Assembly (NCBI GenBank): GCA_024653945.1
Contig: JANLIT010000003.1
Location: 30,097-94,096 of the forward strand
Length of the DNA stretch: 64,000 bases
Source: Candidatus Campbellbacteria bacterium
Lineage (GTDB): Bacteria; Patescibacteriota; Minisyncoccia; Phycocordibacterales; EsbW-18
Direction: 5' to 3'
Made by a program: the position numbers and the translations under genes
Shown here: positions 1 through 64,000 of the stretch, piece after piece
Layout: the number at the start of each line of letters is the position of its first letter
Numbering within the stretch: the first letter of the stretch is position 1
Notes under the pieces: generated by a model
What the model saw: only the letters and a program-made list of their open reading frames with translations
What the model was told of the DNA's origin: nothing
Database searches by the model: none

Positions 1-45
1 GGCGTCTAAAGTATCATTGCAAGATAAAATCCAAGTAAACACACT

Positions 46-267
46 AGCCACGTTTTAAGTCGCGTTTTAATTGACAGTACGCGACATGATTCTGCAGAAT
101 CAACTACGTGGCACGATTTCGCGGTTGTCGCGCCTTAGTCGACAGTTGCGCGACATGATTTTGAAAAACCACGTGCTATACTTAGTCACATAGAGTTCAT
201 TACCGGCTAATTTTAGAATTTCGCCACGTAACAATCGACGGTACGTGGCACGATTTCGCTAAATCGC
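46..267 (+). repeat. Start-codon-abutting repeat element, copy A (long, composite form with internal partial duplication); ends exactly at ATG of 268..804
   Basis: Shares cacgttttaa..gtacgcgacatgattctgcagaatcaac..agttgcgcgacatgattttg with copies at 823-940, 31332-31432 (inverted) and 39400-39495 (inverted). Proximal end cgatttcgctaaatcgcATG keeps the CGATTT/AAATCG hairpin seen before the ATG of 5 other genes. Confidence 0.7.
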
Positions 268-804
268 ATGACACCACTACATAAATCTATTCTTATCATT
301 GTACTTCTTGCCGTAGCAGGAATTGGTCTTGCTGCCTACACGAAGATACAACCACCAATAGACGATGGAGGTATTGCGTGTACTGCAGATGCAAAAATTT
401 GTCCTGATGGTTCAGGTGTTGGTCGCGTAGGCCCTAATTGTGAATTTGCTCCGTGTCCAGAACCTACTCCAAGTCCTGTGCCAATAAGTCAAGGGAGTGG
501 AGTACGAGGTATTGTGTTATCTGGTCCACAGTGTCCCGTCATGCAGGTGGGTGTTCCGTGTCCTGATAAGCCACTTCAGACATCACTTACTATTGATATG
601 CCAAACAGTGAGCGTCTTAGTCCTCTACGAAATTTTAGTTCAGACAAAGAAGGGAAGTTCAGCATTGCTATCTCACCAGGTACGTACACCATTAGTACTG
701 GAGCAGATTCTGGTTTGATGTTTCCATGCCACACAGAACCTTTTGTTGTATCAGCAAACGCCTACACAAACGTGACCGTATCCTGTGACACTGGTATCCG
801 ATAG
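268..804 (+). CDS. Hypothetical secreted/membrane-anchored protein with N-terminal TM helix and Cys-Pro motifs (CPxxxxC)
   Basis: 178-aa ORF with hydrophobic N-terminus SILIIVLLAVAGIGLAAY. Cys-rich motifs ICPDG, CPVMQVGVPCPD. Possible paralog of 62153..62629, which has the same upstream repeat. Confidence 0.5.
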   Translation: MTPLHKSILIIVLLAVAGIGLAAYTKIQPPIDDGGIACTADAKICPDGSGVGRVGPNCEFAPCPEPTPSPVPISQGSGVRGIVLSGPQCPVMQVGVPCPDKPLQTSLTIDMPNSERLSPLRNFSSDKEGKFSIAISPGTYTISTGADSGLMFPCHTEPFVVSANAYTNVTVSCDTGIR

Positions 805-822
805 ACCTTCTTTATGTAAAAT

Positions 823-940
823 TTTGTCGCGCTCTAGGTCACGTAACAAGTCACGTTTTAAGTCGCGTTTTAATTGACGGTACGCGACATGATTCCGCAG
901 AATCACGTACGTGACATGATTCCGCAGAATCACTTGCGTT
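823..940 (+). repeat. Repeat element copy G (5' part only, with internal 27-bp tandem duplication gtacg[c/t]gacatgattccgcagaatcac x2); not followed by a gene
   Basis: Sequence tcacgttttaagtcgcgttttaattgacggtacgcgacatgattccgcagaatcac almost identical to 46-104. Lacks the ..cgattttgtgaaatcgtATG end. Confidence 0.65.
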
Positions 941-1356
941 ATTTTTATTTTCATGTATAGTAGTAGCTGAAGGTCGCGGAGTGTCCTGCGCATGCATGGG
1001 CGTGCTGGTGGAACACAGAGTACGTGTGGAAGAACTCTTGGGGACCCTCCCAGTTGACGAGGAACTTGGACAATCCCTCTCAACTACCCTAGGTTCATCC
1101 TGCCCGAACCTGCTAGGACAGCAGACGGGTGCAATGGCAGGCACTTCGCGATCTTCGACCTTTGTCCCGCTCTTTTCGTTTTCTTTTCGCTCCTCTTCCA
1201 GGAGCACCTTCGGGTCCGTGCGAAATGTACGGGCCTTTTCTTATGGCGAGTTTTTTATTTGATGTGCTATTATTTTTGTACACAACTAAGGTGATGGATC
1301 CCGATAGTGATCAGGTGGCGATATAAAAAATATTTAAACTGCTTTAGACACACAGT

Positions 1357-2679
1357 ATGTCCAATAAAAAAAACAACGTGGTAGATGAAGCCACTATCGG
1401 GATGGAAAAAATTGTATCACTCTGTAAACGACGTGGTTTTATATTTCAGGGTTCTGAAATCTACGGCGGTCTCGCGGGGACATTTGACTACGGACCGTTG
1501 GGTGTGGAACTCAAAAACAACATCAAAGCACTCTGGTGGAAACGATTTATTCACGACCGAAACGATATGTACGGTGTAGATGCTGCTATTTTGATGAATC
1601 CGAAAGTGTGGGTGGCCTCAGGTCACGTGTCTGGATTCTCTGACCCACTTATTGAATGCACAAAGTGTAAACGACGTTTTCGCGCAGACCAGCTTAAAGA
1701 CCCAAAGAAATGCCCTGACTGTGGTGGAACACTTGGTGAAGAAAAACAATTCAATATGATGTTCACAACGCATGCGGGAACACAAGAAGATGAAAACTCA
1801 CTGACGTACTTACGTCCCGAAACTGCAGGAGGAATTTTTGTGAACTTCAAGAATGTGCTGGACTCACTCCATCCGAAGTTGCCGTTTGGTATCGGACAAA
1901 TTGGAAAAGCATTTAGAAACGAGATTGCTCCGCGTGATTTTCTTTTTCGTTCGCGAGAATTTGAACAAATGGAAGTTGAATATTTTGTTGCGCCTGAAAA
2001 CTGGGAAGGTGCGTTTGAGGAATGGAGAAAACAAATGCTCATGTGGACTGCAGAAATTGGTTTGAAAAATGAACATGTGCATGAACATGAGATTGCAAAA
2101 GAAGACCTAGCATTTTATTCAAAGCGAACAATTGATTTTGAATTTGATTATCCGTTTGGTCAGAAGGAACTCTATGGACTTGCATACCGCACCGACTATG
2201 ACCTCGGAGCTCACGCCGAGCACTCAAGCGTTGACCTCACCTATTTTGATGAAGACCTTAAAAAGCGCTTTATTCCACACGTTATTGAGCCGTCTCTTGG
2301 GGTGGATAGGACCGTCCTAGCCGTCTTATGCGACGCCTACAGAGAGGAAACCGTGGAAGGTGAGGTTCGGGTCGTTTTGGGCCTTTCGGCCTCAATTGCG
2401 CCCTACCACATGGCCGTACTACCCCTCATGAAGAAAGATGGTCTCTCTGAGAAAGCGCAAGAAGTATACAAAGAACTCTCTAAAAACCACCGAGTGCTCT
2501 ATGACGAATCTGGTTCAATAGGGAAGCGCTACCGACGACAAGATGAAATCGGAACACTGCTCTGTATTACTATTGACCACCAGACGCTTGAAGACGGCAC
2601 TATGACCGTTCGCGACCGCGACACCATGAAGCAGGAGCGCGTCACACTTGAAACTATTATTGCAATGCGCAGAACATAA
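1357..2679 (+). CDS. glyQS: Glycyl-tRNA synthetase (dimeric glyQS-type class II)
   Basis: 440 aa. N-terminal MEKIVSLCKRRGFIFQGSEIYGGLAGTFDYGPLGVELKNNIKALWW is typical of GlyRS2. Confidence 0.9.
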   Translation: MSNKKNNVVDEATIGMEKIVSLCKRRGFIFQGSEIYGGLAGTFDYGPLGVELKNNIKALWWKRFIHDRNDMYGVDAAILMNPKVWVASGHVSGFSDPLIECTKCKRRFRADQLKDPKKCPDCGGTLGEEKQFNMMFTTHAGTQEDENSLTYLRPETAGGIFVNFKNVLDSLHPKLPFGIGQIGKAFRNEIAPRDFLFRSREFEQMEVEYFVAPENWEGAFEEWRKQMLMWTAEIGLKNEHVHEHEIAKEDLAFYSKRTIDFEFDYPFGQKELYGLAYRTDYDLGAHAEHSSVDLTYFDEDLKKRFIPHVIEPSLGVDRTVLAVLCDAYREETVEGEVRVVLGLSASIAPYHMAVLPLMKKDGLSEKAQEVYKELSKNHRVLYDESGSIGKRYRRQDEIGTLLCITIDHQTLEDGTMTVRDRDTMKQERVTLETIIAMRRT

Positions 2680-2761
2680 GGATGTTTGGTTTTTTGTTGT
2701 AAAATCAAAACATCTGGAGCACAATAGCCCCAGACGAACCCTACATGAGAAGGGAGGGTAT

Positions 2762-3448
2762 ATGGACTCAAGCGCTGCGCGCGCCCAGTGGCAAGCGACG
2801 CGGGAGTCCAATACTCCCCACGTCGTCAGTCTGTTCTACGAACAGCTCACACAGAAGTTGACGGGTGCAGAACATGCACCGAGCTACGATGAAGGTGACC
2901 TCATCCTCTGGCTTCCCAAGGGGGCAACGTTTGGCCTTGAGGTCAAAGGCGGTAGTTCCAACCACGCCTTCCGCATCGAGGACGAACAACTCGCCCGTCA
3001 TCACGTTCTCGCCGATCGGTATCCGTACGATGGTTTCCTGTACTTTCTGTTCGGCTACACATCGTACGAACCACGCAAGGTGGAGAACGGCGACCGACGT
3101 CGGTGCATGGTACGCAACGCAATCCTCAGAGGCTTTGGACGGAGGTTTCTTATCGAGAGAACTCGTCATCTCTGGATTGTGCCCGTGCAACTCATTGAGA
3201 CGCTACACCAGATGGTGGGAATCGGGGCGTCCGCGTTCCCGACTGGGTCCGGCGTACGCATCCAACGACGCATGCTCCAGACCTTTGCGCATGAGACGCA
3301 GGAGGCGCAGAACAGCTGGAGCGTCCGCAACGGCACGGTAGACATCCTACCACCACGCGGACGGACAAGGCGCATCTCCTTTGGGGTTACTATGTTCTGC
3401 TATAACGGCATGCCTGACATTCCCGTCAGGGGTGCTGTATGGAAGTGA
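2762..3448 (+). CDS. PD-(D/E)xK nuclease-like protein (VRR-NUC-like)
   Basis: Motif GDLILWLPKGATFGLEVKGG (D..E-V-K) fits the PD-ExK/VRR-NUC core. SD aagggagggtatATG. The listed 2648 start overlaps glyQS, so the internal ATG at 2762 with SD is preferred. Confidence 0.5.
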   Translation: MDSSAARAQWQATRESNTPHVVSLFYEQLTQKLTGAEHAPSYDEGDLILWLPKGATFGLEVKGGSSNHAFRIEDEQLARHHVLADRYPYDGFLYFLFGYTSYEPRKVENGDRRRCMVRNAILRGFGRRFLIERTRHLWIVPVQLIETLHQMVGIGASAFPTGSGVRIQRRMLQTFAHETQEAQNSWSVRNGTVDILPPRGRTRRISFGVTMFCYNGMPDIPVRGAVWK

Positions 3449-3450
3449 CC

Positions 3451-3480
3451 GCACCCGCTTGTAAGGGGGTGCGTTTTTGT
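3451..3480 (+). terminator. Rho-independent terminator after nuclease gene
   Basis: gcacccgcttgtaagggggtgc followed by gttttt. Confidence 0.6.
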
Positions 3481-3618
3481 ATTTCGGAAATAATTATTTC
3501 ACAATCTGGTTACAATCTAGTCAATAATTCCTTATGCATAAAGGGCGTATACTCTGAAACAGATGCACCTCACAACACGAATACAACCCGTATCGCACCA
3601 CAACCAAGGAGATGGGAG

Positions 3619-6318
3619 ATGCTCAATAACGCTGATGCACTCACTGTACACAGTGAGGACATCCGCGCCCTTCAGAGCTCCTCACCATCATTCTGGGTGT
3701 GGGCACGAGAGGCGTGGATCAAAGGATACCTTGACATCGTCGTCGAGGCCGTTATCACGACTGGCGTAGCCAATGATGTACCGGGGACGCTCGCATATCT
3801 TCAGGCGATTTACCTAGACCAAGTCGGTGGTTCAAAAAAAGTAGCACTCACCGATTTTGCAGGGAAAAATCCCTGGAACAAGCTCCACGCACGTCTGAGT
3901 ATCGCACTGGGCAAGACAAAACCCGCCACTGAACAAGATCTCACGCTTATGCACGGGATTATTGGTCACGCTGCGCTTCCACGACTATTTTCGAGCCGCT
4001 TATTCAGGGAACGAAATCATCGTGTCCTGCGCGAGGAAATGCGCCAAAGCTTGTTGTCGTTCTCTCCGAAGGAAACCGAGATTGGACAAATGACGTTCGG
4101 TTTCGGCGCTGATGTTCCTGCTACCTACGACGCTGTCGGACGCTTGGAAAGCGGTAAATCCGTTCTTGCACGAACAGCTCTGAAAAGAGCGATGACGTTC
4201 TGGAAGGAACACCGCTTGGCAGTCAATGAAGATAACCGCGCACAGTGGCGCGTGCTCGTTCCAAGACTTCGCGTAATCATGGAACCGATTTTCGGTCACT
4301 ATGTCTCGCGACTCGATCTGCATCCAGCCGCTAATCCCGAGATGACGTTCCTGACGCTCATGAGTTGGGCGAGTACGCTGTACTACTGGAAAGAGAATTA
4401 TCGTCGGGTTCTCTTCTCCGAGATAAATACCGTGCTCTCTACGCACGGTTTTCCCGGAGGAAGAGTTGACGCGGTTGAACTCCGCAGAATTGAAGGGGAA
4501 CGACTGACAAGAAAACAGGGTCTCATTCTCGAGTCCCTCAAGGTTCTCCGAAATCGTTCTGCGGGTGAACTCGTTGGTAGGTTCCAACGACAATTTCCCG
4601 GCGTTCTTGAAATTGCAATTCTCGACTGGAAGTTTGCTGTCGGAGACGCACTGGTTCGAGGAGAAATCATCAAACCAAGTGATATCGCGCGCGAACCGTT
4701 TCCAAAGCATCGCTTTCAAGTTGAGCGGTATCTCGCGCTGGCAATTCTTGACCACAGTCTGCAACATGGCATTCGGTATGACGACGAGGTATGGGCCCAG
4801 TACGGACATCGGCTTACCGCCGATGTTGTGTACTTTCTGCCGGGCACACTGCCAATCGTGCATACCGTTGCTCCGGATACTGCACTGCTCAAAGAAGTCT
4901 TCACGACCAGCACTGCCCAGCCTTGGGATAACGCGCGTGACCGCTCGACAATACGTCTGGCCAATAACGCAATCCTAGGACACCTTCTGGGTCTCATTGA
5001 GGGCGGACACAAAGGTAAACAGAACAAGAATGGCACGTCCGCAACTCTACAGGCAGAACTCTTCGACGGACGCACTGGATACGCATCCGTGACGGACATC
5101 ATTGAGAAGCACAAAAACGGGAAGACGGCCGTCGACGTTCACGGCATCATCTTCAAGACGGCGAACGGCAGTTACGAGATGCACTTTGATCGGTTGGTTG
5201 CTGCGGTCGAGCGAGATGATATCGGAACTCGGAATTTCTCCGCCGAATACGGAGGCAAGGTTTCGTGCATGATGCCAGGTCATGATGATTCTGGTCCATC
5301 CATGCACATCTACCTTGACGGAACCCCGCGATTCTTTTGCTTCGGCTGCGAAGCGCGCGGTATCATCGCTGTCAGCTCACTACCCGATCACTTCGAGATA
5401 TCACCCAGCACATTCCGTCGGCACCATATGCCGATGCAGACGGGGGAAAAGGAGACCAGTCTCGATATCTTGATTCCCGAGCGTTACCATCACCTGTTCA
5501 CCACTCTGCAAGAAAGTCTTGCGAGCGCTTTTCACGGAAGCTCTGCGGAACGGTACGTCGCATACAAGCGCAGAATCGACCCTGATCTTGCGTTCACCTA
5601 TGGCGCCGGTTTCGGTACATCGGCGTTACTCAACGACTTACTCGATGCGAAATGCTCGCTTGAGGAGCTTGCGACAAGTGGTATCATCCGCTTCTCTTCA
5701 GAGGTCAAGCCTGACAGCGTCGTCCCACGGCTCTTGAAACGGCACGGCATGCACATTGAGGAACTGACGCGGACCGTGAAGAAAAAGCCCGCATTGCCGT
5801 ACTGTCTTCTCTTTGACCGTGTTACGTTTCCTCTGACGTTTGAAGGTCGTCTCTCGAACTTCTACGCACGTAGCATATCGCCGAGAGGTCTTCCTCATGT
5901 GAAGCTTTCCACGCACCTCACGCAGGGTGGCTTCAACATGGTTGCTCTTGCTGACCCGAACTCCTCTGAAGTAATTATGACCGAAGGAGCCTTTGACGCG
6001 CTCACCCTCATTTCGATGGGGTTTACGAATGTCTTCTCGCTCATCGGCGTATTCAATGTCCCGTTGTTCGGGAGCATCATGCGTTCCGGCAAAGATCTGG
6101 CAACTGCCTTCGACCGCGATTCAAACGTCTACAAAACAGGGCAGACGAAAACCTTGAAGATTGAGAAAAAACTGCGGGAGTGGGGATTTCCGGGACGTGT
6201 TTGTGACTATACCGAAGCCTTCATTCAGAAGCTTCCTCCTGAGGAACGTCCGTCTGAAGGAGATGGTACAAAGTGGGATTTCAACGGATGGTGGTGCGAC
6301 CCTGCCCGCCGCCGTTAA
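3619..6318 (+). CDS. Large (~900 aa) fusion protein: N-terminal ~550-aa domain of unknown function + C-terminal DnaG-type primase core (CHC2 zinc finger + TOPRIM)
   Basis: CMMPGHDDSGPSMHIYLDGTPRFFCFGCEARG matches the DnaG CHC2 zinc-binding motif. VIMTEGAFDALTL (TOPRIM E) and AFDRDSNV (DxD) lie downstream at primase-like spacing. SD aaggagatgggagATG at 3619. The upstream 60 codons of the track ORF span the terminator. Confidence 0.6.
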   Translation: MLNNADALTVHSEDIRALQSSSPSFWVWAREAWIKGYLDIVVEAVITTGVANDVPGTLAYLQAIYLDQVGGSKKVALTDFAGKNPWNKLHARLSIALGKTKPATEQDLTLMHGIIGHAALPRLFSSRLFRERNHRVLREEMRQSLLSFSPKETEIGQMTFGFGADVPATYDAVGRLESGKSVLARTALKRAMTFWKEHRLAVNEDNRAQWRVLVPRLRVIMEPIFGHYVSRLDLHPAANPEMTFLTLMSWASTLYYWKENYRRVLFSEINTVLSTHGFPGGRVDAVELRRIEGERLTRKQGLILESLKVLRNRSAGELVGRFQRQFPGVLEIAILDWKFAVGDALVRGEIIKPSDIAREPFPKHRFQVERYLALAILDHSLQHGIRYDDEVWAQYGHRLTADVVYFLPGTLPIVHTVAPDTALLKEVFTTSTAQPWDNARDRSTIRLANNAILGHLLGLIEGGHKGKQNKNGTSATLQAELFDGRTGYASVTDIIEKHKNGKTAVDVHGIIFKTANGSYEMHFDRLVAAVERDDIGTRNFSAEYGGKVSCMMPGHDDSGPSMHIYLDGTPRFFCFGCEARGIIAVSSLPDHFEISPSTFRRHHMPMQTGEKETSLDILIPERYHHLFTTLQESLASAFHGSSAERYVAYKRRIDPDLAFTYGAGFGTSALLNDLLDAKCSLEELATSGIIRFSSEVKPDSVVPRLLKRHGMHIEELTRTVKKKPALPYCLLFDRVTFPLTFEGRLSNFYARSISPRGLPHVKLSTHLTQGGFNMVALADPNSSEVIMTEGAFDALTLISMGFTNVFSLIGVFNVPLFGSIMRSGKDLATAFDRDSNVYKTGQTKTLKIEKKLREWGFPGRVCDYTEAFIQKLPPEERPSEGDGTKWDFNGWWCDPARRR

Positions 6319-6371
6319 TGCGCACCGCTCAAACGGTCGTAAGAAGAACTGTTCCTTTGAAATTTGTGAAT

Positions 6372-6399
6372 TGCCCGGCATGCGCTGGGCAGTTTTTTT
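6372..6399 (+). terminator. Rho-independent terminator after primase-fusion gene
   Basis: ttgcccggcatgcgctgggcag followed by ttttttt. Confidence 0.55.
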
Positions 6400-6430
6400 A
6401 ACCTGCGTTTTCTGTTAAAGTATAGGGGTA

Positions 6431-7408
6431 ATGAAAAGCACCGGTAAAAAAATCGCACTTTCAGGCGTGAAGCCAACAGGCCGACCACACATCGGAAATT
6501 ATTTTGGTGCAATGAAGCAGTTTGTTGAACTGCAGGAAACACACGAGAATTATATTTTTGTTGCCAACTACCACGCGCTCATTGGTGTACAAAACGCGAA
6601 GACGCTTGCACAAGACACACGCGACGTGATTATTGATTATTTGGCAATCGGCATTGACCCAGATACAACAACACTCTTTTTGCAGTCAGATATTCCAGAA
6701 GTGACAGAACTTGCATGGATTTTTAACACACTCGTCACCGTTCCATACTTGCAACGAGCTCACGCATATAAAGATGCCATTGCAAAAGGAAAGGAGGCAA
6801 CCGTGGGACTTTTTGATTATCCCGTGTTGATGGCGGCGGATATTTTGCTTCCGAATGCGGATGTGGTGCCCGTTGGTGCAGACCAGAAACAGCATGTGGA
6901 GTATGCTCGAGACATTGCACAAAAATTTAATCTTGCGTTTGGCGATACCTTCACGGTTCCTGAACCTCTCATTTTGAAAGATGTTGCGATTATTCTCGGC
7001 ACCGACGGACAAAAAATGAGCAAGAGTTACAACAATACCATTCCATTGTTTGCGACACGTGATGAAATTACGAAGGCGGTGATGAGTATTCCAACCGATT
7101 CTGCTGGAGTTGCTGACCCCAAAGATCCTGAAAAAGATTTTGTATTCCAATTCCACAAACTATTCGCAGGAGATAAACTCGCAGAGATTCGCGCTGGCTA
7201 CGAAAAAGGTGGGCTCGCGTATTCAGAATCAAAGAAAATGCTCATTGAAGAAATAGATGCGTTTTGTGCGCCTCTCCGAGAAAAACGCGCGAAGATTGCC
7301 GGCGATACAAAAATGGTTGACCGTGTCATTGCCGAGGGTAGAGACAAAATCCGTCCACACGCACAGGAATTGATGAAAAAAGTTCGCGAGAAAGTGGGGA
7401 TTGTATGA
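6431..7408 (+). CDS. trpS: Tryptophanyl-tRNA synthetase
   Basis: 325 aa. N-terminal GVKPTGRPHIGNYFG (HIGH-type), KMSKS present, and size typical of TrpRS. Confidence 0.9.
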   Translation: MKSTGKKIALSGVKPTGRPHIGNYFGAMKQFVELQETHENYIFVANYHALIGVQNAKTLAQDTRDVIIDYLAIGIDPDTTTLFLQSDIPEVTELAWIFNTLVTVPYLQRAHAYKDAIAKGKEATVGLFDYPVLMAADILLPNADVVPVGADQKQHVEYARDIAQKFNLAFGDTFTVPEPLILKDVAIILGTDGQKMSKSYNNTIPLFATRDEITKAVMSIPTDSAGVADPKDPEKDFVFQFHKLFAGDKLAEIRAGYEKGGLAYSESKKMLIEEIDAFCAPLREKRAKIAGDTKMVDRVIAEGRDKIRPHAQELMKKVREKVGIV

Positions 7409-7503
7409 AGTGTGCAAAAAAAAGATATTGACATACCGTATTCTTCATTTATAATACAGATAGAAAGGTTCAACCGACACACAATCAATTGAGGAGACTG
7501 GCG

Positions 7504-7728
7504 ATGAACAGCATTCCGAAGGACAAGAGTTACCCAAGTGATTCCGTGCAGTGCGGTGGTTGTCGTGGACGTGGGTGCAAGGAGTGCGAACAGCGGGGAT
7601 GGTTCACGCCAGCATCTCATCCAAGGGGGCAACGTTGTTGGCTGGGAACGTGCGAGAAGCCCCTCCCCCCAAACCACATTGCAGTCTACTGTTCCAACCA
7701 GTGCGCCCAAGACGACGCCACGGACTGA
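7504..7728 (+). CDS. Small Cys-rich (zinc-ribbon-like) protein, GC-rich cassette
   Basis: 74 aa. CGGCRGRGCKECEQRG ... CWLGTC ... CSNQC. SD gaggag 7 nt upstream. Terminator follows. Confidence 0.35.
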   Translation: MNSIPKDKSYPSDSVQCGGCRGRGCKECEQRGWFTPASHPRGQRCWLGTCEKPLPPNHIAVYCSNQCAQDDATD

Positions 7729-7756
7729 TGTTCTCGTCGCTCGCTTTCCGCCCTAG

Positions 7757-7790
7757 GAGCCGCTGCTCTTCGGGCGGCTCTTTTGTTTTT
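7757..7790 (+). terminator. Rho-independent terminator
   Basis: gagccgctgctcttcgggcggctc followed by ttttgttttt. Confidence 0.7.
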
Positions 7791-7865
7791 GGAGTTGCAT
7801 TTTTGGTTACCATTTCGTACACTCATATGTGGACGCGCAATCCAGCGCGACGAAAGGAGCACGGT

Positions 7866-7982
7866 ATGAGTAAGCCCCGGCAGGGTCGCAACCGTCACTG
7901 CAAGCGCTTGAGCCGCATGTTCAACCTCAAGAACGGCTGGCCCATGCATCGGCGGGTGATCCTCCGGCTTCGGGCCGCGTAG
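7866..7982 (+). CDS. Very small basic Arg-rich peptide (38 aa), GC-rich cassette
   Basis: SD aaaggagcacggtATG. MSKPRQGRNRHCKRLSRMFNLKNGWPMHRRVILRLRAA. Own terminator downstream. Confidence 0.3.
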   Translation: MSKPRQGRNRHCKRLSRMFNLKNGWPMHRRVILRLRAA

Positions 7983-8011
7983 ACCCGAGCATCCTTCTCT
8001 CAACCACCACC

Positions 8012-8041
8012 GGGCGCCCCACAAGGGCGCCCTTTATCTTT
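8012..8041 (+). terminator. Rho-independent terminator
   Basis: gggcgccccacaagggcgccc followed by tttatcttt. Confidence 0.6.
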
Positions 8042-8103
8042 AACATACGGCTTGTGCACATTTGGGAAGAGGGGAAAAAACCTATATACTATGTATATGA
8101 ATC

Positions 8104-8219
8104 ACGTTAGAAATAACACAGTAGGCGTGACGCATTATCAGACCGCGGGAGCAAACATTGGTAATGGGGTGTGTTTTATTAAATAGCATTGGAAACGAAC
8201 GTTTCTGATTTCTAACGTG
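8104..8219 (+). promoter_or_regulatory. aspS leader with long-range 12-bp perfect inverted repeat (CACGTTAGAAAT ... ATTTCTAACGTG) whose 3' arm abuts the start codon, plus internal palindrome GAAACGaaCGTTTC
   Basis: Direct reading: 8104-8115 is the reverse complement of 8208-8219, and the ATG is at 8220. Confidence 0.4.
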
Positions 8220-9620
8220 ATGAAAAACCGTATTTATATAAAAGACCTTGAAAAACACATTGACACTAGCGTTACCATCGCTGGGTGGGTATCTGTACGG
8301 CGTGACCACGGAAAGCTTATTTTTATTGATGTTCGCGACGAAACAGGAAAAGTGCAGGTTGTCGTAACACCTAAAAATGCCGAGGCGCTTGCCGTAGCAA
8401 ACAACCTGCGCTCTGAGTGGGTTATTACCATCACTGGACTCATCAAAAAGCGTCCTGATAATTTGATTAATGCAGATGAATTAAACGGCATGCTTGAATG
8501 TGTGGCTGAAGAAATAACGGTGCTTGCCGAAGCAACAACTCCTCCATTTGATATTACTCAAGACACGATGGGTCTTAATGAAGAGGCACGCCTACAGTAC
8601 CGATACGTAGACCTGCGAAGCGCACGAATGCAGAAAAATATTCGTATTCGAAGCGAGTTTGTACAGAAGTGTCGTGAATATCTTTTTTCAAAAGGATTTG
8701 TTGAAATTGAAACTCCACTCCTCACACAATCAACACCGGAAGGTTCTCGCGACTTCCTTGTGCCATCACGACACGCACCTGGACAATTTTATGCACTGCC
8801 ACAATCACCTCAGCAATACAAACAACTCTTGATGACGTCTGGCTTTGAAAAATATTTTCAACTTGCTCGATGTGTGCGTGATGAAGACCTTCGTGCCGAC
8901 CGTGGATATGAACACACACAATTGGACCTTGAAATGGCCTTTGTCACACGTGACGAAGTTATGGACACTATTGAAGGCATGATTATTTTTGTGATGGAAG
9001 GTTTGGGTAAAACAATCAAACAAAAACCATTTCCACGAATGACGTATGCGGAAGCTATAAAAACATACGGCGCCGACAAATTTGATATGCGCACACCAGA
9101 AGATACAGAGAAGGGAATTCTTGCGTACGCATGGGTAACTGATTTTCCATTCTTTGAAAAAACAGATGACGGCAAATGGACGTTCTCTCACAACCCATTT
9201 TCAATGCCAAAGGAAGAGCATTTGGAGTGGCATATGAAAGGCGAGCACGTTGACGAAATAATCACACAGCAGTACGATCTCGTCTGTAACGGATTTGAAA
9301 CAGGAGGAGGAAGTATTCGTGCACATCGTCCAGAAATTCTTGAAGCAACCTACAAAATTATGGGGTATTCGGATACGGAAATAAAAGACAGCGTTGGTCA
9401 TATGCTTGAAGCATTTGCACACGGTGCGCCACCACATGGAGGTATTGGATTGGGAATTGAGCGAGGTGCAATGATTTTGACTGGTGAAGCATACCTGCGT
9501 GAAGTACAGGCATTTCCTATGACAGGAAAAGGAAAGACAGCGGTGATGCACGCACCAGGACCAATTGACCCGATTGTATTGCGAGACCTTGGATTGTCCA
9601 TTTTAAAGAAGAAAGAATAG
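8220..9620 (+). CDS. aspS: Aspartyl-tRNA synthetase (compact bacterial-type, lacking the large insertion domain)
   Basis: QSPQQYKQLLMTSGFEKYFQLARCVRDEDLRADRGYEHTQLDLEMAF closely matches bacterial AspRS motif 2. Has an N-terminal OB-fold. 467 aa. Confidence 0.85.
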   Translation: MKNRIYIKDLEKHIDTSVTIAGWVSVRRDHGKLIFIDVRDETGKVQVVVTPKNAEALAVANNLRSEWVITITGLIKKRPDNLINADELNGMLECVAEEITVLAEATTPPFDITQDTMGLNEEARLQYRYVDLRSARMQKNIRIRSEFVQKCREYLFSKGFVEIETPLLTQSTPEGSRDFLVPSRHAPGQFYALPQSPQQYKQLLMTSGFEKYFQLARCVRDEDLRADRGYEHTQLDLEMAFVTRDEVMDTIEGMIIFVMEGLGKTIKQKPFPRMTYAEAIKTYGADKFDMRTPEDTEKGILAYAWVTDFPFFEKTDDGKWTFSHNPFSMPKEEHLEWHMKGEHVDEIITQQYDLVCNGFETGGGSIRAHRPEILEATYKIMGYSDTEIKDSVGHMLEAFAHGAPPHGGIGLGIERGAMILTGEAYLREVQAFPMTGKGKTAVMHAPGPIDPIVLRDLGLSILKKKE

Positions 9621-9639
9621 CAAAAAGAACACGCACGTC

Positions 9640-10398
9640 ATGAGTGAGTTTCATATTAAAACACCGGTGTTTGAAGGACCACTAGAACTTCTCCTCTCGC
9701 TCATCGAAAAAAGAAAAGTATTTATTAGCGACATATCACTCGCTGATGTTGCTGACGAATATATGGCGTTCGTGAAGCAGTTGGAACACTTTCCCCTCAA
9801 GGAAGCGGCGCAATTTGTACTTATCGCATCCACGCTTGTTCTTATAAAATCAAAATCGTTGTTGCCTGAATTTACGCTCACACAAGAAGAAGAAGCAGAC
9901 ATCAAAGATTTGGAGGAACGACTTCGTGTGTATCAGCGTGTGCAACAACTCTCAAAAGAAATTGGTCTTCGTTTTGGCACACACATACTCTTTCCTCGAG
10001 CGCACACATCGCTCTATCGTGAAGCTGTGTTTGCACCACATGAGTCAATCACTACAAATGCACTCATTGATGCCCTCCACGGCGTGATTGCACGACTCCC
10101 AAAGAAAGAGGTTCTAAAAAAAGTTATTGTTGAAAAAATTATGAGCTTGGAAGATATGATGAAGAATTTGTCGGAGCGTATCGGACACGCACTCAAACTT
10201 CGTTTTAGTGATATCGCAAAAACACACGCACAAAGTGACGCCACGGAAAGGGAAGTGCGCGTGAATACTATCGTCAGTTTTCTTGCCATGCTGGAGTTGG
10301 TCAAGCAAGGAATACTTGCTGTTCGCCAACATCAAACATTTTCCGATATTGAAATGGAAACCGAAACCGTTACCACACCTTCATACGCCCGCCCATGA
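9640..10398 (+). CDS. scpA: Segregation and condensation protein A
   Basis: FEGPLELLLSLIEKRKVFISDISLADVADEY is the kleisin ScpA N-terminal signature. Confidence 0.85.
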   Translation: MSEFHIKTPVFEGPLELLLSLIEKRKVFISDISLADVADEYMAFVKQLEHFPLKEAAQFVLIASTLVLIKSKSLLPEFTLTQEEEADIKDLEERLRVYQRVQQLSKEIGLRFGTHILFPRAHTSLYREAVFAPHESITTNALIDALHGVIARLPKKEVLKKVIVEKIMSLEDMMKNLSERIGHALKLRFSDIAKTHAQSDATEREVRVNTIVSFLAMLELVKQGILAVRQHQTFSDIEMETETVTTPSYARP

Positions 10399-10952
10399 AC
10401 ACACACGCTACACAACTTGAAGCTATTCTTTTTTTCAAAGGCGAACCGCTTTCTTTTTCTGAAATTGCACACCTTTTGAATATTTCTGAAAATAACGTAC
10501 AAACGGCTGGACAGGAACTCAAGGAACACCTCGCACGAGAAAACCGCGGCATTCGTCTCATGGAAAATAATGGCGCATACATGTTGGCCACAGCGCCTGA
10601 AATGGCACCTCGTATTGAGAAACTCATTAAAGATGAGCTGGAACGTGACCTTGGAAAAGCTGGCCTTGAAACACTCTCTATTGTCTTGTACTACGGCCCA
10701 ATTACTCGTGCTCGCATTGACCATATTCGTGGCGTGAATTCATCATTCACCGTCCGACAACTTGCCATACGCGGTCTTATTGAACGCGAGGAAAATCCAA
10801 ACGACCAACGAAGCTACCTCTACAAACCGACATTTGAACTGCTCTCATATCTCGGTGTTACCAATGTGTCCGAGTTACCCGAATATACACACACCAAAGA
10901 AGAACTAGAGAACTTTAGTGCATCGCCAGATAGCGACGAAACACATGAGTAA
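10395..10952 (+). CDS. scpB: Segregation and condensation protein B
   Basis: LEAILFFKGEPLSFSEIAHLL winged-helix ScpB signature. Overlaps the scpA stop. Confidence 0.85.
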   Translation: MNTHATQLEAILFFKGEPLSFSEIAHLLNISENNVQTAGQELKEHLARENRGIRLMENNGAYMLATAPEMAPRIEKLIKDELERDLGKAGLETLSIVLYYGPITRARIDHIRGVNSSFTVRQLAIRGLIEREENPNDQRSYLYKPTFELLSYLGVTNVSELPEYTHTKEELENFSASPDSDETHE

Positions 10953-11883
10953 TGACACTTCAAACTATGATTCGTTTTTGCGCGTAACCCCACTTCTTGT
11001 GGGGGGACTTGTTATTGCTTGTTTTGTCATACTGCTCGGCACCATTGTGCTTCCAAAAAATGTACAGCAAGACACACCCACACCAACGCTTCCCAAAGTG
11101 CCAGTGGCCTCAGTTTTTGATTCAATCAACATTGAGGCTCGTTCAGCATATGTGTATGACGCACAAACGGACTCGGCACTCTTTGAGAAAAACGCGTATG
11201 AAGCACTTCCTCTTGCTTCTATTACAAAACTCTTATCTGTTGTTGTCGCACAATCAGTATTTCCTTCTGGAACTATCATTACTATTTCTCCTGAAGCACT
11301 TTCAGAAGTTGGCGATTCAGATCTTTTTGTGGGGGAGCGTTGGCTATTACGCGACCTCCTGCGGTACACCCTCACCGTTTCTTCAAATGATGGGGCTAGT
11401 GCGGTTGCACACACCTATGATGAACGGGGGGCAACCACGTTCGTTACAAAACTCAACGAATATTCTCAAAGCTTAGGTCTCTCTTCATTTTCATTTACAA
11501 ATGCGACGGGACTTGATGAAAAAGGTACGTGGAAAGCAGCAAATTTTGGCTCCGCACGCGATGTTACATTTTTATTTGCACACGCACTTACCACTATTCC
11601 CGATATTCTTGACGCCACACGAATAGGGCAGGGAAGTATCTCCTCTTTAGACCGCATACACCGTGTTTCAAACACCAACACGATGATTGATAGCATTCCA
11701 AACGCCATTGGTTCAAAAACAGGATTCACAGATGCCGCTGGTGGAAATCTCGTGCTCTCATTTGATGTTGGCATCGGCCACCCGGTGATTATTGTCGTGC
11801 TTGGGTCAAGTAAAGATGGACGTTTTACTGATATGCAAAAGCTTGTTGGTGCCACCAATGCACACTATGCACTACGAGATTAA
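10945..11883 (+). CDS. dacA: D-alanyl-D-alanine carboxypeptidase (PBP5/6-type serine peptidase S11)
   Basis: SITK (SxxK), SSND (SxN) and KTGFT (KTG) motifs in order, with an N-terminal TM. Confidence 0.8.
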   Translation: MSNDTSNYDSFLRVTPLLVGGLVIACFVILLGTIVLPKNVQQDTPTPTLPKVPVASVFDSINIEARSAYVYDAQTDSALFEKNAYEALPLASITKLLSVVVAQSVFPSGTIITISPEALSEVGDSDLFVGERWLLRDLLRYTLTVSSNDGASAVAHTYDERGATTFVTKLNEYSQSLGLSSFSFTNATGLDEKGTWKAANFGSARDVTFLFAHALTTIPDILDATRIGQGSISSLDRIHRVSNTNTMIDSIPNAIGSKTGFTDAAGGNLVLSFDVGIGHPVIIVVLGSSKDGRFTDMQKLVGATNAHYALRD

Positions 11884-11913
11884 AAAATGAGTATTTGATA
11901 CACTATATATTCT

Positions 11914-12966
11914 ATGGATATCATTGACACTATTAAAGTAATTTTTCCAACAACAGTATCATTTACTATTGGTATTCTTATAACGCCAATTGTTACGCAC
12001 TATCTCTACAAATATCAGTGCTGGAAAAAAACAAGCGTGGTAAAAGCGAGTGATGGGGGAGAGGCGCCGATTTCACAAAAACTTCATAATGATGAGGAAC
12101 GAAAAACGCCACGCATGGGGGGAATTGTTATCTGGGCGAGTGTCCTTCTTACAACAGTATTTTTTGTGATTATATCTTCATTTGCTGACGGAATGTTTCA
12201 AACAATATCATTTCTCAGTAGAAACCAGACATGGCTCCCGTTGTTTACCCTCATCGTTGGGGCGCTCGTCGGTCTGTTTGATGACTACCTCAGCATCAAA
12301 GGCTCACTTGATTATGTTGGAGGTGGATTGTCACTCACCAAGCGTGTCGGTCTCGTCACGCTTGTGGGAATAATTGGTGCCTGGTGGTTTTATGAGAAAT
12401 TGGACGTATCAAGCGTCATTGTGCCATTCTTTGGAACATTTGATATCGGCTGGCTCTTCATTCCATTCTTTATTCTTGTCATGCTCGGCACCTACTCTGG
12501 GGGTATTATTGATGGCCTTGATGGCCTTTCTGGTGGCATCTTTGCATCAATATTTTCCGCATACGGCGTTATTGCATTCGCACAAAATCAAATTGACCTC
12601 GCAGCTCTGTGTTTTGTAATTGTGGGAGCCTTGCTCGCTTTTTTATGGTTCAATATTCCACCCGCGCGTTTCTTTATGACAGAAACAGGAATTATGGCGC
12701 TCACTATGACACTTTCGGTTATTGCATTTCTTACACAGCAGGTGCTCATACTGCCTATCATTGCGTTTCTTCTTGTAGTCACCTCTTTATCATCAAGTAT
12801 GCAACTGTTGTCAAAACGGTTCCGAGGTAAAAAAATATTTCTTGTCGCGCCACTCCATCACCACTTTCAAGCCATTGGATGGCCTGCGTCCAAAGTTGTC
12901 ATGCGCTATTGGGTACTCTCTGTCATTTGTGCAACGGTTGGTGTCCTCATAGCACTCTTGGGGTAA
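11914..12966 (+). CDS. mraY: Phospho-N-acetylmuramoyl-pentapeptide transferase
   Basis: Polytopic membrane protein with KTPRMGGIVIW (MraY KxGTPTMGG-like motif), in a dac-mraY-ftsW-murG context. Confidence 0.8.
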   Translation: MDIIDTIKVIFPTTVSFTIGILITPIVTHYLYKYQCWKKTSVVKASDGGEAPISQKLHNDEERKTPRMGGIVIWASVLLTTVFFVIISSFADGMFQTISFLSRNQTWLPLFTLIVGALVGLFDDYLSIKGSLDYVGGGLSLTKRVGLVTLVGIIGAWWFYEKLDVSSVIVPFFGTFDIGWLFIPFFILVMLGTYSGGIIDGLDGLSGGIFASIFSAYGVIAFAQNQIDLAALCFVIVGALLAFLWFNIPPARFFMTETGIMALTMTLSVIAFLTQQVLILPIIAFLLVVTSLSSSMQLLSKRFRGKKIFLVAPLHHHFQAIGWPASKVVMRYWVLSVICATVGVLIALLG

Positions 12967-12992
12967 GAGTACTGAATGCTATACTGAACCAC

Positions 12993-14105
12993 ATGCAGCG
13001 CGGTATTGACAAACCTTTTCTTTTTATCACAAGCATTCTTGTTGTTGCGGGAATGTTTATTTTTATTTCTGCATCAATTGGACTTCTTGCTCGAGCAGAG
13101 AATCTTAATGTTTCTGGACAGATTATTAACCAACTTCTGTCTCTAGGAATTGGTCTTGCCCTTGCACTTCTTGTGTTCCGATTTCCTGTTACTTTTTGGC
13201 ACACCTACTCATTTTATATTTTGTTGGCAGGACTTGCCGCAACACTATTAGTACTCATACCGGGCTTTGGACCCGAACACGGAGGCGCGCGCCGCTGGAT
13301 TGAGATTGGCTCCGTATCACTTCAACCGGCCGAGTTTTTGAAATTTGCGTTCATACTTTATTTTGCCGCCTGGTGTACCGGCGTTCGAAAACGCATACAC
13401 ACATTTACCTATGGCCCGCTTGCACTGCTCCTTCTTCTTGTGCCTGTTGGGTTTGTCCTCTGGTTACAGCCCGACTACGGTTCAATCACCATTATTGGCG
13501 CTACGGGAATGTGCATGTTGATATTTGCGGGAGCACGTTGGAAACATATTATTTCGCTTTCTTTGATTGGTGGTGTGTGTGCACTACTGGTCGTACTTTT
13601 TGTTCCCTACATACAAGACCGAGTGGACACCTTTTTGCATCCGGGAAAAGATCCACTTGCCTCTGGGTATCAAATTAAACAATCACTTATTGCTATTGGC
13701 TCTGGTCAAATAACTGGACGTGGGTTTGGACAAAGCACTCAGAAATTTAATTTTCTTCCTGAACCAATGGGAGATTCGGTATTTGCTGTTTTTGCTGAAG
13801 AGTGGGGATTTGTTGGTGGCATTGTTCTCATCGGTTTATTTATTGCCTTTTTAAACTTCGGTTATCGCATTGCTCTGCGCGCTGAAACGGCCTTTTCTCG
13901 TCTCGTGGTATTAGGTTTCGTTACCGCAATCGTAACGCAATCTTTCATTAATATGGGGTCTATGCTTGGCGTATTTCCACTCACAGGAGACCCTCTTGTT
14001 TTTGTGAGTAAGGGCGGAACATCACTTGTTTTTACCCTCATTGAAATCGGTATTATTTTGGCAATATCAAAACACACAAAAGAGCCGGGTACTGCAAAAA
14101 CCTAG
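12993..14105 (+). CDS. ftsW: SEDS family lipid II flippase/polymerase FtsW/RodA
   Basis: QPAEFLKFAFILYFAAW, PDYGS, GSGQITGRGFGQSTQKFNFLPEPMGDSVFAVFAEEWGFVGG. Start set at the internal ATG (12993) to avoid overlap with mraY. Confidence 0.85.
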   Translation: MQRGIDKPFLFITSILVVAGMFIFISASIGLLARAENLNVSGQIINQLLSLGIGLALALLVFRFPVTFWHTYSFYILLAGLAATLLVLIPGFGPEHGGARRWIEIGSVSLQPAEFLKFAFILYFAAWCTGVRKRIHTFTYGPLALLLLLVPVGFVLWLQPDYGSITIIGATGMCMLIFAGARWKHIISLSLIGGVCALLVVLFVPYIQDRVDTFLHPGKDPLASGYQIKQSLIAIGSGQITGRGFGQSTQKFNFLPEPMGDSVFAVFAEEWGFVGGIVLIGLFIAFLNFGYRIALRAETAFSRLVVLGFVTAIVTQSFINMGSMLGVFPLTGDPLVFVSKGGTSLVFTLIEIGIILAISKHTKEPGTAKT

Positions 14106-14175
14106 TAACGAAAGGGGGTATTTCTGATATACTTATGGAGTACTGTTCGCTGTATACGAGCAGTGTAATACTTTT

Positions 14176-15330
14176 ATGCGCATTATTCTTACAGGCGGGG
14201 GTTCCGGAGGGCACTTTTATCCAATGATTGCTGTTGCTCAGCAAATTCATGAGATTGCAAAGCTCGACCATTTGGTTGAACCTGAGCTTTTGTACATGGC
14301 TGCTGAACCGTACGACATGGACGCACTTCTTGAAAATAATATAGAGTTCAAACACATAACCGCCGGAAAACAAAGACGTTATTTCTCATTTAAAAATGCC
14401 ATTGACGTGTTCAAGATAGGGTGGGGGATGGTAAAGGCAGTTATAAAAGTGTTTCTCTCATTTCCCGATGTTGTGTTCAGTAAGGGCGGATATCCAAGTG
14501 TTCCTGTTGTGTTTGCAACAAAACTATTTCGTATTCCGCTCGTCATTCACGAATCTGATACCGAACCAGGACGTGCAAACGCATGGGCCGCAACATATGC
14601 ACAGCGTATTGCAATTTCATATCCAGAGTCAGTGGACTATTTTGAAAAAATCACCGCACGACGAAAAAGAAAACCGAGAATTGCGCTCACAGGAAACCCT
14701 GTCCGTCACGAACTACAGACCGTTGCAGTATCTGGTGCACATGAATTTTTAAAACTAGAACAAGGCACGCCAACTATTTTAGTTCTTGGCGGTTCTCAAG
14801 GTGCCCAAGCCATCAACGAAACTATTATTGAAGCACTTCCTCGACTCATTGAAAAATATCAGATTCTTCATCAGACAGGATCCGCGCTCTACGACATAAC
14901 TATTGGCAGCGCAGATACTATTCTTGAAGGAAATCCGCTCAAAGAACGCTACCACGCATTTCCATTTCTTAATGTTGTAGCTATGCGCATGTCTGCCGGC
15001 GCCGCTGATCTTATTATTTCCCGCTCTGGCTCGGGTTCTATTTTTGAGATTGCTGCATGGGGTAAACCATCAATTCTCATTCCTATTCCAACAGGCGTCA
15101 GTCATGACCAAGAAAAAAATGCCTTCGCATACGCACGTACCGGCGCAGGACTTGTTGTTGAACAAGCAAACCTGACACCAAACCTCTTGGTATCTGAAAT
15201 TGACCGTCTGATGAGCGCACCTGACGAAATGGCTTCCATGGCACGCAAAGCATCGGAATTCGCACGCCCCGATGCCGCTGAAAAAATTGCCCGCGAAGTG
15301 CTTGATGTCGCTCTTGAACATGAAAAATAA
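14176..15330 (+). CDS. murG: Undecaprenyldiphospho-muramoylpentapeptide beta-N-acetylglucosaminyltransferase
   Basis: MRIILTGGGSGGHFYPMIAVAQQI has the MurG N-terminal G-loop. 384 aa. Confidence 0.9.
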   Translation: MRIILTGGGSGGHFYPMIAVAQQIHEIAKLDHLVEPELLYMAAEPYDMDALLENNIEFKHITAGKQRRYFSFKNAIDVFKIGWGMVKAVIKVFLSFPDVVFSKGGYPSVPVVFATKLFRIPLVIHESDTEPGRANAWAATYAQRIAISYPESVDYFEKITARRKRKPRIALTGNPVRHELQTVAVSGAHEFLKLEQGTPTILVLGGSQGAQAINETIIEALPRLIEKYQILHQTGSALYDITIGSADTILEGNPLKERYHAFPFLNVVAMRMSAGAADLIISRSGSGSIFEIAAWGKPSILIPIPTGVSHDQEKNAFAYARTGAGLVVEQANLTPNLLVSEIDRLMSAPDEMASMARKASEFARPDAAEKIAREVLDVALEHEK

Positions 15331-16657
15331 TCCCTCACAAAATGTGGTTGTCAGATTTGCTCCGTCTCCAACGGGTTTTCTTCATATTGGTGGTGTACGC
15401 GGTGCACTTTTTAATTTTTTGTTTGCACGTAAACACGGTGGTACCTATGTACTGCGCATTGAAGATACTGACAAAGAACGTAATAAAGAGGAGTGGACAA
15501 AGGGTTTAATTGACGATCTTGCGTGGCTTGGTCTTCATCATGATGTGTTTGCAAAACAATCAGAGCGAACCGACCTCTATCGTAGCGCTCTTCAAAAACT
15601 TATTGATTCGGGACATGCATACGTCTCAAAAGAAACGCCAACAGAGCCTGGACAACGTGACGAGGTCATTCGTTTTAAAAATCCAAACACCATTGTTACG
15701 TTTGATGACATGATTCGTGGCACAGTGTCCGTTGATACAACCGACCTTGGTGACTTTGTTATTGCTCGAAGCATGGATGAACCTCTCTATCATCTTGCAG
15801 TCGTTGTTGATGATGGAGACATGAATATTACGCACGTTATTCGAGGCGAAGAACACCTTTCAAACACACCACGGCAAATCCTTATTCAAGAAGCCCTTGG
15901 GTTATCTCGTCCAACATATGCGCACCTTCCACTTGTACTCGCAACAGACAAATCAAAACTCTCAAAGCGCAAGCACGGCGAAGCGGTGTCTCTTACACAC
16001 TATCGAAGTCGTGGGTATCTTCCCGAGGCACTTTTAAATTTTGTGGTATTCATGGGATGGAATCCTGGAACCGACAAGGAATTCTTTACTATGGATGAAA
16101 TGATTGAGGCGTTTGATATTTCAAAAGTACAAAAAGGTGGAGCGGTATTTAATGTCGAAAAACTCAACTGGATTAACCGACACTACATTCATCTCATGAC
16201 CCCAGAGCAACAACTCGCTCGTATTTCTGAATATGCACCCAAAGGGACAGATGGAGATATGCTTGCAAAACTGCGTCCAATCATTATTGACCACATACAA
16301 ACATTTGGAGATGTTGCAACAATGTTTGAAAGCGGAGAGCTTGCATACTTTTTTGCTTTACCAGAATATGATAGTGCACGATTGTTGTGGAAAACTGACC
16401 CTACAGAAACGGCACTGAAGCACCTTTCGTGGATTGCAGAAAAACTAAAATCTATTCCTGAATCTTTTACACATGATGAAATAAAAGAGGCTGTGTGGCC
16501 GTATGCAGAAAGCGAGGGGAAGGGAAGCGTGCTCTGGCCATTTCGGTTTGCACTCACAGGACAAGAAAAATCACCGGATCCGTTTACGGTTGCTGGTATT
16601 TTGGGTTATGAAGAGACATATAAACGTGTGAGCAACGCACTCAAACGTCTCTCATGA
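15320..16657 (+). CDS. gltX: Glutamyl-tRNA synthetase
   Basis: VVRFAPSPTGFLHIGGVRGALFNFLFARKHGGTYVLRIEDTDKERN class I HIGH region. Start ATG at 15320 overlaps the murG stop. Confidence 0.9.
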   Translation: MKNNPSQNVVVRFAPSPTGFLHIGGVRGALFNFLFARKHGGTYVLRIEDTDKERNKEEWTKGLIDDLAWLGLHHDVFAKQSERTDLYRSALQKLIDSGHAYVSKETPTEPGQRDEVIRFKNPNTIVTFDDMIRGTVSVDTTDLGDFVIARSMDEPLYHLAVVVDDGDMNITHVIRGEEHLSNTPRQILIQEALGLSRPTYAHLPLVLATDKSKLSKRKHGEAVSLTHYRSRGYLPEALLNFVVFMGWNPGTDKEFFTMDEMIEAFDISKVQKGGAVFNVEKLNWINRHYIHLMTPEQQLARISEYAPKGTDGDMLAKLRPIIIDHIQTFGDVATMFESGELAYFFALPEYDSARLLWKTDPTETALKHLSWIAEKLKSIPESFTHDEIKEAVWPYAESEGKGSVLWPFRFALTGQEKSPDPFTVAGILGYEETYKRVSNALKRLS

Positions 16658-17958
16658 AAAATACCTCACTCAACGCACTGGGATTAGGTTTATTTCTTCT
16701 TATAGGAGTAAGTTTTTTTTCATCTCCACTGTATGCCGCCGTCTCTCTTGACGAACTCCAAAATAAAATTAATGAGAAGTCCGCACAAATTGAGCAGATT
16801 GAAAAAGATATTGCGAAATACGAAAAAGAACTTCAAACAGTAGGGGGCGAACGAAAAACACTTGAGAGTGCTATTGCACAACTTAATTTGACACGACAAA
16901 AATTACTAAGTGACATAACACTCACTCAAAAAAAGATTGAGCAAACTGGATACTCTATTGAAAAAACCGTGTCCGCAATACAAGAACAGGAACAAAAAAT
17001 TGAACAAAATAATACTGTTATAGGACACGCTATTCAAGTCATGCATGAATCAGATAATGAATCTTTTGTTGAAATCGTATTGAGTAAAAATTCTTTGACT
17101 GATATATGGACCGAGTTTGACCAGTTAGAACAAATCCAGACCAATCTACGAAATCAATTGCAAGAACTGCGTTTGTTGAAGGCTGATTTATCTGATAAAA
17201 AAGATTTGGAGCAAAAAGAACATGATTCCCTGAGCGCCTACAAATCAAAATTAGATGGCCAAAAAAAGGTTATTGAAGTTAACAAACAACAAAAAGACCA
17301 ATTACTCACCACAACAAAAAGCAAAGAGGGTGAGTATCAAAAACTTTTGGAAGAAAAACGTTTGGCCGCACAAAAATTTGAAAGTGAATTGCAAGACTAT
17401 GAAGCACAACTGCAGTACGCACAAGATCCTTCAAAGCTTCCACAAAAGGGGAGTGCGGTGCTTTCGTGGCCTGTTGAAAACCCCGTCATCACCCAAGGCT
17501 TTGGCTTGACAAGTTTTGCTTTAAGTGGTGCTTATGGATACAAGAACGGTCAACCAAACCCACACCGAGGAATTGATTTTAGGGCTTCTGTTGGAACTCC
17601 GCTGCTTGCTACAGCTGCAGGAACGGTCCGCGACGCGGTTAATATGGATGCGGTGCCCGGATGTTATTCCTACGGAAGGTGGATTCTTATTGACCATGAC
17701 AATGGGCTTTCAACACTATACGCACACATGTCAGTTATGAGCGTTTCTGCTGGTGAGTATGTCAAGACAGGTCAAATTATTGGATATGCAGGTGCCAGTG
17801 GATATGCAACTGGACCTCATTTACACTTTAGCGTCTTTGATCGTGATGCGGTGCAAGTTTCTCCATTTTCGTGGAGTATTGGATGTAAGAACACAAGGAT
17901 TCCGTTCGCACCGTATGAAGCGTATCTTAATCCACTTGAGTACCTTCCCAAAATGTAA
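16654..17958 (+). CDS. M23 family metallopeptidase with N-terminal coiled coil (EnvC-like)
   Basis: Signal/TM, then a long coiled coil, then PHRGIDF ... GPHLHFSVF (HxxxD and HxH M23 motifs). Confidence 0.85.
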   Translation: MKNTSLNALGLGLFLLIGVSFFSSPLYAAVSLDELQNKINEKSAQIEQIEKDIAKYEKELQTVGGERKTLESAIAQLNLTRQKLLSDITLTQKKIEQTGYSIEKTVSAIQEQEQKIEQNNTVIGHAIQVMHESDNESFVEIVLSKNSLTDIWTEFDQLEQIQTNLRNQLQELRLLKADLSDKKDLEQKEHDSLSAYKSKLDGQKKVIEVNKQQKDQLLTTTKSKEGEYQKLLEEKRLAAQKFESELQDYEAQLQYAQDPSKLPQKGSAVLSWPVENPVITQGFGLTSFALSGAYGYKNGQPNPHRGIDFRASVGTPLLATAAGTVRDAVNMDAVPGCYSYGRWILIDHDNGLSTLYAHMSVMSVSAGEYVKTGQIIGYAGASGYATGPHLHFSVFDRDAVQVSPFSWSIGCKNTRIPFAPYEAYLNPLEYLPKM

Positions 17959-17982
17959 TTAAACGTGTTATAAAGGTTATAT

Positions 17983-18291
17983 ATGTATACACACATACCA
18001 AACTACCAGGGATTTATCAAAATTATCCTCATTATAGTGATTGCGCTTATCGTCCTTGGATATTTCGGACTCAATATAACAGACATTCTGGCTTCACCGG
18101 TTGTGAAAGAGAACCTTGCATGGTTCTGGAATTTTTTGACTCATATTTGGTCAACGTACTTGAGTGGACCAGCAACATGGCTTTGGAATCATCTTATAAA
18201 ATTATTGTGGGATATGTTTGTACAAGGTATAGGAAACCTTAAGGCAAACGGCGGACAGATACCAGTTACACCTATAACTGTTGGAAATTAG
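17983..18291 (+). CDS. Hypothetical small membrane protein
   Basis: 102 aa. Hydrophobic helix IKIILIIVIALIVLGYFGL. Confidence 0.4.
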   Translation: MYTHIPNYQGFIKIILIIVIALIVLGYFGLNITDILASPVVKENLAWFWNFLTHIWSTYLSGPATWLWNHLIKLLWDMFVQGIGNLKANGGQIPVTPITVGN

Positions 18292-18412
18292 AAGTATGAG
18301 GAGAGGTTTTTGTCTTTGTCCGTATGTTCTAGGTATATAGGTCGGAAAAGATATATTGTGCGACACATATCTTCTCAGAAACTGGACCCTTAAAGGGCTA
18401 CCCCACTAGGGA

Positions 18413-18865
18413 CTATTGACAGTTTCCTGCTTTTGTATATCCGGCCGATTGCGCATCTTTCTCTGACGCATACCACACTTTATTTTCTTCTTTGATTTGC
18501 CCAGCCCCAGCACACCACGGAAAATGGTATTTTGTTCCATTCTTGGAAACAACGACTCCCCCTGCCCCACCTCCTATAGACACCTCTGTTTTTTGTGGTT
18601 GTATTTTTGTTTCAGTTTTTTCACTCACATACAGAGAAGTTGTCTGTGGGCTCGTAAAAGGCTCTATATCAATCGCTAGAGGACATTGGAGACCTGTATG
18701 GGTCATAATCCTACCCAAGTAAAACGACGAGATACCAACGCTTCCGACGACCGCAAATGTAAGCCCTGCACTCACCAAAAACCTCAAGGGACGCTTGTTT
18801 TTTTGGACATAGTACGGTATAGTGTTGAGCACTTCAGTAAATAACATTAGAGATATATGGCACAT
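18413..18865 (-). CDS. Hypothetical membrane-anchored protein with C-terminal YHxxxC...GYxxxxNC (sunset-like) domain
   Basis: N-terminal TM, then a Gly-rich linker, then [38 protein letters not shown]. Confidence 0.5.
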
Positions 18866-19135
18866 AGAAAAGCCGGTGGAACAGCAAAAAACCTACGAGA
18901 TTCAAACCCAAAATTCCTTGGTGTAAAGATTGGTGACGGACAAAGCGCCCGCCCAGGAGCTATTATTGTACGCCAGCGAGGTACACGTATTCTCCCAGGA
19001 AAGAATGTTGACATGGGAAAGGATCATACACTTTTTGCGCTAAAAGAAGGTGTGGTTAAATTCCGTATGAAACGAGCCGTACGATTTAATGGCGCGTCTC
19101 AACGAAAGAAGATTGTAGACGTCCTTGTTAAATAG
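18857..19135 (+). CDS. rpmA: 50S ribosomal protein bL27
   Basis: [24 protein letters not shown]...[27 protein letters not shown]. Confidence 0.9.
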
Positions 19136-19154
19136 AAGATAAAATCTCACATTT

Positions 19155-19181
19155 AAAAAACCACCCGCTTGGGTGGTTTTT
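19155..19181. terminator. Bidirectional rho-independent terminator between rpmA and rplI
   Basis: aaaaaaCCACCCgcttGGGTGGttttt. Confidence 0.75.
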
Positions 19182-19196
19182 GATTGGTATCTCTTT

Positions 19197-19646
19197 TTAT
19201 TTTTTGTCAGCTTCAATAGATACAATGAGTGTCGCTTTCGTTTTTCCTGATTGAAGTACTACCTCCGTATCTCCAGCTTTCTTCAGTGGTTCTTCCAACA
19301 TCAAACACTCTACAGGAATAGACACACCGAGCTGGTTGTATAGTGCCTCAACAACTTTGTCCGGATGGAGTGAACCAAATAAGTGTCCTTTCTCATTTAC
19401 TTTTTCTTTCAAAACAACCTTTTTCCCATCAATCGCCGTAATATCTTTCTCAAGGGCCTCATCGTGTGCACGATGTTGGGCTCCGAGTTTTGCTTTTTGA
19501 AGTTCAATGGACTTGCGTGACGACGCGGTGGCCGCACGAGCACACCCTTGAGGAATAAGAAAATTAATAGCGTATCCTTCAGAAACAGACACAATATCAA
19601 ACTTTTTTCCTACTTTTGCGACATCTTTGAGTAAAATAACTTCCAT
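19197..19646 (-). CDS. rplI: 50S ribosomal protein bL9
   Basis: MEVILLKDVAKVGKKFDIVSVSEGYAINFLIPQG matches the bL9 N-domain. 149 aa. Confidence 0.9.
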   Translation of the reverse strand: MEVILLKDVAKVGKKFDIVSVSEGYAINFLIPQGCARAATASSRKSIELQKAKLGAQHRAHDEALEKDITAIDGKKVVLKEKVNEKGHLFGSLHPDKVVEALYNQLGVSIPVECLMLEEPLKKAGDTEVVLQSGKTKATLIVSIEADKK

Positions 19647-19768
19647 ATGCCACCAAGCATACTATAAAATATGCTCATTGAATATCTTGACGCGCGCATG
19701 TTATTGATAAACAATGCGGGCAGAAGTACCTAGCGCGTACAAACTCATTTGAAAGGGGTGATGCCGGT

Positions 19769-20035
19769 ATGAGCCAGAAACCCAACATAGCAAGCCTTTT
19801 TCTCATCCAAAAGCATGAGCGCCGATTTATTTCGGAACTCGGCCCGGTTGGTGAGGAAAAGCTTCTCTGCCAGGTTCTGGTAATTGAAAGTGACGGTGTC
19901 AGCGAGGTTCGCTTCCCTTCCACGGGGGAAAAGATCGCTCCATTTGACCTCAAGGGACGAACTGTTGAAGAGGCCGCAAGAGAACTACTTCAGGACGAGG
20001 AGAGAACGTATGGTGGGGCAAAGAAGGCAGGCTGA
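19769..20035 (+). CDS. Hypothetical 88-aa protein (GC-rich cassette)
   Basis: SD gaaaggggtgatgccggtATG. Higher GC than flanks. Hairpin + T-run downstream (20056-20105). Confidence 0.3.
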   Translation: MSQKPNIASLFLIQKHERRFISELGPVGEEKLLCQVLVIESDGVSEVRFPSTGEKIAPFDLKGRTVEEAARELLQDEERTYGGAKKAG

Positions 20036-20112
20036 GTACCAACTGCGCGCTATGGGTTTCAAGCCGGCCTTTTTGTCGGAAGACAAGAAGATACCGGCTT
20101 TTTTATTCTCAA

Positions 20113-21315
20113 TTATTTTGTATTCAAAATCTGCACCGCTGAATCCATTTGCGGGTCTTTGTCTGCCTGAGCATCTTCAGCAGTCATAGTAACAAGAACA
20201 TCTGGTGTAAGTCCGCCCTGAGAAATAGATTTACCATTTGGTGTTGTCCATTCTCCGACGGTCAGCTTCAGTGACCCGCCCCCGGCAATTGGAATAAGCT
20301 CCTGAACAGACCCTTTTCCAAATGTTTTCTGTCCCACAAGCTTTGCGATACCGTGTTCTTGGAATGCACCCGCAAGAATTTCAGACGCTGATGCTGAACC
20401 GCCATCAACAAGCACGACCATATCAAATGTATTTTTCAAGAGACTGTGACCTGTACTTCTATATGCGTCCTCTCCCTTTCCTTGATCAAATCGTTCTCTA
20501 ACAACGACAGTACCCTCCGGTAAAAAGTAACTTGCAATATCTATTGATGCGTCAAGAAATCCTCCAGGGTTGCCACGCATATCAAGAATAAGTTTGGTAC
20601 TTTTTGATGCAACAAATGTTTCAAGTGCTTCACGAACTTTTTCGGGCGACTTAGCATCAAAGTTATACAAAGAAATAACAAAAATACCATCAGAACGAAG
20701 TACTGTATCAAGTGTTGGTATAGAAATATTTTCGCGTGTAACGGTAACAATTAAAAACTCGTCAACTCCTTCACGGGCGAGTGTTAACACAACATTCGTG
20801 CCAATCTCCCCGCGAATGAGTCTAACCACAGCATCTACCGATAACTCCATTGCAGAAGCCCCGTCTACCTCAATAATATTGTCTCCTGCACGAATACCAG
20901 CACGCTCAGCGGGTGACCCTTTTAGCGGTGCAATAACAGTAATGGCACCCTCCTTCTCCCCCACCTCCATTCCAACACCTCCAAAACTTCCAAGAATCAT
21001 ATCCTCAAACATTTTTGCATCCTCTGGTGGAAAAAACATACTGTGTGGGTCACCGAGGGAGTCAACGAGACCACCAATTGCTCCCCATACTTTTTCTTGT
21101 GCGACTGTTGTTGAAGCGGAAAAATATTTATCATTGACGAGATTCCATACGGACCAAAATTGGTCAAAATCAGCAACCAACGCTTCTGGTGCTTGTGTGT
21201 TTGTAACATCCGTCACCCGTGTGCTTGGTAAAACACTATCACGCCCGACATAAAAACCGACTCCTAAAAGAGCCAGCGCACACAAAAAGATGGCAATCTT
21301 GTGAACACGAATCAT
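20113..21315 (-). CDS. ctpA: Carboxyl-terminal processing protease (S41 family)
   Basis: N-terminal TM, PDZ-like segment, GNPGGFL and VVLVDGGSASASEILAGAFQ S41 core. Confidence 0.85.
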   Translation of the reverse strand: MIRVHKIAIFLCALALLGVGFYVGRDSVLPSTRVTDVTNTQAPEALVADFDQFWSVWNLVNDKYFSASTTVAQEKVWGAIGGLVDSLGDPHSMFFPPEDAKMFEDMILGSFGGVGMEVGEKEGAITVIAPLKGSPAERAGIRAGDNIIEVDGASAMELSVDAVVRLIRGEIGTNVVLTLAREGVDEFLIVTVTRENISIPTLDTVLRSDGIFVISLYNFDAKSPEKVREALETFVASKSTKLILDMRGNPGGFLDASIDIASYFLPEGTVVVRERFDQGKGEDAYRSTGHSLLKNTFDMVVLVDGGSASASEILAGAFQEHGIAKLVGQKTFGKGSVQELIPIAGGGSLKLTVGEWTTPNGKSISQGGLTPDVLVTMTAEDAQADKDPQMDSAVQILNTK

Positions 21316-21356
21316 GGTAAGATAATATCACACGCAGTACCATAGATACACAACAC

Positions 21357-22280
21357 ATGGCCCTCACCACACATACACACAAAAATCTTACATGGATAGA
21401 TGTCGTATCTCCCACAACAGATGACGTAGACTCCCTTATTTTTAAATACGGTATTCCCTCCCCCGTGGCAACTGAGCTCCTCGTTAACACGCGACGATCC
21501 CGCAGTGATGTGTATGACTCGTGTGTGTATATTGTGCTCCACTTTCCAAAAACAGAACGCGCTGGAAACGCAAAAATGCTCAATGAAATTGATTTTATTA
21601 TCATGCCCGATGTGCTTATCACCACACGGTACGCGGATGATACTGCACTAGAAACCTTTGCAACATACTTCACAAACGATACTCAACACGTTTCTCTCTC
21701 TGAAGTACATGATGTAGGTTCTCTCATGCACGCTATGACAGAAAAACTCTACCAATCATTCGAACTTGACTTAGAACGTATTGGAAAAGCTCTTGAAAGT
21801 GTTGAGGGAAAAATATTTTCGGGACAAGAAAAAAAAGTGGTGCACTCACTCTCACTTCTCGGTCGTGAGCTTGCCGATTTTAAAAAAGCGCTTGGCTATC
21901 ATGGAGAAGCACTTGAGGAAGTTGCGGTGTCTTCATCTGGACAAACACTTCTTGGTGAAGCGTTCAATCGCCATATACGCAGCATTATCGGTGACTATCG
22001 ACGCATTCGTCACCAAATGGAAGGAGAGGAATCTTTCTTTGAAGAGTTGCGTCAGACCAATAATTCCCTTCTCACTATCAAACAAAATGAGGTCATAAAG
22101 ACACTCACGGTTATGGCGTTTATTACATTTCCACTCGCTCTGGTTGCCGCTGTTTTTGGTATGAACACTTCCGGCGCACCATTTCTTGGCAGTACATATG
22201 ATTTTTGGATTATTATCGGCATCATGCTTGTCATCGCTGTGCTGATGTATGTTTTCTTTAAACACAAACGATGGGTTTAA
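21357..22280 (+). CDS. corA: Magnesium/cobalt transporter CorA
   Basis: C-terminal two TM helices with the GMN motif (VFGMNTSG). 307 aa. Confidence 0.85.
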   Translation: MALTTHTHKNLTWIDVVSPTTDDVDSLIFKYGIPSPVATELLVNTRRSRSDVYDSCVYIVLHFPKTERAGNAKMLNEIDFIIMPDVLITTRYADDTALETFATYFTNDTQHVSLSEVHDVGSLMHAMTEKLYQSFELDLERIGKALESVEGKIFSGQEKKVVHSLSLLGRELADFKKALGYHGEALEEVAVSSSGQTLLGEAFNRHIRSIIGDYRRIRHQMEGEESFFEELRQTNNSLLTIKQNEVIKTLTVMAFITFPLALVAAVFGMNTSGAPFLGSTYDFWIIIGIMLVIAVLMYVFFKHKRWV

Positions 22281-22285
22281 TTTCT

Positions 22286-23662
22286 ATGCTGACTTTCTAC
22301 AACACCCTCACGCGCGAGCAAGAGCCATTTGAAGCATTATCCAAACCACATGTCGGCATGTACAACTGTGGTCCGACGGTGTACGACCGCGTGCATATAG
22401 GCAATCTTCGCGCGTATGTGTTTGCAGATACACTTCGTCGTGTTCTCTCTGCAAATGGCTACGACGTACAGCAAGTCATGAACATCACCGACGTCGGTCA
22501 CCTCTCGTCAGATGCCGATTCTGGTGAAGACAAAATGACGAAAGGTCTTAAGCGCGAAGGTCTTCCAATGACGCTCGTTGGAATGCGCGAATTGGCAGAG
22601 AAATATACACGAGCATTTGAAGAAGATTTGGTGTCACTTAATATTTTGCACCCACATGAATTGCCGAGAGCAACCGACAACATTCCCGAACAAATTGACA
22701 TCATCAAGCGCCTCGAAGAAAAAGGATTTACCTATGTTATTGCGGATGACGGCGTTTATTTTGATACAGAAAAAGACCCCCACTATGGACGACTTGGTGG
22801 TCTTACTCCCCTTGGAGACGTTCGCACAGATGCTGAAAGTTCGCAGAAACACGGACCGCGAGATTTTGCATTGTGGAAATTCAATCAAGAGCTCGGTTGG
22901 GAGAGTCCGTGGGGTAAGGGGTTTCCAGGCTGGCACATTGAGTGTTCTGCAATGAGTATGAAGTACCTCGGCGAGACATTTGATATTCACACGGGCGGTA
23001 TTGATCACATTCCTGTCCACCACAATAACGAAATCGCGCAGTCGGAGAATGCGACGGGAAAACCCTTCGCACGTTTTTGGTTGCACAACGCATTTCTCAA
23101 TATTGATAATGAAAAAATTGCCAAGTCACTTGGCAATGCGATTGTGCTCTCGGCTCTTGTTGAAAAAGGTATTACTCCCCTTGCCTACCGCTACTGGTTG
23201 CTCACGGGACACTACAGAAGCGAAATGAATTTTACGATGGACGCACTTTTGGCCGGACAAAATGCGTATCTCAAACTTGTTGAACGTGTCCGAGAACTCG
23301 GTGAAGATGTTGGCACGGTGAACGACGAATACTACACACACTTTATGGATGCGGTGAATGATGATTTGGGAACTCCACAGGCAATTGCCGTTTTGTGGGA
23401 CTTATTTAAAAACGACAGTGTGTCCTCTGCCGACAAAAAAGCAACCATACTTGCTTTTGATACTGTGCTTGGTTTGCAGTTGGATGCAGTTGAATCCGTG
23501 TCTATTTCTGCCGATGTACAAAAACTTCTTGACGCGCGTGAACAAGCCCGCATCGCAAAAGATTGGAAGGCCTCAGATGACTTGCGCGCAGATATTGAAA
23601 AATTAGGATTTGATGTGAAAGATACGTCTGACGGTCAGAAAATTATTCCAAAGAATGTGTAG
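22286..23662 (+). CDS. cysS: Cysteinyl-tRNA synthetase
   Basis: MYNCGPTVYDRVHIGNLRAYV (HIGH), KIAKSLGN (KMSKS-like), WHIEC zinc site. Confidence 0.9.
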   Translation: MLTFYNTLTREQEPFEALSKPHVGMYNCGPTVYDRVHIGNLRAYVFADTLRRVLSANGYDVQQVMNITDVGHLSSDADSGEDKMTKGLKREGLPMTLVGMRELAEKYTRAFEEDLVSLNILHPHELPRATDNIPEQIDIIKRLEEKGFTYVIADDGVYFDTEKDPHYGRLGGLTPLGDVRTDAESSQKHGPRDFALWKFNQELGWESPWGKGFPGWHIECSAMSMKYLGETFDIHTGGIDHIPVHHNNEIAQSENATGKPFARFWLHNAFLNIDNEKIAKSLGNAIVLSALVEKGITPLAYRYWLLTGHYRSEMNFTMDALLAGQNAYLKLVERVRELGEDVGTVNDEYYTHFMDAVNDDLGTPQAIAVLWDLFKNDSVSSADKKATILAFDTVLGLQLDAVESVSISADVQKLLDAREQARIAKDWKASDDLRADIEKLGFDVKDTSDGQKIIPKNV

Positions 23663-23960
23663 GTAAAAGAAAATAAATGAAAAAGGAGAAGGGTTCCCGT
23701 AGGTTACCACTCCTCCCCACCTGGCGCCGTTAGGGCGCAAAGGTGTTGTTGGCGGCGCACCGTGACAGTTCCCTAGTGGAACCGCCCGGTGCCGCCGCGC
23801 CGGCGATCAGGCCGAAGCGATGCTCAGATAGTCGTGCGAATAAAGCGACGAGTACATCAGGCGCATGTCTTCTCCTCGTTCTTGCTTCGGGTCCATTCCC
23901 TCAGCAAGTCCAAGAGTATTATACTCCCCCATCTGGAGTTGTCAAGCCCTCCAAAACCCT

Positions 23961-24013
23961 TTGTTTTTCAAAAGAAAACCGCCTAATGAAAGCTCGGCTT
24001 TCTTAGGCGGTGT
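23961..24013. terminator. Hairpin terminator (U-tract on minus side) downstream of GC-rich gene 24037..24525; near-identical in sequence to the terminator at 27216..27268
   Basis: aaaACCGCCTAAtgaaagctcggctttcTTAGGCGGTg, with minus-strand run ttttcttttg. Confidence 0.65.
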
Positions 24014-24036
24014 TGAGGCGCACCGCCTCCTTCTGT

Positions 24037-24525
24037 CTACCCTGTCGGAGTTACGGTAAGTTTCGCCGCGACCTCCGTGGGTTTGTTGATGAGGTGGCTC
24101 ATGTTGGAGCCGGAGTAGAAGGGGCGGTGTTGATTCCTCCGCATCCACCTGGAGAGCTCGTAACACCGTTCCACCATGTCCTTGATGACCATCTCCCGAG
24201 AAGGGATGGTTGGCGGTACCCAGTTCTCCATCTTCTCCTTCCACCAGCGAACAAATGCGTTGTAGTTCGAATGCGCCAGGACGGCTTCAACATGCCGTTG
24301 CTGGTAAACCTTGACGATTTCCACGGCGGCCTGGCGAAAGATGGTGACGATCTCGTCGACACTCAGTATCTTCCACTCCTGCCCACCCCAGATGGGAACG
24401 TTGTGAAAGAAGCCGTTGAAGCGATCGATGACAGGGCGCAGCTGAACCAGTCCGTCGAAATCCACTTCTTCCACTTGGACGACGACGGGTCCCTGCTCGA
24501 TTTTTTTGTATCCGACATGCAACAT
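24037..24525 (-). CDS. Hypothetical 162-aa protein, GC-rich cassette
   Basis: SD gggaggtgtgccATG. Terminator downstream on the same strand. The opposite-strand ORF 24010..24585 has a composition typical of antisense. Confidence 0.45.
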   Translation of the reverse strand: MLHVGYKKIEQGPVVVQVEEVDFDGLVQLRPVIDRFNGFFHNVPIWGGQEWKILSVDEIVTIFRQAAVEIVKVYQQRHVEAVLAHSNYNAFVRWWKEKMENWVPPTIPSREMVIKDMVERCYELSRWMRRNQHRPFYSGSNMSHLINKPTEVAAKLTVTPTG

Positions 24526-24551
24526 GGCACACCTCCCTTGCTGGTAAGTAA

Positions 24552-24594
24552 TGCGTTGTTTCAGAAAATTTCTTCAACGCCCTGAAACAACGCA
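24552..24594. promoter_or_regulatory. 13-bp perfect inverted repeat TGCGTTGTTTCAG-n17-CTGAAACAACGCA upstream of cassette gene 24037..24525
   Basis: Direct reading. No U-tract, so it is not a terminator; possibly an operator or a 5' leader structure. Confidence 0.35.
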
Positions 24595-24755
24595 TCACGA
24601 GCATCTGAGGCACGTTATACTACATATATATCATAGTTGTCAATCCCCATTCTACCGCCTACTTTCTACCAGCTACAAGCTACTTCTTTGTCCCCAGAAT
24701 ACGCACTCGTACTCCCCTTTTTTGTTCGAATGGGTCATTTCTCTCGTGTGCTACT

Positions 24756-26180
24756 ATGCACCTACAGATACAAAACATGCCAACACAAACACCCACAAAA
24801 CCAGTTCGCACTCCTCCGCAAGATGTTGAAACAGAGAAAGCACTTCTTGGTTCTATTCTTTTGCGACCTGAAGCAATTCACGAAGTGGTTGATATTCTTT
24901 CCGCCGAATCATTCTATGCACACAAACACGGCCTCATTTTTTCCGCCATGTTTGATATCTACAAAAAGGGCGAGCCTGTTGACCTCGTCTCACTTTCGTC
25001 TCGCCTCAAAGAATTGAAAGAAATGGATTCCGTCGGCGGTATGAGTTACCTCACCGGACTGGTAGATACCGTGCCGTCGTCAATGAACGCAAAACACTAC
25101 GCGGAAATTGTGCAGAAAAAACACACGATGCGTCAGCTCATTGAAGCCGCACACCACATTACCGAACTCGGCTTTGCTGAAGAAGAAGAACTTGAAGAAC
25201 TTCTTGATAAAGCGGAAAAGAGAATTTACGAAATCACCTCCGCACCGAGCAACAAAAAATTCGTCCCAATAGGCGACGTGCTCGGTGAAGCGTTTGAACG
25301 TTTGGATAAATTGCAAAAGTCTTCCGGCACACTGCGCGGTGTACCAACGGGCTTCCCCGAGTTGGACCATAAAATCGCCGGACTCCAACAATCAGACCTC
25401 ATCATTCTCGCCGCACGACCTTCAATGGGAAAGACATCGCTCGCACTTGATATCGCGCGCCACACCGCCATTCGTCACGGCACATCCGTCGGCATCTTCT
25501 CTCTTGAAATGAGTGCCCAGCAACTCGTCGACCGCATGCTCGCCGCCGAAGCACAGGTGGACGCGTGGCGTTTGCGCACAGGAAAACTCTCCACGGATGA
25601 CGAATTTGAACGCATCAGTGAGGCCACCAACAAACTCTCCCAAGCAAAAATATACATTGACGACCAGCCAGGCAACAACATCCTCAAAATGCGCTCTGTC
25701 GCACGCCGACTCAAGAGTGAAAAAGGTCTTGACCTCATCATTGTGGACTACCTCCAGCTCATGGTTCCCGCAGGCAAAAACCGCCAGCAAGACAACATGG
25801 TGCAACAAGTCACCGAAATATCCCGCTCACTGAAGCAACTCGCCCGCGAATTGGACGTGCCTGTGCTTGCCCTTTCACAACTTTCACGCGCCATTGAACA
25901 ACGCCGTGGCCGACCACAACTCTCCGACTTGCGTGATTCAGGTTCCATTGAGCAGGACGCCGACTTGGTGATGTTTATTCACAGCGAAGACCGCTACAAA
26001 GAAGCCAGTGAGCGCTCCAATATTATGGAACTCATTATCTCCAAGCACCGCAACGGTCCGACGGGCATGCTCGAGCTCTACTTTGATGACAAGAAAGCCA
26101 CCTTCCGCTCACTTGAACGCCACGGAGTAGACCAATTTGACGCTTCCGCACAGAGCGGTGAAGCAAGCGCGGAGTTTTAA
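24756..26180 (+). CDS. dnaB: Replicative DNA helicase DnaB
   Basis: N-terminal ETEKALLGSILLRPEAIHEVVD, Walker A ARPSMGKTSLALDIA, RecA-like C-terminus. The alternative start at 24777 (MPTQ) is equally plausible. Confidence 0.9.
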   Translation: MHLQIQNMPTQTPTKPVRTPPQDVETEKALLGSILLRPEAIHEVVDILSAESFYAHKHGLIFSAMFDIYKKGEPVDLVSLSSRLKELKEMDSVGGMSYLTGLVDTVPSSMNAKHYAEIVQKKHTMRQLIEAAHHITELGFAEEEELEELLDKAEKRIYEITSAPSNKKFVPIGDVLGEAFERLDKLQKSSGTLRGVPTGFPELDHKIAGLQQSDLIILAARPSMGKTSLALDIARHTAIRHGTSVGIFSLEMSAQQLVDRMLAAEAQVDAWRLRTGKLSTDDEFERISEATNKLSQAKIYIDDQPGNNILKMRSVARRLKSEKGLDLIIVDYLQLMVPAGKNRQQDNMVQQVTEISRSLKQLARELDVPVLALSQLSRAIEQRRGRPQLSDLRDSGSIEQDADLVMFIHSEDRYKEASERSNIMELIISKHRNGPTGMLELYFDDKKATFRSLERHGVDQFDASAQSGEASAEF

Positions 26181-26203
26181 TTTATAAAAAATAGTTTTAT
26201 CAA

Positions 26204-26869
26204 ATGGCAACTAGTTCAACTTTTTTTATCTTAGTGAATGGCTTACAAGATTATAGTGCGGCCATACAAGCTGTGTCTACGGTCATTTTAGCATTGATAA
26301 CATTAGGTTACGCTTTTTCTACCAAAAGAATGGCCAGTTTAATGGAAAAACAAATGTCTCCGAGTATTTTTATTGAAAACATTATGGCCGGCTCACCATT
26401 TATTGAAGACTGGTTTAGAGAAAGACCCGACGAACAACTTGAAAGCACCTTTTTTGAGTTAAAGGTTATTCTCGATGTGCGCAATGAAGGAAATGGTTCA
26501 GGAAGTATCTACAAACCAACTTTGACCTTAAGTTCAACTGCACACGATTTTCCTTTCTCTACAAAACTTCGCCCAATTACCATATCTCATGAAACCTATA
26601 ATCGCAGAACACAGGGGTCAATGGAAACGAGCGAGACGAGAAGCATAGACCACGGCAGTTCAGTTTTTTTGAGTGGTGGGGATTCAAGAAGGCTGGAACT
26701 CGAATATCGTTTTATGATTGAAACTAAAGATGAGTGTGATTTTATAAAAAGAGTAAAAAAGAATCCAGAAATAGTAACTTATTCTTTGGTTACTCATGAT
26801 AACCTAAATAAAGGATACAAAATTCTAGTTACTGATGTTAAAGGAGTGCGTGAGTGTAGTTTAATCTAA
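26204..26869 (+). CDS. Hypothetical membrane-anchored protein (AT-rich segment)
   Basis: 221 aa, with one N-terminal TM. Markedly AT-rich relative to the window. Confidence 0.4.
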   Translation: MATSSTFFILVNGLQDYSAAIQAVSTVILALITLGYAFSTKRMASLMEKQMSPSIFIENIMAGSPFIEDWFRERPDEQLESTFFELKVILDVRNEGNGSGSIYKPTLTLSSTAHDFPFSTKLRPITISHETYNRRTQGSMETSETRSIDHGSSVFLSGGDSRRLELEYRFMIETKDECDFIKRVKKNPEIVTYSLVTHDNLNKGYKILVTDVKGVRECSLI

Positions 26870-26909
26870 AATTTAACAATGAACGCAATATAAAAACTAA
26901 CTAAGACGT

Positions 26910-27215
26910 ATGGAAAAATATCAAAAAGAACTTGATGTGTGGTTTAAAGAAAAAGGATGGCCATATTGGGAACCACTCGCCATTGTTGCTCGCCTCTTTG
27001 AAGAAGGTGGAGAATTTGCACGTCTCGTCAATCATGTCTATGGTCCAAAAAAGAAAAAGTTGGATGAACAAAAACAAGATATGGAAGAGGAACTCGGCGA
27101 TATTATTTATACACTCATTTGCTTCGCCAATTCACACGACATCAACTTAGACACCGCAATTCGTAAAAGTTTTGATAAGGTAACTGAGAGAGATAAAGAG
27201 AGGTATAAAAATTAG
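26910..27215 (+). CDS. MazG-like nucleotide pyrophosphohydrolase (small all-alpha NTP-PPase)
   Basis: EEGGEFARLVNHVYG ... EEELGDIIYTLICFAN has the EExxE/ELGD pattern of the MazG/HisE-like fold. 101 aa. Confidence 0.6.
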   Translation: MEKYQKELDVWFKEKGWPYWEPLAIVARLFEEGGEFARLVNHVYGPKKKKLDEQKQDMEEELGDIIYTLICFANSHDINLDTAIRKSFDKVTERDKERYKN

Positions 27216-27268
27216 AAACAAGAAAACCGCCTGACGAAGCGCGGCTTTCCGTGCTTTGTCAGGCGGCG
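27216..27268. terminator. Bidirectional hairpin terminator, sequence-related to 23961..24013
   Basis: aaaACCGCCTGACgaagcgcggctttccgtgctttGTCAGGCGGcg, with minus-side run tttcttgtttc. Confidence 0.6.
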
Positions 27269-27278
27269 TGTCGAGAGA

Positions 27279-27707
27279 TTACAGCTCCTTCTTTCCAGCT
27301 TGAGCGAACGGGTAGAGTCCCCTCTCGAGACTCGGGAACTCTTTCACCATACCCTCCACAAAAACATCGAGATTCTCATAGACACTCAGGACCTCATCGA
27401 CATAAAGAGGGTCCATGAGAGTTTCATCGGTTGAAAACACCTGACAACCGAGAGAGCAAGGGGCCTGCGAGCGAACTCCCACAACCATCACGTACTCCCC
27501 ACGCCGATTTCTGTAAGCACCGAGCGACCAGTGGCAGTTGGAGTTTGTGAATTCCTTCCGCACACCGTCCGGTTTCCAGTTGGTCCGATCACACTCCAAG
27601 TGCACCAGTCCGATGATCATCGAAATCAGTTGCAGAATCCTTTTTCGCATCAGGTCGATGTTGGCAGATCCGTGAAGCAACAGTTCGGCGATTCCTATGT
27701 CGGACAT
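27279..27707 (-). CDS. Hypothetical 142-aa protein, GC-rich cassette
   Basis: SD aggaggacagggATG. GC-rich. Terminator downstream. Confidence 0.45.
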   Translation of the reverse strand: MSDIGIAELLLHGSANIDLMRKRILQLISMIIGLVHLECDRTNWKPDGVRKEFTNSNCHWSLGAYRNRRGEYVMVVGVRSQAPCSLGCQVFSTDETLMDPLYVDEVLSVYENLDVFVEGMVKEFPSLERGLYPFAQAGKKEL

Positions 27708-27861
27708 CCCTGTCCTCCTGTCTCCAGTTTCCCTCTCGGGATTGCTCTCTCGAGCGTTTGCCTATGTACGCAATGTACACAGTTCTAGGGAAATTATATA
27801 TCTATATTACACTTGTGTCAAGTTACCCCAAATAGCCCTAAAAATCTGCTAAAATGGACAT

Positions 27862-28470
27862 ATGAACGCAATCCAAAAACTAGCTGAATACTTTCAAAAG
27901 TTCCCTGGGATTGGGCCACGACAAGCAAAACGTTTCGTGCATTTTTTGCTGACGCAAGACAAGGCGTTTGTGAAAAGTTTGTCCGAGCGCATTGAAGAAC
28001 TCCAGGCATCTATTTCACGCTGTAGCCAGTGCCACCGTTTTTTTGACGCCGATGGTTACGCCGAAGTGTGCGATATCTGCTCCTCACCAAACCGTGATAC
28101 GCACTTGCTCATGGTCGTAGAAAAAGATGCTGACTTAGACGCCATTGAAAAAACACACGCATACAACGGCCACTACTTTGTCATCGGAGGCACCGTTCCC
28201 CTTCTTGAAAGCACTCCCTCAAACCTCAAGACAGAAGAGCTCACCAAGTATGTGCAGAAAAATATTAAAAACCTCAAAGAAATTATTATTGCCACAGGAG
28301 CACATCCTGAAGGTGAGATGACCGCCGATCACGTGAAGTCACTTCTCTCCCCTATCACCACTGAAAACGGCATTACCATTTCTATGCTTGGACGAGGACT
28401 TTCTACAGGAACAGAACTTGAATACTCCGACGCCGACACCATTAAAAGCGCATTTACAAATAGAAGATAG
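27862..28470 (+). CDS. recR: Recombination protein RecR
   Basis: MNAIQKLAEYFQKFPGIGPRQAKRFVHFLL (HhH), C4 zinc finger CSQCHRF..CDIC, Toprim. Confidence 0.9.
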   Translation: MNAIQKLAEYFQKFPGIGPRQAKRFVHFLLTQDKAFVKSLSERIEELQASISRCSQCHRFFDADGYAEVCDICSSPNRDTHLLMVVEKDADLDAIEKTHAYNGHYFVIGGTVPLLESTPSNLKTEELTKYVQKNIKNLKEIIIATGAHPEGEMTADHVKSLLSPITTENGITISMLGRGLSTGTELEYSDADTIKSAFTNRR

Positions 28471-28472
28471 TT

Positions 28473-28946
28473 CTAAGAATAGATCAGAAGGAAAAGAAAA
28501 AAGATAATTGGAACGGAAAGCCAGCGCAGAAAAACCTTCCTCTTCTCCTCACGTGTCAAATCTTTATTCCAAGTGCGTATAGTCTTCACTAACAGAGCAA
28601 TAGAAAACCCCGCACTACAGAAAGCTCCGATATCAGGAACTATATAAGAAGAGAAACCGGCTAGCATCCCAAGAAGAGTCGTGGTTGCGAAAGCGGCCAG
28701 TGTTATCAGTATCATTCCTATCCTAAAAAGAAACCCCTTTACAAGAATCTGACGACCAAACATACTCCACAGCCCAACAATTACGAGAGCTGCACCAACA
28801 AACGACATGAGGTTAGATTCAAAGAGATACTTGTTGTTGGCACGAAGGATGAGAAGGGTGGTACCGGCTATGATAATAATCAGCGACACCACTATGCGTG
28901 GTGTAGAAAAAAATAACTTTTTATTCTCCTTATCCAACTTTTCCAT
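28473..28946 (-). CDS. Hypothetical polytopic membrane protein
   Basis: 157 aa with about 4 hydrophobic helices. Confidence 0.4.
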   Translation of the reverse strand: MEKLDKENKKLFFSTPRIVVSLIIIIAGTTLLILRANNKYLFESNLMSFVGAALVIVGLWSMFGRQILVKGFLFRIGMILITLAAFATTTLLGMLAGFSSYIVPDIGAFCSAGFSIALLVKTIRTWNKDLTREEKRKVFLRWLSVPIIFFLFLLIYS

Positions 28947-29001
28947 ATATCTAGTATAGTTTACCTTTCATATACAAACAATTCCCGTTTCCGGGAATTG
29001 T

Positions 29002-29310
29002 TTAAACTTTCTTGATTGTTACCTTTGAAAATGGCTGGCGGTGTCCGCGCTTTTTGTAGTATCGGCTTTTTGCTTTGTATTTAATAACCACAATCTTTCG
29101 TCCACGTCCTTGTGTATCAACAGTTGCCTCAATTTTGGCACCTGCGATGTATGGAGCTCCGAGTGTTGTAGTAGAACCATCGTCCGTGAGCACAACCTTA
29201 TCAAATACAACCTTCCCTCCTGCGTCTACAGGAAGTTTTTCGGTTACTATTGACTTGTCGTCAGAAACGAGGTATTGCTTTCCGCCTGTTTCAATTACTG
29301 CAAATGTCAT
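29002..29310 (-). CDS. rplU: 50S ribosomal protein bL21
   Basis: MTFAVIETGGKQYLVSDDKSI...KIVVIKYKAKSRYYKKRGHRQPFSKVTI. Confidence 0.9.
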   Translation of the reverse strand: MTFAVIETGGKQYLVSDDKSIVTEKLPVDAGGKVVFDKVVLTDDGSTTTLGAPYIAGAKIEATVDTQGRGRKIVVIKYKAKSRYYKKRGHRQPFSKVTIKKV

Positions 29311-29495
29311 AGATGTGTAGTATACATGCTCTGGGGGCGATTACAAGTATGTAAAACAACATTTTGTAATCCAAACGGTTTAATATATATAAAATTTTTT
29401 AACCATATCAAACCATTGACTTTTTTTGTTTTTGCTGTACCATCGCACACAGACACAGATGTTCCTATCAACCCGTCTTCAAAAAGGAGAACGTC

Positions 29496-29993
29496 ATGAC
29501 GGTAGTCGGCGTGATTGTGTACTGTTTCATCGGGTTGGTCCTCGCAGTCCCCTACTGTCTTTTGGCAGGATGGAGCCCTGAGAGTCTCCCCGCCGTAGCA
29601 ACCTTCGGGCCAGCATTTCTGCTCATCTGGCTCCTGTTCGGAGTAACCTCAGGAGTCGTGGTGCCAAACAGCAATCGAAAGTGGTTGCCTGTTCGATTTC
29701 ATTGGCGTGGTTCCCGAAGTAAGTCAACCGCCCCCAGAAGCGTGTTCTGGATATGGACCGCCTACGGCCTCCTTCCCATCTTAGTGCACTGGAGTTCGAT
29801 GCTTCTCGGAAAAATGGGCTACAGCGAGATTGCTTTACTGCTCAATGCCAATCGCTACATGAGCATCGTCTACGTTTTTCTTGGTGGTCTCGTGGTAGCT
29901 TGTCTGCTCATAGTTGCCTTCGGGGTTTGGGAGGGGTTGAAAAACGCCCGGACGTGGGTGCTACACCATGTGCCGTGGCGAGTTAGTCACTAG
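29496..29993 (+). CDS. Hypothetical membrane protein, GC-rich cassette
   Basis: SD aaaaggagaacgtcATG. 165 aa with 4 hydrophobic helices. GC-rich. Confidence 0.45.
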   Translation: MTVVGVIVYCFIGLVLAVPYCLLAGWSPESLPAVATFGPAFLLIWLLFGVTSGVVVPNSNRKWLPVRFHWRGSRSKSTAPRSVFWIWTAYGLLPILVHWSSMLLGKMGYSEIALLLNANRYMSIVYVFLGGLVVACLLIVAFGVWEGLKNARTWVLHHVPWRVSH

Positions 29994-30079
29994 GAACCGG
30001 TTCTCGTCGAGTCCTTCACGAAAGGAGTTTTACACAAACTCTATCGTGTGGGACTCTTTTCGTATCCCCGTGTTCGTTG

Positions 30080-30095
30080 CAAGTATCGATACTTG
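30080..30095. promoter_or_regulatory. 16-bp perfect palindrome CAAGTATCGATACTTG between convergent cassette genes
   Basis: Direct reading. Confidence 0.3.
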
Positions 30096-30136
30096 TGCCA
30101 GATGAGCAATGCCACTATTTTATCTCAAGTCAGACC

Positions 30137-30171
30137 AACAAAAAAACATCCCCAGAACACTGTTCTGGGGG
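30137..30171 (-). terminator. Rho-independent terminator for 30195..30602
   Basis: CCCCAGAACA/TGTTCTGGGG stem, with a minus-strand run of seven T then G. Confidence 0.6.
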
Positions 30172-30194
30172 TACTACCGGGGTTCGTCTTGTGT

Positions 30195-30602
30195 CTATTT
30201 ACAAACGGACAACAGCCTGAATGCGCTGGGATTCACCGTAACGGGAGGAGGGGGTGGTTCCTCCGCGGCGTTGATGAAGACCCTGTTCTCATCGGCGAAG
30301 AACCGTAGAAGTCTCTTCCAGTCCGATGGGGGTCCAGTCACAAGGAAGAGCTTCCAGAGAACATTCCTGTTGCCCACGTCGCTGAAGACGATGTCCCCGA
30401 GATACCGGTGCACGCCATCTTCGCACTCGTACCAGAAGTATGCTCCGTTCAACCCCTCCGGCTTCACCGAGCCGACAAGCAGGTTCTTGCCGATGCGCAT
30501 CAGCGAGGCCATCTTAATGGCGGTCTCACTCACATCAACACGAACGTGTTCGCCACTGACCAGTCGGACGGTCTTCACTTGGGCTTTCCTACCTTTTTTC
30601 AT
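30195..30602 (-). CDS. Hypothetical 135-aa protein, GC-rich cassette
   Basis: SD aggaaggaacagaccATG. PPPPP tract. Terminator downstream. Confidence 0.4.
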   Translation of the reverse strand: MKKGRKAQVKTVRLVSGEHVRVDVSETAIKMASLMRIGKNLLVGSVKPEGLNGAYFWYECEDGVHRYLGDIVFSDVGNRNVLWKLFLVTGPPSDWKRLLRFFADENRVFINAAEEPPPPPVTVNPSAFRLLSVCK

Positions 30603-30690
30603 GGTCTGTTCCTTCCTGAAAAGGCTGACGGGACTCGTCTGCCTGTTTGTTTTCTATTTTTGATTATGCACTTTTCTATTTAAAAGTCAA

Positions 30691-31017
30691 TTACTTGGAG
30701 TTCAGTGTGTCTATTTTTGACGCAAGGATAAAGTCGTTCACGGACAAACCGTCGACAGCGTGCGTCCAGAGCGAGAGCTCAACAACATTATAGAAAATAG
30801 AAATGTCTGGGTGATGGCCTTCTTTTTCTGCAATAGGCATAATCGCATTTACAAAAGCAACCGATTCAGGAAATGTTTTGAACTGAAACTTTTTGTAAAG
30901 CCGTCCCTCTTTCAACGACCATGTTGGAACAAGAAGAAGATTTTTTGCAATTCCCTCCTCACTCATGGGTGGCATACCACCTTCACACGGCACACAGTGT
31001 TGTTGTGATAGTTCCAT
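30691..31017 (-). CDS. phhB: Pterin-4a-carbinolamine dehydratase (PCD/DCoH)
   Basis: FKTFPESVAFVNAIMPIAEKEGHHPDISIFYNVVELSLWTHAVDGLSVNDFILA is the PCD signature around HHPD. Start set at MELSQQ. Confidence 0.75.
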   Translation of the reverse strand: MELSQQHCVPCEGGMPPMSEEGIAKNLLLVPTWSLKEGRLYKKFQFKTFPESVAFVNAIMPIAEKEGHHPDISIFYNVVELSLWTHAVDGLSVNDFILASKIDTLNSK

Positions 31018-31025
31018 AGAATGGT

Positions 31026-31331
31026 TTACAGAATTATCGTTGTGGCAATAATGGCGAGAAATACAACAAGCCATCCGAGTGTTGCACAAAATAATATAAA
31101 TGCCTCGCGTTTCATTCCATCCAGATACAAGAGTATTGGTTTACCTAACACAAGCCCGCCAGTTATGGATGCTGAAACAACAAAGAGTAAAAGCATGAAA
31201 ATAGGGAGAGCAAAACCAGCCACGTTATCAATTCCTTGAGTATTGAATCCAAGCCACGCAATTCCAGACACATAGATACATACTCCGCCGGCATTCATAA
31301 AACTTCTCAGAAGATAGTTTGATGTTTTCAT
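31026..31331 (-). CDS. Hypothetical small membrane protein (3 TM); ATG abuts repeat copy B
   Basis: 101 aa hydrophobic ORF. Start codon directly follows ..gattttgtgaaatcgt. Confidence 0.5.
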   Translation of the reverse strand: MKTSNYLLRSFMNAGGVCIYVSGIAWLGFNTQGIDNVAGFALPIFMLLLFVVSASITGGLVLGKPILLYLDGMKREAFILFCATLGWLVVFLAIIATTIIL

Positions 31332-31432
31332 ACGATTTCACAAAATCGCGTCGCGCAATTGTTGATTCTGCAGAATCATGTCACGTACTGTCCATTAAAA
31401 CGTGACCTAAAGCGCGACGTATATTGTGATGG
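31332..31432 (-). repeat. Start-codon-abutting repeat element, copy B (long form incl. GATTCTGCAGAATC palindrome)
   Basis: The reverse complement reads cgtcgcgctttaggtcacgttttaatggacagtacgtgacatgattctgcagaatcaacaattgcgcgacgcgattttgtgaaatcgtATG. It aligns with copy A at 58-104 and 147-169. Confidence 0.75.
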
Positions 31433-31546
31433 TTATGGTTAGGTTTAGTGTAGCACCTTGAAACCACCCTGTCCTGAGCAATTTTCAAGTGTCTGAGCCC
31501 ATGTCTAAAAATGATATACTGGCATCATATACATAACCCACACACC

Positions 31547-31870
31547 ATGAGTACATCAGCACAAACATTGGACAGTTTGAGAAAAGCGCTGGAGGAAGAG
31601 GGGCGTGAACTAAAAAGAAAACAGGAAAAATATAAAGAAAAACAAGGTGACGTGGCAAGTAAAAAAAGGATGTACGAAAGCAAACAGGCATCTGCCGATG
31701 AAAAACTAGCAGAAGCAAATAAATTAAAAAGGGAATTTGAAGAAGCAGAAGCGGATGCCAACTCTCTTCAGGATGAAATTATGGTTCTTGAACAACAAAG
31801 AGAAGCGGATGCAGAAAGATTGAGCGAAATGCAAAAAGAATTGGAAAAAGCGATTAAGACCGGAAAATAG
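31547..31870 (+). CDS. Hypothetical coiled-coil protein (charged E/K-rich)
   Basis: 107 aa from MSTSAQ, with heptad-like EEEGRELKRKQEKYKEKQ. Confidence 0.4.
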   Translation: MSTSAQTLDSLRKALEEEGRELKRKQEKYKEKQGDVASKKRMYESKQASADEKLAEANKLKREFEEAEADANSLQDEIMVLEQQREADAERLSEMQKELEKAIKTGK

Positions 31871-31945
31871 TTTTTAAACTTCTGTTGTTCTTGTTTTTTT
31901 ATATGTGTAGCACCAGTGTATACTAACCTCAGTAGAATTTAGCAT

Positions 31946-32016
31946 CGGGCCGTAGTATACCGGTAGTACGCGTGCTTCGGGAGCACGTAGACCGAGTTCG
32001 ATTCTCGGCGGCCCGA
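31946..32016 (+). tRNA. tRNA-Pro (anticodon CGG)
   Basis: Manual fold: acceptor CGGGCCG/CGGCCCG, D-loop with GG, anticodon stem CGTGC/GCACG, loop TTCGGGA, T-arm CCGAG-TTCGATT-CTCGG. No encoded CCA. Confidence 0.75.
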
Positions 32017-32268
32017 CACTTTGGTTCGATTCCTGTGGGGTGCGTGTGTCTATACTACCGCAGATTATGCTTGTTTTGAAGGCATTTTATGGTATTATTT
32101 TCTTCGTTGTGGGCCTTGTATCTTCGATTACTCGATACGGGCCCTCAGCAGACCACATAAACGTTCGAATTTCCATCCTCTGCGGTTCGGTCAAAAATGA
32201 AAGCAAGCTTTCCTTTTTGTCCTCGCCTCGACGACTTCATTCTCGCGTTTGCGTGCCATCCTTTTTTT

Positions 32269-32344
32269 GGGCCCGTAGTTCATCTGGTAGAACGCCTCAT
32301 TTGCAATGAGGAGGTAAGCGGTTCGAGTCCGCTCGGGTCCACCA
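32269..32344 (+). tRNA. tRNA-Ala (anticodon UGC), CCA encoded
   Basis: GGGCCCGTAGTTCATCTGGTAGAACGCCTCATTTGCAATGAGGAGGTAAGCGGTTCGAGTCCGCTCGGGTCCACCA gives a canonical cloverleaf with G3:U70. Confidence 0.85.
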
Positions 32345-32347
32345 AAA

Positions 32348-32896
32348 ATGCAATTTCTTGAACCATTCAATATCGCTCTCTTTTATATTCTGAACTCACT
32401 TGTTGGGAAGTCAGCGTTTCTCGACAACGTGATTATATTTTTTGCCGAGCCGTTTACGTATGTGCTCATTGCAATAGTCTGCATTGTCATCTACCGAGAT
32501 ATTAATCGTGAGCGTGTGCAGGAATTTTTATGGAATGTTGCGGGTCTTATCATAAGTGTGGTTGGTGCATATGTTGTAACTGGTTTCTTTCGCCTTTTTT
32601 ATGACCACCCGCGACCTCTCTGGGCTCTTGGTGCACCACATTTGCTTATTGAAACAACTTCCTCGTTTCCATCGGCACACACTATTTTTCTTTTCAGTTT
32701 GGCAACCTCAATGTACTTTTTCGGAAATAAAAAGTTGGCGTACTTTTTGTACGCCTCTGGTCTTGTGGTAGGTATTGCTCGTGTTATTGCGGGCGTTCAC
32801 TTCCCTTTGGATATTCTCGGAGGAATTGTGTTCGGTGTTGCGATTGGATACATCGTGCGCTTCGCACTTCACCGATACGCCAAGGTAACAATGTGA
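32348..32896 (+). CDS. PAP2 superfamily phosphatase (undecaprenyl-diphosphatase-like)
   Basis: DHPRP, FPSAHT, RVIAGVHFPLD are the three PAP2 signature motifs. Confidence 0.8.
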   Translation: MQFLEPFNIALFYILNSLVGKSAFLDNVIIFFAEPFTYVLIAIVCIVIYRDINRERVQEFLWNVAGLIISVVGAYVVTGFFRLFYDHPRPLWALGAPHLLIETTSSFPSAHTIFLFSLATSMYFFGNKKLAYFLYASGLVVGIARVIAGVHFPLDILGGIVFGVAIGYIVRFALHRYAKVTM

Positions 32897-33852
32897 TCAA
32901 GAAAATGTGCGAGTGGAACCCCCACCGCATTGAGAGATTTTGGGAAAAGTGATTCTGATGTTAATCCCGGAAGCGTATTTATTTCAAGCACATACACATC
33001 TCCGCGCGGAGTAACCATGCAATCCGTTCGCGAATAGTGTGACGCACCAACTGCTTGGTGTGTGGCACGCGCCGCATCTTGAATCGCTTGTGTTTCTTCT
33101 CGTGAAAATCGTCCTGGGCATCGCTCTTCTGCTCCACCTCCATACTTTGCATCAGAATCAAAAAATGCCGATTCTTTTGGTGGAATGATTTCTATCGGCA
33201 AGAGTGTGTACACTTTTTCTCCCTTAAAATCTTCAATAACACCACACGTTGCTTCTTTGCCATTCACAAATGCTTCAATAAGCACTTCGGGAGAAAACTT
33301 TGAGGCGCGTTCTATTGCCTCACCTAGGTCATCAAATTTTCGTACAATTGAAACACCGAATGATGAACCGTCAGCGACAGGTTTTACCACACTTGGGTTT
33401 GGAAACGTTTTAAATATCTCAAGTACGTCGGAAGGTCCTTGTGTTCGTGTGTCAAAAATAATATGCGGGGGTGTTTTGATGCCATTTTGAGCAAGTACCT
33501 CTTTAGTGCGCCCTTTGTGCATCGCAAGCGCTGATGCAAACGAACGTGAGCCAGTGTATGGAGTTGCCGTGCTTTCAAGTATTCGCTGAACTTCACCGTC
33601 TTCTCCATATGCCCCATGAAGTGCATTGAACACAACATCAACACGCTTTGTCGCGTGCTCGGGTGCTAGTGGGAATCCATCTGCGTGCCATTGTCCCGCT
33701 TTATCAATAAAAATATCCACGGGCTCATATTTTTCGCGTTCGAGTGTATCCAAAACCGTCTTCCCTGTTTTCAGAGAAATATCGTATTCATTACTCGGAC
33801 CTCCACGAAGTACACCAACTCGAATTTTTGTCATGTATAAAGTATACCGCAC
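32869..33852 (-). CDS. ddl: D-alanine--D-alanine ligase
   Basis: IRVGVLRGGPSNEYDISLKTG ... HGAYGEDGEVQRILE ... ATP-grasp C-terminus. 327 aa (or from MTKI at 33834). Confidence 0.85.
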   Translation of the reverse strand: MRYTLYMTKIRVGVLRGGPSNEYDISLKTGKTVLDTLEREKYEPVDIFIDKAGQWHADGFPLAPEHATKRVDVVFNALHGAYGEDGEVQRILESTATPYTGSRSFASALAMHKGRTKEVLAQNGIKTPPHIIFDTRTQGPSDVLEIFKTFPNPSVVKPVADGSSFGVSIVRKFDDLGEAIERASKFSPEVLIEAFVNGKEATCGVIEDFKGEKVYTLLPIEIIPPKESAFFDSDAKYGGGAEERCPGRFSREETQAIQDAARATHQAVGASHYSRTDCMVTPRGDVYVLEINTLPGLTSESLFPKSLNAVGVPLAHFLDHIVTLAYR

Positions 33853-33865
33853 ACATGAACATTTT

Positions 33866-33898
33866 TGAAAAAGAAAAGCGGCGCCTTATCGTAGCGCC
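33866..33898 (-). terminator. Minus-strand hairpin terminator ending an ORF-poor GC-rich transcript unit (just upstream of ddl)
   Basis: GGCGCCttatcgtaGCGCC, with minus run cttttctttttc. Confidence 0.45.
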
Positions 33899-34152
33899 GT
33901 TTTCCGAGTACTGAGACGTCCTCGCGAGCTTTCCGTGGGGCACGGTTCAGCTGGGTTGGATGTTCTCGGAACAGTACGCGACCTTCAGATTCTTTTGAGT
34001 GGAGAATCGGAAAAGGTCGAAGAAAAGAACCGGAGATCGATAAGGCTCATGTCTTTAGCCCCATCAGACGTTCGCGCCCACGGCCCGGTCGATCAGCTGG
34101 CCAGTAGATTGCAGGGCGTTTGAACCTGCCTGTAGTATACCACAAAAAATAA

Positions 34153-34185
34153 GACAAAAAGAAAACCCCGGATTACGCTCCGGGG
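34153..34185 (-). terminator. Minus-strand hairpin terminator inside the ORF-poor GC-rich segment
   Basis: CCCCGGAttacgcTCCGGGG, with minus run ttttctttttgtc. Confidence 0.5.
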
Positions 34186-34514
34186 GTCGAGTGGTAACTT
34201 TTTTTCGCATGTTCGTGTGAACGACATGCGGTGCTGGGCTCGAGGCGTTCCCTACCTGAAATCGGTGCAATCTCGCCCAACCATCTACTCACACTCTGTG
34301 CGCCATTTTTTCTTTCCCTAAGAGGAAAATCGGGTTGGAACCCAAAAGCGCTTTGAGACGCCCCTTTCAAGGTATTTTGAGCGTCTCGGACGGGCGCAAC
34401 GAAAGCGGCTTCTCTGCTTGATACACAGGAAGGTCCGGAGGGGTCATCCAAAAAGTGACCCACCAACCCGCCTGAACGTGCGCCCGTGGACCTTATAGTA
34501 CTTATCCTAGTATT

Positions 34515-35738
34515 TTAATGCAACCTTAATGTTTTTTTCCTAAACGTAGAGATTGCAAAACGATGTGCCTCATTGTTGGCGAGAAGAATTTCCTTTCCAT
34601 ACTCTGTGATGTGTTCCTTATTTCCAAGCAATTTTTCAGGTCGGTGTCGTTCGTTTTTTGTAACCGCAACAACAGGAATTTGATAGCCAAAGGTTTTCAA
34701 CACTTTTTCTGCGGTATTCTTTTGAGCAATACCACCATCCACAACAATAAGTTTCGGCAACTGCCATTCGTTGTGATTGAGTCGTCGTTCTAAAATTTCA
34801 GCAAGTCCTGCGGTGTCCCCTTTTTGATGTGTTTTAATAGTGAATGTTCGATATTCTTTTTTGTTGGATTCCCCATTTTCCACAACCGTCATCACTCCCA
34901 CTCGAGCCGTTCCAGAAATATGCGCCACATCATATGCTTCAATACGGAACGAGTTTGTAGCTTGTAGCTTGTAGCTTGTAGCTTTTAAAAGAGACACGTC
35001 CTGAATATGTTGCAGAGCGTACAGACGACGTTTCATTTCAGACGCCATTTCAAATTGTTTTGTCCTAGCATACGCCTTCATGTCACGCGTAATGGCACGG
35101 ATAAGTTGTTTCTTTTTCCCCTCAAAAAAGAGCACAATATGCCGAATTGTTTTTTTGTACTCACGTGGAGTGATATTCTTCGATTGGGGTGAAAGTCCAA
35201 TCTCTTCATACAAACGAGACGCTCGTCTTCTGTCCGTCGCAAGAGGTGCATCTGTCTTTCCGCGATACGGAAATATTTTACGTATAATTTTGAGCGCTTC
35301 CTGTAACTGTGTCCCATATGGAAACGGTCCAAATGTTTTTTGATATTTGATATTTAATATTTGATTTTGCAACAGTTCTCGGTGGCGTATCGTAAAGACA
35401 CGAGGAAATTGCTCAAAGGTGATTACGACGTAATTAAAGCTGGTGTCACTTTTTTCTTTTGCGTTGTACTTCGGCTGGTGCTTTTTAATAAGCACCGCTT
35501 CAAGGATAAGCGCCTCCAATACCGAGTCGGTTTTCTCCACACGAACACCTGTTGCCTCCTCAAGCATTTTTACAATGCGCGGTCCACGTGTCTCTGTAAT
35601 ATCAGACAAGAAATAACTTTTCACCCGAGAACGGAGCGATGTTGCCTTTCCAATGTACAAAATCTTCTTTCCTTTTAAGAAGAAGTACACGCCCGGCATG
35701 TCGGGAAGTGTGTGTATTTTAGAATCAATGAATTTCAT
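34515..35738 (-). CDS. uvrC: Excinuclease ABC subunit C, compact form (GIY-YIG + UvrBC + RNase H-like endonuclease domain, no C-terminal HhH pair)
   Basis: PGVYFFLKGKKILYIGKATSLRSRVKSYF (GIY-YIG), FEMASEMKRRLYALQHI (UvrBC), RIEAYDVAHISG... endonuclease domain. 407 aa. Confidence 0.75.
   Translation of the reverse strand: MKFIDSKIHTLPDMPGVYFFLKGKKILYIGKATSLRSRVKSYFLSDITETRGPRIVKMLEEATGVRVEKTDSVLEALILEAVLIKKHQPKYNAKEKSDTSFNYVVITFEQFPRVFTIRHRELLQNQILNIKYQKTFGPFPYGTQLQEALKIIRKIFPYRGKTDAPLATDRRRASRLYEEIGLSPQSKNITPREYKKTIRHIVLFFEGKKKQLIRAITRDMKAYARTKQFEMASEMKRRLYALQHIQDVSLLKATSYKLQATNSFRIEAYDVAHISGTARVGVMTVVENGESNKKEYRTFTIKTHQKGDTAGLAEILERRLNHNEWQLPKLIVVDGGIAQKNTAEKVLKTFGYQIPVVAVTKNERHRPEKLLGNKEHITEYGKEILLANNEAHRFAISTFRKKTLRLH
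34955..34982. repeat. Tandem microsatellite (GTAGCTTG)x~3.5 inside uvrC coding sequence (encodes ATSYKLQAT)
   Basis: Direct reading: tttgtagcttgtagcttgtagcttgtagc. Confidence 0.7.
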
Positions 35739-35744
35739 CTCACA

Positions 35745-36707
35745 TTAGGCGACCTTTCGTAATTCTGCTTCTGTGGCATGCAATTCTTCTTCTGCTTTAC
35801 GCAATTCCGCCCTAGCTTTTGCTTCCTCTGCTTTTTTGTCAACCAACTCCCTCTCTTTAGTCTTCATGCTATGGCTACCTGGAAGAAGTTTACCTTGTGC
35901 TGTGGCAATTGTTTTTTTAGCAACATCTTCTTCGGTGCTACTTTTTTGTAGTGTTGCTTCCTGCATCTTTGCCTGACGCGTGGTAGTTTCCAATTCTCCT
36001 GCAACCTTTTGAATTTCTCCCTCTATAGAGTGTAATAATGTTTCCGTCTTCTTTGTATCTGCCTCTCTCTTTTTTTCCTCTATCTGCAGTGTGTCCTTGT
36101 TCCGTGCCCCTTTTTGAGTTACGGTGGTTATTTTTGTAAGTTTTTGTTTAGTCTGTTCTAATTGCGTCTTTTCTTGTAAAAGGGTTGCTTTTTCTTCATT
36201 CAAACGTGCTTCATCTGCGCGTATACTTATTGTAAGAGTTTCCATCTCTTTTTCTAGAACACTTAATAGGCGCTCTAGTTCAAGTTTTTCCTGTTCATCT
36301 TTTTGGCTACCTGTTGGTGTTTTACTAGCAGCTTTCTGCCCTAATTCTGCAAGGGTTGCTGTAAACTCTGCTTTCTTTTTAGTCAGTTCTGCCAACTGAG
36401 TTTTGAACGTTTTTATTTTAGCAACAATACCTTGACTTTCCGTTTTTCCGCGCACCGTTGTTCCAAAAACTTGTCTGAGTTTCTCTTTTGCTTTTTTTTC
36501 TTCTTGCCCAATCGCTTCTTGTTGCGCAACAAGAGCGGTGTGATCCCGTTCACTGTCGTGAATTTCATCTCCCAGCTTTCTCAATTTCTCCGTTAGGTTT
36601 TTTATGTGCAGTTCTTCGTCTCTTTTTTTTGTGGCAAGTTGGTTTTTTTGAATATTCCTTGTCTCCTCTTGGGCACGCTTCAAATCGTCTGGGTGTAGAT
36701 TGGGCAT
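35745..36707 (-). CDS. Hypothetical long coiled-coil protein encoded between uvrA and uvrC
   Basis: About 320 aa, highly charged E/K/Q-rich with heptad periodicity and no TM. Start set at MPNLHP to avoid overlap with uvrA. Confidence 0.5.
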   Translation of the reverse strand: MPNLHPDDLKRAQEETRNIQKNQLATKKRDEELHIKNLTEKLRKLGDEIHDSERDHTALVAQQEAIGQEEKKAKEKLRQVFGTTVRGKTESQGIVAKIKTFKTQLAELTKKKAEFTATLAELGQKAASKTPTGSQKDEQEKLELERLLSVLEKEMETLTISIRADEARLNEEKATLLQEKTQLEQTKQKLTKITTVTQKGARNKDTLQIEEKKREADTKKTETLLHSIEGEIQKVAGELETTTRQAKMQEATLQKSSTEEDVAKKTIATAQGKLLPGSHSMKTKERELVDKKAEEAKARAELRKAEEELHATEAELRKVA

Positions 36708-36738
36708 AATTGATTGTGATAAGTAGTAAGCGTTTGAA

Positions 36739-39399
36739 TTATTCTTTGGACTTTGTACTTTGAACTTTGTGCTTACGCAATGCTTTGTGTAGATACTTTC
36801 CTGTGTGTGTACCAGAATCCGCAACTTCTTCTGGTGTTCCGTGAGCAACAACCTTCCCGCCTTCATTTCCTCCGTCAGGGCCTATATCTATAATGTAATC
36901 CGCACTCTTCACAATGTCCATGTTGTGCTCAATGAGGATAACGGAGTTTCCTTTTGTGGTAAGCATTTGGAGTATTTCTATCAGTTTTCGCACATCTTCG
37001 TAATGAAGCCCAATTGTCGGCTCATCAAGGAGATAAAGTGTTTTTTGTACGTGTGTGCGGTAGAGTTCAGAAGAAATTTTGACACGCTGTGATTCCCCAC
37101 CTGAGAGCGTTGTGGCCGATTGGCCGAGTTGTAAATACCCAAGACCTACCTCATTGAGTGTGTTGAGTCGGTCAAATATTGCAGGAATATCATTAAAAAA
37201 TGCGAGAGCTTCCTCAACGGTCATTGAAAGCACGTCGTGGATGCTCTTGTTTCGATATTCAATTTCTAGTGTTTCGCGCATAAACCGTTTGCCATGACAC
37301 ACATCACACCCAACATACACCGTCGGCAAAAAGTGCATCTCAACCGCAATCTCACCTTTTCCTTCACATGCTTCACATCGCCCACCTTTTACATTGAATG
37401 AAAAACGACTTGCTTTCCAGCCACGAGCACGAGCTTCTGCTGTTGTGGCGAACATGTCACGAATATGGGTGAATGCGCCAGTGTATGTTGCTGGATTACT
37501 GCGTGATGTGCGTCCAATCGGCGACTGGTCAATCATAATCGTTCGAGACACATACTCTGTTCCTGTGATAGACCCACAATTAAACGTTTGCGCGGTGCGA
37601 TATTTTCTCTCAAGGCGCGCCTGCAAATTTTTGTACAAAATCTCATACATGAACGACGATTTTCCGGAACCAGAAACACCCGTGACAACAATAAACTTGC
37701 CGAGTGGAATATCCACATTCATATTTTTTATATTGAAGATGTTTCCTCCGCGAATTTTAATCGTTCCCTTATCCGCCGTACGGCGCATCTCGGGAAGTTC
37801 AATTTGTTTTTCTCCGCGCAAATAGGCAAGCGTGAGTGATTTTCCTTTCACTGGAGGTTCTTTTGCGGTCAATAATTCTTCCAAATCTCCGGCAACGACG
37901 ATTTTCCCTCCATGAATACCGGCACCGGGCCCAATGTCCACAATATAATCGGATGAAAAAATGGTGTCCTCATCATGTTCAACAATAATCACGGTATTTC
38001 CAAGGTCGCGAAGATTGTGGAGTGTTCTGATGAGACGATCGTTATCATGAGCGTGAAGTCCTATTGTTGGTTCATCAAGCACATAGAGAGCGCCCACAAG
38101 TCCTGAGCCGAGTTGGGAAGCAAGTCTGATGCGTTGTGCTTCCCCACCTGAAAGTGTGTTTGCACGACGGTCCAGTGTCAGATACCCAATCCCCACATTC
38201 TGCATAAATTTGAGGCGGTCAATAATTTCACGCACCACCACATTTGAGATTTCTTTTTCTTTCTCCGTCAACGGCAAATCAACAAAAAATGCATGGGCGT
38301 CATCTACAGACAAGGCCGTGAGCTCAACAATATTTTTTTCATGAATACGCACGTGGAGTGCTTCGGGACGAAGACGTGCACCGTTACACACTAAACACGG
38401 GTCGTTAACAAAAAAGTCCTGCGTTCCTAACCCATTACATTCTGCACATGCACCATACGGACTGTTGAATGAAAATAAACGTGGTTCAATTTCTGGGTAC
38501 GAGTAGCCGTCATTTGGACATGAAAACTTGGACGACATAAGCACGCCGATGTCGTTTGTTCCTTTCTTTGTAAACTCATCAATGCCAGAAAAGACAATGC
38601 GCACAAGTCCTTGTGCTTCATGAAGCGAACGTTCAAGTGACTCACGCAACCGTTCAACAGCATTATCTTTCGATTCAACAAAATCAACCAACGGAATACG
38701 GTCAATGAGAATATCAATGTCGTGCTTTTTGTGTTTCTCTAGAATAATTTGCTCACGGAGTTTTTTACGCACACCATCCACCAACACCTCCGTATAGCCA
38801 CGATTGAGAAAGTCATACAACTGTTGGTAGTACTCTCCTTTTCGTCCACGTACAATAGGAGAAAGAATTTCGAGTGCAGGACCACCTTGTGCATCAGTAA
38901 TTGCTTCGGAGAGATTTTTTTGCGTACGTTTCTTGAGACCAGCCGATGCTTTAATAATTTTTTCAAGAATAAAATGCTGAATTTCTTCGTTCGTCAAACG
39001 TTTAATCGGTTCACCACACACCAAACAGTGCGGAATACCAATGCGCGCGTACAAAATACGAAGATAATCGGAAATTTCCGTAATGGTTGCAACAGTTGAA
39101 CGTGGATTATTTGAACGAGATTTTTGGTCAATTGAAATTGCAGGAGAAAGCCCGACGATTTCATCAACATCTGGTTTTGGCATTTGGCTGATAAATTGTC
39201 GCGCGTATGCGGACAGTGATTCAACGTATCGACGTTGGCCTTCAGCAAAAATGGTATCAAACGCAAGGGATGATTTTCCGGAGCCAGACAAACCAGTAAA
39301 CACCACCATTTTGTTGCGTGGCATTTCAACCGTAATATTTTTAAGGTTGTGGGTTCGTGCGCCTTTGACGATTATTTTATCGCTATCTGGTTTTTTCAT
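36739..39399 (-). CDS. uvrA: Excinuclease ABC subunit A
   Basis: Two ABC ATPase modules ([10 protein letters not shown].., GVSGSGKSS..), LSGGE signatures, zinc-finger cysteines. 886 aa. ATG abuts repeat copy C. Confidence 0.9.
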
Positions 39400-39495
39400 T
39401 TGATTTCACAAAATCACGTCGCGCAAGTGATTCTGCGGAATTATGTCGCGTACCGTCCACTAAGACGCGACCTTGAGGCGCGACGTATTCTTCAT
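39400..39495 (-). repeat. Start-codon-abutting repeat element, copy C (long form)
   Basis: The reverse complement reads tacgtcgcgcctcaaggtcgcgtcttagtggacggtacgcgacataattccgcagaatcacttgcgcgacgtgattttgtgaaatcaaATG. The second hairpin is TGATTT/AAATCA, a compensatory change relative to CGATTT/AAATCG. Confidence 0.75.
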
Positions 39496-39645
39496 TACCT
39501 GCTTTGTCCCACACCATGGACAGTGCCATTCTTTTTTGGTAGTTGGTGCATCACCAACTGACCACCACTTATTGCACACTCCACATCGAAAATGTGAAAG
39601 ACGCTCTACCGAACGAAGTCCTTGTTGTTGTGTTTTTTTCTTCAT
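39460..39645 (-). CDS. Small zinc-ribbon protein (CxxC...CxxC), 3' end overlapped by repeat copy C
   Basis: MKKKTQQQGLRSVERLSHFRCGVCNKWWSVGDAPTTKKEWHCPWCGTKQV... Confidence 0.35.
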   Translation of the reverse strand: MKKKTQQQGLRSVERLSHFRCGVCNKWWSVGDAPTTKKEWHCPWCGTKQVMKNTSRLKVAS

Positions 39646-39694
39646 ATATGCAGTAATGCCCCCTGTTTTTTGTAGGGGGGGGTACATGGGCAAG

Positions 39695-39760
39695 TATAGC
39701 AGAAAAGGGATAAGTAGGAAGTAGTAGGTAGAATGTAGTAAGTAGTAGGTAGAAAGCAAA
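39695..39760. repeat. GTAG-rich degenerate tandem repeat tract (AGTAGTAGGTAGAA x2 plus variants)
   Basis: Direct reading: aagtaggaagtagtaggtagaatgtagtaagtagtaggtagaaagc. Confidence 0.5.
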
Positions 39761-39764
39761 ATGT

Positions 39765-39810
39765 TGGGAAAAGAAAAAGGCGCAGACTAGGATTTCTCCC
39801 AGAGTGCGCC
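39765..39810 (-). terminator. Rho-independent terminator for 39833..40360
   Basis: GGCGCAgactaggatttctcccagagTGCGCC, with minus run tttttcttttccc. Confidence 0.55.
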
Positions 39811-39832
39811 TCACTAACACCAACCGGCGACC

Positions 39833-40360
39833 TTACTTCGTGGCAGCCTTGCGCCCCCGCTTGGAGGAGTCGATGACAGTCTTGCCCCGCACGACGCTCA
39901 CTCGCGTGAGCCGTTTCTGGGTCTCGCCGTCCTTCAGGATTGCCTTCGCCTCGGCTGAGGTGAAGAGCAAGAGGCTCGTGCTGTCGGGAGGGATGATCTT
40001 GACGGCAGGAGCGTCCCCCACGAAGCTGCCGGTGGCCACCTTGACCTCGGTCGACTTCGACTTCTCGGGCTGCTTCTCGTTGTCCTCGATAGCAACAACC
40101 TGAAGGATGGCGGCGATCATGGCCTTGTCACCCTTGATGAGGTTGTAGTCGACGAGGTTCTTGTCCTCGCTCTTCGGCTTCGCGTTGAAGTTGCGGAGAA
40201 CCGTCTCCGCATCATGGAAGCGTGCTTTGGCTTCCGTGAAGTTCGCCGTGGGGAACTTCACCTCGTACTCGGCGAGTCGGCCCTCCAGCACGTTCAGGCG
40301 AGAGACGAGGATGTCGCGGACCGAAATCTGAATCGACTGCTTCTGAAGCTTGGTGTTCAT
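39833..40360 (-). CDS. Hypothetical 175-aa protein, GC-rich cassette
   Basis: SD gggagaaagaaccATG. GC-rich. Own terminator. Confidence 0.45.
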   Translation of the reverse strand: MNTKLQKQSIQISVRDILVSRLNVLEGRLAEYEVKFPTANFTEAKARFHDAETVLRNFNAKPKSEDKNLVDYNLIKGDKAMIAAILQVVAIEDNEKQPEKSKSTEVKVATGSFVGDAPAVKIIPPDSTSLLLFTSAEAKAILKDGETQKRLTRVSVVRGKTVIDSSKRGRKAATK

Positions 40361-40654
40361 GGTTCTTTCTCCCTTGCGACCTTGGTCGCGGTTGGTTGAT
40401 TTGTTCTACTGCAGAATTTTACGCACCGTTCATAAAATTCTTATAAAGTGCCCAAAATTCCGAAGTAGAACCTCTTTTAAAGATCGTACGTGTACAGTAT
40501 ATCATATACATTGTATTTGTCAACCCCATTAGAGATTTCCCTTTAAACAAGCTAAAAAACCTAATAATATAAAGGTACTTTTGACACTGGCAAATGTAAC
40601 AAATCTATACAAACTCTAACGGGGTCAGGCACCCCTCCTTATACCCTTTTAACA

Positions 40655-40906
40655 TTGAGAAATAAGGCCAAAAGGACTACGTTTAAGAGAGCATTACCAA
40701 CTAACTACATACATATGTCACACAAAAGCTTTATCTCCATTACTACGTTTATTTTTGCGGTCATTGGTATTCTGCACCTTATGCGTGTTCTCTACGCGTG
40801 GAACGCAGTTATTGCGGGCTGGATGGTTCCTATGTGGCTTTCCTGGCTTGCGGTGCTCGCCTGCGCCCTCCTTGTTTGGAGCGGGCTTAAGTTGAGACGT
40901 CACTAA
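40655..40906 (+). CDS. Hypothetical small membrane protein
   Basis: Two hydrophobic helices. Start may instead be MSHKSF at about 40715. Confidence 0.35.
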   Translation: MRNKAKRTTFKRALPTNYIHMSHKSFISITTFIFAVIGILHLMRVLYAWNAVIAGWMVPMWLSWLAVLACALLVWSGLKLRRH

Positions 40907-40917
40907 TAAACAAACTT

Positions 40918-40959
40918 TTTTCCATTATAAAACGCGTACGCGTTTTATAATGGAAAAAT
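40918..40959. promoter_or_regulatory. 42-bp perfect palindrome (20-bp arms TTTTTCCATTATAAAACGCG-ta-CGCGTTTTATAATGGAAAAA); candidate bidirectional terminator or protein-binding site
   Basis: Direct reading. Flanked by T/A runs on both sides. Confidence 0.6.
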
Positions 40960-41064
40960 CAGAATCTCCTTTGCGTTTGACGTAAGAGAAATAGTTTGGT
41001 ATATTCCACACAGTTTTGTACTGTGATTGCCTACTTGTGGGTGCCACATCAGAGGAGGTTTGCG

Positions 41065-41418
41065 ATGGCAAAGAAGCGACGTTTTGCAACGCAGGACCAG
41101 CGTACGAGGGGGGAGATGTTGAATGACCTCTCCCGACAAGGGGAAGAGCTTCGAGATCTTACCAAGGAGAGGGACGAACTTCTCGGCGAGAGACACGTCC
41201 TTCGCCAGGCGAGAGCTGACCTCTTCTTGAACTTTGGGACCGCCAAGCTGGATGTCGCCAGTCTCTCGGAAGAGAAGGCGCACCTTCTGGCGAGAGTCGA
41301 GAACCTCCTAGGGAACGCCGAGGAGATGAGGAAGAGGCACGACGGAGAAAACGAGCGCCATCAGGCCTTCGTCGACGGACTTTCTCTGGCACTCAGAGTC
41401 GTCACCGGCAAGGTGTGA
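41065..41418 (+). CDS. Hypothetical 117-aa charged coiled-coil protein, GC-rich cassette
   Basis: SD agaggaggtttgcgATG. GC-rich. Terminator downstream. Confidence 0.4.
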   Translation: MAKKRRFATQDQRTRGEMLNDLSRQGEELRDLTKERDELLGERHVLRQARADLFLNFGTAKLDVASLSEEKAHLLARVENLLGNAEEMRKRHDGENERHQAFVDGLSLALRVVTGKV

Positions 41419-41454
41419 GTCCTCGTTCGGATGAACAACCTCTCGGGAGTAAGA

Positions 41455-41502
41455 GCGGGACGACCATTCAATTGGTCCTCCCGCTTTGTTTTTTATTTTT
41501 TC
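41455..41502. terminator. Rho-independent terminator (serves cassette gene; T-run overlaps uvrB stop)
   Basis: GCGGGACGACCattcaattGGTCCTCCCGC, then tttgttttttattttttc. Confidence 0.65.
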
Positions 41503-43589
41503 TTTCCCCCCTTCCCCGCCCTCTGTGTAGAATGTGTAGGTTTTTTCTTTTCCAATAGGTGTGTCAGTGCAAGAATTTCATCACGTACAATCGCCGCTGT
41601 TTCAAAATCCAATACCTTCACCGCGTCACTCATTTCTTTTTCTTTTTGTTTGATAAGCTGTTTGAGATTTGCTCCTCCCGCAGTATCAAGTGCCACCAGT
41701 TCGGCGACCGTCGCACCATGTTCACGCAACATATAATCCGTGATGTCTGAGATTTTCTTTTGAATCGTTTTTGGTGTAATGCCGTGTTTCGTATTGTACG
41801 CAATCTGAATTGCACGACGACGGTTTGTCTCACTAATCGCGCGCTCCATTGAGCCAGTCATGGTATCAGCATAGAGAATGACACGCCCGAGCACGTTTCG
41901 CGCCGCACGACCAATGGTTTGAATGAGCGACGTCTCACTGCGTAGAAATCCTTCCTTATCTGCGTCCAAAATACCGATGAGTTCAACTTCGGGTAAATCC
42001 AATCCTTCACGAAGCAAGTTAACTCCCACAATCATGTCAAAACCACCGTTCTTGGAACCTTTTCTAAATTTTGTTAGCAATTCAATGCGTTCAATCGTTT
42101 TAATATCACTGTGTAAATATTCTGCCGAAATCCCCTTCTCTTTCAAATAGTCAGCGACATCTTCCGCCATACGCTTCGTGAGCGTTGTGGTAATGACACG
42201 CGCCCCACTTGCAATAACTTTCTCCGCCTCCGCAATAAAATCATGCACCTGCCCTGCATAGTTTCCTTTTGCTTGGATGGGCCGAACAATCACCTCCGGA
42301 TCAATGAGGCCTGTTGGTCGGATGATTTGCTCCACCACATGACCCTTACTCTTTTCTAATTCATACACGGCCGGCGTTGCCGACGTGTACACCACTTGCC
42401 CCACGCGTTCAGAAAATTCGCTGAATTGCAGTGGACGGTTATCAATCGCCGACGGCAGACGAAAACCAAACTCAATGAGTGTTTTTTTGCGCGAACGGTC
42501 TCCCGCGTACATACCACCAATCTGCGGAACACTCACGTGCGATTCATCAATGACCGTTAAGAAATCGGGTGTGCCGTCTGCTTTTTTTGGAAAATATTCA
42601 AGAAGTGAAAACGGGGGCTCACCTGGCGCGCGTCCGTCAAAATGTCGTGAGTAGTTTTCAATACCACTCACGTAACCAACCTCACGAATCATGGCAAGAT
42701 CATATGACGTACGTCGTTTCAAACGTTCTGCTTCAAGCAACTTCCCTTCCAGGGTTAGTTTTGCAACGTGCTCATCAAGTTCTTCCTTGATACTTTTGAG
42801 AGCTTTTTGTATATCTTCTTTGTCGGACACGAAATGCTTCGCTGGAAAAATAAACACCGATTCAACTTCACTTCGAATCACACGCGACACAGCATCAATA
42901 ATAGAAATTGATTGTATATGGTCATCCGTAAGGTCAATGCGATAGACGATTTTTTCATTCACGGGCATTATTTCAATAGCGTTTCCAATTGCGCGGAATG
43001 TTCCGGGTTTAAGGTCACTGTTGGTGCGCTCAAAATAAATACGAATGAGTTCTCGAATAAAGTGCGAGCGATTTATTTGTGCACCACGCTCAAGTTTGAC
43101 GTGTACTTTTTCGTATTCCTCTGGACGACCGAGGTTGTAAATGCACGACACCGATGCAACCACGATGACATCTTTTCGTGTGAGAAGTGCTTGTGTGGAC
43201 GCATGACGAAGTCGGTCAATCTCTTCGTTGATTTGTGCTTCCTTTTCAATGTAGGTATCGGTAACAGGAACGTACGCTTCTGGTTGATAGTAGTCGTAGT
43301 ACGACACAAAATAGTGCACGGCGTTTTTAGGAAAAAACTCTCGGTACTCTTGCGCCAATTGTGCGGCAAGTGTTTTGTTGTGCGCAATCACCAGCGTTGG
43401 TTTGCCAATGTTTGCAATGACATTTGCCATCGTAAATGTCTTTCCGGAGCCCGTAACGCCCAAAAGCGTCTGGTGTTGCACACCGTCACGAACCCCTTGT
43501 GTGAGGTCTTGTATTGCTTTCGGCTGGTCTCCTGCCGGCTCGAAATGGCTGTATAATTTAAATAGATTTTTTGTCATAGAAACACTCAT
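41493..43589 (-). CDS. uvrB: Excinuclease ABC subunit B
   Basis: 698 aa. N-terminal MTKNLFKLYSHFEPAGDQPKAI, helicase motifs GVTGSGKTFT and DESH, C-terminal UvrB/UvrC interaction coiled coil. Confidence 0.9.
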   Translation of the reverse strand: MSVSMTKNLFKLYSHFEPAGDQPKAIQDLTQGVRDGVQHQTLLGVTGSGKTFTMANVIANIGKPTLVIAHNKTLAAQLAQEYREFFPKNAVHYFVSYYDYYQPEAYVPVTDTYIEKEAQINEEIDRLRHASTQALLTRKDVIVVASVSCIYNLGRPEEYEKVHVKLERGAQINRSHFIRELIRIYFERTNSDLKPGTFRAIGNAIEIMPVNEKIVYRIDLTDDHIQSISIIDAVSRVIRSEVESVFIFPAKHFVSDKEDIQKALKSIKEELDEHVAKLTLEGKLLEAERLKRRTSYDLAMIREVGYVSGIENYSRHFDGRAPGEPPFSLLEYFPKKADGTPDFLTVIDESHVSVPQIGGMYAGDRSRKKTLIEFGFRLPSAIDNRPLQFSEFSERVGQVVYTSATPAVYELEKSKGHVVEQIIRPTGLIDPEVIVRPIQAKGNYAGQVHDFIAEAEKVIASGARVITTTLTKRMAEDVADYLKEKGISAEYLHSDIKTIERIELLTKFRKGSKNGGFDMIVGVNLLREGLDLPEVELIGILDADKEGFLRSETSLIQTIGRAARNVLGRVILYADTMTGSMERAISETNRRRAIQIAYNTKHGITPKTIQKKISDITDYMLREHGATVAELVALDTAGGANLKQLIKQKEKEMSDAVKVLDFETAAIVRDEILALTHLLEKKKPTHSTQRAGKGGKKK

Positions 43590-43617
43590 TCTACCATTAT
43601 TTTGATTCTATAGAATT

Positions 43618-43654
43618 AAAAACAAAACCCGCTTCGGTCAAACCAAAAGCGGGG
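43618..43654 (-). terminator. Rho-independent terminator for 43699..44148
   Basis: CCCGCTTcggtcaaaccaaAAGCGGG, with minus run ttttgttttt. Confidence 0.55.
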
Positions 43655-43659
43655 TCTTT

Positions 43660-43690
43660 GCATCGCGTCGGAATTGAACCGACGCGATGC
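43660..43690. promoter_or_regulatory. 12-bp-arm perfect palindrome GCATCGCGTCGG-aattgaa-CCGACGCGATGC (shares CGCGTCG/CGACGCG core with the repeat family)
   Basis: Direct reading. Confidence 0.4.
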
Positions 43691-43698
43691 GCTGCAGT

Positions 43699-44148
43699 CT
43701 AGAGCATGGCGAGCCGAAGTCGTCGCTCATGCCAGTAGATGCTCGTGAGCCACAGGCCGAGGAGAGCTGTGCCGATGATTGCTGGCCAGAGGAGCCCGAG
43801 ATTCAGAGTCAGAAAAATCGCACCAGCCACCAGTAAATCTGCCACGAGAACGAAACGGAAACGAATCCGCGGGTTGTCGGCGGCGACGATGGCTATGTGG
43901 AGGACGACGAGAAAGGCCATAACGATGGCAAAACTAACAATGGCAAAACTGATGACCCTTGAACCTTCGGGGGGCGAACTGAAAAGATACGCCACTGTCA
44001 CAAAGGCAATCATCCCGATCGCCCACCAAAGCACGAACTTCAGTTGGCTGTTCAGCATCTTTTTTCTCACTTTCTCCGCAGTGCGGATAAACTGCATATT
44101 TAATTTACGATTGGACACAGTCCAATCAAGATCATTCCGCACGCACAA
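43699..44148 (-). CDS. Hypothetical membrane protein, GC-rich cassette
   Basis: 3-4 hydrophobic helices. Internal 15-bp tandem (caatggcaaaact x2) encodes ISFAIVSFAIV. True start is uncertain (MQF or MLNSQ). Confidence 0.4.
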   Translation of the reverse strand: MCVRNDLDWTVSNRKLNMQFIRTAEKVRKKMLNSQLKFVLWWAIGMIAFVTVAYLFSSPPEGSRVISFAIVSFAIVMAFLVVLHIAIVAADNPRIRFRFVLVADLLVAGAIFLTLNLGLLWPAIIGTALLGLWLTSIYWHERRLRLAML

Positions 44149-44169
44149 TACTCTTTAAATTGATTTTTG

Positions 44170-45483
44170 TCAAATACGTGAAATATCGCGTTTGGTGAAA
44201 AGATTGATGGTCCACTCAAGCGCTGTGCGTAATTTTGCGCGGATACCAACAAGCGTGAACAGATACGCAGTTCGGTACACCCACCACGCAAGAGGTCCTG
44301 AAAATCGAACACCCCTCACTTCGGCGACCGCACCCCCTTCTCCGAGCGATAGAATAAATCCCTTGTCGTCCCACTCAAATGGCACAACTGTTTCTCCTCG
44401 AATCGTCCGTACAATATTTCGCGCGGTCGCAATTCCCTGCTTCATAGCAATTTGCGCGCGCATTGGATACTGACACGCGGTACTGCGGACAAGCGCTTGG
44501 TCGCCAAGCACGTACACATCGGAATACTGCGAAAGTCGCAGTATGCCATCAACAGGAATACGTCGACTTCGTTCATCAACAACAACGGCGCCAGCGGGAA
44601 GCCATGCTACTTCCGATGCCTTCACACCAGCGGTCCAAATGGTAAGTGTTGAAGGAATCAGTGCGCCATGTGTAGCCACACCTTGCGCTGTTACCTTTTC
44701 AACATGTGTGTTGAGCATAACCTTCACGTTTGGTCGGTGCTCAAGTATTTTTTGTGCCTTAGCACTAATCCATGTATGTGCTCCTTTGACGAGAACATCA
44801 TTACCATCAAGGAGTGTGATTGAGTGAGGAACGCGCACATCACTGTATGTTGTTGAGAGAAGTTCCATAAAATCAGAGAGTTCACCCGTCAGTTCAACTC
44901 CCGTTGCCCCACCACCCACAACAACTACATTAACTTCGGCGGACTTTCCAATACGAAGATGGTCTGCTGAATCATCAAACGCAGAAAGTATTTTGTTTTT
45001 GAGATGTTTTGCGTCATCCAAACTTTTGAGTTGCAACGCGTACTCTTCTGCTCCTTGTGTATTAAAAAAGTTTGTGGTGGACCCAATGCCCATGATGAGT
45101 GTGTCGTAGGAGTAGTTTTTTGAAATACCTTCAGTCAACGCAACCGTCACTTGTTTTGTGTTGAGGTCAACCGCTGTCACACATCCTTCAAGAAACTCGC
45201 GTATATACGGACCCACCATATTTCTAAGTGAGTAGGTGATGCTGTCTGGACGAAGTAATCCAGTGGCAACCTCATGAATCATGGGAATAAAGGTGAAGGA
45301 ATCGGTTGCCGAGACAATGGTAATCTCAATGTTGTCGGATGCCCGCAGTATGCGTGTGAGGGTCAAATACGCATGAAGTCCCGCAAACCCCATACCAACA
45401 ATGATTATGTGTTTCTTTGGGTGCACTTTCATAGATGCACCTATGATACCAAAATACGGCTTAATAAGAAGCTTTTTGGACAC
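44170..45483 (-). CDS. ndh: Type II NADH:quinone oxidoreductase (NDH-2)-like FAD-dependent oxidoreductase
   Basis: HIIIVGMGFAGL Rossmann GxGxxG, then a second nucleotide-binding fold VVVVGGGATGVELTGEL. 437 aa. Confidence 0.7.
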   Translation of the reverse strand: MSKKLLIKPYFGIIGASMKVHPKKHIIIVGMGFAGLHAYLTLTRILRASDNIEITIVSATDSFTFIPMIHEVATGLLRPDSITYSLRNMVGPYIREFLEGCVTAVDLNTKQVTVALTEGISKNYSYDTLIMGIGSTTNFFNTQGAEEYALQLKSLDDAKHLKNKILSAFDDSADHLRIGKSAEVNVVVVGGGATGVELTGELSDFMELLSTTYSDVRVPHSITLLDGNDVLVKGAHTWISAKAQKILEHRPNVKVMLNTHVEKVTAQGVATHGALIPSTLTIWTAGVKASEVAWLPAGAVVVDERSRRIPVDGILRLSQYSDVYVLGDQALVRSTACQYPMRAQIAMKQGIATARNIVRTIRGETVVPFEWDDKGFILSLGEGGAVAEVRGVRFSGPLAWWVYRTAYLFTLVGIRAKLRTALEWTINLFTKRDISRI

Positions 45484-45567
45484 CCCTTTTTTGAGATAAA
45501 GTTTTTATAAAGTCCTCTTTTAAAAAACTGGACAAGAGGAAAGCTTTTGTGATACAAGGAACACTGT

Positions 45568-46242
45568 ATGAAAATTCTGGTCATAGAAGACGAAGCCATT
45601 ATACGTTCCGTCATACGATCGACCCTCCTAGACGAGTTTTTTACTGTTGATACTGCTAGTGATGGTGAGGAAGGAGCTTTTCTCGCCAAAACCAATGAGT
45701 ACGACCTCATAATTTTGGACAACATACTACCCAAGAAAGATGGTATTTCCATCTGTCGTGAAGTTCGTGGGTGTGGCAAAACTGTGCCCATTTTGTCACT
45801 TTCTGTTCAAGGCGACACCTCAACAAAAGTAAACCTTCTGGATGCGGGGGTTGACGACTACCTTACCAAACCATTTTGTGTGGATGAACTCATTGCGCGA
45901 GTACGCGCACTCTTGCGCCGTCCATTTAAAGCCAATGAAGACACGTTGACCGTTGACACATTAACACTGGACTCGCAACGCCACACAGCACAGCGTGGAA
46001 AAGAAAAACTCTCACTCACGCGTAAAGAATTTATGCTTTTGGAATACCTCATGCGAAATGCCGACTACGCTGTTACCCGCGGAATGATTATGGAACATGT
46101 GTGGGAACGAGATGTTGACCCGTTCTCAAATACCATTGAGGCACACATACTGAGTTTGAGAAAAAAGATAGAACGGCCCGGACGTCAAAAACTTATTCAT
46201 ACGATTCCCGGGCAAGGCTACAAGCTCGCGCAGTGTATATGA
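45568..46242 (+). CDS. OmpR-family response regulator
   Basis: Receiver domain MKILVIEDE..DLIILD..K, winged-helix output YLTKPFCVDELIARVRALLRR. Confidence 0.85.
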   Translation: MKILVIEDEAIIRSVIRSTLLDEFFTVDTASDGEEGAFLAKTNEYDLIILDNILPKKDGISICREVRGCGKTVPILSLSVQGDTSTKVNLLDAGVDDYLTKPFCVDELIARVRALLRRPFKANEDTLTVDTLTLDSQRHTAQRGKEKLSLTRKEFMLLEYLMRNADYAVTRGMIMEHVWERDVDPFSNTIEAHILSLRKKIERPGRQKLIHTIPGQGYKLAQCI

Positions 46243-47006
46243 AGACTCCCGAACTTTCTGACGGCGCACATCGCCGTTTTTTTATTAAAAAGACATCCAT
46301 ATCGACCCGCGAAGTGCCGGAAAGTGCTACGGATATTTTCACTGACATATCACACGCACTTCAGACACCACTCGCCTGTCTCGTGGGAGAATTAGAATTA
46401 TTGGAACGAAAGACACCACAATCACACAAAGGACATGTGCAGAGATGCGAGAAAATAATTCATAACATGTCTGCACTCATTCATAACGCACTCTACATAT
46501 CACGTCTTGAACAAACTGAATTTACAAAATTTATGAAGGATGTAAGTCTCAGTGAGCTCCTCCATGAAATTGTAGAATACATAGAAACCCTTGTCGGCGA
46601 ACGACATATTTTTCTTCATGCGGATATCCAAGAAGATATTTGGGTACGAGGAATAAAAGAAAAAGTTGAAGAGCTTATTATGGCCGTGCTCAGTAACAGT
46701 ATTAAATATAGTAAGCCACGTGGAAAACGAACACTTTTTATTACCCTTCACGGAAATAGCGCAAACACCATTATACATGTGAAAGATAATGGTATTGGTA
46801 TTGCTGATGAGGACTTGCCCCATATCTTTAATAGATTTTATCGTACCCCACATGCAAGCGCACAATCAGAACGTGGGACAGGACTTGGGCTTGCTATCGC
46901 ACAAAAAATTGCAGAAAAACACAAAGCATCAATCACTGTTGAAAGTACGCTTGGTAAAGGCACCCATGTACAAATCTTATTTCCAACACACGAAAGAGTC
47001 CTCTAG
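46233..47006 (+). CDS. Sensor histidine kinase (cytoplasmic, no TM/sensor domain)
   Basis: H-box ISHALQTPLACLVGELELLE, plus N/G1/G2 boxes (HVKDNGIGI, GTGLGLAI). Overlaps the RR stop. Confidence 0.8.
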   Translation: MYMKTPELSDGAHRRFFIKKTSISTREVPESATDIFTDISHALQTPLACLVGELELLERKTPQSHKGHVQRCEKIIHNMSALIHNALYISRLEQTEFTKFMKDVSLSELLHEIVEYIETLVGERHIFLHADIQEDIWVRGIKEKVEELIMAVLSNSIKYSKPRGKRTLFITLHGNSANTIIHVKDNGIGIADEDLPHIFNRFYRTPHASAQSERGTGLGLAIAQKIAEKHKASITVESTLGKGTHVQILFPTHERVL

Positions 47007-47719
47007 TGTGCTCCTTTTTGTTGCTTATCGGAAACAATCATTCCGTCTTGAATTTCAATAAGCCGGTCAGCGTAGGCTGCGTATTCTGGCTCATGCGTCA
47101 CCATAACGATTGTTTGTCCATTTTTATTGTGCAATTCGTTTATAACACGCATTACTTCCTCACCTGACACACTGTCAAGATTGGCAGTTGGTTCATCAGC
47201 AAAAAGAATATCCGGTGTGTGGGCAATGGCACGCGCAATAGACACGCGTTGTTGTTCACCACCAGAGAGTTGACTAGGAAGGTTGTCATGGCGATGTCCA
47301 AGACCAACCGCATCAAGTGCAGTCATCGCTTGCTCGAGGGCGGCTCGTTTTTCCGTGCCAAGCATGAGAATAGGAAGCACAACATTTTCTACCGCGGACA
47401 ATTCTGGAATAAGAGCGTAATCCTGAAAAATATAACCAAGTCGATTTAATCGAAAATCCGTGCGCTCTGTTTCGGTAAAATTCTCCGTGTTAATACCATC
47501 CAAAATAATTTGTCCGCTTGTTGGCATATCAAGAATACTCATTTGATACAGAAGCGTTGACTTGCCAGCACCCGACTTTCCTTGAATAGCAACGAATTCT
47601 CCTTTGGTGATGTGCAGGTTAATACCGCGGAGCACTTTCGTGACCACTTCCCCACTTCCGAAATTTTTTATGAGATTGGTAACTTGAATCATATATTTAT
47701 CTACCAAGAATTGAATCAA
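47003..47719 (-). CDS. ABC transporter ATP-binding protein (MacB/LolD/FtsE-like)
   Basis: Walker A GKSGAGKSTLL, signature LSGGEQQRVSIARA, Walker B ILFADEPT. Confidence 0.85.
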   Translation of the reverse strand: MIQFLVDKYMIQVTNLIKNFGSGEVVTKVLRGINLHITKGEFVAIQGKSGAGKSTLLYQMSILDMPTSGQIILDGINTENFTETERTDFRLNRLGYIFQDYALIPELSAVENVVLPILMLGTEKRAALEQAMTALDAVGLGHRHDNLPSQLSGGEQQRVSIARAIAHTPDILFADEPTANLDSVSGEEVMRVINELHNKNGQTIVMVTHEPEYAAYADRLIEIQDGMIVSDKQQKGAH

Positions 47720-48959
47720 GTGTGTTTTTCTTAATAATCATCCATGCAGGAATATATCCAGCAATGAGTGTTGAGATTACAAGAACAGCCAGTTTTATCA
47801 TCGTACTTGAGAGTGGCGCAACCAAAATACCGTCGGAAAACGGGAAGTTAATTGGATTTGCATTAAAAAATGGGACGAGAAAACCATAAATAATGATAAG
47901 GGCGAGACCTGAGCCAACAACCGCATACATGAGTGACTGAATCACGTATGAAAACTCAATAGCCCCTGCACGAATACCAATTCCCTTCATAATACCGATG
48001 TACTTACGTCGTGTAATTGCGTTCACAAAGATAACAATAAAAATAGTGACCGAAGAAACAAGTAGGCCAACAGAACTAATACCGTTACCCAACAAATCAA
48101 ATGTTTTAATCATATCGAGCAAGAACGTCGGTAAACCCTCACGTGAAAGGCGCACAAGTGCATTTGTTCCAATACCACTATCTAGAAGTGCTTGTTTTAC
48201 TTTTGGTGCATCTGCAGGTGTCGTGGCCCTGATAGAAACTTCGTTCACGTTAAGATTTGTTCGTCCAGTAAACCGTACAAATTCTTTCTCAGGCAAAAAG
48301 GCACGGCGAGAAATTTCATCTACCTTTGTTTTGAGTATTCCCTTTACAATATATTCCTTAGTAGCACCATTTACTGTTACGCGGACACGTGAACCTATGT
48401 GCACATCTTTAACTGTCGGAAAACCCGCATCATCACCCTGCGCTCCCAACGGAGAGTACTGCTCCAAAAGCATTGAACCTAGCACAATATAATTTGTGTC
48501 GTCTGGCAAAATATACTCACCTTCAATAAGGTATTTTGAAATATGTGTGAGTGCTTCTTCAGACGTAGGATTAATACCCGCCAGATTTGTTCCAACAGTA
48601 TCTCGCAACTGTTGTGGGTCACGCCGTATACGATAATTCGCCTCAATGGTGGAACCTTCTGTGTATCGGGCAGAGTAACTAGCAACACCCGGAATCGTAT
48701 CCAGTGTTGCAAGCATGTCATTACTTTTTTCTATATATTTTTTTCCAGCAAGTGTTGAAACAAAAACGTCCCCAGTAAACTGGTCGCTGTATGCTTTCAC
48801 AGATCCCTCAATAAGCCCGACAAGAATTCCTGAGACGGCAACGAGATTCAGGAACGTAAGCATCATGATGAAAATAATGAGCCCAGTCGTCCATTTACTT
48901 GCATGGCGTATTTGCCGTACACCAAGGAGAAATCCTATCTGTATCGTTTCTTTCCACAT
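47697..48959 (-). CDS. ABC transporter permease, FtsX/MacB-type with large extracytoplasmic domain
   Basis: N-terminal TM, then about 230-aa periplasmic domain, then 3 C-terminal TMs. Confidence 0.75.
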   Translation of the reverse strand: MWKETIQIGFLLGVRQIRHASKWTTGLIIFIMMLTFLNLVAVSGILVGLIEGSVKAYSDQFTGDVFVSTLAGKKYIEKSNDMLATLDTIPGVASYSARYTEGSTIEANYRIRRDPQQLRDTVGTNLAGINPTSEEALTHISKYLIEGEYILPDDTNYIVLGSMLLEQYSPLGAQGDDAGFPTVKDVHIGSRVRVTVNGATKEYIVKGILKTKVDEISRRAFLPEKEFVRFTGRTNLNVNEVSIRATTPADAPKVKQALLDSGIGTNALVRLSREGLPTFLLDMIKTFDLLGNGISSVGLLVSSVTIFIVIFVNAITRRKYIGIMKGIGIRAGAIEFSYVIQSLMYAVVGSGLALIIIYGFLVPFFNANPINFPFSDGILVAPLSSTMIKLAVLVISTLIAGYIPAWMIIKKNTLDSILGR

Positions 48960-48969
48960 ATCAGAATAC

Positions 48970-50421
48970 TTATGAAGAGATGTGCACCCTGTCTCCCTCG
49001 GAAAGTCCGCTTAGTACCTCAAAAAACCCATCTGAGCCACGCAATCCGAGTGTTACATCTACCTCTTGTGTTTCACCATTTCCGCCTATCTCTGCAGAAA
49101 CATACGGGGCACCATCTGTGCGATAGAGAATAGCCCTAGCAGGAACCGCGAGTACACCCTTTTGTTCATCAGTTGTAATGGTAACTTCTGCTGTCATTCC
49201 AGATGCAATGCGTTCATCTTGAACATCAAACGCAATGCGCGCCTCATACACCGACACGCTATCAACAATAGTTTCTGTCCTGTTTACCGAAACGACGGTT
49301 GCTGAAAAAATAGTGTCAGTGCCAAAAGCATCAAGTATCACGGACGTCTTGTCACCAATCTTCACTTTTATACTATCAATTTCTGGAAGATCAATTTCAA
49401 CCCCAAAACCTCCTTGAGAAATGAGCGAAACGGCTGGTACGCCAACGGCAGCTGATTCGCCTGGATCAATGTGCACCGCCGTAACAATACCGTTGAAGGG
49501 CGCTACAAGTGTTCTCTCTCTAATCTGTGACCCAACACGTGTTACCTCTGCCTGTGCTTGGACCACTTCTGCTTCTGCAATAGATGAACCTGCGTTTTGT
49601 GCACGTAATTCTGCCTCCGCATCTTCTATTGCACGCTGGCGTTCATTGAGAGCTGTTTGGTACGCATTGTAATTTGTTGTGTATGAAACTCCTTTTTCGT
49701 TTGGAAGTGTCACAAACCATGTTGTGTTTCTATATGTAGAAATAGCATCTGGAAACGAAATAAAAAGTCCACGCGTACCAAGTGGGGTTGGCCCCGTTCT
49801 ATTTATTTCAACTTCTTCCGTACTTTCTAAATCAAAAACGCGAAGTGTTTCTCTTGATTGTTGTACTCCCGACTCTATTCGTATTTTATATGTACCAGGC
49901 TCACCAACATATCGTCCTGTAATTGTAGGGATTGTCTGGGTAAATGTTGAACTCTGTGGTTCTGCTTCCACATCATCTGATAACATCTCACTCAAGGCAT
50001 TTGCAACAAGAGTATCTTGTTTTTTCTTTACCGTATCTAAACTAACAGTGGTATTCGCAACCTGAGCTTTTTTAATAAGAAGACTTGCTTGGGCGGACTG
50101 AAGTTCTGCCTGAAGAGTTCCTAGACCAAGACGGGCCAGAGTGGCTCCCTGAAATACCACATCATTTACAGATACAAATACATCCCGAACAACACCGGAT
50201 GCTTCAAATCCAAGATCGGATACAATATCTGCCTCTACTGTTCCTGAAAGTACCACCCTCTCAACCACATCTCGTTTTTCAATAGTAATAACCTCATCGG
50301 AACCATTGCCATTTTTTGCTACCCCAAACCAAATAGCAATAATACACACGAGTGCTAGTGGCACTCCGTAGAGAACTTTTTTGTTCTTAAATAATGACTG
50401 CATAGACATCCAGTATAGCAC
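48970..50421 (-). CDS. Periplasmic adaptor (membrane fusion protein, HlyD/MacA-like)
   Basis: N-terminal TM anchor, long coiled coil, beta-barrel/lipoyl-like segments. Sits in a MacAB-like gene order. Confidence 0.7.
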   Translation of the reverse strand: MLYWMSMQSLFKNKKVLYGVPLALVCIIAIWFGVAKNGNGSDEVITIEKRDVVERVVLSGTVEADIVSDLGFEASGVVRDVFVSVNDVVFQGATLARLGLGTLQAELQSAQASLLIKKAQVANTTVSLDTVKKKQDTLVANALSEMLSDDVEAEPQSSTFTQTIPTITGRYVGEPGTYKIRIESGVQQSRETLRVFDLESTEEVEINRTGPTPLGTRGLFISFPDAISTYRNTTWFVTLPNEKGVSYTTNYNAYQTALNERQRAIEDAEAELRAQNAGSSIAEAEVVQAQAEVTRVGSQIRERTLVAPFNGIVTAVHIDPGESAAVGVPAVSLISQGGFGVEIDLPEIDSIKVKIGDKTSVILDAFGTDTIFSATVVSVNRTETIVDSVSVYEARIAFDVQDERIASGMTAEVTITTDEQKGVLAVPARAILYRTDGAPYVSAEIGGNGETQEVDVTLGLRGSDGFFEVLSGLSEGDRVHISS

Positions 50422-50482
50422 AAATACGTGATATCTAGACGTATTTTAGAACATAAACTCCTTCATCCAGTGTCGTACATTA

Positions 50483-51109
50483 CTATGTACTAAACATTTT
50501 TGGAAATACTTTTGTAAGTAGTGTTGTACTGTGACCAGAGAGATTAAAGAGAATGACAAACATAAAAAGAAACAGTGAGACATGTACGTTAAGGAAGCTC
50601 ACCAAAATTGCAATGCACGACATGTACACTGGAACGAGAATACGCAATGTGCTGTGTTGAAGTTGCACAGGATCCATTTCCATATTGCGTATTGTTGGAG
50701 ATGAAATAATATACTGCCGCATCCAATACAACAACAAACCAATACAAATAATATTTAAACCATAGAGGGTGATGGCCGCCTGTGTAAAGAAATATTTTCC
50801 TAAAAGAAGCGTTGAAAATGGAACGAGCCCAACCAGTAGAAAGAAGAATGCATTAATAGTTGTCAGTTTTGCATCAATATTTTGTGCAAGAACCGAGGCA
50901 ATAGAGTGGTGACCGCGCCAATAGGTAAAGAGGAGGAGAAAACTGAGTGAATAACTGAGGATATGTGGTGTAAGAGAGACAACCGCATACCACACAGAGG
51001 CATTGCCCACTTCCCCAACAAGTGCTGGAACACGAATCTCGAGTGCTAGAAGCGTCATAACAATTGCAAAAATTCCGTCAGCAAGATTATCAAAGCGTGT
51101 TTGTTTCAT
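50483..51109 (-). CDS. TMEM175/DUF1211 family membrane protein (putative K+ channel); ATG abuts repeat copy D
   Basis: RFDNLADGIFAIVMTLLALE matches the RxxxFSDGVFAIxxTLLVLE signature. 6 TM helices. Confidence 0.65.
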   Translation of the reverse strand: MKQTRFDNLADGIFAIVMTLLALEIRVPALVGEVGNASVWYAVVSLTPHILSYSLSFLLLFTYWRGHHSIASVLAQNIDAKLTTINAFFFLLVGLVPFSTLLLGKYFFTQAAITLYGLNIICIGLLLYWMRQYIISSPTIRNMEMDPVQLQHSTLRILVPVYMSCIAILVSFLNVHVSLFLFMFVILFNLSGHSTTLLTKVFPKMFST

Positions 51110-51175
51110 ACGATTTCACAAAATCGCACCGCGCAATTGAAACATGACACAAGAGCGCGGTGGTATTTGTATTAC
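51110..51175 (-). repeat. Start-codon-abutting repeat element, copy D (short form; hairpin 1 is CACCGCGC/GCGCGGTG, a compensatory variant)
   Basis: The reverse complement reads ccaccgcgctcttgtgtcatgtttcaattgcgcggtgcgattttgtgaaatcgtATG. Confidence 0.75.
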
Positions 51176-51331
51176 ATACATACAGTATACCCTGCGGTAT
51201 GAATAGTTTCTATGTCTCCTATCCACTTTTCATACAATAGATGCCCAACAATGGCAACCGAGACAAAATCACGCTTGGAGGTGGTGGCCCCGAAGCGCGA
51301 TTTTGTCGTGCGTACATTTTTTGATTTCAAA

Positions 51332-51805
51332 CTACTTAATTGCGAGAAGTTCAACATCAAAAAGAAGTGTTGCATTTGGTGGAATCACACCACCCGCACC
51401 TTGTGCTCCGTAGCCCAATTCTGGCGCAATAGTAAGCTTCCTTTTTTCTCCAATTTTCATTCCAGCAACTCCCGCATCCCAACCAGCAATAACCTGCCCT
51501 ACACCAAGTTGGAATTCAAACGGAACCCCTCGATCAACACTTGAATCAAATTTTGTTCCATCTGTAAGTGTTCCTGTGTAATGTACTGAAACAGCGTCTC
51601 CTGCCTTTGCCTCTTGTCCGCTTCCTTCCTGCAAAACTTCAACGGTAAGTCCTGGTACTGGTGTCATGGTTCGTATGATGCCCTCCTGTTGTGTTGTTGG
51701 CGTTTCTCCTTGAATAACAGGAGCCTGTGCCTTCTTACCCCACATCACGAGTGCAATAAGTGCTACTACAATAATAATTCCGACAACGATATTTTTTGTG
51801 TGCAT
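51332..51805 (-). CDS. FKBP-type peptidyl-prolyl cis-trans isomerase (secreted)
   Basis: N-terminal TM/signal, GDAVSVHYTGTLTDGTKFDSS...FQLGVGQVIAGWD...LLFDVELL. Confidence 0.85.
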   Translation of the reverse strand: MHTKNIVVGIIIVVALIALVMWGKKAQAPVIQGETPTTQQEGIIRTMTPVPGLTVEVLQEGSGQEAKAGDAVSVHYTGTLTDGTKFDSSVDRGVPFEFQLGVGQVIAGWDAGVAGMKIGEKRKLTIAPELGYGAQGAGGVIPPNATLLFDVELLAIK

Positions 51806-51807
51806 AG

Positions 51808-52962
51808 TTATGGTGTTAATTCTTTTTCAATAGCTCGTAGTCTATCATACTTTACTTTTCTTTCAGGCTGGACAGGGGCACCTATCTTTATTCCATCTGC
51901 ACCCACCCCGTACGCAAAATCAGCTATAAACGTATCGTCCGTCTCACCCGAACGATGTGACGCAACAACTGTCCACCCGTACCCACGCGCCGTGCGCACG
52001 GCTTCAAGTGCCTCACTCACTGTGCCAATTTGATTTGGTTTTATAATCACCCCTGTAATACTCCTCTCCGCATGTGCCCTTGCAATACGAGTGATATTTG
52101 TTGTGGTGAGGTCATCTCCAACAACCACTACATTTGGAAGCATTTCCTGTAATGTTGAAAATAAAGAAAAAGATTCTTCACCGTACGGATCTTCCAAGAA
52201 TCGTAGTGGAAACGTATTAGACATTTCAACAAACAACGTGGTTCGCTCCTCATCTGTGTATATACTATCTGTTGCGGCAGCATCAAGTGCAAAAAAAACA
52301 TTGTCTCCACTGTGTTTTTGCAACAACAAGAAAGGCTCTAGTGGATTCTGTGTTTGTAGTGCATACCCCCCCTCGTCCCCTCGTGGTGTTTCGGGATATA
52401 AAGTTTGAATTTCTTTTCCAACCTCCTTTAAAATATGCTCCGCCGATGAAAGACACGCATCCACTGAATCCTCTTGTGGAACGACAATATATTCTTGAAA
52501 CAGTTTTGTGTTTCCTGTATGCGCCCCACCATTTATGACATTCACAAATGGACGCGGGAACAAACTTGGAAACGTATCTATATGCGAACTATCACGAAGA
52601 TATCTCCACAGAGGAATTCCGATTTCTTGTGCATGTGCTCGTGCAACAGCAATTGAAACAACCAATGTCGTGTTTCCACCTATTTCTTTTTTTTGTTCAC
52701 CACCAAGCTCACACAAAATAGTGTCAATTTCTTTTTGATTACCGCTATCAAGTCCAATCAGTCGTGGAAAAATTTGAGTTTTAATGACACTCACAGCAAT
52801 TTCTGCAGGCACAGATACCGCTTCATGTGACCCCACACTTTTTCCCCTCGGCACCGAGGCACTGGCCGTACTACCACTTGCAAGTGTCACTGTGCACAAA
52901 ACCGTTTCTTCTCCTCGAGAATCTTTGACTGTAGTACCAACAATAGTGGAAATACGACTCAT
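51808..52962 (-). CDS. eno: Enolase (phosphopyruvate hydratase), compact
   Basis: SHRSGETDDTFIADFAYG, IKPNQIGT, and active-site E/D/K pattern. 384 aa. Confidence 0.85.
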   Translation of the reverse strand: MSRISTIVGTTVKDSRGEETVLCTVTLASGSTASASVPRGKSVGSHEAVSVPAEIAVSVIKTQIFPRLIGLDSGNQKEIDTILCELGGEQKKEIGGNTTLVVSIAVARAHAQEIGIPLWRYLRDSSHIDTFPSLFPRPFVNVINGGAHTGNTKLFQEYIVVPQEDSVDACLSSAEHILKEVGKEIQTLYPETPRGDEGGYALQTQNPLEPFLLLQKHSGDNVFFALDAAATDSIYTDEERTTLFVEMSNTFPLRFLEDPYGEESFSLFSTLQEMLPNVVVVGDDLTTTNITRIARAHAERSITGVIIKPNQIGTVSEALEAVRTARGYGWTVVASHRSGETDDTFIADFAYGVGADGIKIGAPVQPERKVKYDRLRAIEKELTP

Positions 52963-53981
52963 ACACCGGTAACAATATTTTGTGGCGCACCCTTCACAAA
53001 CGCATCAATATTATCAATCGTTGTCTCTAAAATGCGCCCAACGGCTTCTTTTGTATTAAAGGCAATATGTGGAGTGATGATGACATTCGGCATATCAATA
53101 AGCACATGATTTGCGAGCACTGTTCGCAAATCATGTCCCTCACCTTTTCCCGAAAGGATAAATTGCATTTCATCTTGAATAATTCCCTCTTCTTCCAACA
53201 CATCAAGACCTGCAGCACTAATCTGACCATCGGTGAGAGCCTTGACGAGTGCTTCAGTATCCACAACGGCCCCACGACTTGTGTTGATGAGCACAACTCC
53301 ACGCTTCATTTTTGCGATTGATTCTGTATTAATAAGATGGTGTGTATCTGGAGTATGTGCAACATGAAGCGTTATCACATCACTTTTTGACAACAGTTCA
53401 TCAAGAGAAACATATGAGAAACCGAGTTGTGTGGCCAATTCTGGTTTAGGAAAGAGGTCGTACGCAAGAACATTCATACCAAATCCCTTCGCAATGGCAA
53501 TACTATGACACCCGATACGGCCTGCCCCAACCACACCAATTGTCTTTCCTTTGAGATCAAATCCCTGTAATGCTTCAAATTCAAAATCACCTTTTTCACG
53601 AATCTGTTCAAATCCTGCAAAAATCTTTTTTGATAGTGCGAGGAGAAGTCCAAAAGCATGTTCAGCAACTGTGTTTTCCCCATATGACGGAACATTTGAA
53701 ACAATAATGCCCCTCTTTGTGGTGGCGGCAATAGTAATGTGGTCATACCCCGTTGATCGTGTTGCTATATATTTTAATTGCGGCAATTTTTGCAATTCTT
53801 CTTCAGAAACAGGAGAGGCACTGAACACGGAAATAATCGGTGCATCAAGAGCAAGGGGGAGCGTTTCTTCAGAAAGAATTTCTGGTACATAGACCGCCTC
53901 TATGGACATTCCACGTTCACTCATTCGCCGTACAAGATATGTCTCGTGTTCTTTTGAACATCCAAAAAATACTGCTTTCAT
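52959..53981 (-). CDS. D-isomer-specific 2-hydroxyacid dehydrogenase (D-lactate/phosphoglycerate dehydrogenase family)
   Basis: NAD-binding GVVGAGRIGCHSIAIAKGFGMNVLAYD, catalytic R/E/H in the C-terminal half. Confidence 0.8.
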   Translation of the reverse strand: MKAVFFGCSKEHETYLVRRMSERGMSIEAVYVPEILSEETLPLALDAPIISVFSASPVSEEELQKLPQLKYIATRSTGYDHITIAATTKRGIIVSNVPSYGENTVAEHAFGLLLALSKKIFAGFEQIREKGDFEFEALQGFDLKGKTIGVVGAGRIGCHSIAIAKGFGMNVLAYDLFPKPELATQLGFSYVSLDELLSKSDVITLHVAHTPDTHHLINTESIAKMKRGVVLINTSRGAVVDTEALVKALTDGQISAAGLDVLEEEGIIQDEMQFILSGKGEGHDLRTVLANHVLIDMPNVIITPHIAFNTKEAVGRILETTIDNIDAFVKGAPQNIVTGV

Positions 53982-53987
53982 AATATG

Positions 53988-56423
53988 TTAGTTTCTAGAG
54001 AGCGACTGCTCTGTTTTATAAATAGCATCTATAGTTTTAATCACCACATCAGAATTCAGCGACATACTTTGAATTCCTTCTTGAACAAGAAAACGCGCAA
54101 ATTCTGGAATGTCAGATGGTCCTTGTCCACAAATGCCAATGTACTTTCCACGCCTCTTACAGGCAGAAATGGCTTTTGAAATAAGGTCTTTTACCGCATC
54201 GTTGTTTTCATTGCCAATATACGATAGTGTTCCTGCATCACGATCAAGCCCAAGGGTTAATTGTGTTAAATCATTTGAACCAATAGACATACCATCAAAC
54301 ATGTCTAGAAATTTTTCTGCCAAGAGCACGTTCGAAGGAATTTCACACATCATGTATACCGGAACCGCTTTTTCTGAACGTCGGTGTCCTTGTAGTTGTG
54401 CATACTCAGACACAAGTCCCTCATGTGCCATAAGCATCAGTGTCTGCTCACCCTCTTTGAGAGTTCGACAAAATGGAACCATGGGGATGACGTTATCAAA
54501 CCCCATATCATCACGCACACGTTTGATTGACTTGCACTCTAGTGCAAACGCCGGAGCAAACCGTGCATCTGAATACCGAGAGGCACCACGCCACCCAATC
54601 ATTGGGTTCTCTTCTTGTGGTTCATATGCATCTCCACCAAGAAGTGTTCGATACTCATTTGTTTTAAAATCAGAAAATCGCACAATAACTGGTCGCGGAT
54701 AAAACGCGGCAGCAATTGTCGCAATACCATACGAAAGGCGGTCAACATAAAACGCCACTTTATCATCCCACCCTCTCGTCTTTGCATCAATTTGTTTTTT
54801 AAGTGTGCTTGAAAGTTTTTTGTACTCCAAGAGAGCCATGGGATGCACGCCCACAGAAGCAATAATAAACTCCTCACGCGCAAGCCCCACACCGGAGACT
54901 GGTAAAAACGACGCTTCAAATGCGTGGTCTGGAGAGGCGATGTTTACCATGACACTTGTTTTTGGTTTCGGTAGGTGCGCGATATTATGCTGCAGTGTGG
55001 AAAACTGCAAAATTCCCTTAAAGACGACACCCGTCGTTCCTGTGGTATCTACGGTGATGTCCATTCCTGTTTTTATTTTTCGTGTTGCGTTTCCTGAACC
55101 AACAATCGCGGGAATACCTAATTCACGTGAGACAATTGCAGCGTGTGATGTGCGTCCGCCTTTATCAGTTACAATTGCCGATGCAATTTTCATAATTGGT
55201 TCCCAGTCGGGATCCGTCATATCTGTCACCAACACCTCTCCTTTTTTAAATGTATGTGCTTGTTTTGGCGAAAGAATAACGCGTGCCTTTCCTGTAGCAA
55301 TTTTACTTCCCACCGACATTCCTTCACACAATACGGGGGCATTTCCATGTCGTGTGTATTCAACAATAACCGCCCTGTCGCGTAGCGCCTGTACTGTTTC
55401 TGGTCGTGCTTGCACAATGTATAACTTGCCATCACGTCCATCTTTTGCCCATTCAATATCCATCGGTGTCCAAACACCCGCACGCGCTGTATAATGTTTT
55501 TCAATTTCAATTCCCCACTGCGCAAGTGTGCGAATCTCCATTTCAGAAAGAACCCACGAATCTCGTTCATTTTCTTTGGTTGCTACAACTTTTGTTTGCT
55601 TGATACTCTTACCGCCACCTGTTCCGTACAACATTTTTGAAAGCTTTGAACCGAGCACTTTGTTGATGATGGGCAATTTTCCTTTTGCTCGTGCTTCTTT
55701 GTACACAAGATATTCATCAGGAGTTACTTTTCCTTGTACCACCATTTCTCCAAGGCCCCACGATGCGTTAATAACCACAGTATTCTTAAAACCTGTTTCC
55801 GTATCAATGGTAAACATAACCCCTGACGCACCAACATCAGAGCGAACCATTTTTTGAACCCCTACCGAGAGCGCAATGGTTGATTGTTCAAACCCTTTAT
55901 CTACTCGATATGAAATAGCACGGTCGGTAAACAAAGATGCTATTGCTGCTTGTACCGCAAGCACCGTACGTTCAATACCAATAATACCGAGATACGTGTC
56001 GTGTTCTCCAGCAAATGACGCACCTGGAAGATCTTCAGCGGTCGCACTTGAACGCACGGCAACACTTACTCCTTTGCCATATTTCTTTTCCATTTCTGTA
56101 TAGGCAAACGCGATTTCACTTCGCAATTCCTTTGGCATCTTCGCTTTAACAATCGCCTTACGAATTTTTTCTCCACGCTTTGCTAAATCTTTTATATTAT
56201 GCGTATCAAGTCCTTTAAGGGTTGTAGCAACAAAGGTGTCCATACCTGTTTCTTTCATAAAAAATCGATATGCATCCGCAGTTGTTACAAAACCTGATGG
56301 CACCATAATACCCTTACCACCTAATTCCTTAATCATTTCTCCAAGAGATGCATTTTTTCCACCAACGCGCGAAACGTCTGCAAGAGTAACACCGTCGAGA
56401 GGAAGAATGTATCGTGAGTTCAT
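53988..56423 (-). CDS. ppsA: Phosphoenolpyruvate synthase (pyruvate, water dikinase)
   Basis: N-terminal ATP-grasp LADVSRVGGKNASLGEM, central phosphohistidine domain GGRTSHAAIVSRELGIPAIVG, C-terminal PEP-utilising TIM barrel. 811 aa. Confidence 0.9.
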   Translation of the reverse strand: MNSRYILPLDGVTLADVSRVGGKNASLGEMIKELGGKGIMVPSGFVTTADAYRFFMKETGMDTFVATTLKGLDTHNIKDLAKRGEKIRKAIVKAKMPKELRSEIAFAYTEMEKKYGKGVSVAVRSSATAEDLPGASFAGEHDTYLGIIGIERTVLAVQAAIASLFTDRAISYRVDKGFEQSTIALSVGVQKMVRSDVGASGVMFTIDTETGFKNTVVINASWGLGEMVVQGKVTPDEYLVYKEARAKGKLPIINKVLGSKLSKMLYGTGGGKSIKQTKVVATKENERDSWVLSEMEIRTLAQWGIEIEKHYTARAGVWTPMDIEWAKDGRDGKLYIVQARPETVQALRDRAVIVEYTRHGNAPVLCEGMSVGSKIATGKARVILSPKQAHTFKKGEVLVTDMTDPDWEPIMKIASAIVTDKGGRTSHAAIVSRELGIPAIVGSGNATRKIKTGMDITVDTTGTTGVVFKGILQFSTLQHNIAHLPKPKTSVMVNIASPDHAFEASFLPVSGVGLAREEFIIASVGVHPMALLEYKKLSSTLKKQIDAKTRGWDDKVAFYVDRLSYGIATIAAAFYPRPVIVRFSDFKTNEYRTLLGGDAYEPQEENPMIGWRGASRYSDARFAPAFALECKSIKRVRDDMGFDNVIPMVPFCRTLKEGEQTLMLMAHEGLVSEYAQLQGHRRSEKAVPVYMMCEIPSNVLLAEKFLDMFDGMSIGSNDLTQLTLGLDRDAGTLSYIGNENNDAVKDLISKAISACKRRGKYIGICGQGPSDIPEFARFLVQEGIQSMSLNSDVVIKTIDAIYKTEQSLSRN

Positions 56424-56430
56424 GAGAATA

Positions 56431-57711
56431 TCATTTTAATGCAATAATAAGATCTGATACATTTGACCCAGTGTTACCTGTTATAATCTGGGACGAAACT
56501 TTTTCAAAAAAGAGAAAGGAATTGTGGGACGCAAGGTGCTCTTCGATTGAAATACCTTGCTCGTGTGCTCTCCTTTGGGCAACGGCGTCACCTATCGCAC
56601 CCGCGATATCTGTATTATCACGCCCATCAGACGCACATGCAATAAGCGTCTCTCCATCACGAATATCCAAAAACCCGGCGAGAACAACCTCCTGATTTCG
56701 TCCGCCAACTCCGTGAGGACCTTCTGATATAACCGTTGTTTCACCACCAAACAATAGAACTGTTTTTTCTAGAGCCGTGTGCAGGCGATTTAGGGTTTCC
56801 TGCGCAATGTTGTGCGCTTCACCAGTGAGTGTTGTGGTAACAATCTCTGCCAAATACCCACGTGCCACGGCCTCTTTCTTCATCGCCTCAAGCGCAACTC
56901 TGTTTGAAACAACAACGATGTTGAGAGTGTGTTCAAAAACCTCTTTTTCTTTTGGTGTTTCAATAAGATATTCCGACACATGCTCAATAGTATATTTTTT
57001 AAGAATTGTCCGTGCGTCGATAGCTGTTGTTGTATCCAACACGGTCGGTCCAGATGCAATAAACGAAACATCATCACCGGGCACATCAGAAAAAATAAGT
57101 GCGACAAGTGTTGCGGGATGCGCATGCTGTGCCAAACCCCCACCACGGGCCGTTGAGAGATGTTTTCGCACTGTGTTCATTTCTTGAATCGTTGCTCCCT
57201 CATCCATAAGTGATGTAATAAGACGTGCCTCATCGCTAACCATCATGGACTGTGGTGGTTGAGAAAGAAGTGTTGAACCACCGCCTGAAATAACTACCAA
57301 AACAAGATCCCGTGATGTACACGAATCTAAAAATGTTAATAGCTTTGCAGTTGCATCAACATTTGCCTGTGTAGGAAGCGGATGAGTGCCAACAAAAAAA
57401 GAAACTCTCCCTGTTTGAGAGGTACCGGGCACAATATCTATAGCCATTCCGTCAGTCAATACGTCTCCTAGCACTTCTTCAAAAGTACGCACGGCCTCAA
57501 CAGAGCATTTACCGACCCCTACAACACGCACACGATCAAAGTCAGAGAGTGTATATAAACCATCAGCAGCATGAAGCACTCCCCCTTCTATAAAAACGGT
57601 TTTCTGAATTACCGCTCGTGTATCAATCGCAGAGAGTCCGGCGTCTAAAATTGAAAGTGCGTCGGTTCGCTGTGGTGTGGTCGCTAATTGCTCAAAATTC
57701 TTTATTTTCAT
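56431..57711 (-). CDS. Glycerate kinase (MOFRL family, GckA/TtuD-like); ATG abuts repeat copy E
   Basis: GVGKCSVEAV, ISGGGSTLL, DGRDNTD MOFRL motifs. 426 aa. Confidence 0.75.
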   Translation of the reverse strand: MKIKNFEQLATTPQRTDALSILDAGLSAIDTRAVIQKTVFIEGGVLHAADGLYTLSDFDRVRVVGVGKCSVEAVRTFEEVLGDVLTDGMAIDIVPGTSQTGRVSFFVGTHPLPTQANVDATAKLLTFLDSCTSRDLVLVVISGGGSTLLSQPPQSMMVSDEARLITSLMDEGATIQEMNTVRKHLSTARGGGLAQHAHPATLVALIFSDVPGDDVSFIASGPTVLDTTTAIDARTILKKYTIEHVSEYLIETPKEKEVFEHTLNIVVVSNRVALEAMKKEAVARGYLAEIVTTTLTGEAHNIAQETLNRLHTALEKTVLLFGGETTVISEGPHGVGGRNQEVVLAGFLDIRDGETLIACASDGRDNTDIAGAIGDAVAQRRAHEQGISIEEHLASHNSFLFFEKVSSQIITGNTGSNVSDLIIALK

Positions 57712-57770
57712 GCGATTTCACAAAATCGCGTCGCGCAAGTGTCAATTAAAGCGCGACGAATACTTGTGTG
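57712..57770 (-). repeat. Start-codon-abutting repeat element, copy E (short form)
   Basis: The reverse complement reads tcgtcgcgctttaattgacacttgcgcgacgcgattttgtgaaatcgcATG. Confidence 0.75.
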
Positions 57771-57835
57771 TACTCTCAGTGTACCAAGCAGGATCTAAAA
57801 ATACCACGGATAGCTGTATGACCTCATATAATAGA

Positions 57836-57870
57836 AAAACCACCCCGCCTTGGCGGGATGGTTTTTCTTC
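57836..57870. terminator. Bidirectional rho-independent terminator after cspA
   Basis: aaaaaCCACCCCGCCttgGCGGGATGGtttttc. Confidence 0.7.
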
Positions 57871-57877
57871 ACGACGC

Positions 57878-58075
57878 TTATGCGCGTGATACGTTTGTTG
57901 CTGCAGGGCCCTTCTCCCCGTCTACAACATCAAAGGAGACAACATCGCCAACCTTCAATTCTTCAAACGTAACGCCGTTCAATTCCTTAGAGTGGAAGAA
58001 AAGGTCCTTTGTTTCGCCTTCGCGAGAAATGAATCCAAATCCTCGATCTGTAAGAGTTTTGATAACTCCGTTCAT
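57878..58075 (-). CDS. cspA: Cold-shock protein (CspA family)
   Basis: MNGVIKTLTDRGFGFISREGETKDLFFHSKEL (RNP1/RNP2). 65 aa. Confidence 0.9.
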   Translation of the reverse strand: MNGVIKTLTDRGFGFISREGETKDLFFHSKELNGVTFEELKVGDVVSFDVVDGEKGPAATNVSRA

Positions 58076-58238
58076 ATTGATTTGATATATTTAAGACTAC
58101 TCAATAGCGAGAAACTCGACTTTATTTCTGCATCTCGCACCAGACTAGTGTATCTTATGTCAACACTTTTTGCAACGCCTTCTGTGGCTCGTCAATATGG
58201 CCTTATTTCAAGCCATAGTTAGTCATCTTGACCTGTGG

Positions 58239-59759
58239 CTATTCTATAAATGTTAACGCGTTGCCTGTTTTACTTCCACGGCCCGTTCGTCCTATGCGGT
58301 GGATGTAGTCGTCAAACGTCTGTGGCAAATCATAATTGATGACGTGTGTGATGTCAGCAATATCAAGACCTCGAGCTGCAACATCTGTTGCAACGAGAAC
58401 TTGCACATGATTTTCTTTGAATGAGCGGAGTGCACGTTGACGTCGTGCGTGATTTTTATCTCCATGAATTGATTCTGCTTTAAATCCTCGTTCAATAAGT
58501 TTTTGTGAAAGTTTTTCAACGCCGTGCTTTGTGCGTCCAAAAATCAATACTTTACTGAACTCTTTTTTATTGAGGAGGTCATGCAGAATATCCAATTTGT
58601 CTGCACCTGGGGCAACTCGTATAATATTTTGCTCAACACCTTGGGCTGTTTCTTGTGTTTTTACAGAAATAGAAACAGGTTCAACAAGAAAATCTTTAAT
58701 AAGTTTTTGAATATCACCCGAGAGTGTTGCTGAGAAGAAAAGTGTGTGGCGAGGTGTGGGCATTTTACCCATAATAAACTTCATATCATTGATGAATCCC
58801 ATATCAAGCATTCGGTCAGCTTCGTCAAGTACCACTGTGGCAAATTGTGCAGGACTAATTTTTCCTCGGGCAATGAGGTCTTTCAAACGACCCGGGGTTC
58901 CAATAATCACATTGTGTTGGCGATGTAAATCAGAAATCTGCTTGCCGATGCTCATACCCCCAACACAACACACTGAAAAAAGTCGCATACCACGCGCAAA
59001 TCCTTTAAACTCTTCATCAATTTGAAGCGCGAGCTCTCGGGTGGGTACCATAATGAGAATTTTTTCAACTGGACGAGTGCTTATTTTCTCAATAAGTGGA
59101 ATGAGAAACGCTGCAGTTTTCCCTGTTCCTGTATTTGCAATACCAACGACGTCCGACCCATTAAGAATGTGGGGAATAATTCTATCTTGAATTGGTGTTG
59201 GAAATTCGTATCCTTTTGAGACGATGGCTTGTTTTAAAGCTCCTGAAATTTTAAAATCATCAAAACGGTGTTCTGGAATAAAGTGTTCTACCTTTTCAGT
59301 AATAACGGCCTTGTTGATGAAACGATTGAAATCAATTCGCTCTCCACGGCCACGACTCCCTCCTTGTGGACCGCGACGAAATCCTCCTTTTTGTGGAGGA
59401 CGACCATAGGACACATGAGAAGAAGAACGCCCTCCTACACGTGGTGTGTATCCAGCTGGGCGTGGTCCATGTGCATGAGACGCAAAAGGACGAGCACCGT
59501 ACTGGCGTGGCTCCTGAGAATATGCGGAAGATGACACACCGCTTGGGCGTGGTGCATAGTTGTGAGGACGATGTGGTGAAGGTGCAGATGCAGGACGCAC
59601 ATACAGATGACCACCTGTGCGGGCACCAGATGCACTTGGAGCATGTGAAGAGTGCCCTCCTGGACGAGATGTTGAAGGACGTGAAAATGAGCGAGTACGA
59701 CCACCTACAGATCGAGAACCTCGCGGACGCGAAGAATTACTTGAGTTTTTTTGAAACAT
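58239..59759 (-). CDS. DEAD-box ATP-dependent RNA helicase with ~140-aa N-terminal R/S/G/P-rich low-complexity extension
   Basis: Q-motif F..PTPIQ, AQTGTGKT-like GIANTGTGKTAAF, DEAD (VLDEADRMLDMGF), SAT, HRIGRTGR. The N-terminus is RS/RG-rich. Confidence 0.85.
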   Translation of the reverse strand: MFQKNSSNSSRPRGSRSVGGRTRSFSRPSTSRPGGHSSHAPSASGARTGGHLYVRPASAPSPHRPHNYAPRPSGVSSSAYSQEPRQYGARPFASHAHGPRPAGYTPRVGGRSSSHVSYGRPPQKGGFRRGPQGGSRGRGERIDFNRFINKAVITEKVEHFIPEHRFDDFKISGALKQAIVSKGYEFPTPIQDRIIPHILNGSDVVGIANTGTGKTAAFLIPLIEKISTRPVEKILIMVPTRELALQIDEEFKGFARGMRLFSVCCVGGMSIGKQISDLHRQHNVIIGTPGRLKDLIARGKISPAQFATVVLDEADRMLDMGFINDMKFIMGKMPTPRHTLFFSATLSGDIQKLIKDFLVEPVSISVKTQETAQGVEQNIIRVAPGADKLDILHDLLNKKEFSKVLIFGRTKHGVEKLSQKLIERGFKAESIHGDKNHARRQRALRSFKENHVQVLVATDVAARGLDIADITHVINYDLPQTFDDYIHRIGRTGRGSKTGNALTFIE

Positions 59760-59915
59760 AAAGATTGCGATGACCAGTGTCTCGCCAGTTCTTTATGAGG
59801 TCTGTAATAAAAATAGTGACACCTCGCGTGTGGGACAAAGCCCTACACAAAACTAATGAGAATAGTTACCTGAGGTCACTATATCCTAGATACTCACCTT
59901 TGTCAACAAACACAC

Positions 59916-61706
59916 CTACCGACGAGCTTTTGCTCGATCTAGTTCAGAAAGATATTGTTTGCGAATGCGAACGTTTTTGGGAGTAATTTCTAAATATTCG
60001 TCTTCATTGATGACCTCTAGACCACGCTCAATACTGATTTCCAGTGGTGGAAAAAGAATAATTGCCTCATCGGTACCCGACGCGCGCATGTTGGTGAGTT
60101 GTTTTCCTTTAGTTGGGTTCACTGGCATTTCTTCTCCTTTTGACGTGTTTCCAACAACCATTCCTTCGTACACCTCAACTCCAGGACCAATGTAGAGTAC
60201 TCCTCGATCTTGTAAACCCCACAATGAAAAGGCAACTGATTTTCCTGATACCATAGAAATCATAGAACCAACGGCCTTTCGTTTTATTTCTCCAGCATAC
60301 GGTTTGAACCCGAGTACATGAGAGGCAAGAATTCCCTCCCCTTTTGTATCAATAACAAACTGGTTTCGATACCCAAGAAGACCCCGTGTTGGACCTTCAA
60401 AAATAATTCGGGAGGTAAGACCTCCGTGTTCTTGAAGTATACCTTTCAATATGAAACCTCTATTACTCAAACGATCAATAACACTTCCTTGAAATTCATT
60501 CGGTACATCAATGACCACTTCTTCAAACGGTTCACTTTTTACACCGTTTTCTTCACGAATGATGACGTGTGGTTGAGATACTTGTACTTCATATCCCGCA
60601 CGTCGCATATTTTCAAGAAGAATCGCAATATGCAATTCTCCACGTCCATATACTTTAAAACTATCATTTCCAGAAAAATCAATTTTCAATCCAACATTCA
60701 CCTCAATTTCTCGTTCCAAGTATTCACGTATTTGTCGTGACGTCACATATTGGCCGTCTTTACCCGCAAAAGGAGAATTATTGACCAAAAATTGCAATAC
60801 AATTGTTGGCTCATCAACGGCAATTGCTGGAAGTGGTCCAGCGTCAGCGTCTGAGGTGATAGTTTCTCCAATATCAATATCAGGAAGACCTGCAACAATC
60901 ACAATGTCACCTGCACGAGCACTTTTTGCTTCAACTCGAGCAAGACCCTCAAAGGTAAACACGGAGGTAATCTTACCTGCACGTGTTGTCCCATCTGGTT
61001 TTTTAACAAACACATTCATTCCTGGCGCAATTTCACCTTCATAAATACGTGCAACGGCCATACGCCCAAGGAAATTGTCGTATGCAAGGTTAAATGACTG
61101 AAGACGAAGTGGGTGTTGGTTTTTTTCAGGAGACGATGCTGGTTGCACATGTTCAAGAATAACATCAAGAAGTGGCATTAAATCTTGAGAATCATCCTCT
61201 AAATTTTTCTTTGCAATTCCTGCTCGTCCAATCGCATACACAACAGGAAAATCAAGCTGGTTTTCTGCTGCGCCGAGCTCCATAAACAATTCCAGCACTT
61301 CATCGTGACAACGAGCTGGGTCAGCCGCTGGTTTATCAATTTTGTTAATAACGACAATTGGCTTGAGTCCGAGCTCGAGAGATTTCTTAAGTACAAAACG
61401 TGTCTGAGGCATTGGACCCTCCTGCGCATCAACAACAAGAAGCACGCAGTCAATGGAGCGCAACACTCGTTCAACCTCAGAACCAAAGTCGGCGTGTCCT
61501 GGTGTGTCAACAATGTTCACTTTTGTACCCTTGTACATCAGTGATGCATTTTTTGCATAAATAGTAATACCACGCTCTAGTTCAAGTGTATTTGAGTCCA
61601 TGGAGACACCCTCTTTGGTGGCACCTGTTTGGCGCATGAGTGCGTCGGTAAGAGTTGTCTTGCCGTGGTCCACGTGTGCAATTATTGCGATATTTCTGAT
61701 TTCCAT
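59916..61706 (-). CDS. typA: Translational GTPase TypA/BipA
   Basis: [29 protein letters not shown]. 596 aa. EF-G-like domain order without domain IV. Confidence 0.85.
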
Positions 61707-61824
61707 ATGAAAGTGGGTATTCTTTAGCGGGATAAAAAAATCCCGCCCGGCGGGTACTGCTACACTATACGCTCTTTACACCAATGCGTCAAAGCACCCT
61801 TTCTGTGGGTCCTTTGATAGAAAC

Positions 61825-61855
61825 AAAAATACCCCGCCAAAGGCGGGGTATTTTT
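61825..61855. terminator. Bidirectional rho-independent terminator
   Basis: aaaaaTACCCCGCCaaaGGCGGGGTAttttt. Confidence 0.75.
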
Positions 61856-61861
61856 AGTTTG

Positions 61862-62062
61862 TTATTTGAGTGCTGCCGCGTCTTCCTTAGAGAGGAATTT
61901 GAACATTCCTGTTCCGCAGACCGCACACTTACCTTTTGCGGAATATTTTTTTGCTCCACCCTTTCCTTCCTTTTCCAAGACATTTATATCCGTCATTACT
62001 TGCATTTGGTGCTCCTTACCTTTTTGTCGACACTTCATGCAAAGTGCTTTAAGTTCTGCCAT
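61862..62062 (-). CDS. Small C4 zinc-ribbon protein (DUF5679-like)
   Basis: MAELKALCMKCRQKGKEHQMQVMTDINVLEKEGKGGAKKYSAKGKCAVCGTGMFKFL (CxxC..CxxCG). Start set at the internal ATG. Confidence 0.55.
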   Translation of the reverse strand: MAELKALCMKCRQKGKEHQMQVMTDINVLEKEGKGGAKKYSAKGKCAVCGTGMFKFLSKEDAAALK

Positions 62063-62152
62063 GTAATTGTTATTAGTGACTAATACTTCCCCAATAGTAC
62101 CATAAAACCCATAAAACGCAAAACACCACTTTATTGGTTCTGTATACACTAC

Positions 62153-62629
62153 CTACATGTTCTCCGGCAAGGGGTTGATACCAAGGATAGGAGCTATATA
62201 GAAGGTCACTACATACTCTTGTGGGTTGATACTAATGGTCGATTTTGGAGTGGGTGTAACCGAGAGTAGTGAGACGCGGTAGCCCGCAAAAGTGACCGGT
62301 TGCTCATTTTCTACCATGGTTACTGTTGTTTTTTCAGTTCCACTTTGGAGTGTGACATCAACAGTAACTGCGCCTGCCCAAATACACTGTACGTCGGTAG
62401 GACAACGGCTATCTGATACCACCTTATTGAGTGTCAGGGAAAGCCCCGCACCTTCCCCAGTCTTTCCTACCCCAAGCGCAACTTCTGCAGGTGCGCGAAC
62501 TCGTCCGTCATCTGTATTTTGATTTTCATCTTCAGGAGTAATTGGTTCTTGTGTACGCGAAGAAAAAATCACATACGACACTCCAGAAAGAATTACGAGG
62601 CCAATAACAATGTAAAATATTTTTTTCAT
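62153..62629 (-). CDS. Hypothetical secreted protein (N-terminal TM, CPxDVQC motif); ATG abuts repeat copy F
   Basis: 158 aa. SDSRCPTDVQCIWAGAVTVDV resembles the CPxxxxC motif of 268..804. Confidence 0.5.
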   Translation of the reverse strand: MKKIFYIVIGLVILSGVSYVIFSSRTQEPITPEDENQNTDDGRVRAPAEVALGVGKTGEGAGLSLTLNKVVSDSRCPTDVQCIWAGAVTVDVTLQSGTEKTTVTMVENEQPVTFAGYRVSLLSVTPTPKSTISINPQEYVVTFYIAPILGINPLPENM

Positions 62630-62690
62630 ACGATTTCACAAAATCGTGTCGCGCAACTGTCCGCTAAAGCGCGACGTTAATTTTATTTTT
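62630..62690 (-). repeat. Start-codon-abutting repeat element, copy F (short form)
   Basis: The reverse complement reads acgtcgcgctttagcggacagttgcgcgacacgattttgtgaaatcgtATG. Confidence 0.75.
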
Positions 62691-62785
62691 ATTTGTTAAT
62701 GTTTTGCTCTAGATAAGTATACCCAACACATAGGGATTACCCAAACTATTATGTGCTGGGTTGTATTTCTTAATCCCAGAAAACA

Positions 62786-62818
62786 AAAGCCCCTCCACTG
62801 TGGTCGGGGCTTTTGTTG
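62786..62818 (-). terminator. Rho-independent terminator after poly-Asp protein gene
   Basis: aaaAGCCCCtccactgtggtcGGGGCTtttgttg. Confidence 0.65.
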
Positions 62819-62832
62819 ATTATACGAGATGA

Positions 62833-63495
62833 TTAGTTGTCGTCATCATCGTCATCATCATCGTCGTCGTCATCATCGTCGTCGTCATCATCGTCATCAT
62901 CATCGTCGTCATCATCGTCGTCGTCACCGTCACTACAATCATCAATACCGTCATTGACGCCGTTTGCCCACGTCTTGTCACTTGCACGACTTACGCGGTT
63001 CTCTGTTTCAATAACAAGCTCATCCTCAACTTGAGTAAGAGTTAGTGTGCTGTATTCCGCAAGAACATCCTCAATAATATCTGCTCGTACTGTTGAACTT
63101 GTTGTGAAGAGATCTTTTGTACCATTGAACTCAACCTTAATGAGAGTTTCATTGGTGTAGACTTTTGCTTCAAGTTCAGTAAGTCCTGATGTGTTTGTTG
63201 TACTCGTTGCACAATCATCATCTGAGTCATCATTTGAGTCATCATTTGAGTCATCATTTGAATTGTTTTCCCCTCTGCTGAGAAGTGCGAGTTGATTTGT
63301 CAGAAGTTCAATTAACCTCTGTAGCAACGATTCGAGGGTCTTTTGAAGTTGCTCAATATTTGCTACCGAATTTGAATTGTCCGACTCTGCGTGAACATAC
63401 TTCACGTTCAGTGTACTAAAAAGACCAACACCCAAAATAAGTGCTAGTGCAAATGCCACAAATGCTTTTTTATACGATTTTTTTTGCATAAACAA
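62833..63495 (-). CDS. Secreted acidic protein with ~45-residue poly-Asp C-terminal tail and internal (DDSN)n repeats
   Basis: Signal peptide MFMQKKSYKKAFVAFALALILGVGLF. ...NDDSNDDSNDDSDDDC... and a C-terminal D(45)N. Confidence 0.55.
   Translation of the reverse strand: MFMQKKSYKKAFVAFALALILGVGLFSTLNVKYVHAESDNSNSVANIEQLQKTLESLLQRLIELLTNQLALLSRGENNSNDDSNDDSNDDSDDDCATSTTNTSGLTELEAKVYTNETLIKVEFNGTKDLFTTSSTVRADIIEDVLAEYSTLTLTQVEDELVIETENRVSRASDKTWANGVNDGIDDCSDGDDDDDDDDDDDDDDDDDDDDDDDDDDDDDN
62835..62935. repeat. (GAY)n trinucleotide microsatellite encoding the poly-Asp tail
   Basis: About 100 bp of gtcgtc/atcatc repeats read directly. Confidence 0.8.
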
Positions 63496-63628
63496 TAATA
63501 TTATGTATAAATTAGTGTCCGCTAATATGCGGACTTACTACTAGTATATGATACCGCACTGGAAGCGTTACATCTAGTACGAACAAAAAATACGGGAATA
63601 CAAAATATATATTTGTCAAAATAAAGAA

Positions 63629-63991
63629 CTATTCTTGTACGCAGGTGTTGTGTGCTTTCACTTGCGCATTATACGTTGCAACGTCATTTTTTGATTGCTC
63701 AACAAACACATTGTACTGGTGCACGAGTGTGTTGTATACATCAACTTTCTGTGTATACACAGAACCGCGAGTTGGTTTTGTCGCCTCTATATCGTCAAGC
63801 ATGTCCGATAATTTTTGTTCAAGCTCAGAAAGTAATTGCTGGCTTGCTTCAATCTGATTGTTGAGGGTGATGCTTACTTCTGGACAATCAGACGTTGGCC
63901 GACCAAATTCTTGCACCGCCAACCATACTGCTTCTCCATTAAATAGTCCCTTTTTAATCGCCACGCCAATTTCTGTATATTTTGAATTCAA
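63629..63991 (-). CDS. Hypothetical protein (possibly N-terminally truncated by window edge)
   Basis: 120-aa ORF ending 9 nt from the window end. No recognisable motif. Confidence 0.3.
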   Translation of the reverse strand: MNSKYTEIGVAIKKGLFNGEAVWLAVQEFGRPTSDCPEVSITLNNQIEASQQLLSELEQKLSDMLDDIEATKPTRGSVYTQKVDVYNTLVHQYNVFVEQSKNDVATYNAQVKAHNTCVQE

Positions 63992-64000
63992 AATATTCTC

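Follow-up and report, generated by a model that had tools for sequence, protein, structure and literature searches.

Introduction

Transcription terminators are normally too short and evolve too fast to be traced as families. The attC sites of integrons carry the core sites R'' (RYYYAAC) and R' (GTTRRRY), in which the AAC/GTT triplet is invariant. Phage morons are recognized by their own promoter and terminator, a deviant base composition, a location between conserved genes, hot spots with different modules, and the occurrence of the same gene elsewhere (PMC2920897). In homology-facilitated illegitimate recombination (HFIR), one end of the incoming DNA is integrated by homology and the other is joined illegitimately (PMC3240628). 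Among CPR bacteria, the Saccharibacteria have been shown to be naturally competent (PMC10633639, PMC10187176), and in Vibrio cholerae the displacement of effector/immunity modules at conserved slots has been described (PMC5361080).

Here, we analyzed 64 kb (the window) of a 228-kb contig of Candidatus Campbellbacteria, in which two minus-strand units end in the hairpins T1 and T2 (Table 1). The units resemble phage morons in having their own promoter and factor-independent terminator, a base composition unlike that of their neighbors, and a variable presence between adjacent conserved genes; moreover, different modules occupy one hot spot depending on the genome, and the same gene is found at different places. 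They differ from phage morons in lying on a cellular CPR chromosome between the housekeeping genes cysS, dnaB and recR, rather than in a prophage; in lacking detectable viral relatives (none for ORF142 or ORF162 in 2.9 million viral contigs); and in that re-assortment among ORFs extends to the promoter/UTR and terminator modules. Because the flanks are syntenic core genes and no viral relatives were found, we regard the units as moron-like, yet not as phage morons. The analogy to a moron terminator drawn in the first-pass annotation applies to the architecture of the units, but not to a phage or prophage setting; the hairpin itself looks like an ordinary terminator swapped among such units rather than a special mobility signal. 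Overall, these are probably moron-like cassettes that are re-assorted by ordinary homologous or illegitimate recombination, the shared terminator being a by-product of descent and recombination.

Two GC3-rich units inserted next to dnaB

Both units are antisense to core genes and occupy the two junctions flanking dnaB, that is cysS/dnaB and dnaB/recR. The synteny of cysS, dnaB, mazG and recR is kept in 80 relatives, and in most of these the two junctions measure only 4–150 bp. The dnaB/recR gap is 1,682 bp here, against a median of 4 bp (68 relatives), and the cysS/dnaB gap is 1,094 bp, against a median of 153 bp. The proposal that ORF162 and ORF142 are inserted cassettes is borne out by these nearly empty sites, and their sizes (162 and 142 aa) and GC-rich character were confirmed as well (GC3 of 0.74 and 0.62, respectively, versus 0.28–0.45 for native genes). 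No similarity between the two proteins was found on comparison.

Table 1. Features of the two units and their surroundings. Positions are those of the 64-kb window.
Feature	Position	Strand	Basis or remark
Unit B2, directly downstream of T1	23670..23945	-	Promoter, small ORF, structured RNA, own terminator
T1, intrinsic terminator of the ORF162 unit	23965..24013	-	Predicted from fold, covariance model and likeness to the L002 terminator
ORF162 (NUW02_02035), GC3-rich accessory gene	24037..24525	-	GC 0.55, GC3 0.74
ORF162-unit promoter and 5'UTR module	24526..24643	-	11/12 promoter match
T2, intrinsic terminator of the ORF142 unit	27214..27268	-	Predicted from fold and covariance model R2
ORF142 (NUW02_02055), GC3-rich accessory gene	27279..27707	-	GC3 0.62
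ORF142-unit promoter and 5'UTR	27708..27821	-	Perfect TTGACA-17-TATAAT (27821-27793)
Native recR promoter region, right-hand boundary of the insertion	27822..27861	+	Motif TCTGCTAAAAT just ahead of the recR ATG

In each unit, a GC3-rich ORF is preceded by a consensus sigma-70 promoter and a short structured 5'UTR with a Shine-Dalgarno site, and is followed by a terminator; about ten such units are present in the window. Sigma-70 promoters ahead of GC-rich units include three 12/12 and two 11/12 matches in 64 kb, where about 0.02 perfect matches are expected by chance (an arithmetic estimate); two further 11/12 matches do not precede GC-rich units. The ORF162 module comprises TTGACA-18-TATAAC (24643-24614), a Shine-Dalgarno site and a UTR hairpin in which GCGTTGTTTCAG (24553-24564) pairs with CTGAAACAACGC (24582-24593). 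It is homologous to the module that precedes another ORF at this junction in L007, one of the related loci, with compensatory changes in the hairpin between the two. The ORF142 5'UTR and start of the ORF are 80% identical to L002:373-468.

The ORF162 family comprises 71 representative clusters and gave no family match in Pfam, PHROG or PADLOC. Homologues are present at other loci (L009, 47% identity; L001, 53%; and L104), and those in other genomes end in different terminators. The dnaB/recR junction is occupied by ORF142 in the window and in L002; by an unrelated ORF, ORF-K, in L007; by a 64-aa ORF and a membrane protein of at least 200 aa, which carries a T2-type terminator, in L008; and by an ORF162 homologue in an operon with ORF-K in L009. 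It is empty in L010, L011 and L012. On the right-hand side of the insertion, TCTGCTAAAAT is kept ahead of recR in L008, L009 and L010, and CTCTGATAAAAT takes this position in L007. On the other side the variable segment is bounded by the T2 hairpin, and homology with L008 and L009 does not extend beyond the mazG stop, which precedes T2 by 11 nt.

T1 and T2 are predicted terminators of the minus-strand ORFs

The two hairpin sequences quoted in the first-pass annotation occur in the window where it placed them. The stem arms of T1 are formed by 23978-23986 and 24003-24011, with an inner stem GAAAGC/GCUUUC and one unpaired base at the internal junction; its U-tract is the complement of 23977-23965. 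T2 has a continuous, fully paired stem of 18 bp (27227-27244 and 27249-27266, loop 27245-27248), which includes two G-U pairs and lacks extrahelical bases. The U-tract that follows is complementary to 27226-27216, and the mazG stop occupies 27213-27215. The predicted fold energies are −23 kcal/mol for T1 and −31 (minus strand) to −36 kcal/mol (plus strand) for T2; the z-scores range from −3.4 to −6.2, and no shuffled sequence was as stable. The inner GCGGCTTTC mini-hairpin, put forward as a common structure, did not hold up. In T1 this motif forms the loop and 3' arm of the inner stem, and in T2 it forms the arm end and loop of the one continuous stem; the two are thus not structurally equivalent.

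On the minus strand a T-run adjoins the hairpins (GGCGGTTTTCTTTTG and GGCGGTTTTCTTGTTTC), with stem ends reading GGCGG-UUUUCUUUUG for T1 and GGCGG-UUUUCUUGUUUC for T2; on the plus strand GTGTTGAGG and CGTGTCGAG are found there instead. The distance from ORF stop codon to stem is 25 nt for T1 and 12 nt for T2. Both elements thus combine a stable GC-rich stem-loop with a U-tract right 3' of the stem and near the stop codon of the ORF on the same strand, which is the anatomy of a Rho-independent terminator and agrees with their assignment to the minus-strand GC-rich ORFs. Termination in vivo is predicted from this anatomy. The stems are unusually long (15–18 bp) for such terminators, and, unlike usual ones, a recognizably homologous copy is found behind unrelated genes. 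As neither hairpin has a U-tract on the plus strand, T1 and T2 are not canonical terminators of the plus-strand genes cysS and mazG, a second role that they had also been given. T1 lies 316 nt beyond the cysS stop, from which it is separated by a further transcription unit, and T2 begins 11 nt past the mazG stop.

T1 and T2 belong to a small terminator family

The resemblance of T1 and T2 was assessed against 272 hairpin and T-tail terminators from the window and 85 related loci (about 1.06 Mb). Short shared strings are weak evidence by themselves: T1 and T2 have the exact 13-mer AAGAAAACCGCCT in common, AAAACCGCCT with up to one mismatch was matched 8 times (4.9 expected), and GCGGCTTTC 17 times (12.9 expected). 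In a gapped alignment, T1 and T2 scored 40, against a background mean of about 14 (sd about 4.5) and a best unrelated score of 29, and they are reciprocal best in-genome matches among the terminators compared. The likeness of the whole hairpins is thus real and well above background.

In principle, the T2-type hairpin could be a vertically inherited resident terminator of the dnaB/recR slot, with T1 resembling it by convergence on a similar composition. Native terminators of the window also have CCGCC/GGCGG-type stems flanked by A- and T-runs (57827-57865 and 61821-61850), unrelated phage contigs have CCGCCTRA...TYAGGCGGTTTTCTT hairpins, and the ungapped T1–T2 comparison gives 19/30 identities, no better than several unrelated terminators. 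However, the T1 3' arm and tail are identical to the L002 terminator at 25 of 30 positions without gaps, which is the top of 271 comparisons (background 13.0±2.5, z about 4.8), and blastn independently matches 23962-24000 to L002:919-879. In the family-wide gapped comparison, pairs scored 29–60 (T1–L002, 45; T2–L002, 60; L002–L008, 54; T1–L008, 29) and the best unrelated terminators 27–31. A covariance model (R2) built from three homologues in other genomes, with no window sequence, gave 63.8 bits for T2 and 27.6 bits (E 6.5e-7) for T1, which ranks second in the window, about 9 bits over generic terminators; other window terminators had at most 18.5 bits. With model R1 the members scored 51–78 bits and everything else in 0.96 Mb at most 27 bits. 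Furthermore, the T2-type terminator is not a fixed flank of the slot, because it is absent from the L009 slot and internal in L008, where it follows a different ORF. Residence combined with convergence is therefore unlikely.

T1 and T2 are homologous copies of one small, discrete terminator family. Its five members are the two in 64 kb and three more, from relatives (about 0.9 Mb) together with a metagenome scan, namely the orthologous copies of T2 at L002:860-905, L090:2-41 and L008:4387-4335; this is not the distribution of a generic high-copy terminator. The stem survives one-sided and two-sided substitutions over the five copies. The membership of T1 rests on about 45 nt, and its stem lacks the tip seen in the T2 type; in L007, a run of N (L007:5284-5383) masks the cassette's 3' end, where an orthologue of T1 would show. 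The family stands behind at least three unrelated ORFs, that is the ORF142 family (window and L002), the membrane protein of L008, and ORF162 (T1), in agreement with the proposed common 3' module on different ORFs. Re-assortment among ORFs rests on L008 and T1, because four of the five members are at one and the same locus. The hairpin is not a general cassette marker: about nine other GC3-rich units of the window end in unrelated terminators, as do the cassettes in L007, L009, L011, L001 and L104.

A probable recombination scar in related loci

In L002 and L090, a relic of the recR 5' end (MHQITKLAELF, codons 1-12) separates gene X from the terminator tail. The L002 cassette is followed by a complete recR with its usual TCTGCTAAAAT promoter and is flanked by a direct repeat of 42 nt (copies 93% identical). 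The junction of the scar is an overlap of the terminator tail TTTTTAAAACAG with CTGTTTCAAAA of recR; L008 lacks the recR relic and has a similar tail (TTTTTAAAAACA). To judge from these sequences, the scar points to ordinary recombination rather than a hairpin-specific mechanism, although it may also represent a site-specific event with a long core. HFIR is one interpretation, for what would be a single event in related metagenomic contigs. As in HFIR during natural transformation (PMC3240628), a foreign segment sits beside a conserved anchor gene, and the junction lies at a short microhomology, leaving a relic of the recipient gene; integration beside a conserved anchor gene also recalls the V. 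cholerae modules (PMC5361080). The present case differs in that the route is deduced from one scar in relatives, the window itself having no such scar, and in that competence of Campbellbacteria is only presumed by analogy.

The moron-like units come and go at hot spots that differ between lineages, and their promoter/UTR, ORF and terminator are re-assorted as separate modules. Most likely this happens by recombination, the incoming DNA being derived from related genomes or a mobile gene pool of higher GC content. A conserved flank or module would anchor one crossover, whereas the second would use either homology or a microhomology, as in HFIR. Over evolutionary time, the terminator family has come to stand behind its unrelated ORFs. 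The hairpin would stop and insulate transcription, and its presence on different ORFs would result from descent and recombination, rather than marking a site for a dedicated recombinase. The hairpin homology, the terminator anatomy, the insertions relative to empty sites, the shared modules and the scar in L002 and L090 are observed directly; the route of recombination is proposed on this basis, as is the origin of the GC-rich genes.

The pattern at the locus is that single orphan genes arrive ready for expression, with a near-perfect promoter and a strong terminator, and land in a few junctions by essential genes, with quick turnover among close relatives and exchange of the regulatory ends. 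If general, this would provide a simple rule to find accessory genes, possibly for host interaction or phage defence, in uncultivated ultrasmall bacteria, and a testable tie to their natural competence. A bolder and quite unlikely generalization is that the chromosomes of this clade (Campbellbacteria/Paceibacteria) hold 'chromosomal morons', whose conserved ends (promoter/UTR; T1/T2 with a TTTTnAAAAC tail) serve as portable homology patches or as a signal for a trans-acting mechanism, in a form of cassette exchange distinct from integrons. If true, these would be minimal units with consensus promoters, strong terminators and GC3-rich orphan genes from a shared higher-GC pool, the ORFs being swapped in and out of a few slots beside essential genes.

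Other origins of the shared hairpin

The units could also be remnants of one broken-up integrated element (prophage, plasmid or satellite), the terminator stemming from its gene set. All units are GC3-rich relative to the host, phage accessory genes typically show such a moron-like architecture (PMC2920897), and a 3.6-kb GC-rich island (2762-6318) that encodes a phage-type DNA primase (phrog_47, E 2.9e-16) is a possible source. Against this, the units are scattered singly among core genes over 40 kb, presence or absence in relatives is independent per junction, an ORF162 relative in a CPR genome of 32% GC has host-like composition, and the T2 hairpin pattern gave no viral match. Such an origin is very unlikely.

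The first-pass annotation had compared the shared hairpin to attC. A trans-acting recombinase (an integron integrase, HUH/RAYT-type or similar enzyme) would then move ORF and hairpin between slots. Like attC, T1 and T2 are imperfect palindromes at the 3' end of cassettes and common to unrelated ORFs, three in this case; the variable segment ends with the T2 hairpin, ORF162 relatives are found at three different loci, the L002 cassette is flanked by its direct repeat, and the outer stems (GCCTAA/TTAGGC in T1, GCCTGAC/GTCAGGC in T2) match RYYYAAC/GTTRRRY at 6 of 7 positions. However, the core triplet is altered, to AAT/CTT in T1 (GCCTAAT...CTTAGGC) and GAC/GTC in T2; the fully paired T2 stem is without the R''-L''/L'-R' two-box layout; and the U-tract, which directly follows the stem as in a terminator, is part of the element. 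The cassettes have their own 11–12/12 sigma-70 promoters and form no array, the other units mostly end in unrelated terminators, four of the five copies are at one locus, and the L002 repeat can be explained by a relic target-gene end and a donor copy. No integrase or transposase was detected among the 29 window ORFs scanned against Pfam, and neither IntI nor attI was seen. The absence of a recombinase among the scanned ORFs, of the core triplet and of unpaired extrahelical bases leads us to conclude that the hairpins are not attC-like, and a hairpin-specific site is highly improbable. Thus, a hairpin shared by unrelated genes need not be a mobility site. A transposable element or MITE, which should be multicopy, with terminal inverted repeats and a short target-site duplication, does not fit either, as the window cassettes are single-copy and have no flanking repeats.

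A structured unit downstream of T1

Unit B2 has a perfect promoter, TTGACA-16-TATAAT (23945-23918), and an ORF of 19 codons with a Shine-Dalgarno site (23866-23807). The ORF is followed by about 150 nt of GC-rich structured RNA, which gave no match in Rfam, and by a hairpin and U-tract terminator of its own (about 23717-23670). The fold energy of B2 is −109 kcal/mol, with a z-score of −5.3.

The hairpins T1 and T2

ORF162 (NUW02_02035) and ORF142 (NUW02_02055) lie on one 228,401-bp contig of a Candidatus Campbellbacteria MAG, in the junctions cysS/dnaB and dnaB/recR, respectively; the GC content of the window is about 45%. A sequence check placed their 3' hairpins, T1 (ORF162) and T2 (ORF142), exactly where the first-pass annotation had them, and the predicted folds are far above shuffled controls in stability. 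The outer arms of T1 enclose an inner GAAAGC/GCTTTC stem, and T2 forms one continuous 18-bp stem with a 4-nt loop. An inner GCGGCTTTC mini-hairpin, described earlier as common to both, is not a shared structure: these bases make up the loop and 3' arm of the inner stem in T1, and the arm end and loop in T2. Only the minus strand has a T-run after each hairpin (GGCGGTTTTCTTTTG for T1, GGCGGTTTTCTTGTTTC for T2), which makes T1 and T2 canonical predicted intrinsic terminators of the minus-strand ORFs. The plus strand continues with GTGTTGAGG (T1) and CGTGTCGAG (T2), and neither hairpin is a canonical terminator of its plus-strand gene, cysS or mazG. The mazG stop codon precedes T2 by 11 nt; that of cysS is 316 nt from T1, with another transcription unit in between.

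Just past the ORF162 stop codon the stem arm occurs for a third time (plus strand CACCGCCT; minus-strand RNA AGGCGGUG). This copy could pair with the 5' arm of T1 in place of the 3' arm of the terminator, a possible alternative structure that would be sensitive to translation. In the computed minimum-energy fold the terminator is kept, with a small extra hairpin instead of the alternative pairing.

Coordinates of the features discussed. L numbers denote related genome or metagenome loci compared with the window; all other positions are in the window.
Feature	Position	Strand	Remarks
T1 stem arms	23978-23986, 24003-24011	-	family member
T2 stem	27227-27244, 27249-27266	-	family member
Family copy, L002	860-905
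Family copy, L090	2-41
Family copy, L008	4387-4335
ORF162 stop	24037-24039	-
ORF142 stop	27279-27281	-
cysS stop	23660-23662
mazG stop	27213-27215
Third stem-arm copy	24021-24028		region 24015-24029, with 24003-24011
ORF142 promoter	27821-27793	-	perfect TTGACA-17-TATAAT
ORF162 promoter	24643-24614	-	TTGACA-18-TATAAC; plus 12-bp UTR hairpin
B2, third unit	23945-23670	-	perfect TTGACA-16-TATAAT
Further self-contained GC3-rich units	7428-8040; 29416-30690; 39770-40523; 40975-41500; 940-1262		terminators unrelated to T1/T2
Tandem mini-genes, 74 and 38 aa	7504-7982		GC3-rich unit
135-aa ORF	30195-30602	-	GC3-rich unit
175-aa ORF	39833-40360		GC3 0.85
117-aa ORF	41065-41418		GC3-rich unit
GC-rich island, 3.6 kb	2762-6318		GC3 0.55-0.67; 228-aa and 959-aa ORFs
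Conserved 102-aa gene	29002-29310		opposite strand to the core genes
recR upstream motif	27838-27864
CTAC-rich tract	24650-24690	+	precedes dnaB
CTAC-rich tract	39700-39770	-	precedes small gene 39460-39687
~125-nt element	8085-8216		second copy L008, ~5291-5412
Palindrome TGATTCYGCAGAATCA	86-103; 892-906; 919-933; 31362-31379; 39427-39441		intergenic

Relatedness and distribution of the terminators

The short motifs shared by T1 and T2 are not significant by themselves, and native terminators of the host genome also have CCGCC/GGCGG stems between A- and T-runs. T1 and T2 were therefore compared with all definable terminators, that is, 272 hairpins with a T-tail in ~1.06 Mb (the window and 85 related loci). 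In ungapped alignments anchored on the T-run, the T1-T2 match (19/30) was unremarkable against the background, and T1 matched the terminator of L002 at 25/30 positions (background 13.0±2.5). Gapped local scores were 40 for T1-T2 and 45 for T1-L002 (best unrelated 29), and 60 for T2-L002 (best unrelated 27). A covariance model built from all five family copies scored its members at 51–78 bits and everything else in 0.96 Mb at ≤27 bits. When only the three copies outside the window went into the model, T2 reached 63.8 bits and T1 27.6 bits (E 6.5e-7), and all other terminators of the window ≤18.5 bits. Stem pairing is kept among the copies despite one-sided and two-sided substitutions. The gapped scores and covariance models thus bear out the likeness of T1 and T2, with the qualification that T1 is a shortened, more distant member that lacks the stem tip.

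Four of the five family copies reside in the dnaB/recR junction. Those in the window and in L002 follow ORF142 and its only known homologue, respectively; the two proteins are 45% identical (74–78% for that lineage's RecR and DnaB fragments). The L008 copy is 3' of an unrelated membrane protein, internal to the slot. The dnaB/recR slot of L009 holds no terminator of the family. In L009, L001 and L104, the ORF162 homologues either end in other terminators or lack one of their own. A metagenome scan with a specific T2 pattern gave 17 matches, among which only L090 was a family member; viral scans for the hairpin returned unrelated high-GC phage terminators or no match. In the sister genome L007, a run of N (5284-5383) falls exactly over the expected terminator of the cysS/dnaB cassette. 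The possibility that the hairpins are inverted-repeat uptake sequences of the DUS/USS type serving as terminators was rejected, since the motif, with 8 matches for 4.9 expected, shows no over-representation.

Self-contained expression units

ORF142 and ORF162 are each the centre of a complete expression unit. Codon-position analysis gave GC3 values of 0.28–0.45 for native genes and 0.54–0.85 for some 10–12 small ORFs, and the GC3-rich units inspected have their own promoter and terminator. Perfect promoters occur three times in 64 kb, against ~0.02 expected by chance (our own arithmetic); GC-rich units lie 3' of all three, and of two of the four promoters with 11/12 matches. The first-pass annotation had suggested a check of whether the hairpin marks the 3' end of other GC-rich ORFs; most cassettes are without it, and no other GC3-rich unit inspected in the window has a terminator resembling T1 or T2.

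Another perfect promoter belongs to a third unit, B2, which begins 20 nt past the U-tract of T1. Its coding content is a single 19-codon ORF (MRLMYSSLYSHDYLSIASA) with a good Shine-Dalgarno site, followed by ~150 nt of RNA that is very rich in GC and strongly folded (243 nt, −109 kcal/mol, z −5.3), and then by its own terminator. B2 might represent a gene for a small RNA, a leader-peptide device or a cassette in decay. An Rfam search of the window matched only two tRNAs, and nothing at T1 or B2.

Junctions beside dnaB as insertion hot spots

Searching with DnaB gave 80 syntenic loci (DnaB identity 93–55%) in genomes of related Paceibacteria. The ancestral order is a corA-like gene, cysS, dnaB, recR and then, on the other strand, a conserved gene of 102 aa. 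The dnaB/recR gap has a median of 4 bp in the relatives (n=68) and is 1,682 bp in the window; the cysS/dnaB gap has a median of 153 bp (n=56) and is 1,094 bp in the window. The contents of both junctions differ among the nearest relatives. In L007 (DnaB 93%), each junction is occupied by an unrelated GC3-rich ORF; L008 has mazG, a 64-aa ORF and a membrane-protein gene (at least 200 aa) that is GC3-rich; and L009 has mazG and a two-gene operon, the first gene of which is an ORF162 homologue (47% identical) in the place held by ORF142 in the window. The dnaB/recR junction is empty in L010, L011 and L012, and L011 carries another unrelated cassette between cysS and dnaB. At these two junctions every GC3-rich cassette runs antisense to the core genes, a rule that fails for the other cassettes of the window.

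The recR start codon is preceded at 6–8 nt by a conserved TCTGCTAAAAT in the window, L008, L009 and L010 (variant CTCTGATAAAAT in L007). This arrangement points to an extended −10 promoter and, in this clade, to a recR mRNA with little or no leader. CTAC-rich tracts (ttctacc..ctac..ctact), possibly a native promoter or UTR feature, are found ~20–110 nt upstream of two core genes, each between the gene and an inserted cassette.

Sharing of modules and a probable recombination scar

As far as the Shine-Dalgarno site, the ORF162 unit and the L007 cassette at the same junction share a homologous promoter and 5'UTR, including a UTR hairpin with compensatory changes; past this site the ORFs are unrelated. 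Since the terminator, too, is found on different ORFs, promoter/UTR, ORF and terminator behave like modules that can be separated.

In L002, a 645-bp ORF142-type cassette is flanked by 42-nt direct repeats (223-264 and 910-951, 93% identical) that correspond to the recR 5' end, −4 to +38. The outer copy has an ATG start and lies 3' of gene X; the inner copy has a GTG start, is preceded by the TCTGCTAAAAT motif and runs into full-length recR. Both L002 and L090 (58-96) retain a relic recR 5' end (MHQITKLAELF and a stop), placed between gene X and the terminator of the cassette, and in L090 it is coupled to the gene X stop by 3 nt. At the relic/cassette junction the terminator tail TTTTTAAAACAG overlaps recR codons 10–13 (CTGTTTCAAAA, reverse complement TTTTGAAACAG). 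The tail in L008 is nearly the same (TTTTTAAAAACA), without a relic, and T1 has the variant TTTTGAAAAACA. The repeats were not taken as a target-site duplication, because the copies differ in upstream context and the junction is at microhomology with the terminator tail; we read them as a relic recipient end and a donor copy. Donor DNA with terminator, ORF, promoter and recR would have undergone homologous recombination within recR, and its other end would have been joined illegitimately at ~10 nt of microhomology. Homology-facilitated illegitimate recombination, as defined in PMC3240628, would be the simplest reading of this single event. Natural competence has been shown in Saccharibacteria, a CPR lineage other than Campbellbacteria (PMC10633639, PMC10187176). 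The window cassettes have no flanking direct repeats of note.

Comparison with known mobile units

The cassettes are not transposons or MITEs, because they are single-copy and have neither terminal inverted repeats nor target-site duplications. An attC-like nature of the hairpins was rejected as well. The AAC/GTT triplet is invariant in attC sites and altered in both T1 and T2, which also lack the two-box layout and extrahelical bases. Unlike integron cassettes, those of the window carry promoters and are not arrayed; the hairpin is missing from most of them, and a Pfam scan of 29 ORFs of the window gave no integrase. Phage morons are the closest parallel, and the window units show every functional property on the list of moron criteria in PMC2920897. 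Like morons, they have their own transcription signals, deviate in GC content and are inserted between adjacent conserved genes; the hot spots hold different modules, and the same gene is found in different contexts. Unlike morons, they are located in a cellular chromosome, between housekeeping genes.

The first-pass annotation thus made a real observation and overstated its details. Its interpretation was half right: the cassettes are horizontally acquired and the terminator is a shared module, but the evidence favours general recombination, with an ordinary terminator being carried along and re-assorted, over a dedicated attC-like mobility site. The terminator itself is not new. What is new is the setting: in a CPR genome, expression units that resemble morons and swap modules occupy hot spots next to essential genes; a literature search gave no relevant match for such units in CPR genomes.

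Function and source of the cassette genes

The cassette ORFs had no usable match in Pfam, PHROGs or PADLOC, and none to a defence system or phage family; viral scans gave no relatives of ORF142 or ORF162. The ORF162 family comprises 71 representative clusters with conserved motifs and corresponds to no Pfam family; its AF2 model is poor (pLDDT 45.6). For ORF142, with its single homologue, a moderate-confidence model had no structural neighbour. Cassette relatives in 52% GC genomes have a still higher GC3 (0.78–0.92), and an ORF162 relative in a 32% GC CPR genome has a host-like GC3 of 0.20; the GC excess in the window is therefore most likely to reflect recent arrival from a higher-GC relative or a mobile pool. 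The 3.6-kb island is probably a mobile-element remnant and a possible source of the GC-rich genes. In its C-terminal part, the 959-aa ORF is similar to DNA primases of phages (phrog_47, E 2.9e-16; weak Toprim_2), showing that a GC-rich mobile pool touches the host genome; the Pfam scan of 29 window ORFs revealed no transposase.

Other elements in the window

An element of ~125 nt with 12-nt inverted repeats (CACGTTAGAAAT...ATTTCTAACGTG) and a conserved core GGAAACGAAnGTTTC directly abuts the start codon of gene 8220-9620. The L008 copy separates the recR promoter motif from the recR ATG, a position that is empty in other genomes. Rfam gave sub-threshold matches only (S15 leader, 17.7 bits; gathering score 39.5 bits), and the element may be a mobile 5' leader or MITE-like. 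The palindrome TGATTCYGCAGAATCA has seven matches at ≤2 mismatches (0.16 expected) and is absent from all 105 fetched loci. Two tandem copies closely precede the GC-rich ORF 996-1262. The motif looks like the operator of a genome-specific regulator.

Follow-up and report, generated by a model that had tools for sequence, protein, structure and literature searches.

The DNA between uvrC and ddl in a metagenome-assembled genome (MAG) of Candidatus Campbellbacteria (class Paceibacteria, Candidate Phyla Radiation, CPR) is best described, at a probability of roughly 0.5, as an accessory non-coding insert of two minus-strand units that occupies a variable spot between the two genes, and not as a housekeeping RNA gene. 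According to this reading, unit A (about 34514 to 34153) would most likely be transcribed as a 3' extension of the uvrC mRNA that ends at an intrinsic terminator, T1, and unit B (about 34127 to 33866) would give rise to an sRNA-like transcript of ~260 nt that starts from the extended -10 promoter TGGTATACT and ends at a second terminator, T2. Lying just upstream of the leaderless ddl promoter, T2 would insulate this promoter, and T1 and T2 together would uncouple transcription of ddl from that of uvrC. The products would be lineage-restricted transcripts of the sRNA type, a moderately structured one of ~340 nt from unit A and one of ~260 nt from unit B. The reading builds on an absent coding signal, on the two terminators, on transcription signals that are kept in one relative and on the setting in a variable insertion hotspot; from these we infer transcription of the two units, their start sites and any function in trans.

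Two terminator-bounded units between uvrC and ddl

The gap covers positions 33853-34514 (662 bp) of the window, which is the whole 64,000-nt stretch of DNA that was analysed. It is bordered by the start of ddl (ATG at 33834; longest ORF from 33852) and by the stop codon of uvrC (34515-34517), and both flanking genes are encoded on the minus strand. The ddl gene (32869-33834, minus strand) codes for a D-alanine--D-alanine ligase of 321 aa with the conserved start MTKIRVGV... at ATG 33834, and the protein is 100% identical to an NCBI protein bearing that name. The uvrC ORF (34515-35738, minus strand) codes for 407 aa with a GIY-YIG and an RNase H-like endonuclease domain and without a C-terminal HhH domain; its product has a 100% identical counterpart at NCBI, a Campbellbacteria MAG protein in which PF01541 and PF08459 are present. 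Canonical UvrC has ~600 aa and a C-terminal helix-hairpin-helix domain. Throughout the clade, that is in the window (34515-35738) and in all related loci, UvrC has a length of ~400 aa and stops soon after an EAHRFA motif, the endonuclease domain being present and the C-terminal helix-hairpin-helix domain missing.

The GC content of the gap is 0.518, compared with 0.449 for the window, 0.452 for ddl and 0.412 for uvrC, and it is the second highest among the 16 gaps of more than 200 bp in the window. As no credible ORF was found in it either, the preliminary description of a GC-rich, ORF-poor segment between ddl and uvrC was correct. Further GC-rich islands (0.52-0.60 versus 0.45) lie at 7409-8216, 23663-24755, 27216-27861, 29311-30690, 39400-41492 and 43590-44169. 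They hold orphan ORFs without a Pfam family, some of which resemble real proteins, including membrane proteins. The codon-position GC of the orphan ORFs at 7551-7982 and 851-1207 is non-coding-like.

A terminator scan over 33500-34900 detected five terminator-like sites, compared with 1.7 ± 1.4 in shuffles, and recovered both minus-strand intrinsic terminators that had been proposed to delimit two units. T1 (34153-34185, minus strand) reads CCCCGGA-GCGTAA-TCCGGGG followed by UUUUCUUUUUGUC and has a hairpin of -14.9 kcal/mol; it consists of the stem-loop 34185-34166 (7 pairs, 6 of them G-C) plus TTTTCTTTTT, with the U-tract extending to 34153. T2 (33866-33899, minus strand) reads CGGCGC-TACGATAA-GGCGCCG followed by CUUUUCUUUUU and has a hairpin of -17.2 kcal/mol (z = -3.6); here the stem-loop 33899-33879, again with 7 pairs of which 6 are G-C, is joined by CTTTTCTTTT, and the U-tract reaches 33866. 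Both are thus of the Rho-independent type, with a G+C-rich hairpin and, directly after it, a U-tract on the transcribed strand. The two co-directional terminators split the gap into units of ~340 nt (A) and ~260 nt (B).

The body of unit A (34186-34494, minus strand) is GC-rich, comprises ~300 nt and contains a weak terminator-like hairpin at 34345-34330 that was detected in the terminator scan. It is preceded by a weak promoter-like site at 34495-34523 on the minus strand, which was read from the sequence and consists of TTGCAT (34523-34518), a 17-nt spacer and TACTAT (34500-34495). This site agrees with the consensus at 7 of 12 positions and was not reported by the consensus scan; the 8-mer AGTACTAT found there also occurs in the related locus L001, at chance level. 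No terminator was found between the uvrC stop codon and T1. Since its own promoter is weak and no terminator separates it from uvrC, unit A is best read as a putative 3' extension of uvrC up to T1. For unit B, an extended -10 promoter element, TGG-TATACT, was read from the sequence at 34134-34142 (minus strand), and a start near 34127 is predicted, at the beginning of the ~230-nt body of this unit (33900-34127, minus strand). This promoter has a degenerate -35 region in the window.

A single related locus with the same layout

Among the relatives, only L001 carries a homologous two-unit insert. Its UvrC and Ddl are 72% and 81% identical to those of the window, and its uvrC-ddl gap of 757 bp shows the order uvrC, ~300 nt, terminator, a TTGACA-16-TATACT-AC promoter (TATACTAC), ~220 nt, terminator and ddl promoter. 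T1 is kept in L001 at 6764-6800 (83% over 30 nt, E = 0.002 in a pairwise search), with CCGGRGCG..AATCCGGGG.TTTT.CTTTT as the conserved pattern, and a terminator is also present at the position equivalent to T2. The string GTATACTAC is common to the window and L001, and in L001 as well as in L084 it sits after a TTGACA-16 promoter. Also conserved between the window and L001 is the block TTTTyCAAAAA..GTGTGCGGTATAC, of which GTGTGCGGTATAC is identical in L001. The promoter TTGACAAATAAA, 8 nt, GGTGTA[T/C]A[C/A]T is found 3' of uvrC in L084 and L094 too, and the L084 contig ends in this promoter region, at ...GGTGTATACTAC. These transcription signals have survived a divergence that saturates neutral DNA, and some 700 bp are retained, which argues that the layout is used.

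The bodies of the units behave differently from the signals. Smith-Waterman scores were compared with those of dinucleotide shuffles, and neither unit A and L001 U1 (z = -1.9) nor unit B and L001 U2 (z = 0.8) showed similarity beyond chance; for unit B and L001 U1 a z of 3.0 was obtained, with 2 of 200 shuffles equally good. Pairwise alignment of the unit bodies of window and L001, aimed at a consensus fold, yielded meaningless alignments. Conservation in relatives, which had been proposed as a check, therefore holds for the two-unit layout and the transcription signals in L001, and fails for the bodies and for most relatives, from which the segment is absent.

The uvrC-ddl junction as an insertion hotspot

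In many Paceibacteria uvrC and ddl lie next to each other, usually with a gap of 12-200 bp. Genomes free of the insert rank with the closest available relatives of the window (UvrA ~92%, UvrC 73-77% identical): the gap is 12 bp in L081, a locus from a complete 811-kb genome, 78 bp in L085 and 79 bp in L086, and the insert is likewise missing at this site in L087, L089 and L092. Further relatives carry cargo of another kind: in L083 an orphan ORF of 140 aa that has a promoter and a terminator of its own, in L094 a 101-aa ORF and a short hairpin unit, and in distant relatives a pair of histidine kinase and response regulator. In the more distant L069 a promoter- and terminator-bounded unit of ~470 nt (7420-7885) with a long-range helix of ~45 bp (z = -8.1) and no Rfam match occupies the site; either a mobile inverted-repeat element or a large structured RNA is conceivable. 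Since the cargo at the junction differs from relative to relative, the junction is an insertion hotspot.

Three genomes (L001 7097-7215, L085 5217-5293, L086 1801-1877) carry a small palindromic MITE-like element within the ddl -10 box, TATACT. It sits exactly in this box, with TATAC followed by CCAGCACTTAA at one border and TTAAGTGCTGG followed by GTATAC at the other, and thereby duplicates the -10 box. Two ddl alleles were also noted, a 321-aa type in the window and in L001 (81% identical) and a 297-aa type in L081, L083 and L085 that is only 44-47% identical to the ddl of the window, though UvrA identity is equal (~92%). Two alleles that differ this strongly at equal UvrA identity suggest that gene replacement has taken place at the uvrC-ddl junction.

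When units A and B were searched by blastn and nhmmer, no match was found in 80 related genome loci, and in 25 further loci only the short terminator pattern was matched. No copy of the insert was detected in phage and plasmid collections (blastn, distant mode), and a self-similarity search of the segment within the window revealed no other copy. In JGI metagenomes the junction pattern at the ddl promoter had no match; the 11 matches to the T1 pattern were rejected as chance terminators in unrelated GC-rich contigs. At the borders of the insert the best terminal inverted repeats (15/20) were at chance level, and no integrase, attC-like site or target duplication was found.

These data also bear on a second explanation, which we regard as possible at odds well short of even: the segment may be a decayed accessory cassette, in which one or two small orphan genes with promoter and terminator were inserted and their frames have since been lost. 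The remaining DNA would then be non-functional, and the outer signals would survive only through uvrC termination and ddl expression. The intact small orphan ORFs with promoter and terminator at this site in L083 (140 aa) and L094 (101 aa), the two-component pair of the distant relatives and the palindromic MITE-like inserts mark the place as a hotspot; several other GC-rich orphan islands without Pfam match lie in the window, and the -35 element of unit B appears displaced there. The cassette stays a serious rival because the bodies of window and L001 are unconserved and cannot be aligned, because equally close relatives dispense with the insert and because other cargo is found at the site. 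It is weakened by the searches with Pfam, NCBIfam, tblastn, tblastx and phmmer, in which no remnant of a protein family or of the relatives' cargo genes came to light, although a gene may have eroded completely, and by the absence of residual codon periodicity. The internal T1/-10 module, moreover, is kept with L001 where neutral DNA is saturated, and a dead insert of 660 bp would be expected to be deleted from such compact genomes. Of the initial alternative of structured ncRNA or decayed cassette, the non-coding nature and the two terminator-bounded units are supported, and the choice between the two has been narrowed only.

Fold stability of the units

Compared with shuffles, unit A folds with a z of -3.2 to -3.8, whichever strand is considered. 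Across 128 background windows of 340 nt taken from this genome, z averaged -0.7, and 7% of them had a z of -3 or lower, with unit A in about the top 5%; its fold is therefore notable, not exceptional. The fold of unit B (z = -1.3 to -1.7) is not distinguishable from shuffles, so that the richness in local helices ascribed to the whole segment applies to unit A and does not extend to unit B. Complementarity between A and B, with inverted repeats of 15 and 16 nt, was at chance level. In L001 the fold z was -0.7 for U1 and -4.4 for U2, which does not correspond to the -3.8 and -1.3 of units A and B in the window. Given the unalignable bodies and the non-corresponding z values, there is no evidence for conserved structure or covariation.

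Strongly folding stretches were observed elsewhere in the window. On the minus strand of 40200-40540 the fold z is -5.6. At 23665-23945, also on the minus strand, lies a GC-rich unit of ~245 nt (23912-23665, z = -5.0) that ends in a hairpin and U-run; the promoter before it, at 23945-23918, agrees perfectly with the consensus (TTGACA-16-TATAAT, 12/12), and inside the unit a 19-codon ORF comes after a Shine-Dalgarno-like GAGGAG. The unit had no match in Rfam at E ≤ 10 and is a stronger ncRNA or leader-peptide candidate than the uvrC-ddl gap. Units A and B, the units of L001 and perhaps 23912-23665 might belong to fast-evolving, CPR-specific structured RNAs bounded by promoter and terminator, whose fold or function outlives alignable sequence. 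We consider this improbable; if true, such units would represent new ncRNA classes of Patescibacteria that are missed by current covariance libraries.

For the reading as a non-coding insert with two transcribed units speak the absent coding signal, two strong intrinsic terminators on the strand of the genes, the retention of T1, the -10 box and the ddl promoter block in L001 despite neutral saturation, the persistence of a non-coding stretch of ~700 bp in two lineages whose clade has very compact gene spacing, the high GC content of the gap and the fold z of unit A. Against it stand the dissimilar bodies and non-corresponding fold stabilities in L001, the missing insert in the equally close L081, L085, L086, L089 and L092, a unit A z that is matched by about 5-7% of the genome windows and is the same on both strands, the degenerate -35 region of unit B and the weak promoter of unit A.

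Coding capacity of the gap

The longest ORF of the gap lies on the minus strand in unit A and has 97 aa with a TTG start (113 codons from stop to stop). Its GC content at the three codon positions is flat (GC1/2/3 of 0.56/0.55/0.48), whereas genuine genes of the window, GC-rich orphans included, have a GC2 of 0.34-0.45. The ORF is in the frame of uvrC, downstream of the TAA stop codon, and runs into the hairpin of T1. On the minus strand of unit B no ORF of more than 36 aa was found. All candidate ORFs were without match in Pfam and NCBIfam, tblastx of the window insert versus the L001 insert showed no conserved peptide, tblastn with the cargo proteins of the relatives gave no match in the gap, and a word-index search with the plus-strand ORF of unit B as query was negative. 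With phmmer the unit A ORF had neither a self-hit nor a genuine match among 1.84 billion predicted proteins; the missing self-hit means that no gene caller had called this ORF. The lone match (E = 1.5e-4) was to a translated CRISPR-like repeat array and was judged spurious; no repeat array was found in the gap segment. An in-frame read-through extension of UvrC was rejected as well, as the frame differs in L001, no HhH or other Pfam domain is present and the codon-position GC is flat. The segment is non-coding, in agreement with the preliminary description, in which no convincing ORF had been seen and the best candidates had TTG starts.

It is accordingly unlikely that the segment encodes unannotated small, fast-evolving proteins, be it through the 97-aa ORF of unit A (or a 113-codon read-through of UvrC) or through the 120-aa and 71-aa ORFs of L001. 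Such ORFs do cover nearly all of unit A and of both L001 units, the one in unit A shares the frame of uvrC, and orphan ORFs occupy the site in neighbouring relatives. Their codon-position GC is flat in L001 as it is in unit A, however, and they enter or cross terminator hairpins and begin with TTG or GTG without ribosome-binding context. No peptide is kept between window and L001, where the frame relative to uvrC differs, the transcribed strand of unit B lacks any ORF of more than 36 aa, and the 97-aa ORF is unrecorded by gene callers in the protein collections.

The ddl promoter and probable leaderless transcripts

The promoter scan placed the ddl promoter at 33841-33869 on the minus strand (TTCAAA, 17-nt spacer, TATACT), so that the -10 box ends 6 nt before ATG 33834. 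A TATACT or GATACT is found 6 nt before the ddl ATG in L081, L083, L085, L086, L094 and L001, which are all of the relatives examined, and this fixed distance implies a leaderless ddl mRNA. Most genes of the window have no Shine-Dalgarno sequence, and a TATACT/TATAAT-like box lies 6-8 nt before the ATG not only at ddl but also at 28946, 29310, 21315 and 27862, which suggests that leaderless mRNAs are frequent in this genome window.

Another element close to start codons is GCGCGnnnCGATTTTGTGAAATC, of which five near-identical copies were observed on the minus strand (31334-31356, 39402-39424, 51112-51134, 57714-57736 and 62632-62654), all of which end 2-3 nt ahead of a gene's ATG; uvrA is one of these genes. 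By chance 0.01 copies are expected, and a palindrome, CGATTT..AAATCG, lies inside the motif. The motif may serve these genes as a common promoter or operator, perhaps within a damage-response regulon.

That unit B is a long 5' leader of ddl, a riboswitch- or T-box-like attenuator controlled by T2, is very unlikely. T2 lies on the same strand ~30 nt upstream of the ddl ATG and follows ~230 nt of RNA, and with most window genes lacking a Shine-Dalgarno sequence a ddl leader would need none. The -10 box that ddl has of its own 6 nt before the ATG in relatives, though, implies a start downstream of T2, and most relatives express ddl without such a leader; unit B shows no structural excess, its body is not conserved in L001, and no riboswitch or T-box of Rfam was matched even at E ≤ 10.

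Searches for known RNA families

Rfam 15 was searched with the whole window, and at the gathering score only two tRNAs were recovered; ARAGORN likewise found two tRNAs and no tmRNA. In the region 33780-34600, searched on both strands with permissive filters at E ≤ 10, only chance matches to miRNA- or terminator-like models appeared (E ≥ 1.3). Nothing relevant was found in the L001 insert, in ten related loci or in the gap of L069. The cmscan search that the preliminary description had called for was thus carried out and identified no relevant family, at the gathering score or at E ≤ 10. The strings GGAAGGTCCGGAGGGG and GAAAACCCCGGATTA, which had been said to recall loosely the conserved regions CR-I and CR-V of RNase P RNA, are indeed in the segment, on the plus strand. 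The likeness itself was not upheld by Rfam: the strings stand in reversed order, and GAAAACCCCGGATTA is one arm of T1. Links to tmRNA or SRP RNA, which could not be drawn from the sequence at the outset, found no support in Rfam at E ≤ 10 or in ARAGORN.

A divergent housekeeping RNA (RNase P RNA, tmRNA, SRP RNA or 6S RNA) in the gap is effectively refuted: the ~340 nt of unit A fit the length of RNase P RNA and the plus strand holds GGAAGGTCCGG (cf. GGAAAGUCCGG of CR-I) and AACCCCGGATTA (cf. CR-V), but neither strand matches the RNase P, tmRNA, SRP or 6S models at E ≤ 10, ARAGORN is negative, the order of the two motifs is wrong, neither lies on the strand of the terminators, the CR-V-like one forms an arm of T1, the putative P4 pairing, read against the established RNase P structure, lacks the bulged-U geometry, and the segment is missing at this site in close relatives, including L081 from a complete genome, and is not conserved in L001.

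Comparison with known systems

RNase P RNA (Rfam RF00010 / RF00011) resembles the segment in the size of unit A and in two short CR-I/CR-V-like plus-strand strings. It differs in that the gap has no covariance-model match at E ≤ 10 and is unconserved in relatives, and its motifs are reversed in order, lie opposite the terminator strand and include one arm of a terminator. This negative outcome is useful, as the segment is not a hidden RNase P RNA, tmRNA or SRP RNA.

The two units have more in common with orphan and 3'UTR-derived sRNAs. They are intergenic and non-coding, have a sigma-70-type -10 box, end in a Rho-independent terminator with a U-tract and show a very narrow phylogenetic distribution; unit A, like 3'UTR-derived sRNAs, lies directly 3' of a gene with no terminator in between. 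Unlike most sRNAs, they are long (~340 and ~260 nt), and the candidates have no demonstrable conserved seed or structure. To our knowledge, CPR bacteria do not encode sRNA networks of the Hfq or ProQ type. The locus is a modest candidate small-RNA locus and a lead of low to moderate value. Only a few candidate regulatory RNAs have been described for bacteria of the Candidate Phyla Radiation, whose genomes are tiny and about whose regulation next to nothing is known, and the units, if expressed, would join them.

The gap also resembles the 'unknown' regions of GC-IGR surveys (PMC6429828, PMC8632094, PMC11109978), being long and, within a moderately AT-rich genome, clearly richer in GC than the other intergenic regions. 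In this approach high intergenic GC enriches for structured ncRNAs, and a motif is accepted only with conservation in homologues and covariation (PMC8632094). The uvrC-ddl segment differs from the accepted motifs, as its single homologous locus, L001, gives neither conserved body sequence nor covariation.

With regard to insertion hotspots and accessory cassettes, the insert differs at its borders, where neither an integrase or attC-like site nor terminal inverted repeats or a target duplication were found. The likeness lies in the conserved flanks, between which different genomes hold nothing, orphan ORFs, palindromes, a two-component pair or the insert described here, and the locus illustrates how the uvrC-ddl junction, between two core genes, acts as a hotspot for insertions in these genomes.

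Follow-up and report, generated by a model that had tools for sequence, protein, structure and literature searches.

A predicted secreted protein with a poly-aspartate tail in a Campbellbacteria-like bacterium, and its unannotated domain family

The window, meaning the whole 64,000-nucleotide stretch of Candidatus Campbellbacteria DNA analysed here (GCA_024653945.1, JANLIT010000003.1:30097-94096), carries near its end a minus-strand gene whose protein product terminates in 29 consecutive aspartates and one asparagine. The gene and its flanking signals are as follows, with coordinates counted from the first letter of the window.

63543..63571, minus strand: promoter-like element GTAACG-N17-TATACT, conserved upstream in four orthologues
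63517..63534, minus strand: stem-loop GTCCGC-ATATTA-GCGGAC in the 5′ leader, conserved in four orthologues
62833..63489, minus strand: coding sequence of 218 aa, with ATG at 63487..63489 and stop codon TAA at 62833..62835 (from the ORF list and translation)
62773..62817, minus strand: predicted intrinsic terminator, a GC-rich hairpin followed by UUUUGUUUU (from RNA folding)

A preliminary description of this DNA had placed the protein at 62833-63495. The ORF list and translation bear out a minus-strand open reading frame ending at 62833. Alignment with the orthologues P0001, P0002 and L006, which begin MQ(K/N)KSYKK, places the start at the ATG at 63489 and not at the TTG at 63495. Two plus-strand ORFs also cross the tract, one encoding poly-Ser and one rich in His and Arg; both are shadows of the repeat.

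A protein search found three homologues, one of them in the complete Candidatus Campbellbacteria genome CP064977. The gene order is a CAP-domain gene, the poly-Asp gene, a gene for an exported protein of about 160 aa, a small DUF5679-like ORF, BipA (92.6% identical) and a DEAD-box helicase. The complete series is present in the window and in L003; synteny in L001 extends as far as the 160-aa gene, and L006, which lies at a contig end, retains the CAP-domain gene only. No paralogue of the helix or of the core domain described below was found elsewhere in the 64-kb window.

The promoter-like element keeps equal spacing in four orthologous upstream regions despite diverged spacer sequence. It matches twice in the window where none is expected, and the second match precedes a murG-like ORF. 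Pairing of the leader stem-loop, a structure also flagged by our terminator-like scan, is kept in L006 and L001 through wobble and compensatory changes. A 10-mer, TTAGCGGACA, is common to the leaders of two adjacent genes and is not significant when one mismatch is allowed. The terminator hairpin begins about 16 nt past the stop codon and folds at -23.9 kcal/mol (z = -4.0 versus shuffles), and equivalent hairpins follow the orthologous genes in L003 and L001. The poly-Asp gene thus appears to be an independently transcribed gene of a Patescibacteria (Campbellbacteria-like) bacterium.

The ratio dN/dS is 0.18 for the window gene versus P0001, 0.13 versus P0002, and 0.03-0.06 inside the group formed by L007, L008 and L023; values of 0.03-0.18 mark this as a genuine gene that is evidently under purifying selection. 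That the ORF is spurious, or the repeat an artefact of assembly, we consider close to negligible. Low-complexity repeats are prone to mis-assembly, the antisense frames also yield long ORFs, and the window, L006, L007, L008 and L023 proteins are all absent from a collection of 15 billion proteins (exact look-ups, several start codons). Against this, assemblies made independently in different projects agree on the architecture and have similar tail lengths, and the minus-strand frame is the only one with homologues, a confidently modelled fold and a dN/dS well below 1.

The protein divides into the following parts.

63388..63489, minus strand: putative signal peptide, residues 1-34 (MQKKSYKK, hydrophobic core, VHA|E; read from sequence)
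63265..63375, minus strand: Leu/Ile heptad helix, residues 39-75, a putative coiled coil (AF2 helix)
63214..63264, minus strand: acidic disordered linker NSN-DDSN-DDSN-DDS-DDD, holding a 12-bp tandem repeat (pLDDT <50)
63211..63213, minus strand: Cys93, upstream partner of a putative disulfide clamp (from flank co-occurrence in the family)
62959..63189, minus strand: uncharacterised alpha/beta core domain of about 75 aa, residues 101-177 approximately
62935..62937, minus strand: Cys185, downstream partner of the putative disulfide clamp (from flank co-occurrence in the family)
62836..62925, minus strand: poly-Asp tail, D29 (62839..62925) and terminal Asn codon (62836..62838) (from the codon list and the period-3 TRF call)

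Export signals are evident at the N-terminus, as had been proposed: four lysines (K3, K4, K7 and K8) make the n-region basic, a hydrophobic stretch comes next, and V-H-A|E forms the cleavage motif. In orthologues the AxA|E site is conserved as AHA|E or ARA|E. Residues 6-33 are modelled as a helix by AF2. The signal peptide looks to be of Gram-positive type with a putative cleavage site, which would leave a mature protein of 184 aa with a net charge of about -53, of which the core domain alone contributes -8. No hydrophobic segment occurs after residue 34, and the C-terminus reads ...DDDDDN and then stop.

The helix at residues 39-75 (pLDDT about 82-84, AF2) has Ile and Leu residues in a/d heptad register and is probably a coiled coil serving as an oligomerisation module; the same type of helix is also found at the C-terminus of other family members. 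Residues 76-100 are acidic and disordered in the AF2 model, in which linker and tail both have pLDDT <50. The core, in contrast to these, is compact, with beta-beta-beta-alpha-alpha-beta-alpha topology and pLDDT of 94-98. The tail, residues 189-218, is modelled as disordered.

The preliminary description had noted DDSN repeats flanked by cysteines. The repeats and the two Cys are indeed there, but C93 and C185 flank the core domain and not the repeats, each lying about 8-10 residues beyond one of its ends. Among 212 non-identical domain copies none has a Cys within the core; both flanking Cys are present in 23, one in nine and neither in 180 (Fisher p = 5e-23). Allowing for shared ancestry, this co-occurrence points to a Cys93-Cys185 disulfide clamp, which would fit an extracytoplasmic location.

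At the DNA level the DDSN repeat has a period of 12 bp, 3.9 copies and 97% matches (63215..63261, TRF). Its extra units are missing from the orthologues, where they leave an alignment gap of 7-8 aa. The repeat is much cleaner than the Asp tract and is a likelier site of slippage in the recent past.

Scans of the protein and of the core domain against Pfam, NCBIfam and PHROGs gave nothing above threshold, and the window protein has no Pfam match even at E<=1. Searching PDB sequences with a profile of 53 sequences gave no match even at E<=10, and Foldseek of the core against PDB gave none at E<=1e-3, the top hits being eL38 and ASKHA subdomains at TM-score <=0.47. A word-index protein search with the domain alignment found no match, nor did a metagenome scan with the single window protein as query.

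A domain profile built from the window protein and its three homologues matched 219 clusters at E<=1e-3, of which 144 reached E<=1e-10; the clusters are represented at 50% identity, and each protein has between one and three copies of the domain. The family signature is EIEADxFTNETxVKVE ... ExEDRASRxxD, and the near-invariant residues E13, E15, T23, E28, L66, E71, R73, S75 and D79 are all kept in the window copy. This core domain family is previously undescribed and has no Pfam model. A hydrophobic segment lies in the first 80 residues of 159 of the 170 members evaluated by our hydropathy criterion, the window protein included.

Core-domain loci number 17 in GTDB (one genome per species) and six in metagenomes. 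All 17 GTDB loci are in records labelled as Patescibacteria (Paceibacterota, Parcubacteria, Minisyncoccia or 'Saccharibacteria'), and among members with an identifiable source the family is restricted to Patescibacteria.

Many family tails are 60-100% D/E, often broken by NSGHG or NRGHG motifs, and relatives of the window protein have SDDD/DDS repeats. The C-terminal residue of 152 family proteins is D in 65 and N in 37. The earlier remark that such a tail is unusual for a reduced genome is therefore misleading: hyper-acidic tails are a family trait in Patescibacteria. Three architectures can be distinguished: (a) short secreted forms of the window protein type; (b) forms with a Leu-rich helix after the domain in place of the acidic tail; and (c) long forms with an N-terminal segment of about 50 aa, a transmembrane helix, DUF5667, the core domain and an Asp-rich tail.

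In the window protein, translation confirms a homopolymer of Asp at the C-terminus, with Asn as the last residue before the stop, though the length of the Asp run had been overestimated: a D45 tail was reported from a tract of about 100 bp, where we find D29-N from 87 bp (62839..62925), with 48 Asp in the entire protein. D/E make up 77% of the 43 residues following the core. The only homopolymer runs longer than eight residues in any frame of the window are D29 and its antisense poly-Ser shadow; 29 identical residues cannot be attributed to chance.

The tract had also been called a near-perfect GAT/GAC microsatellite. It is a perfect (GAY)n array, but not a near-perfect microsatellite, since GAT and GAC are interleaved: 15 GAC and 14 GAT codons occur, with third bases that read ccc tt cc ttt c tt ccc tt ccc ttt c tt cc, and no same-codon run exceeds three (9 bp). 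The number of codon runs (13 versus about 15.5 expected) is that of a random mix. At the nucleotide level the tract is an interrupted microsatellite. It can be laid out in blocks as a 13-codon unit and then a 14-codon copy with one additional GAC, a layout that points to an earlier tandem duplication of roughly 40 bp.

Pure poly-Asp tails were found in five genomes, D29 in the window and in L006, D33 in L023, D34 in L008 and D35 in L007, always with a terminal Asn. Every one of the 160 Asp-tail codons in these genomes encodes Asp. Only one in nine single-base changes of an Asp codon is silent. Synonymous sites are saturated between the window and its closest relative L006 (pS = 0.75), and the third positions of their two tails are identical at 15 of 29 codons, as at random. 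Since Asp is kept though synonymous codons are scrambled, strong purifying selection acts on the amino acid, the homopolymer not being a by-product of the DNA repeat. These comparisons argue strongly that the D29-D35 tail is maintained by selection as protein, besides slippage.

Slippage-driven variation in tail length had been predicted, and comparison of repeat length across strains had been proposed as the check. Length does vary, but within D29-D35 in the five genomes, with related strains differing by one to two Asp; L008 and L023, at 94% nucleotide identity, have 34 and 33 Asp and differ by a 3-aa indel in the upstream acidic linker. The between-genome differences and the block duplications, which include (GACGACGAT) x7 in the tail of L023, indicate that slippage occurs. 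The locus is nevertheless not phase-variable, and rapid variation from cell to cell finds no support: the array is interrupted at intervals of 1-3 codons, and because it keeps the reading frame and lies at the 3′ end of the gene, it cannot switch the gene on or off.

A contingency locus, in which a hypermutable (GAY)n array would give tail-length, antigenic or phase variation from cell to cell, would draw on the same small length differences and block duplications and on the triplet array seen by TRF. We hold it very improbable. The longest identical-codon run is three units, without any long uninterrupted repeat; a change of copy number in a period-3 array in the last 30 codons leaves frame and promoter spacing alone; and the run stays at 29-35 Asp across genomes with saturated synonymous sites, the window and L006 both having 29. 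The gene is an unannotated member of its family whose homopolymer is rare and under selection, rather than a hypervariable locus.

In a neighbor-joining tree of the core domain, built on about 70 aligned residues without support values, poly-D tails fall in two lineages, one of the window and L006 and the other of L007, L008 and L023. These are set apart by lineages with mixed D/E tails, and in the sisters of the poly-D lineages (P0001 and P0002; P0034 and L024) the tails are mixed and hold Asp runs of 4-11 residues. The homopolymer was probably reached twice, or lost repeatedly, as far as this tree indicates. Interrupted tails, with longest Asp runs of 5-7, suffice for the close orthologues P0001 and P0002, so the family does not depend on an Asp homopolymer as such. 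No Asp run of D>=20 occurs among 152 cluster representatives, a count that is biased, as the long poly-D proteins are missing from the collection and their apparent rarity among representatives is biased accordingly. Most acidic-clade members have a post-core segment of about 40-49 aa irrespective of its composition.

Our preferred reading, to which we assign a probability of about 0.5, is that the protein is an extracytoplasmic polyanion in which a folded domain carries a selected Asp tail that binds divalent cations or surfaces. It would be exported by the Sec pathway and then cleaved by signal peptidase I, the leucine-heptad helix would oligomerise it, and the folded alpha/beta domain, clamped by the Cys93-Cys185 disulfide, would serve as the specific module. 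The tail would be a polyanion encoded by the gene itself and kept on the outer side of the cytoplasmic membrane, where it would most likely bind Ca2+ and Mg2+ with high capacity and low affinity, or attach, via divalent cations or directly, to cationic or mineral surfaces. Slippage and block duplication turn over the tract DNA, while protein-level selection keeps the tail pure Asp and at about 30-35 residues.

Binding of divalent cations or polycations would be the most likely role of the polyanion, and the calcium, metal or mineral binding that the preliminary description had suggested is plausible. Poly-Asp and acidic tails have an established cation-binding chemistry, and it is because of that chemistry elsewhere, in calsequestrin and in mineral-binding Asp-rich proteins, that we favor cation binding.

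The tail might instead have no ligand and act as an entropic bristle, spacer or solubility module, keeping the domain hydrated, extended from the envelope, or barred from aggregating or re-entering the membrane. Acidic disordered tails may serve purely as spacers or solubilisers. Tail and linker are both modelled as disordered, composition and not sequence is conserved in the family (D/E mixtures, NSGHG interruptions), and the constant post-core length irrespective of composition would suit a spacer. A spacer has no need of pure Asp, however, and two lineages lack any Glu, Asn, Gly or Ser codon in 29-35 positions, a purity that persists while synonymous sites are saturated; moreover, no further part of the protein follows the free C-terminal tail that would have to be held apart. 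A pure spacer role is less likely because Asp purity is maintained, and we regard it as possible but rather unlikely.

Relatives of the long architecture raise a second reading next to cation binding, namely sensing of cations or polycations at the envelope. DUF5667 (PF18915) was detected in L017, L018 and L022. At least four of the seven long forms (L017, L018, L020 and L021) start within an ECF sigma-70 gene, 8 nt before it ends, the upstream sigma genes having Sigma70_r2, r4 and ECF matches down to E = 1e-15. By gene position this is the classical sigma/anti-sigma layout, and the window protein accordingly corresponds to the extracytoplasmic part of the long-form proteins in free, secreted form. 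The two share the core of about 75 aa followed by an extracytoplasmic Asp-rich low-complexity tail. The window protein differs in lacking DUF5667, a cytoplasmic N-terminal segment and a permanent membrane anchor; its signal peptide is predicted to be cleavable, and its gene adjoins a CAP-domain gene and not a sigma factor. Our literature search returned no paper naming DUF5667 and none joining Patescibacteria with 'aspartate-rich'.

On the sensing side, the targets would be polycations such as cationic antimicrobial peptides, polyamines or basic proteins of a host surface, with the polyanion serving as sensor or decoy: in the long relatives it would be the extracytoplasmic input of an ECF sigma/anti-sigma pair, and in the short secreted form a soluble decoy or adhesin. 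We find this doubtful. Besides the overlap with sigma genes, it has in its favor the build of the long forms (short cytoplasmic N-terminus, transmembrane helix, DUF5667, core, acidic tail) and the -35-like GTAAC upstream of the window gene, which we take to resemble the 'AAC' of ECF promoters. The window protein, however, has no cytoplasmic or transmembrane part once cleaved, no sigma gene adjoins its gene, and Pfam detects no anti-sigma domain in the long forms. The -10 element TATACT is also housekeeping-like, and the same motif stands upstream of the murG-like ORF.

PhoQ has a periplasmic acidic patch that senses divalent cations and cationic peptides. Its likeness is to the long sigma-linked relatives only, as an extracytoplasmic acidic cluster on a signalling protein; the fold and the signalling system are different, and the PhoQ patch consists of a few residues on a folded domain and not of a disordered 30-residue tail.

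Another reading has the tract act during translation, by Mg2+-dependent intrinsic ribosome destabilisation, such that protein completion or downstream coupling would report cellular Mg2+. Consecutive acidic residues prematurely end translation in Escherichia coli, and a tunnel-filling nascent chain counteracts this destabilisation, so that acidic runs are tolerated late in ORFs (bioRxiv 10.1101/2021.02.02.429294; PMC9718836). The Asp run does sit at the extreme C-terminus, where such runs are tolerated, and by our own reckoning 29-35 residues may be near the capacity of the exit tunnel. A strong terminator nevertheless follows the gene, with no coupled downstream ORF, the remainder of the protein is strongly selected as a folded exported protein, and the effect is documented for E. 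coli and not for ribosomes of Patescibacteria. We think there is little chance that this is what the tract does, and can only speculate that ribosome destabilisation caps tail length.

Three other functions were considered and set aside. An intracellular DNA mimic was rejected on account of the signal peptide. Electrostatic autoinhibition of the core by the tail is unlikely, the core itself being acidic (-8); this is the arrangement of Phafin2, whose C-terminal polyD motif autoinhibits a basic lipid-binding domain (PMC9324892), but Phafin2 is cytosolic and eukaryotic, whereas the domain adjoining the tail of the window protein is acidic. Sorting signals for sortase, T1SS or T9SS were rejected, as their defining motifs are absent. 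The window protein differs from type I secretion/RTX substrates in its N-terminal signal peptide; GGxGxDxUx nonapeptide repeats are lacking in it, and its relatives have only isolated NSGHG or NRGHG.

Returning to the polyanion reading, several known systems offer partial likenesses. Calsequestrin is a high-capacity, low-affinity Ca2+ buffer with a poly-acidic C-terminal tail, and resembles the window protein in its disordered C-terminal Asp run, very low pI and non-cytosolic location. The window protein, in contrast, is bacterial and far smaller, and lacks thioredoxin-like domains and any kinship in sequence or fold. Asprich of molluscs, aspolin of fish and the poly-Asp of osteopontin are likewise long homopolymeric or near-homopolymeric Asp tracts in secreted proteins. 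Those proteins are eukaryotic and unrelated in sequence, and the likeness is to the Asp tract, not to the mineral interaction of the host protein.

The Sdr/Clf proteins of staphylococci are exported surface proteins of Gram-positive type with a low-complexity stalk of Ser-Asp repeats. These SD repeats have a likeness in the DDSN linker of the window protein and in the SDDD/DDS repeats found among its relatives. The window protein, however, has no LPXTG motif, C-terminal hydrophobic segment or MSCRAMM A-domain and ends ...DDDN, and its acidic tract is a free C-terminal tail, not a wall-spanning stalk.

To our knowledge, homopolymeric runs of about 30 residues are very rare in bacteria. A D29-D35 tail that survives full synonymous saturation is a clean natural case of selection on a homopolymer as protein. 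The analysis also defines an unannotated domain family of about 219 clusters that has no Pfam model and whose identifiable sources are all Patescibacteria, bacteria whose surface biology and interactions with hosts and minerals are little described. The linkage of the same module to ECF sigma-factor genes may provide an entry point to envelope signalling in uncultivated bacteria. Should the tail prove to bind cations or polycations, it would offer a simple polyanion, encoded in a gene and easily reused.

A wider extension of the polyanion reading, which we put forward as improbable when taken whole with its sigma input and tunnel cap, is that the envelope of Patescibacteria includes polyanions made of protein. 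Carried by a small domain dedicated to them, poly-Asp or poly-D/E tails of fixed length would stand in for the teichoic acids or poly-gamma-glutamate of other Gram-positive-type cells, and would hold and buffer Mg2+ and Ca2+ at the surface or neutralise polycations. Fused to a DUF5667 membrane protein, the same module would act outside the cytoplasm as the input through which cations or polycations set an ECF sigma/anti-sigma switch, and the ceiling of about 30-35 Asp would be set by the acidic residues that the ribosome exit tunnel tolerates.

The hyper-acidic theme recurs in the D/E-rich tails across the family and in the gene next door to the poly-Asp gene in L007, L008 and L023. Immediately downstream in each of these three lies a second secreted hyper-acidic paralogue, with the same signal peptide and helix and an internal run of D12-D17.

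The poly-D gene, which encodes an exported protein with a pure Asp tail, is flanked in the window by two further genes for exported proteins.

62153-62629, minus strand: gene for a 158-aa exported protein with an N-terminal hydrophobic segment
63629->64000, minus strand: C-terminal part of an exported CAP/SCP-domain protein, on the other flank

No family match was found for the 158-aa protein. Neighbourhood comparison showed that the order CAP gene then poly-D gene is kept at L001, L003 and L006, loci elsewhere that carry relatives of the core domain, and that the relative at L024 likewise has a CAP gene nearby.

The poly-D and 158-aa protein genes, adjacent and co-oriented, each have a hairpin-containing 5′ leader, and within each leader is one copy of an exact 10-mer. 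A promoter-like motif is found at a distant gene.

63516-63525 and 62658-62667, minus strand: the two copies of TTAGCGGACA
14105-14133, plus strand: GTAACG-N17-TATACT, upstream of a MurG-like ORF (14176..15330)

These two exact matches in the window compare with about 0.1 expected; when one mismatch was allowed, the count in the window was not significant. GTAACG-N17-TATACT occurs at both the poly-D gene and the MurG-like ORF; the two may belong to one regulon, or this promoter/leader layout may simply be a common one. A short hairpin follows the motif at the MurG-like ORF too, as at the poly-D gene.

At three other loci with a pure poly-Asp tail, a second secreted hyper-acidic paralogue is encoded directly downstream of the poly-D gene.

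L008, 4517-5569: downstream paralogue
L007, 4333-5388: downstream paralogue
L023, around 2964: downstream paralogue

It shares the signal peptide and Leu-rich helix of the poly-D protein, and beyond the helix it carries acidic helical repeats (AEDxxDDAED...) plus an internal D12-D17 run. At four loci, long relatives, membrane forms containing DUF5667, have ECF sigma-70 genes immediately upstream.

L017, 2941-3585: ECF sigma-70 gene
L018, 3058-3636: ECF sigma-70 gene
L020, 1879-2409: ECF sigma-70 gene
L021, 3133-3645: ECF sigma-70 gene

At all four loci the sigma gene overlaps that of the long relative by 8 nt, a gene order that is anti-sigma-like, in a family without described function.

Many family proteins end in ...DDDN or ...DDD, and a short motif, D-D-N-(S/R/P)-G-(H/S/R)-G-x-x-D-D-D, turns up within the acidic tails of many relatives (e.g. 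P0040, P0043, P0067, L013, L025); the window protein lacks it except for the terminal DDDN. The motif might form a metal site of His and Asp, or serve as a signal for processing.

Antisense to the Asp tract are phantom ORFs that could be mis-called as genes; the same shadows are present in L007 and L008.

62829-63034, plus strand: phantom ORFs, one with a run of 29 Ser residues and one giving a peptide rich in His and Arg

Repeats also occur elsewhere in the window.

34955-34984: TTGTAGC x4.3, perfect tandem array
35339-35369: TTTGATA x4.6, tandem array
36744-36774: CTTTGTA x4.4, tandem array
39711-39756: TAAGTAG x6.6, tandem array
880-933: tandem duplicate of the 27-bp unit GTACGCGACATGATTCCGCAGAATCAC

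The four 7-bp-unit arrays fall within or at the borders of UvrC-like (34515..35738, minus strand) and UvrA-like (36739..39399, minus strand) ORFs, and a one-unit change would shift the frame because the period is not a multiple of 3. The 27-bp unit recurs at about 5770-5800 of L003 (25/27 identical), where it sits in the loop of the hairpin that precedes the orthologous 164-aa gene; the unit may represent a small dispersed repeat.
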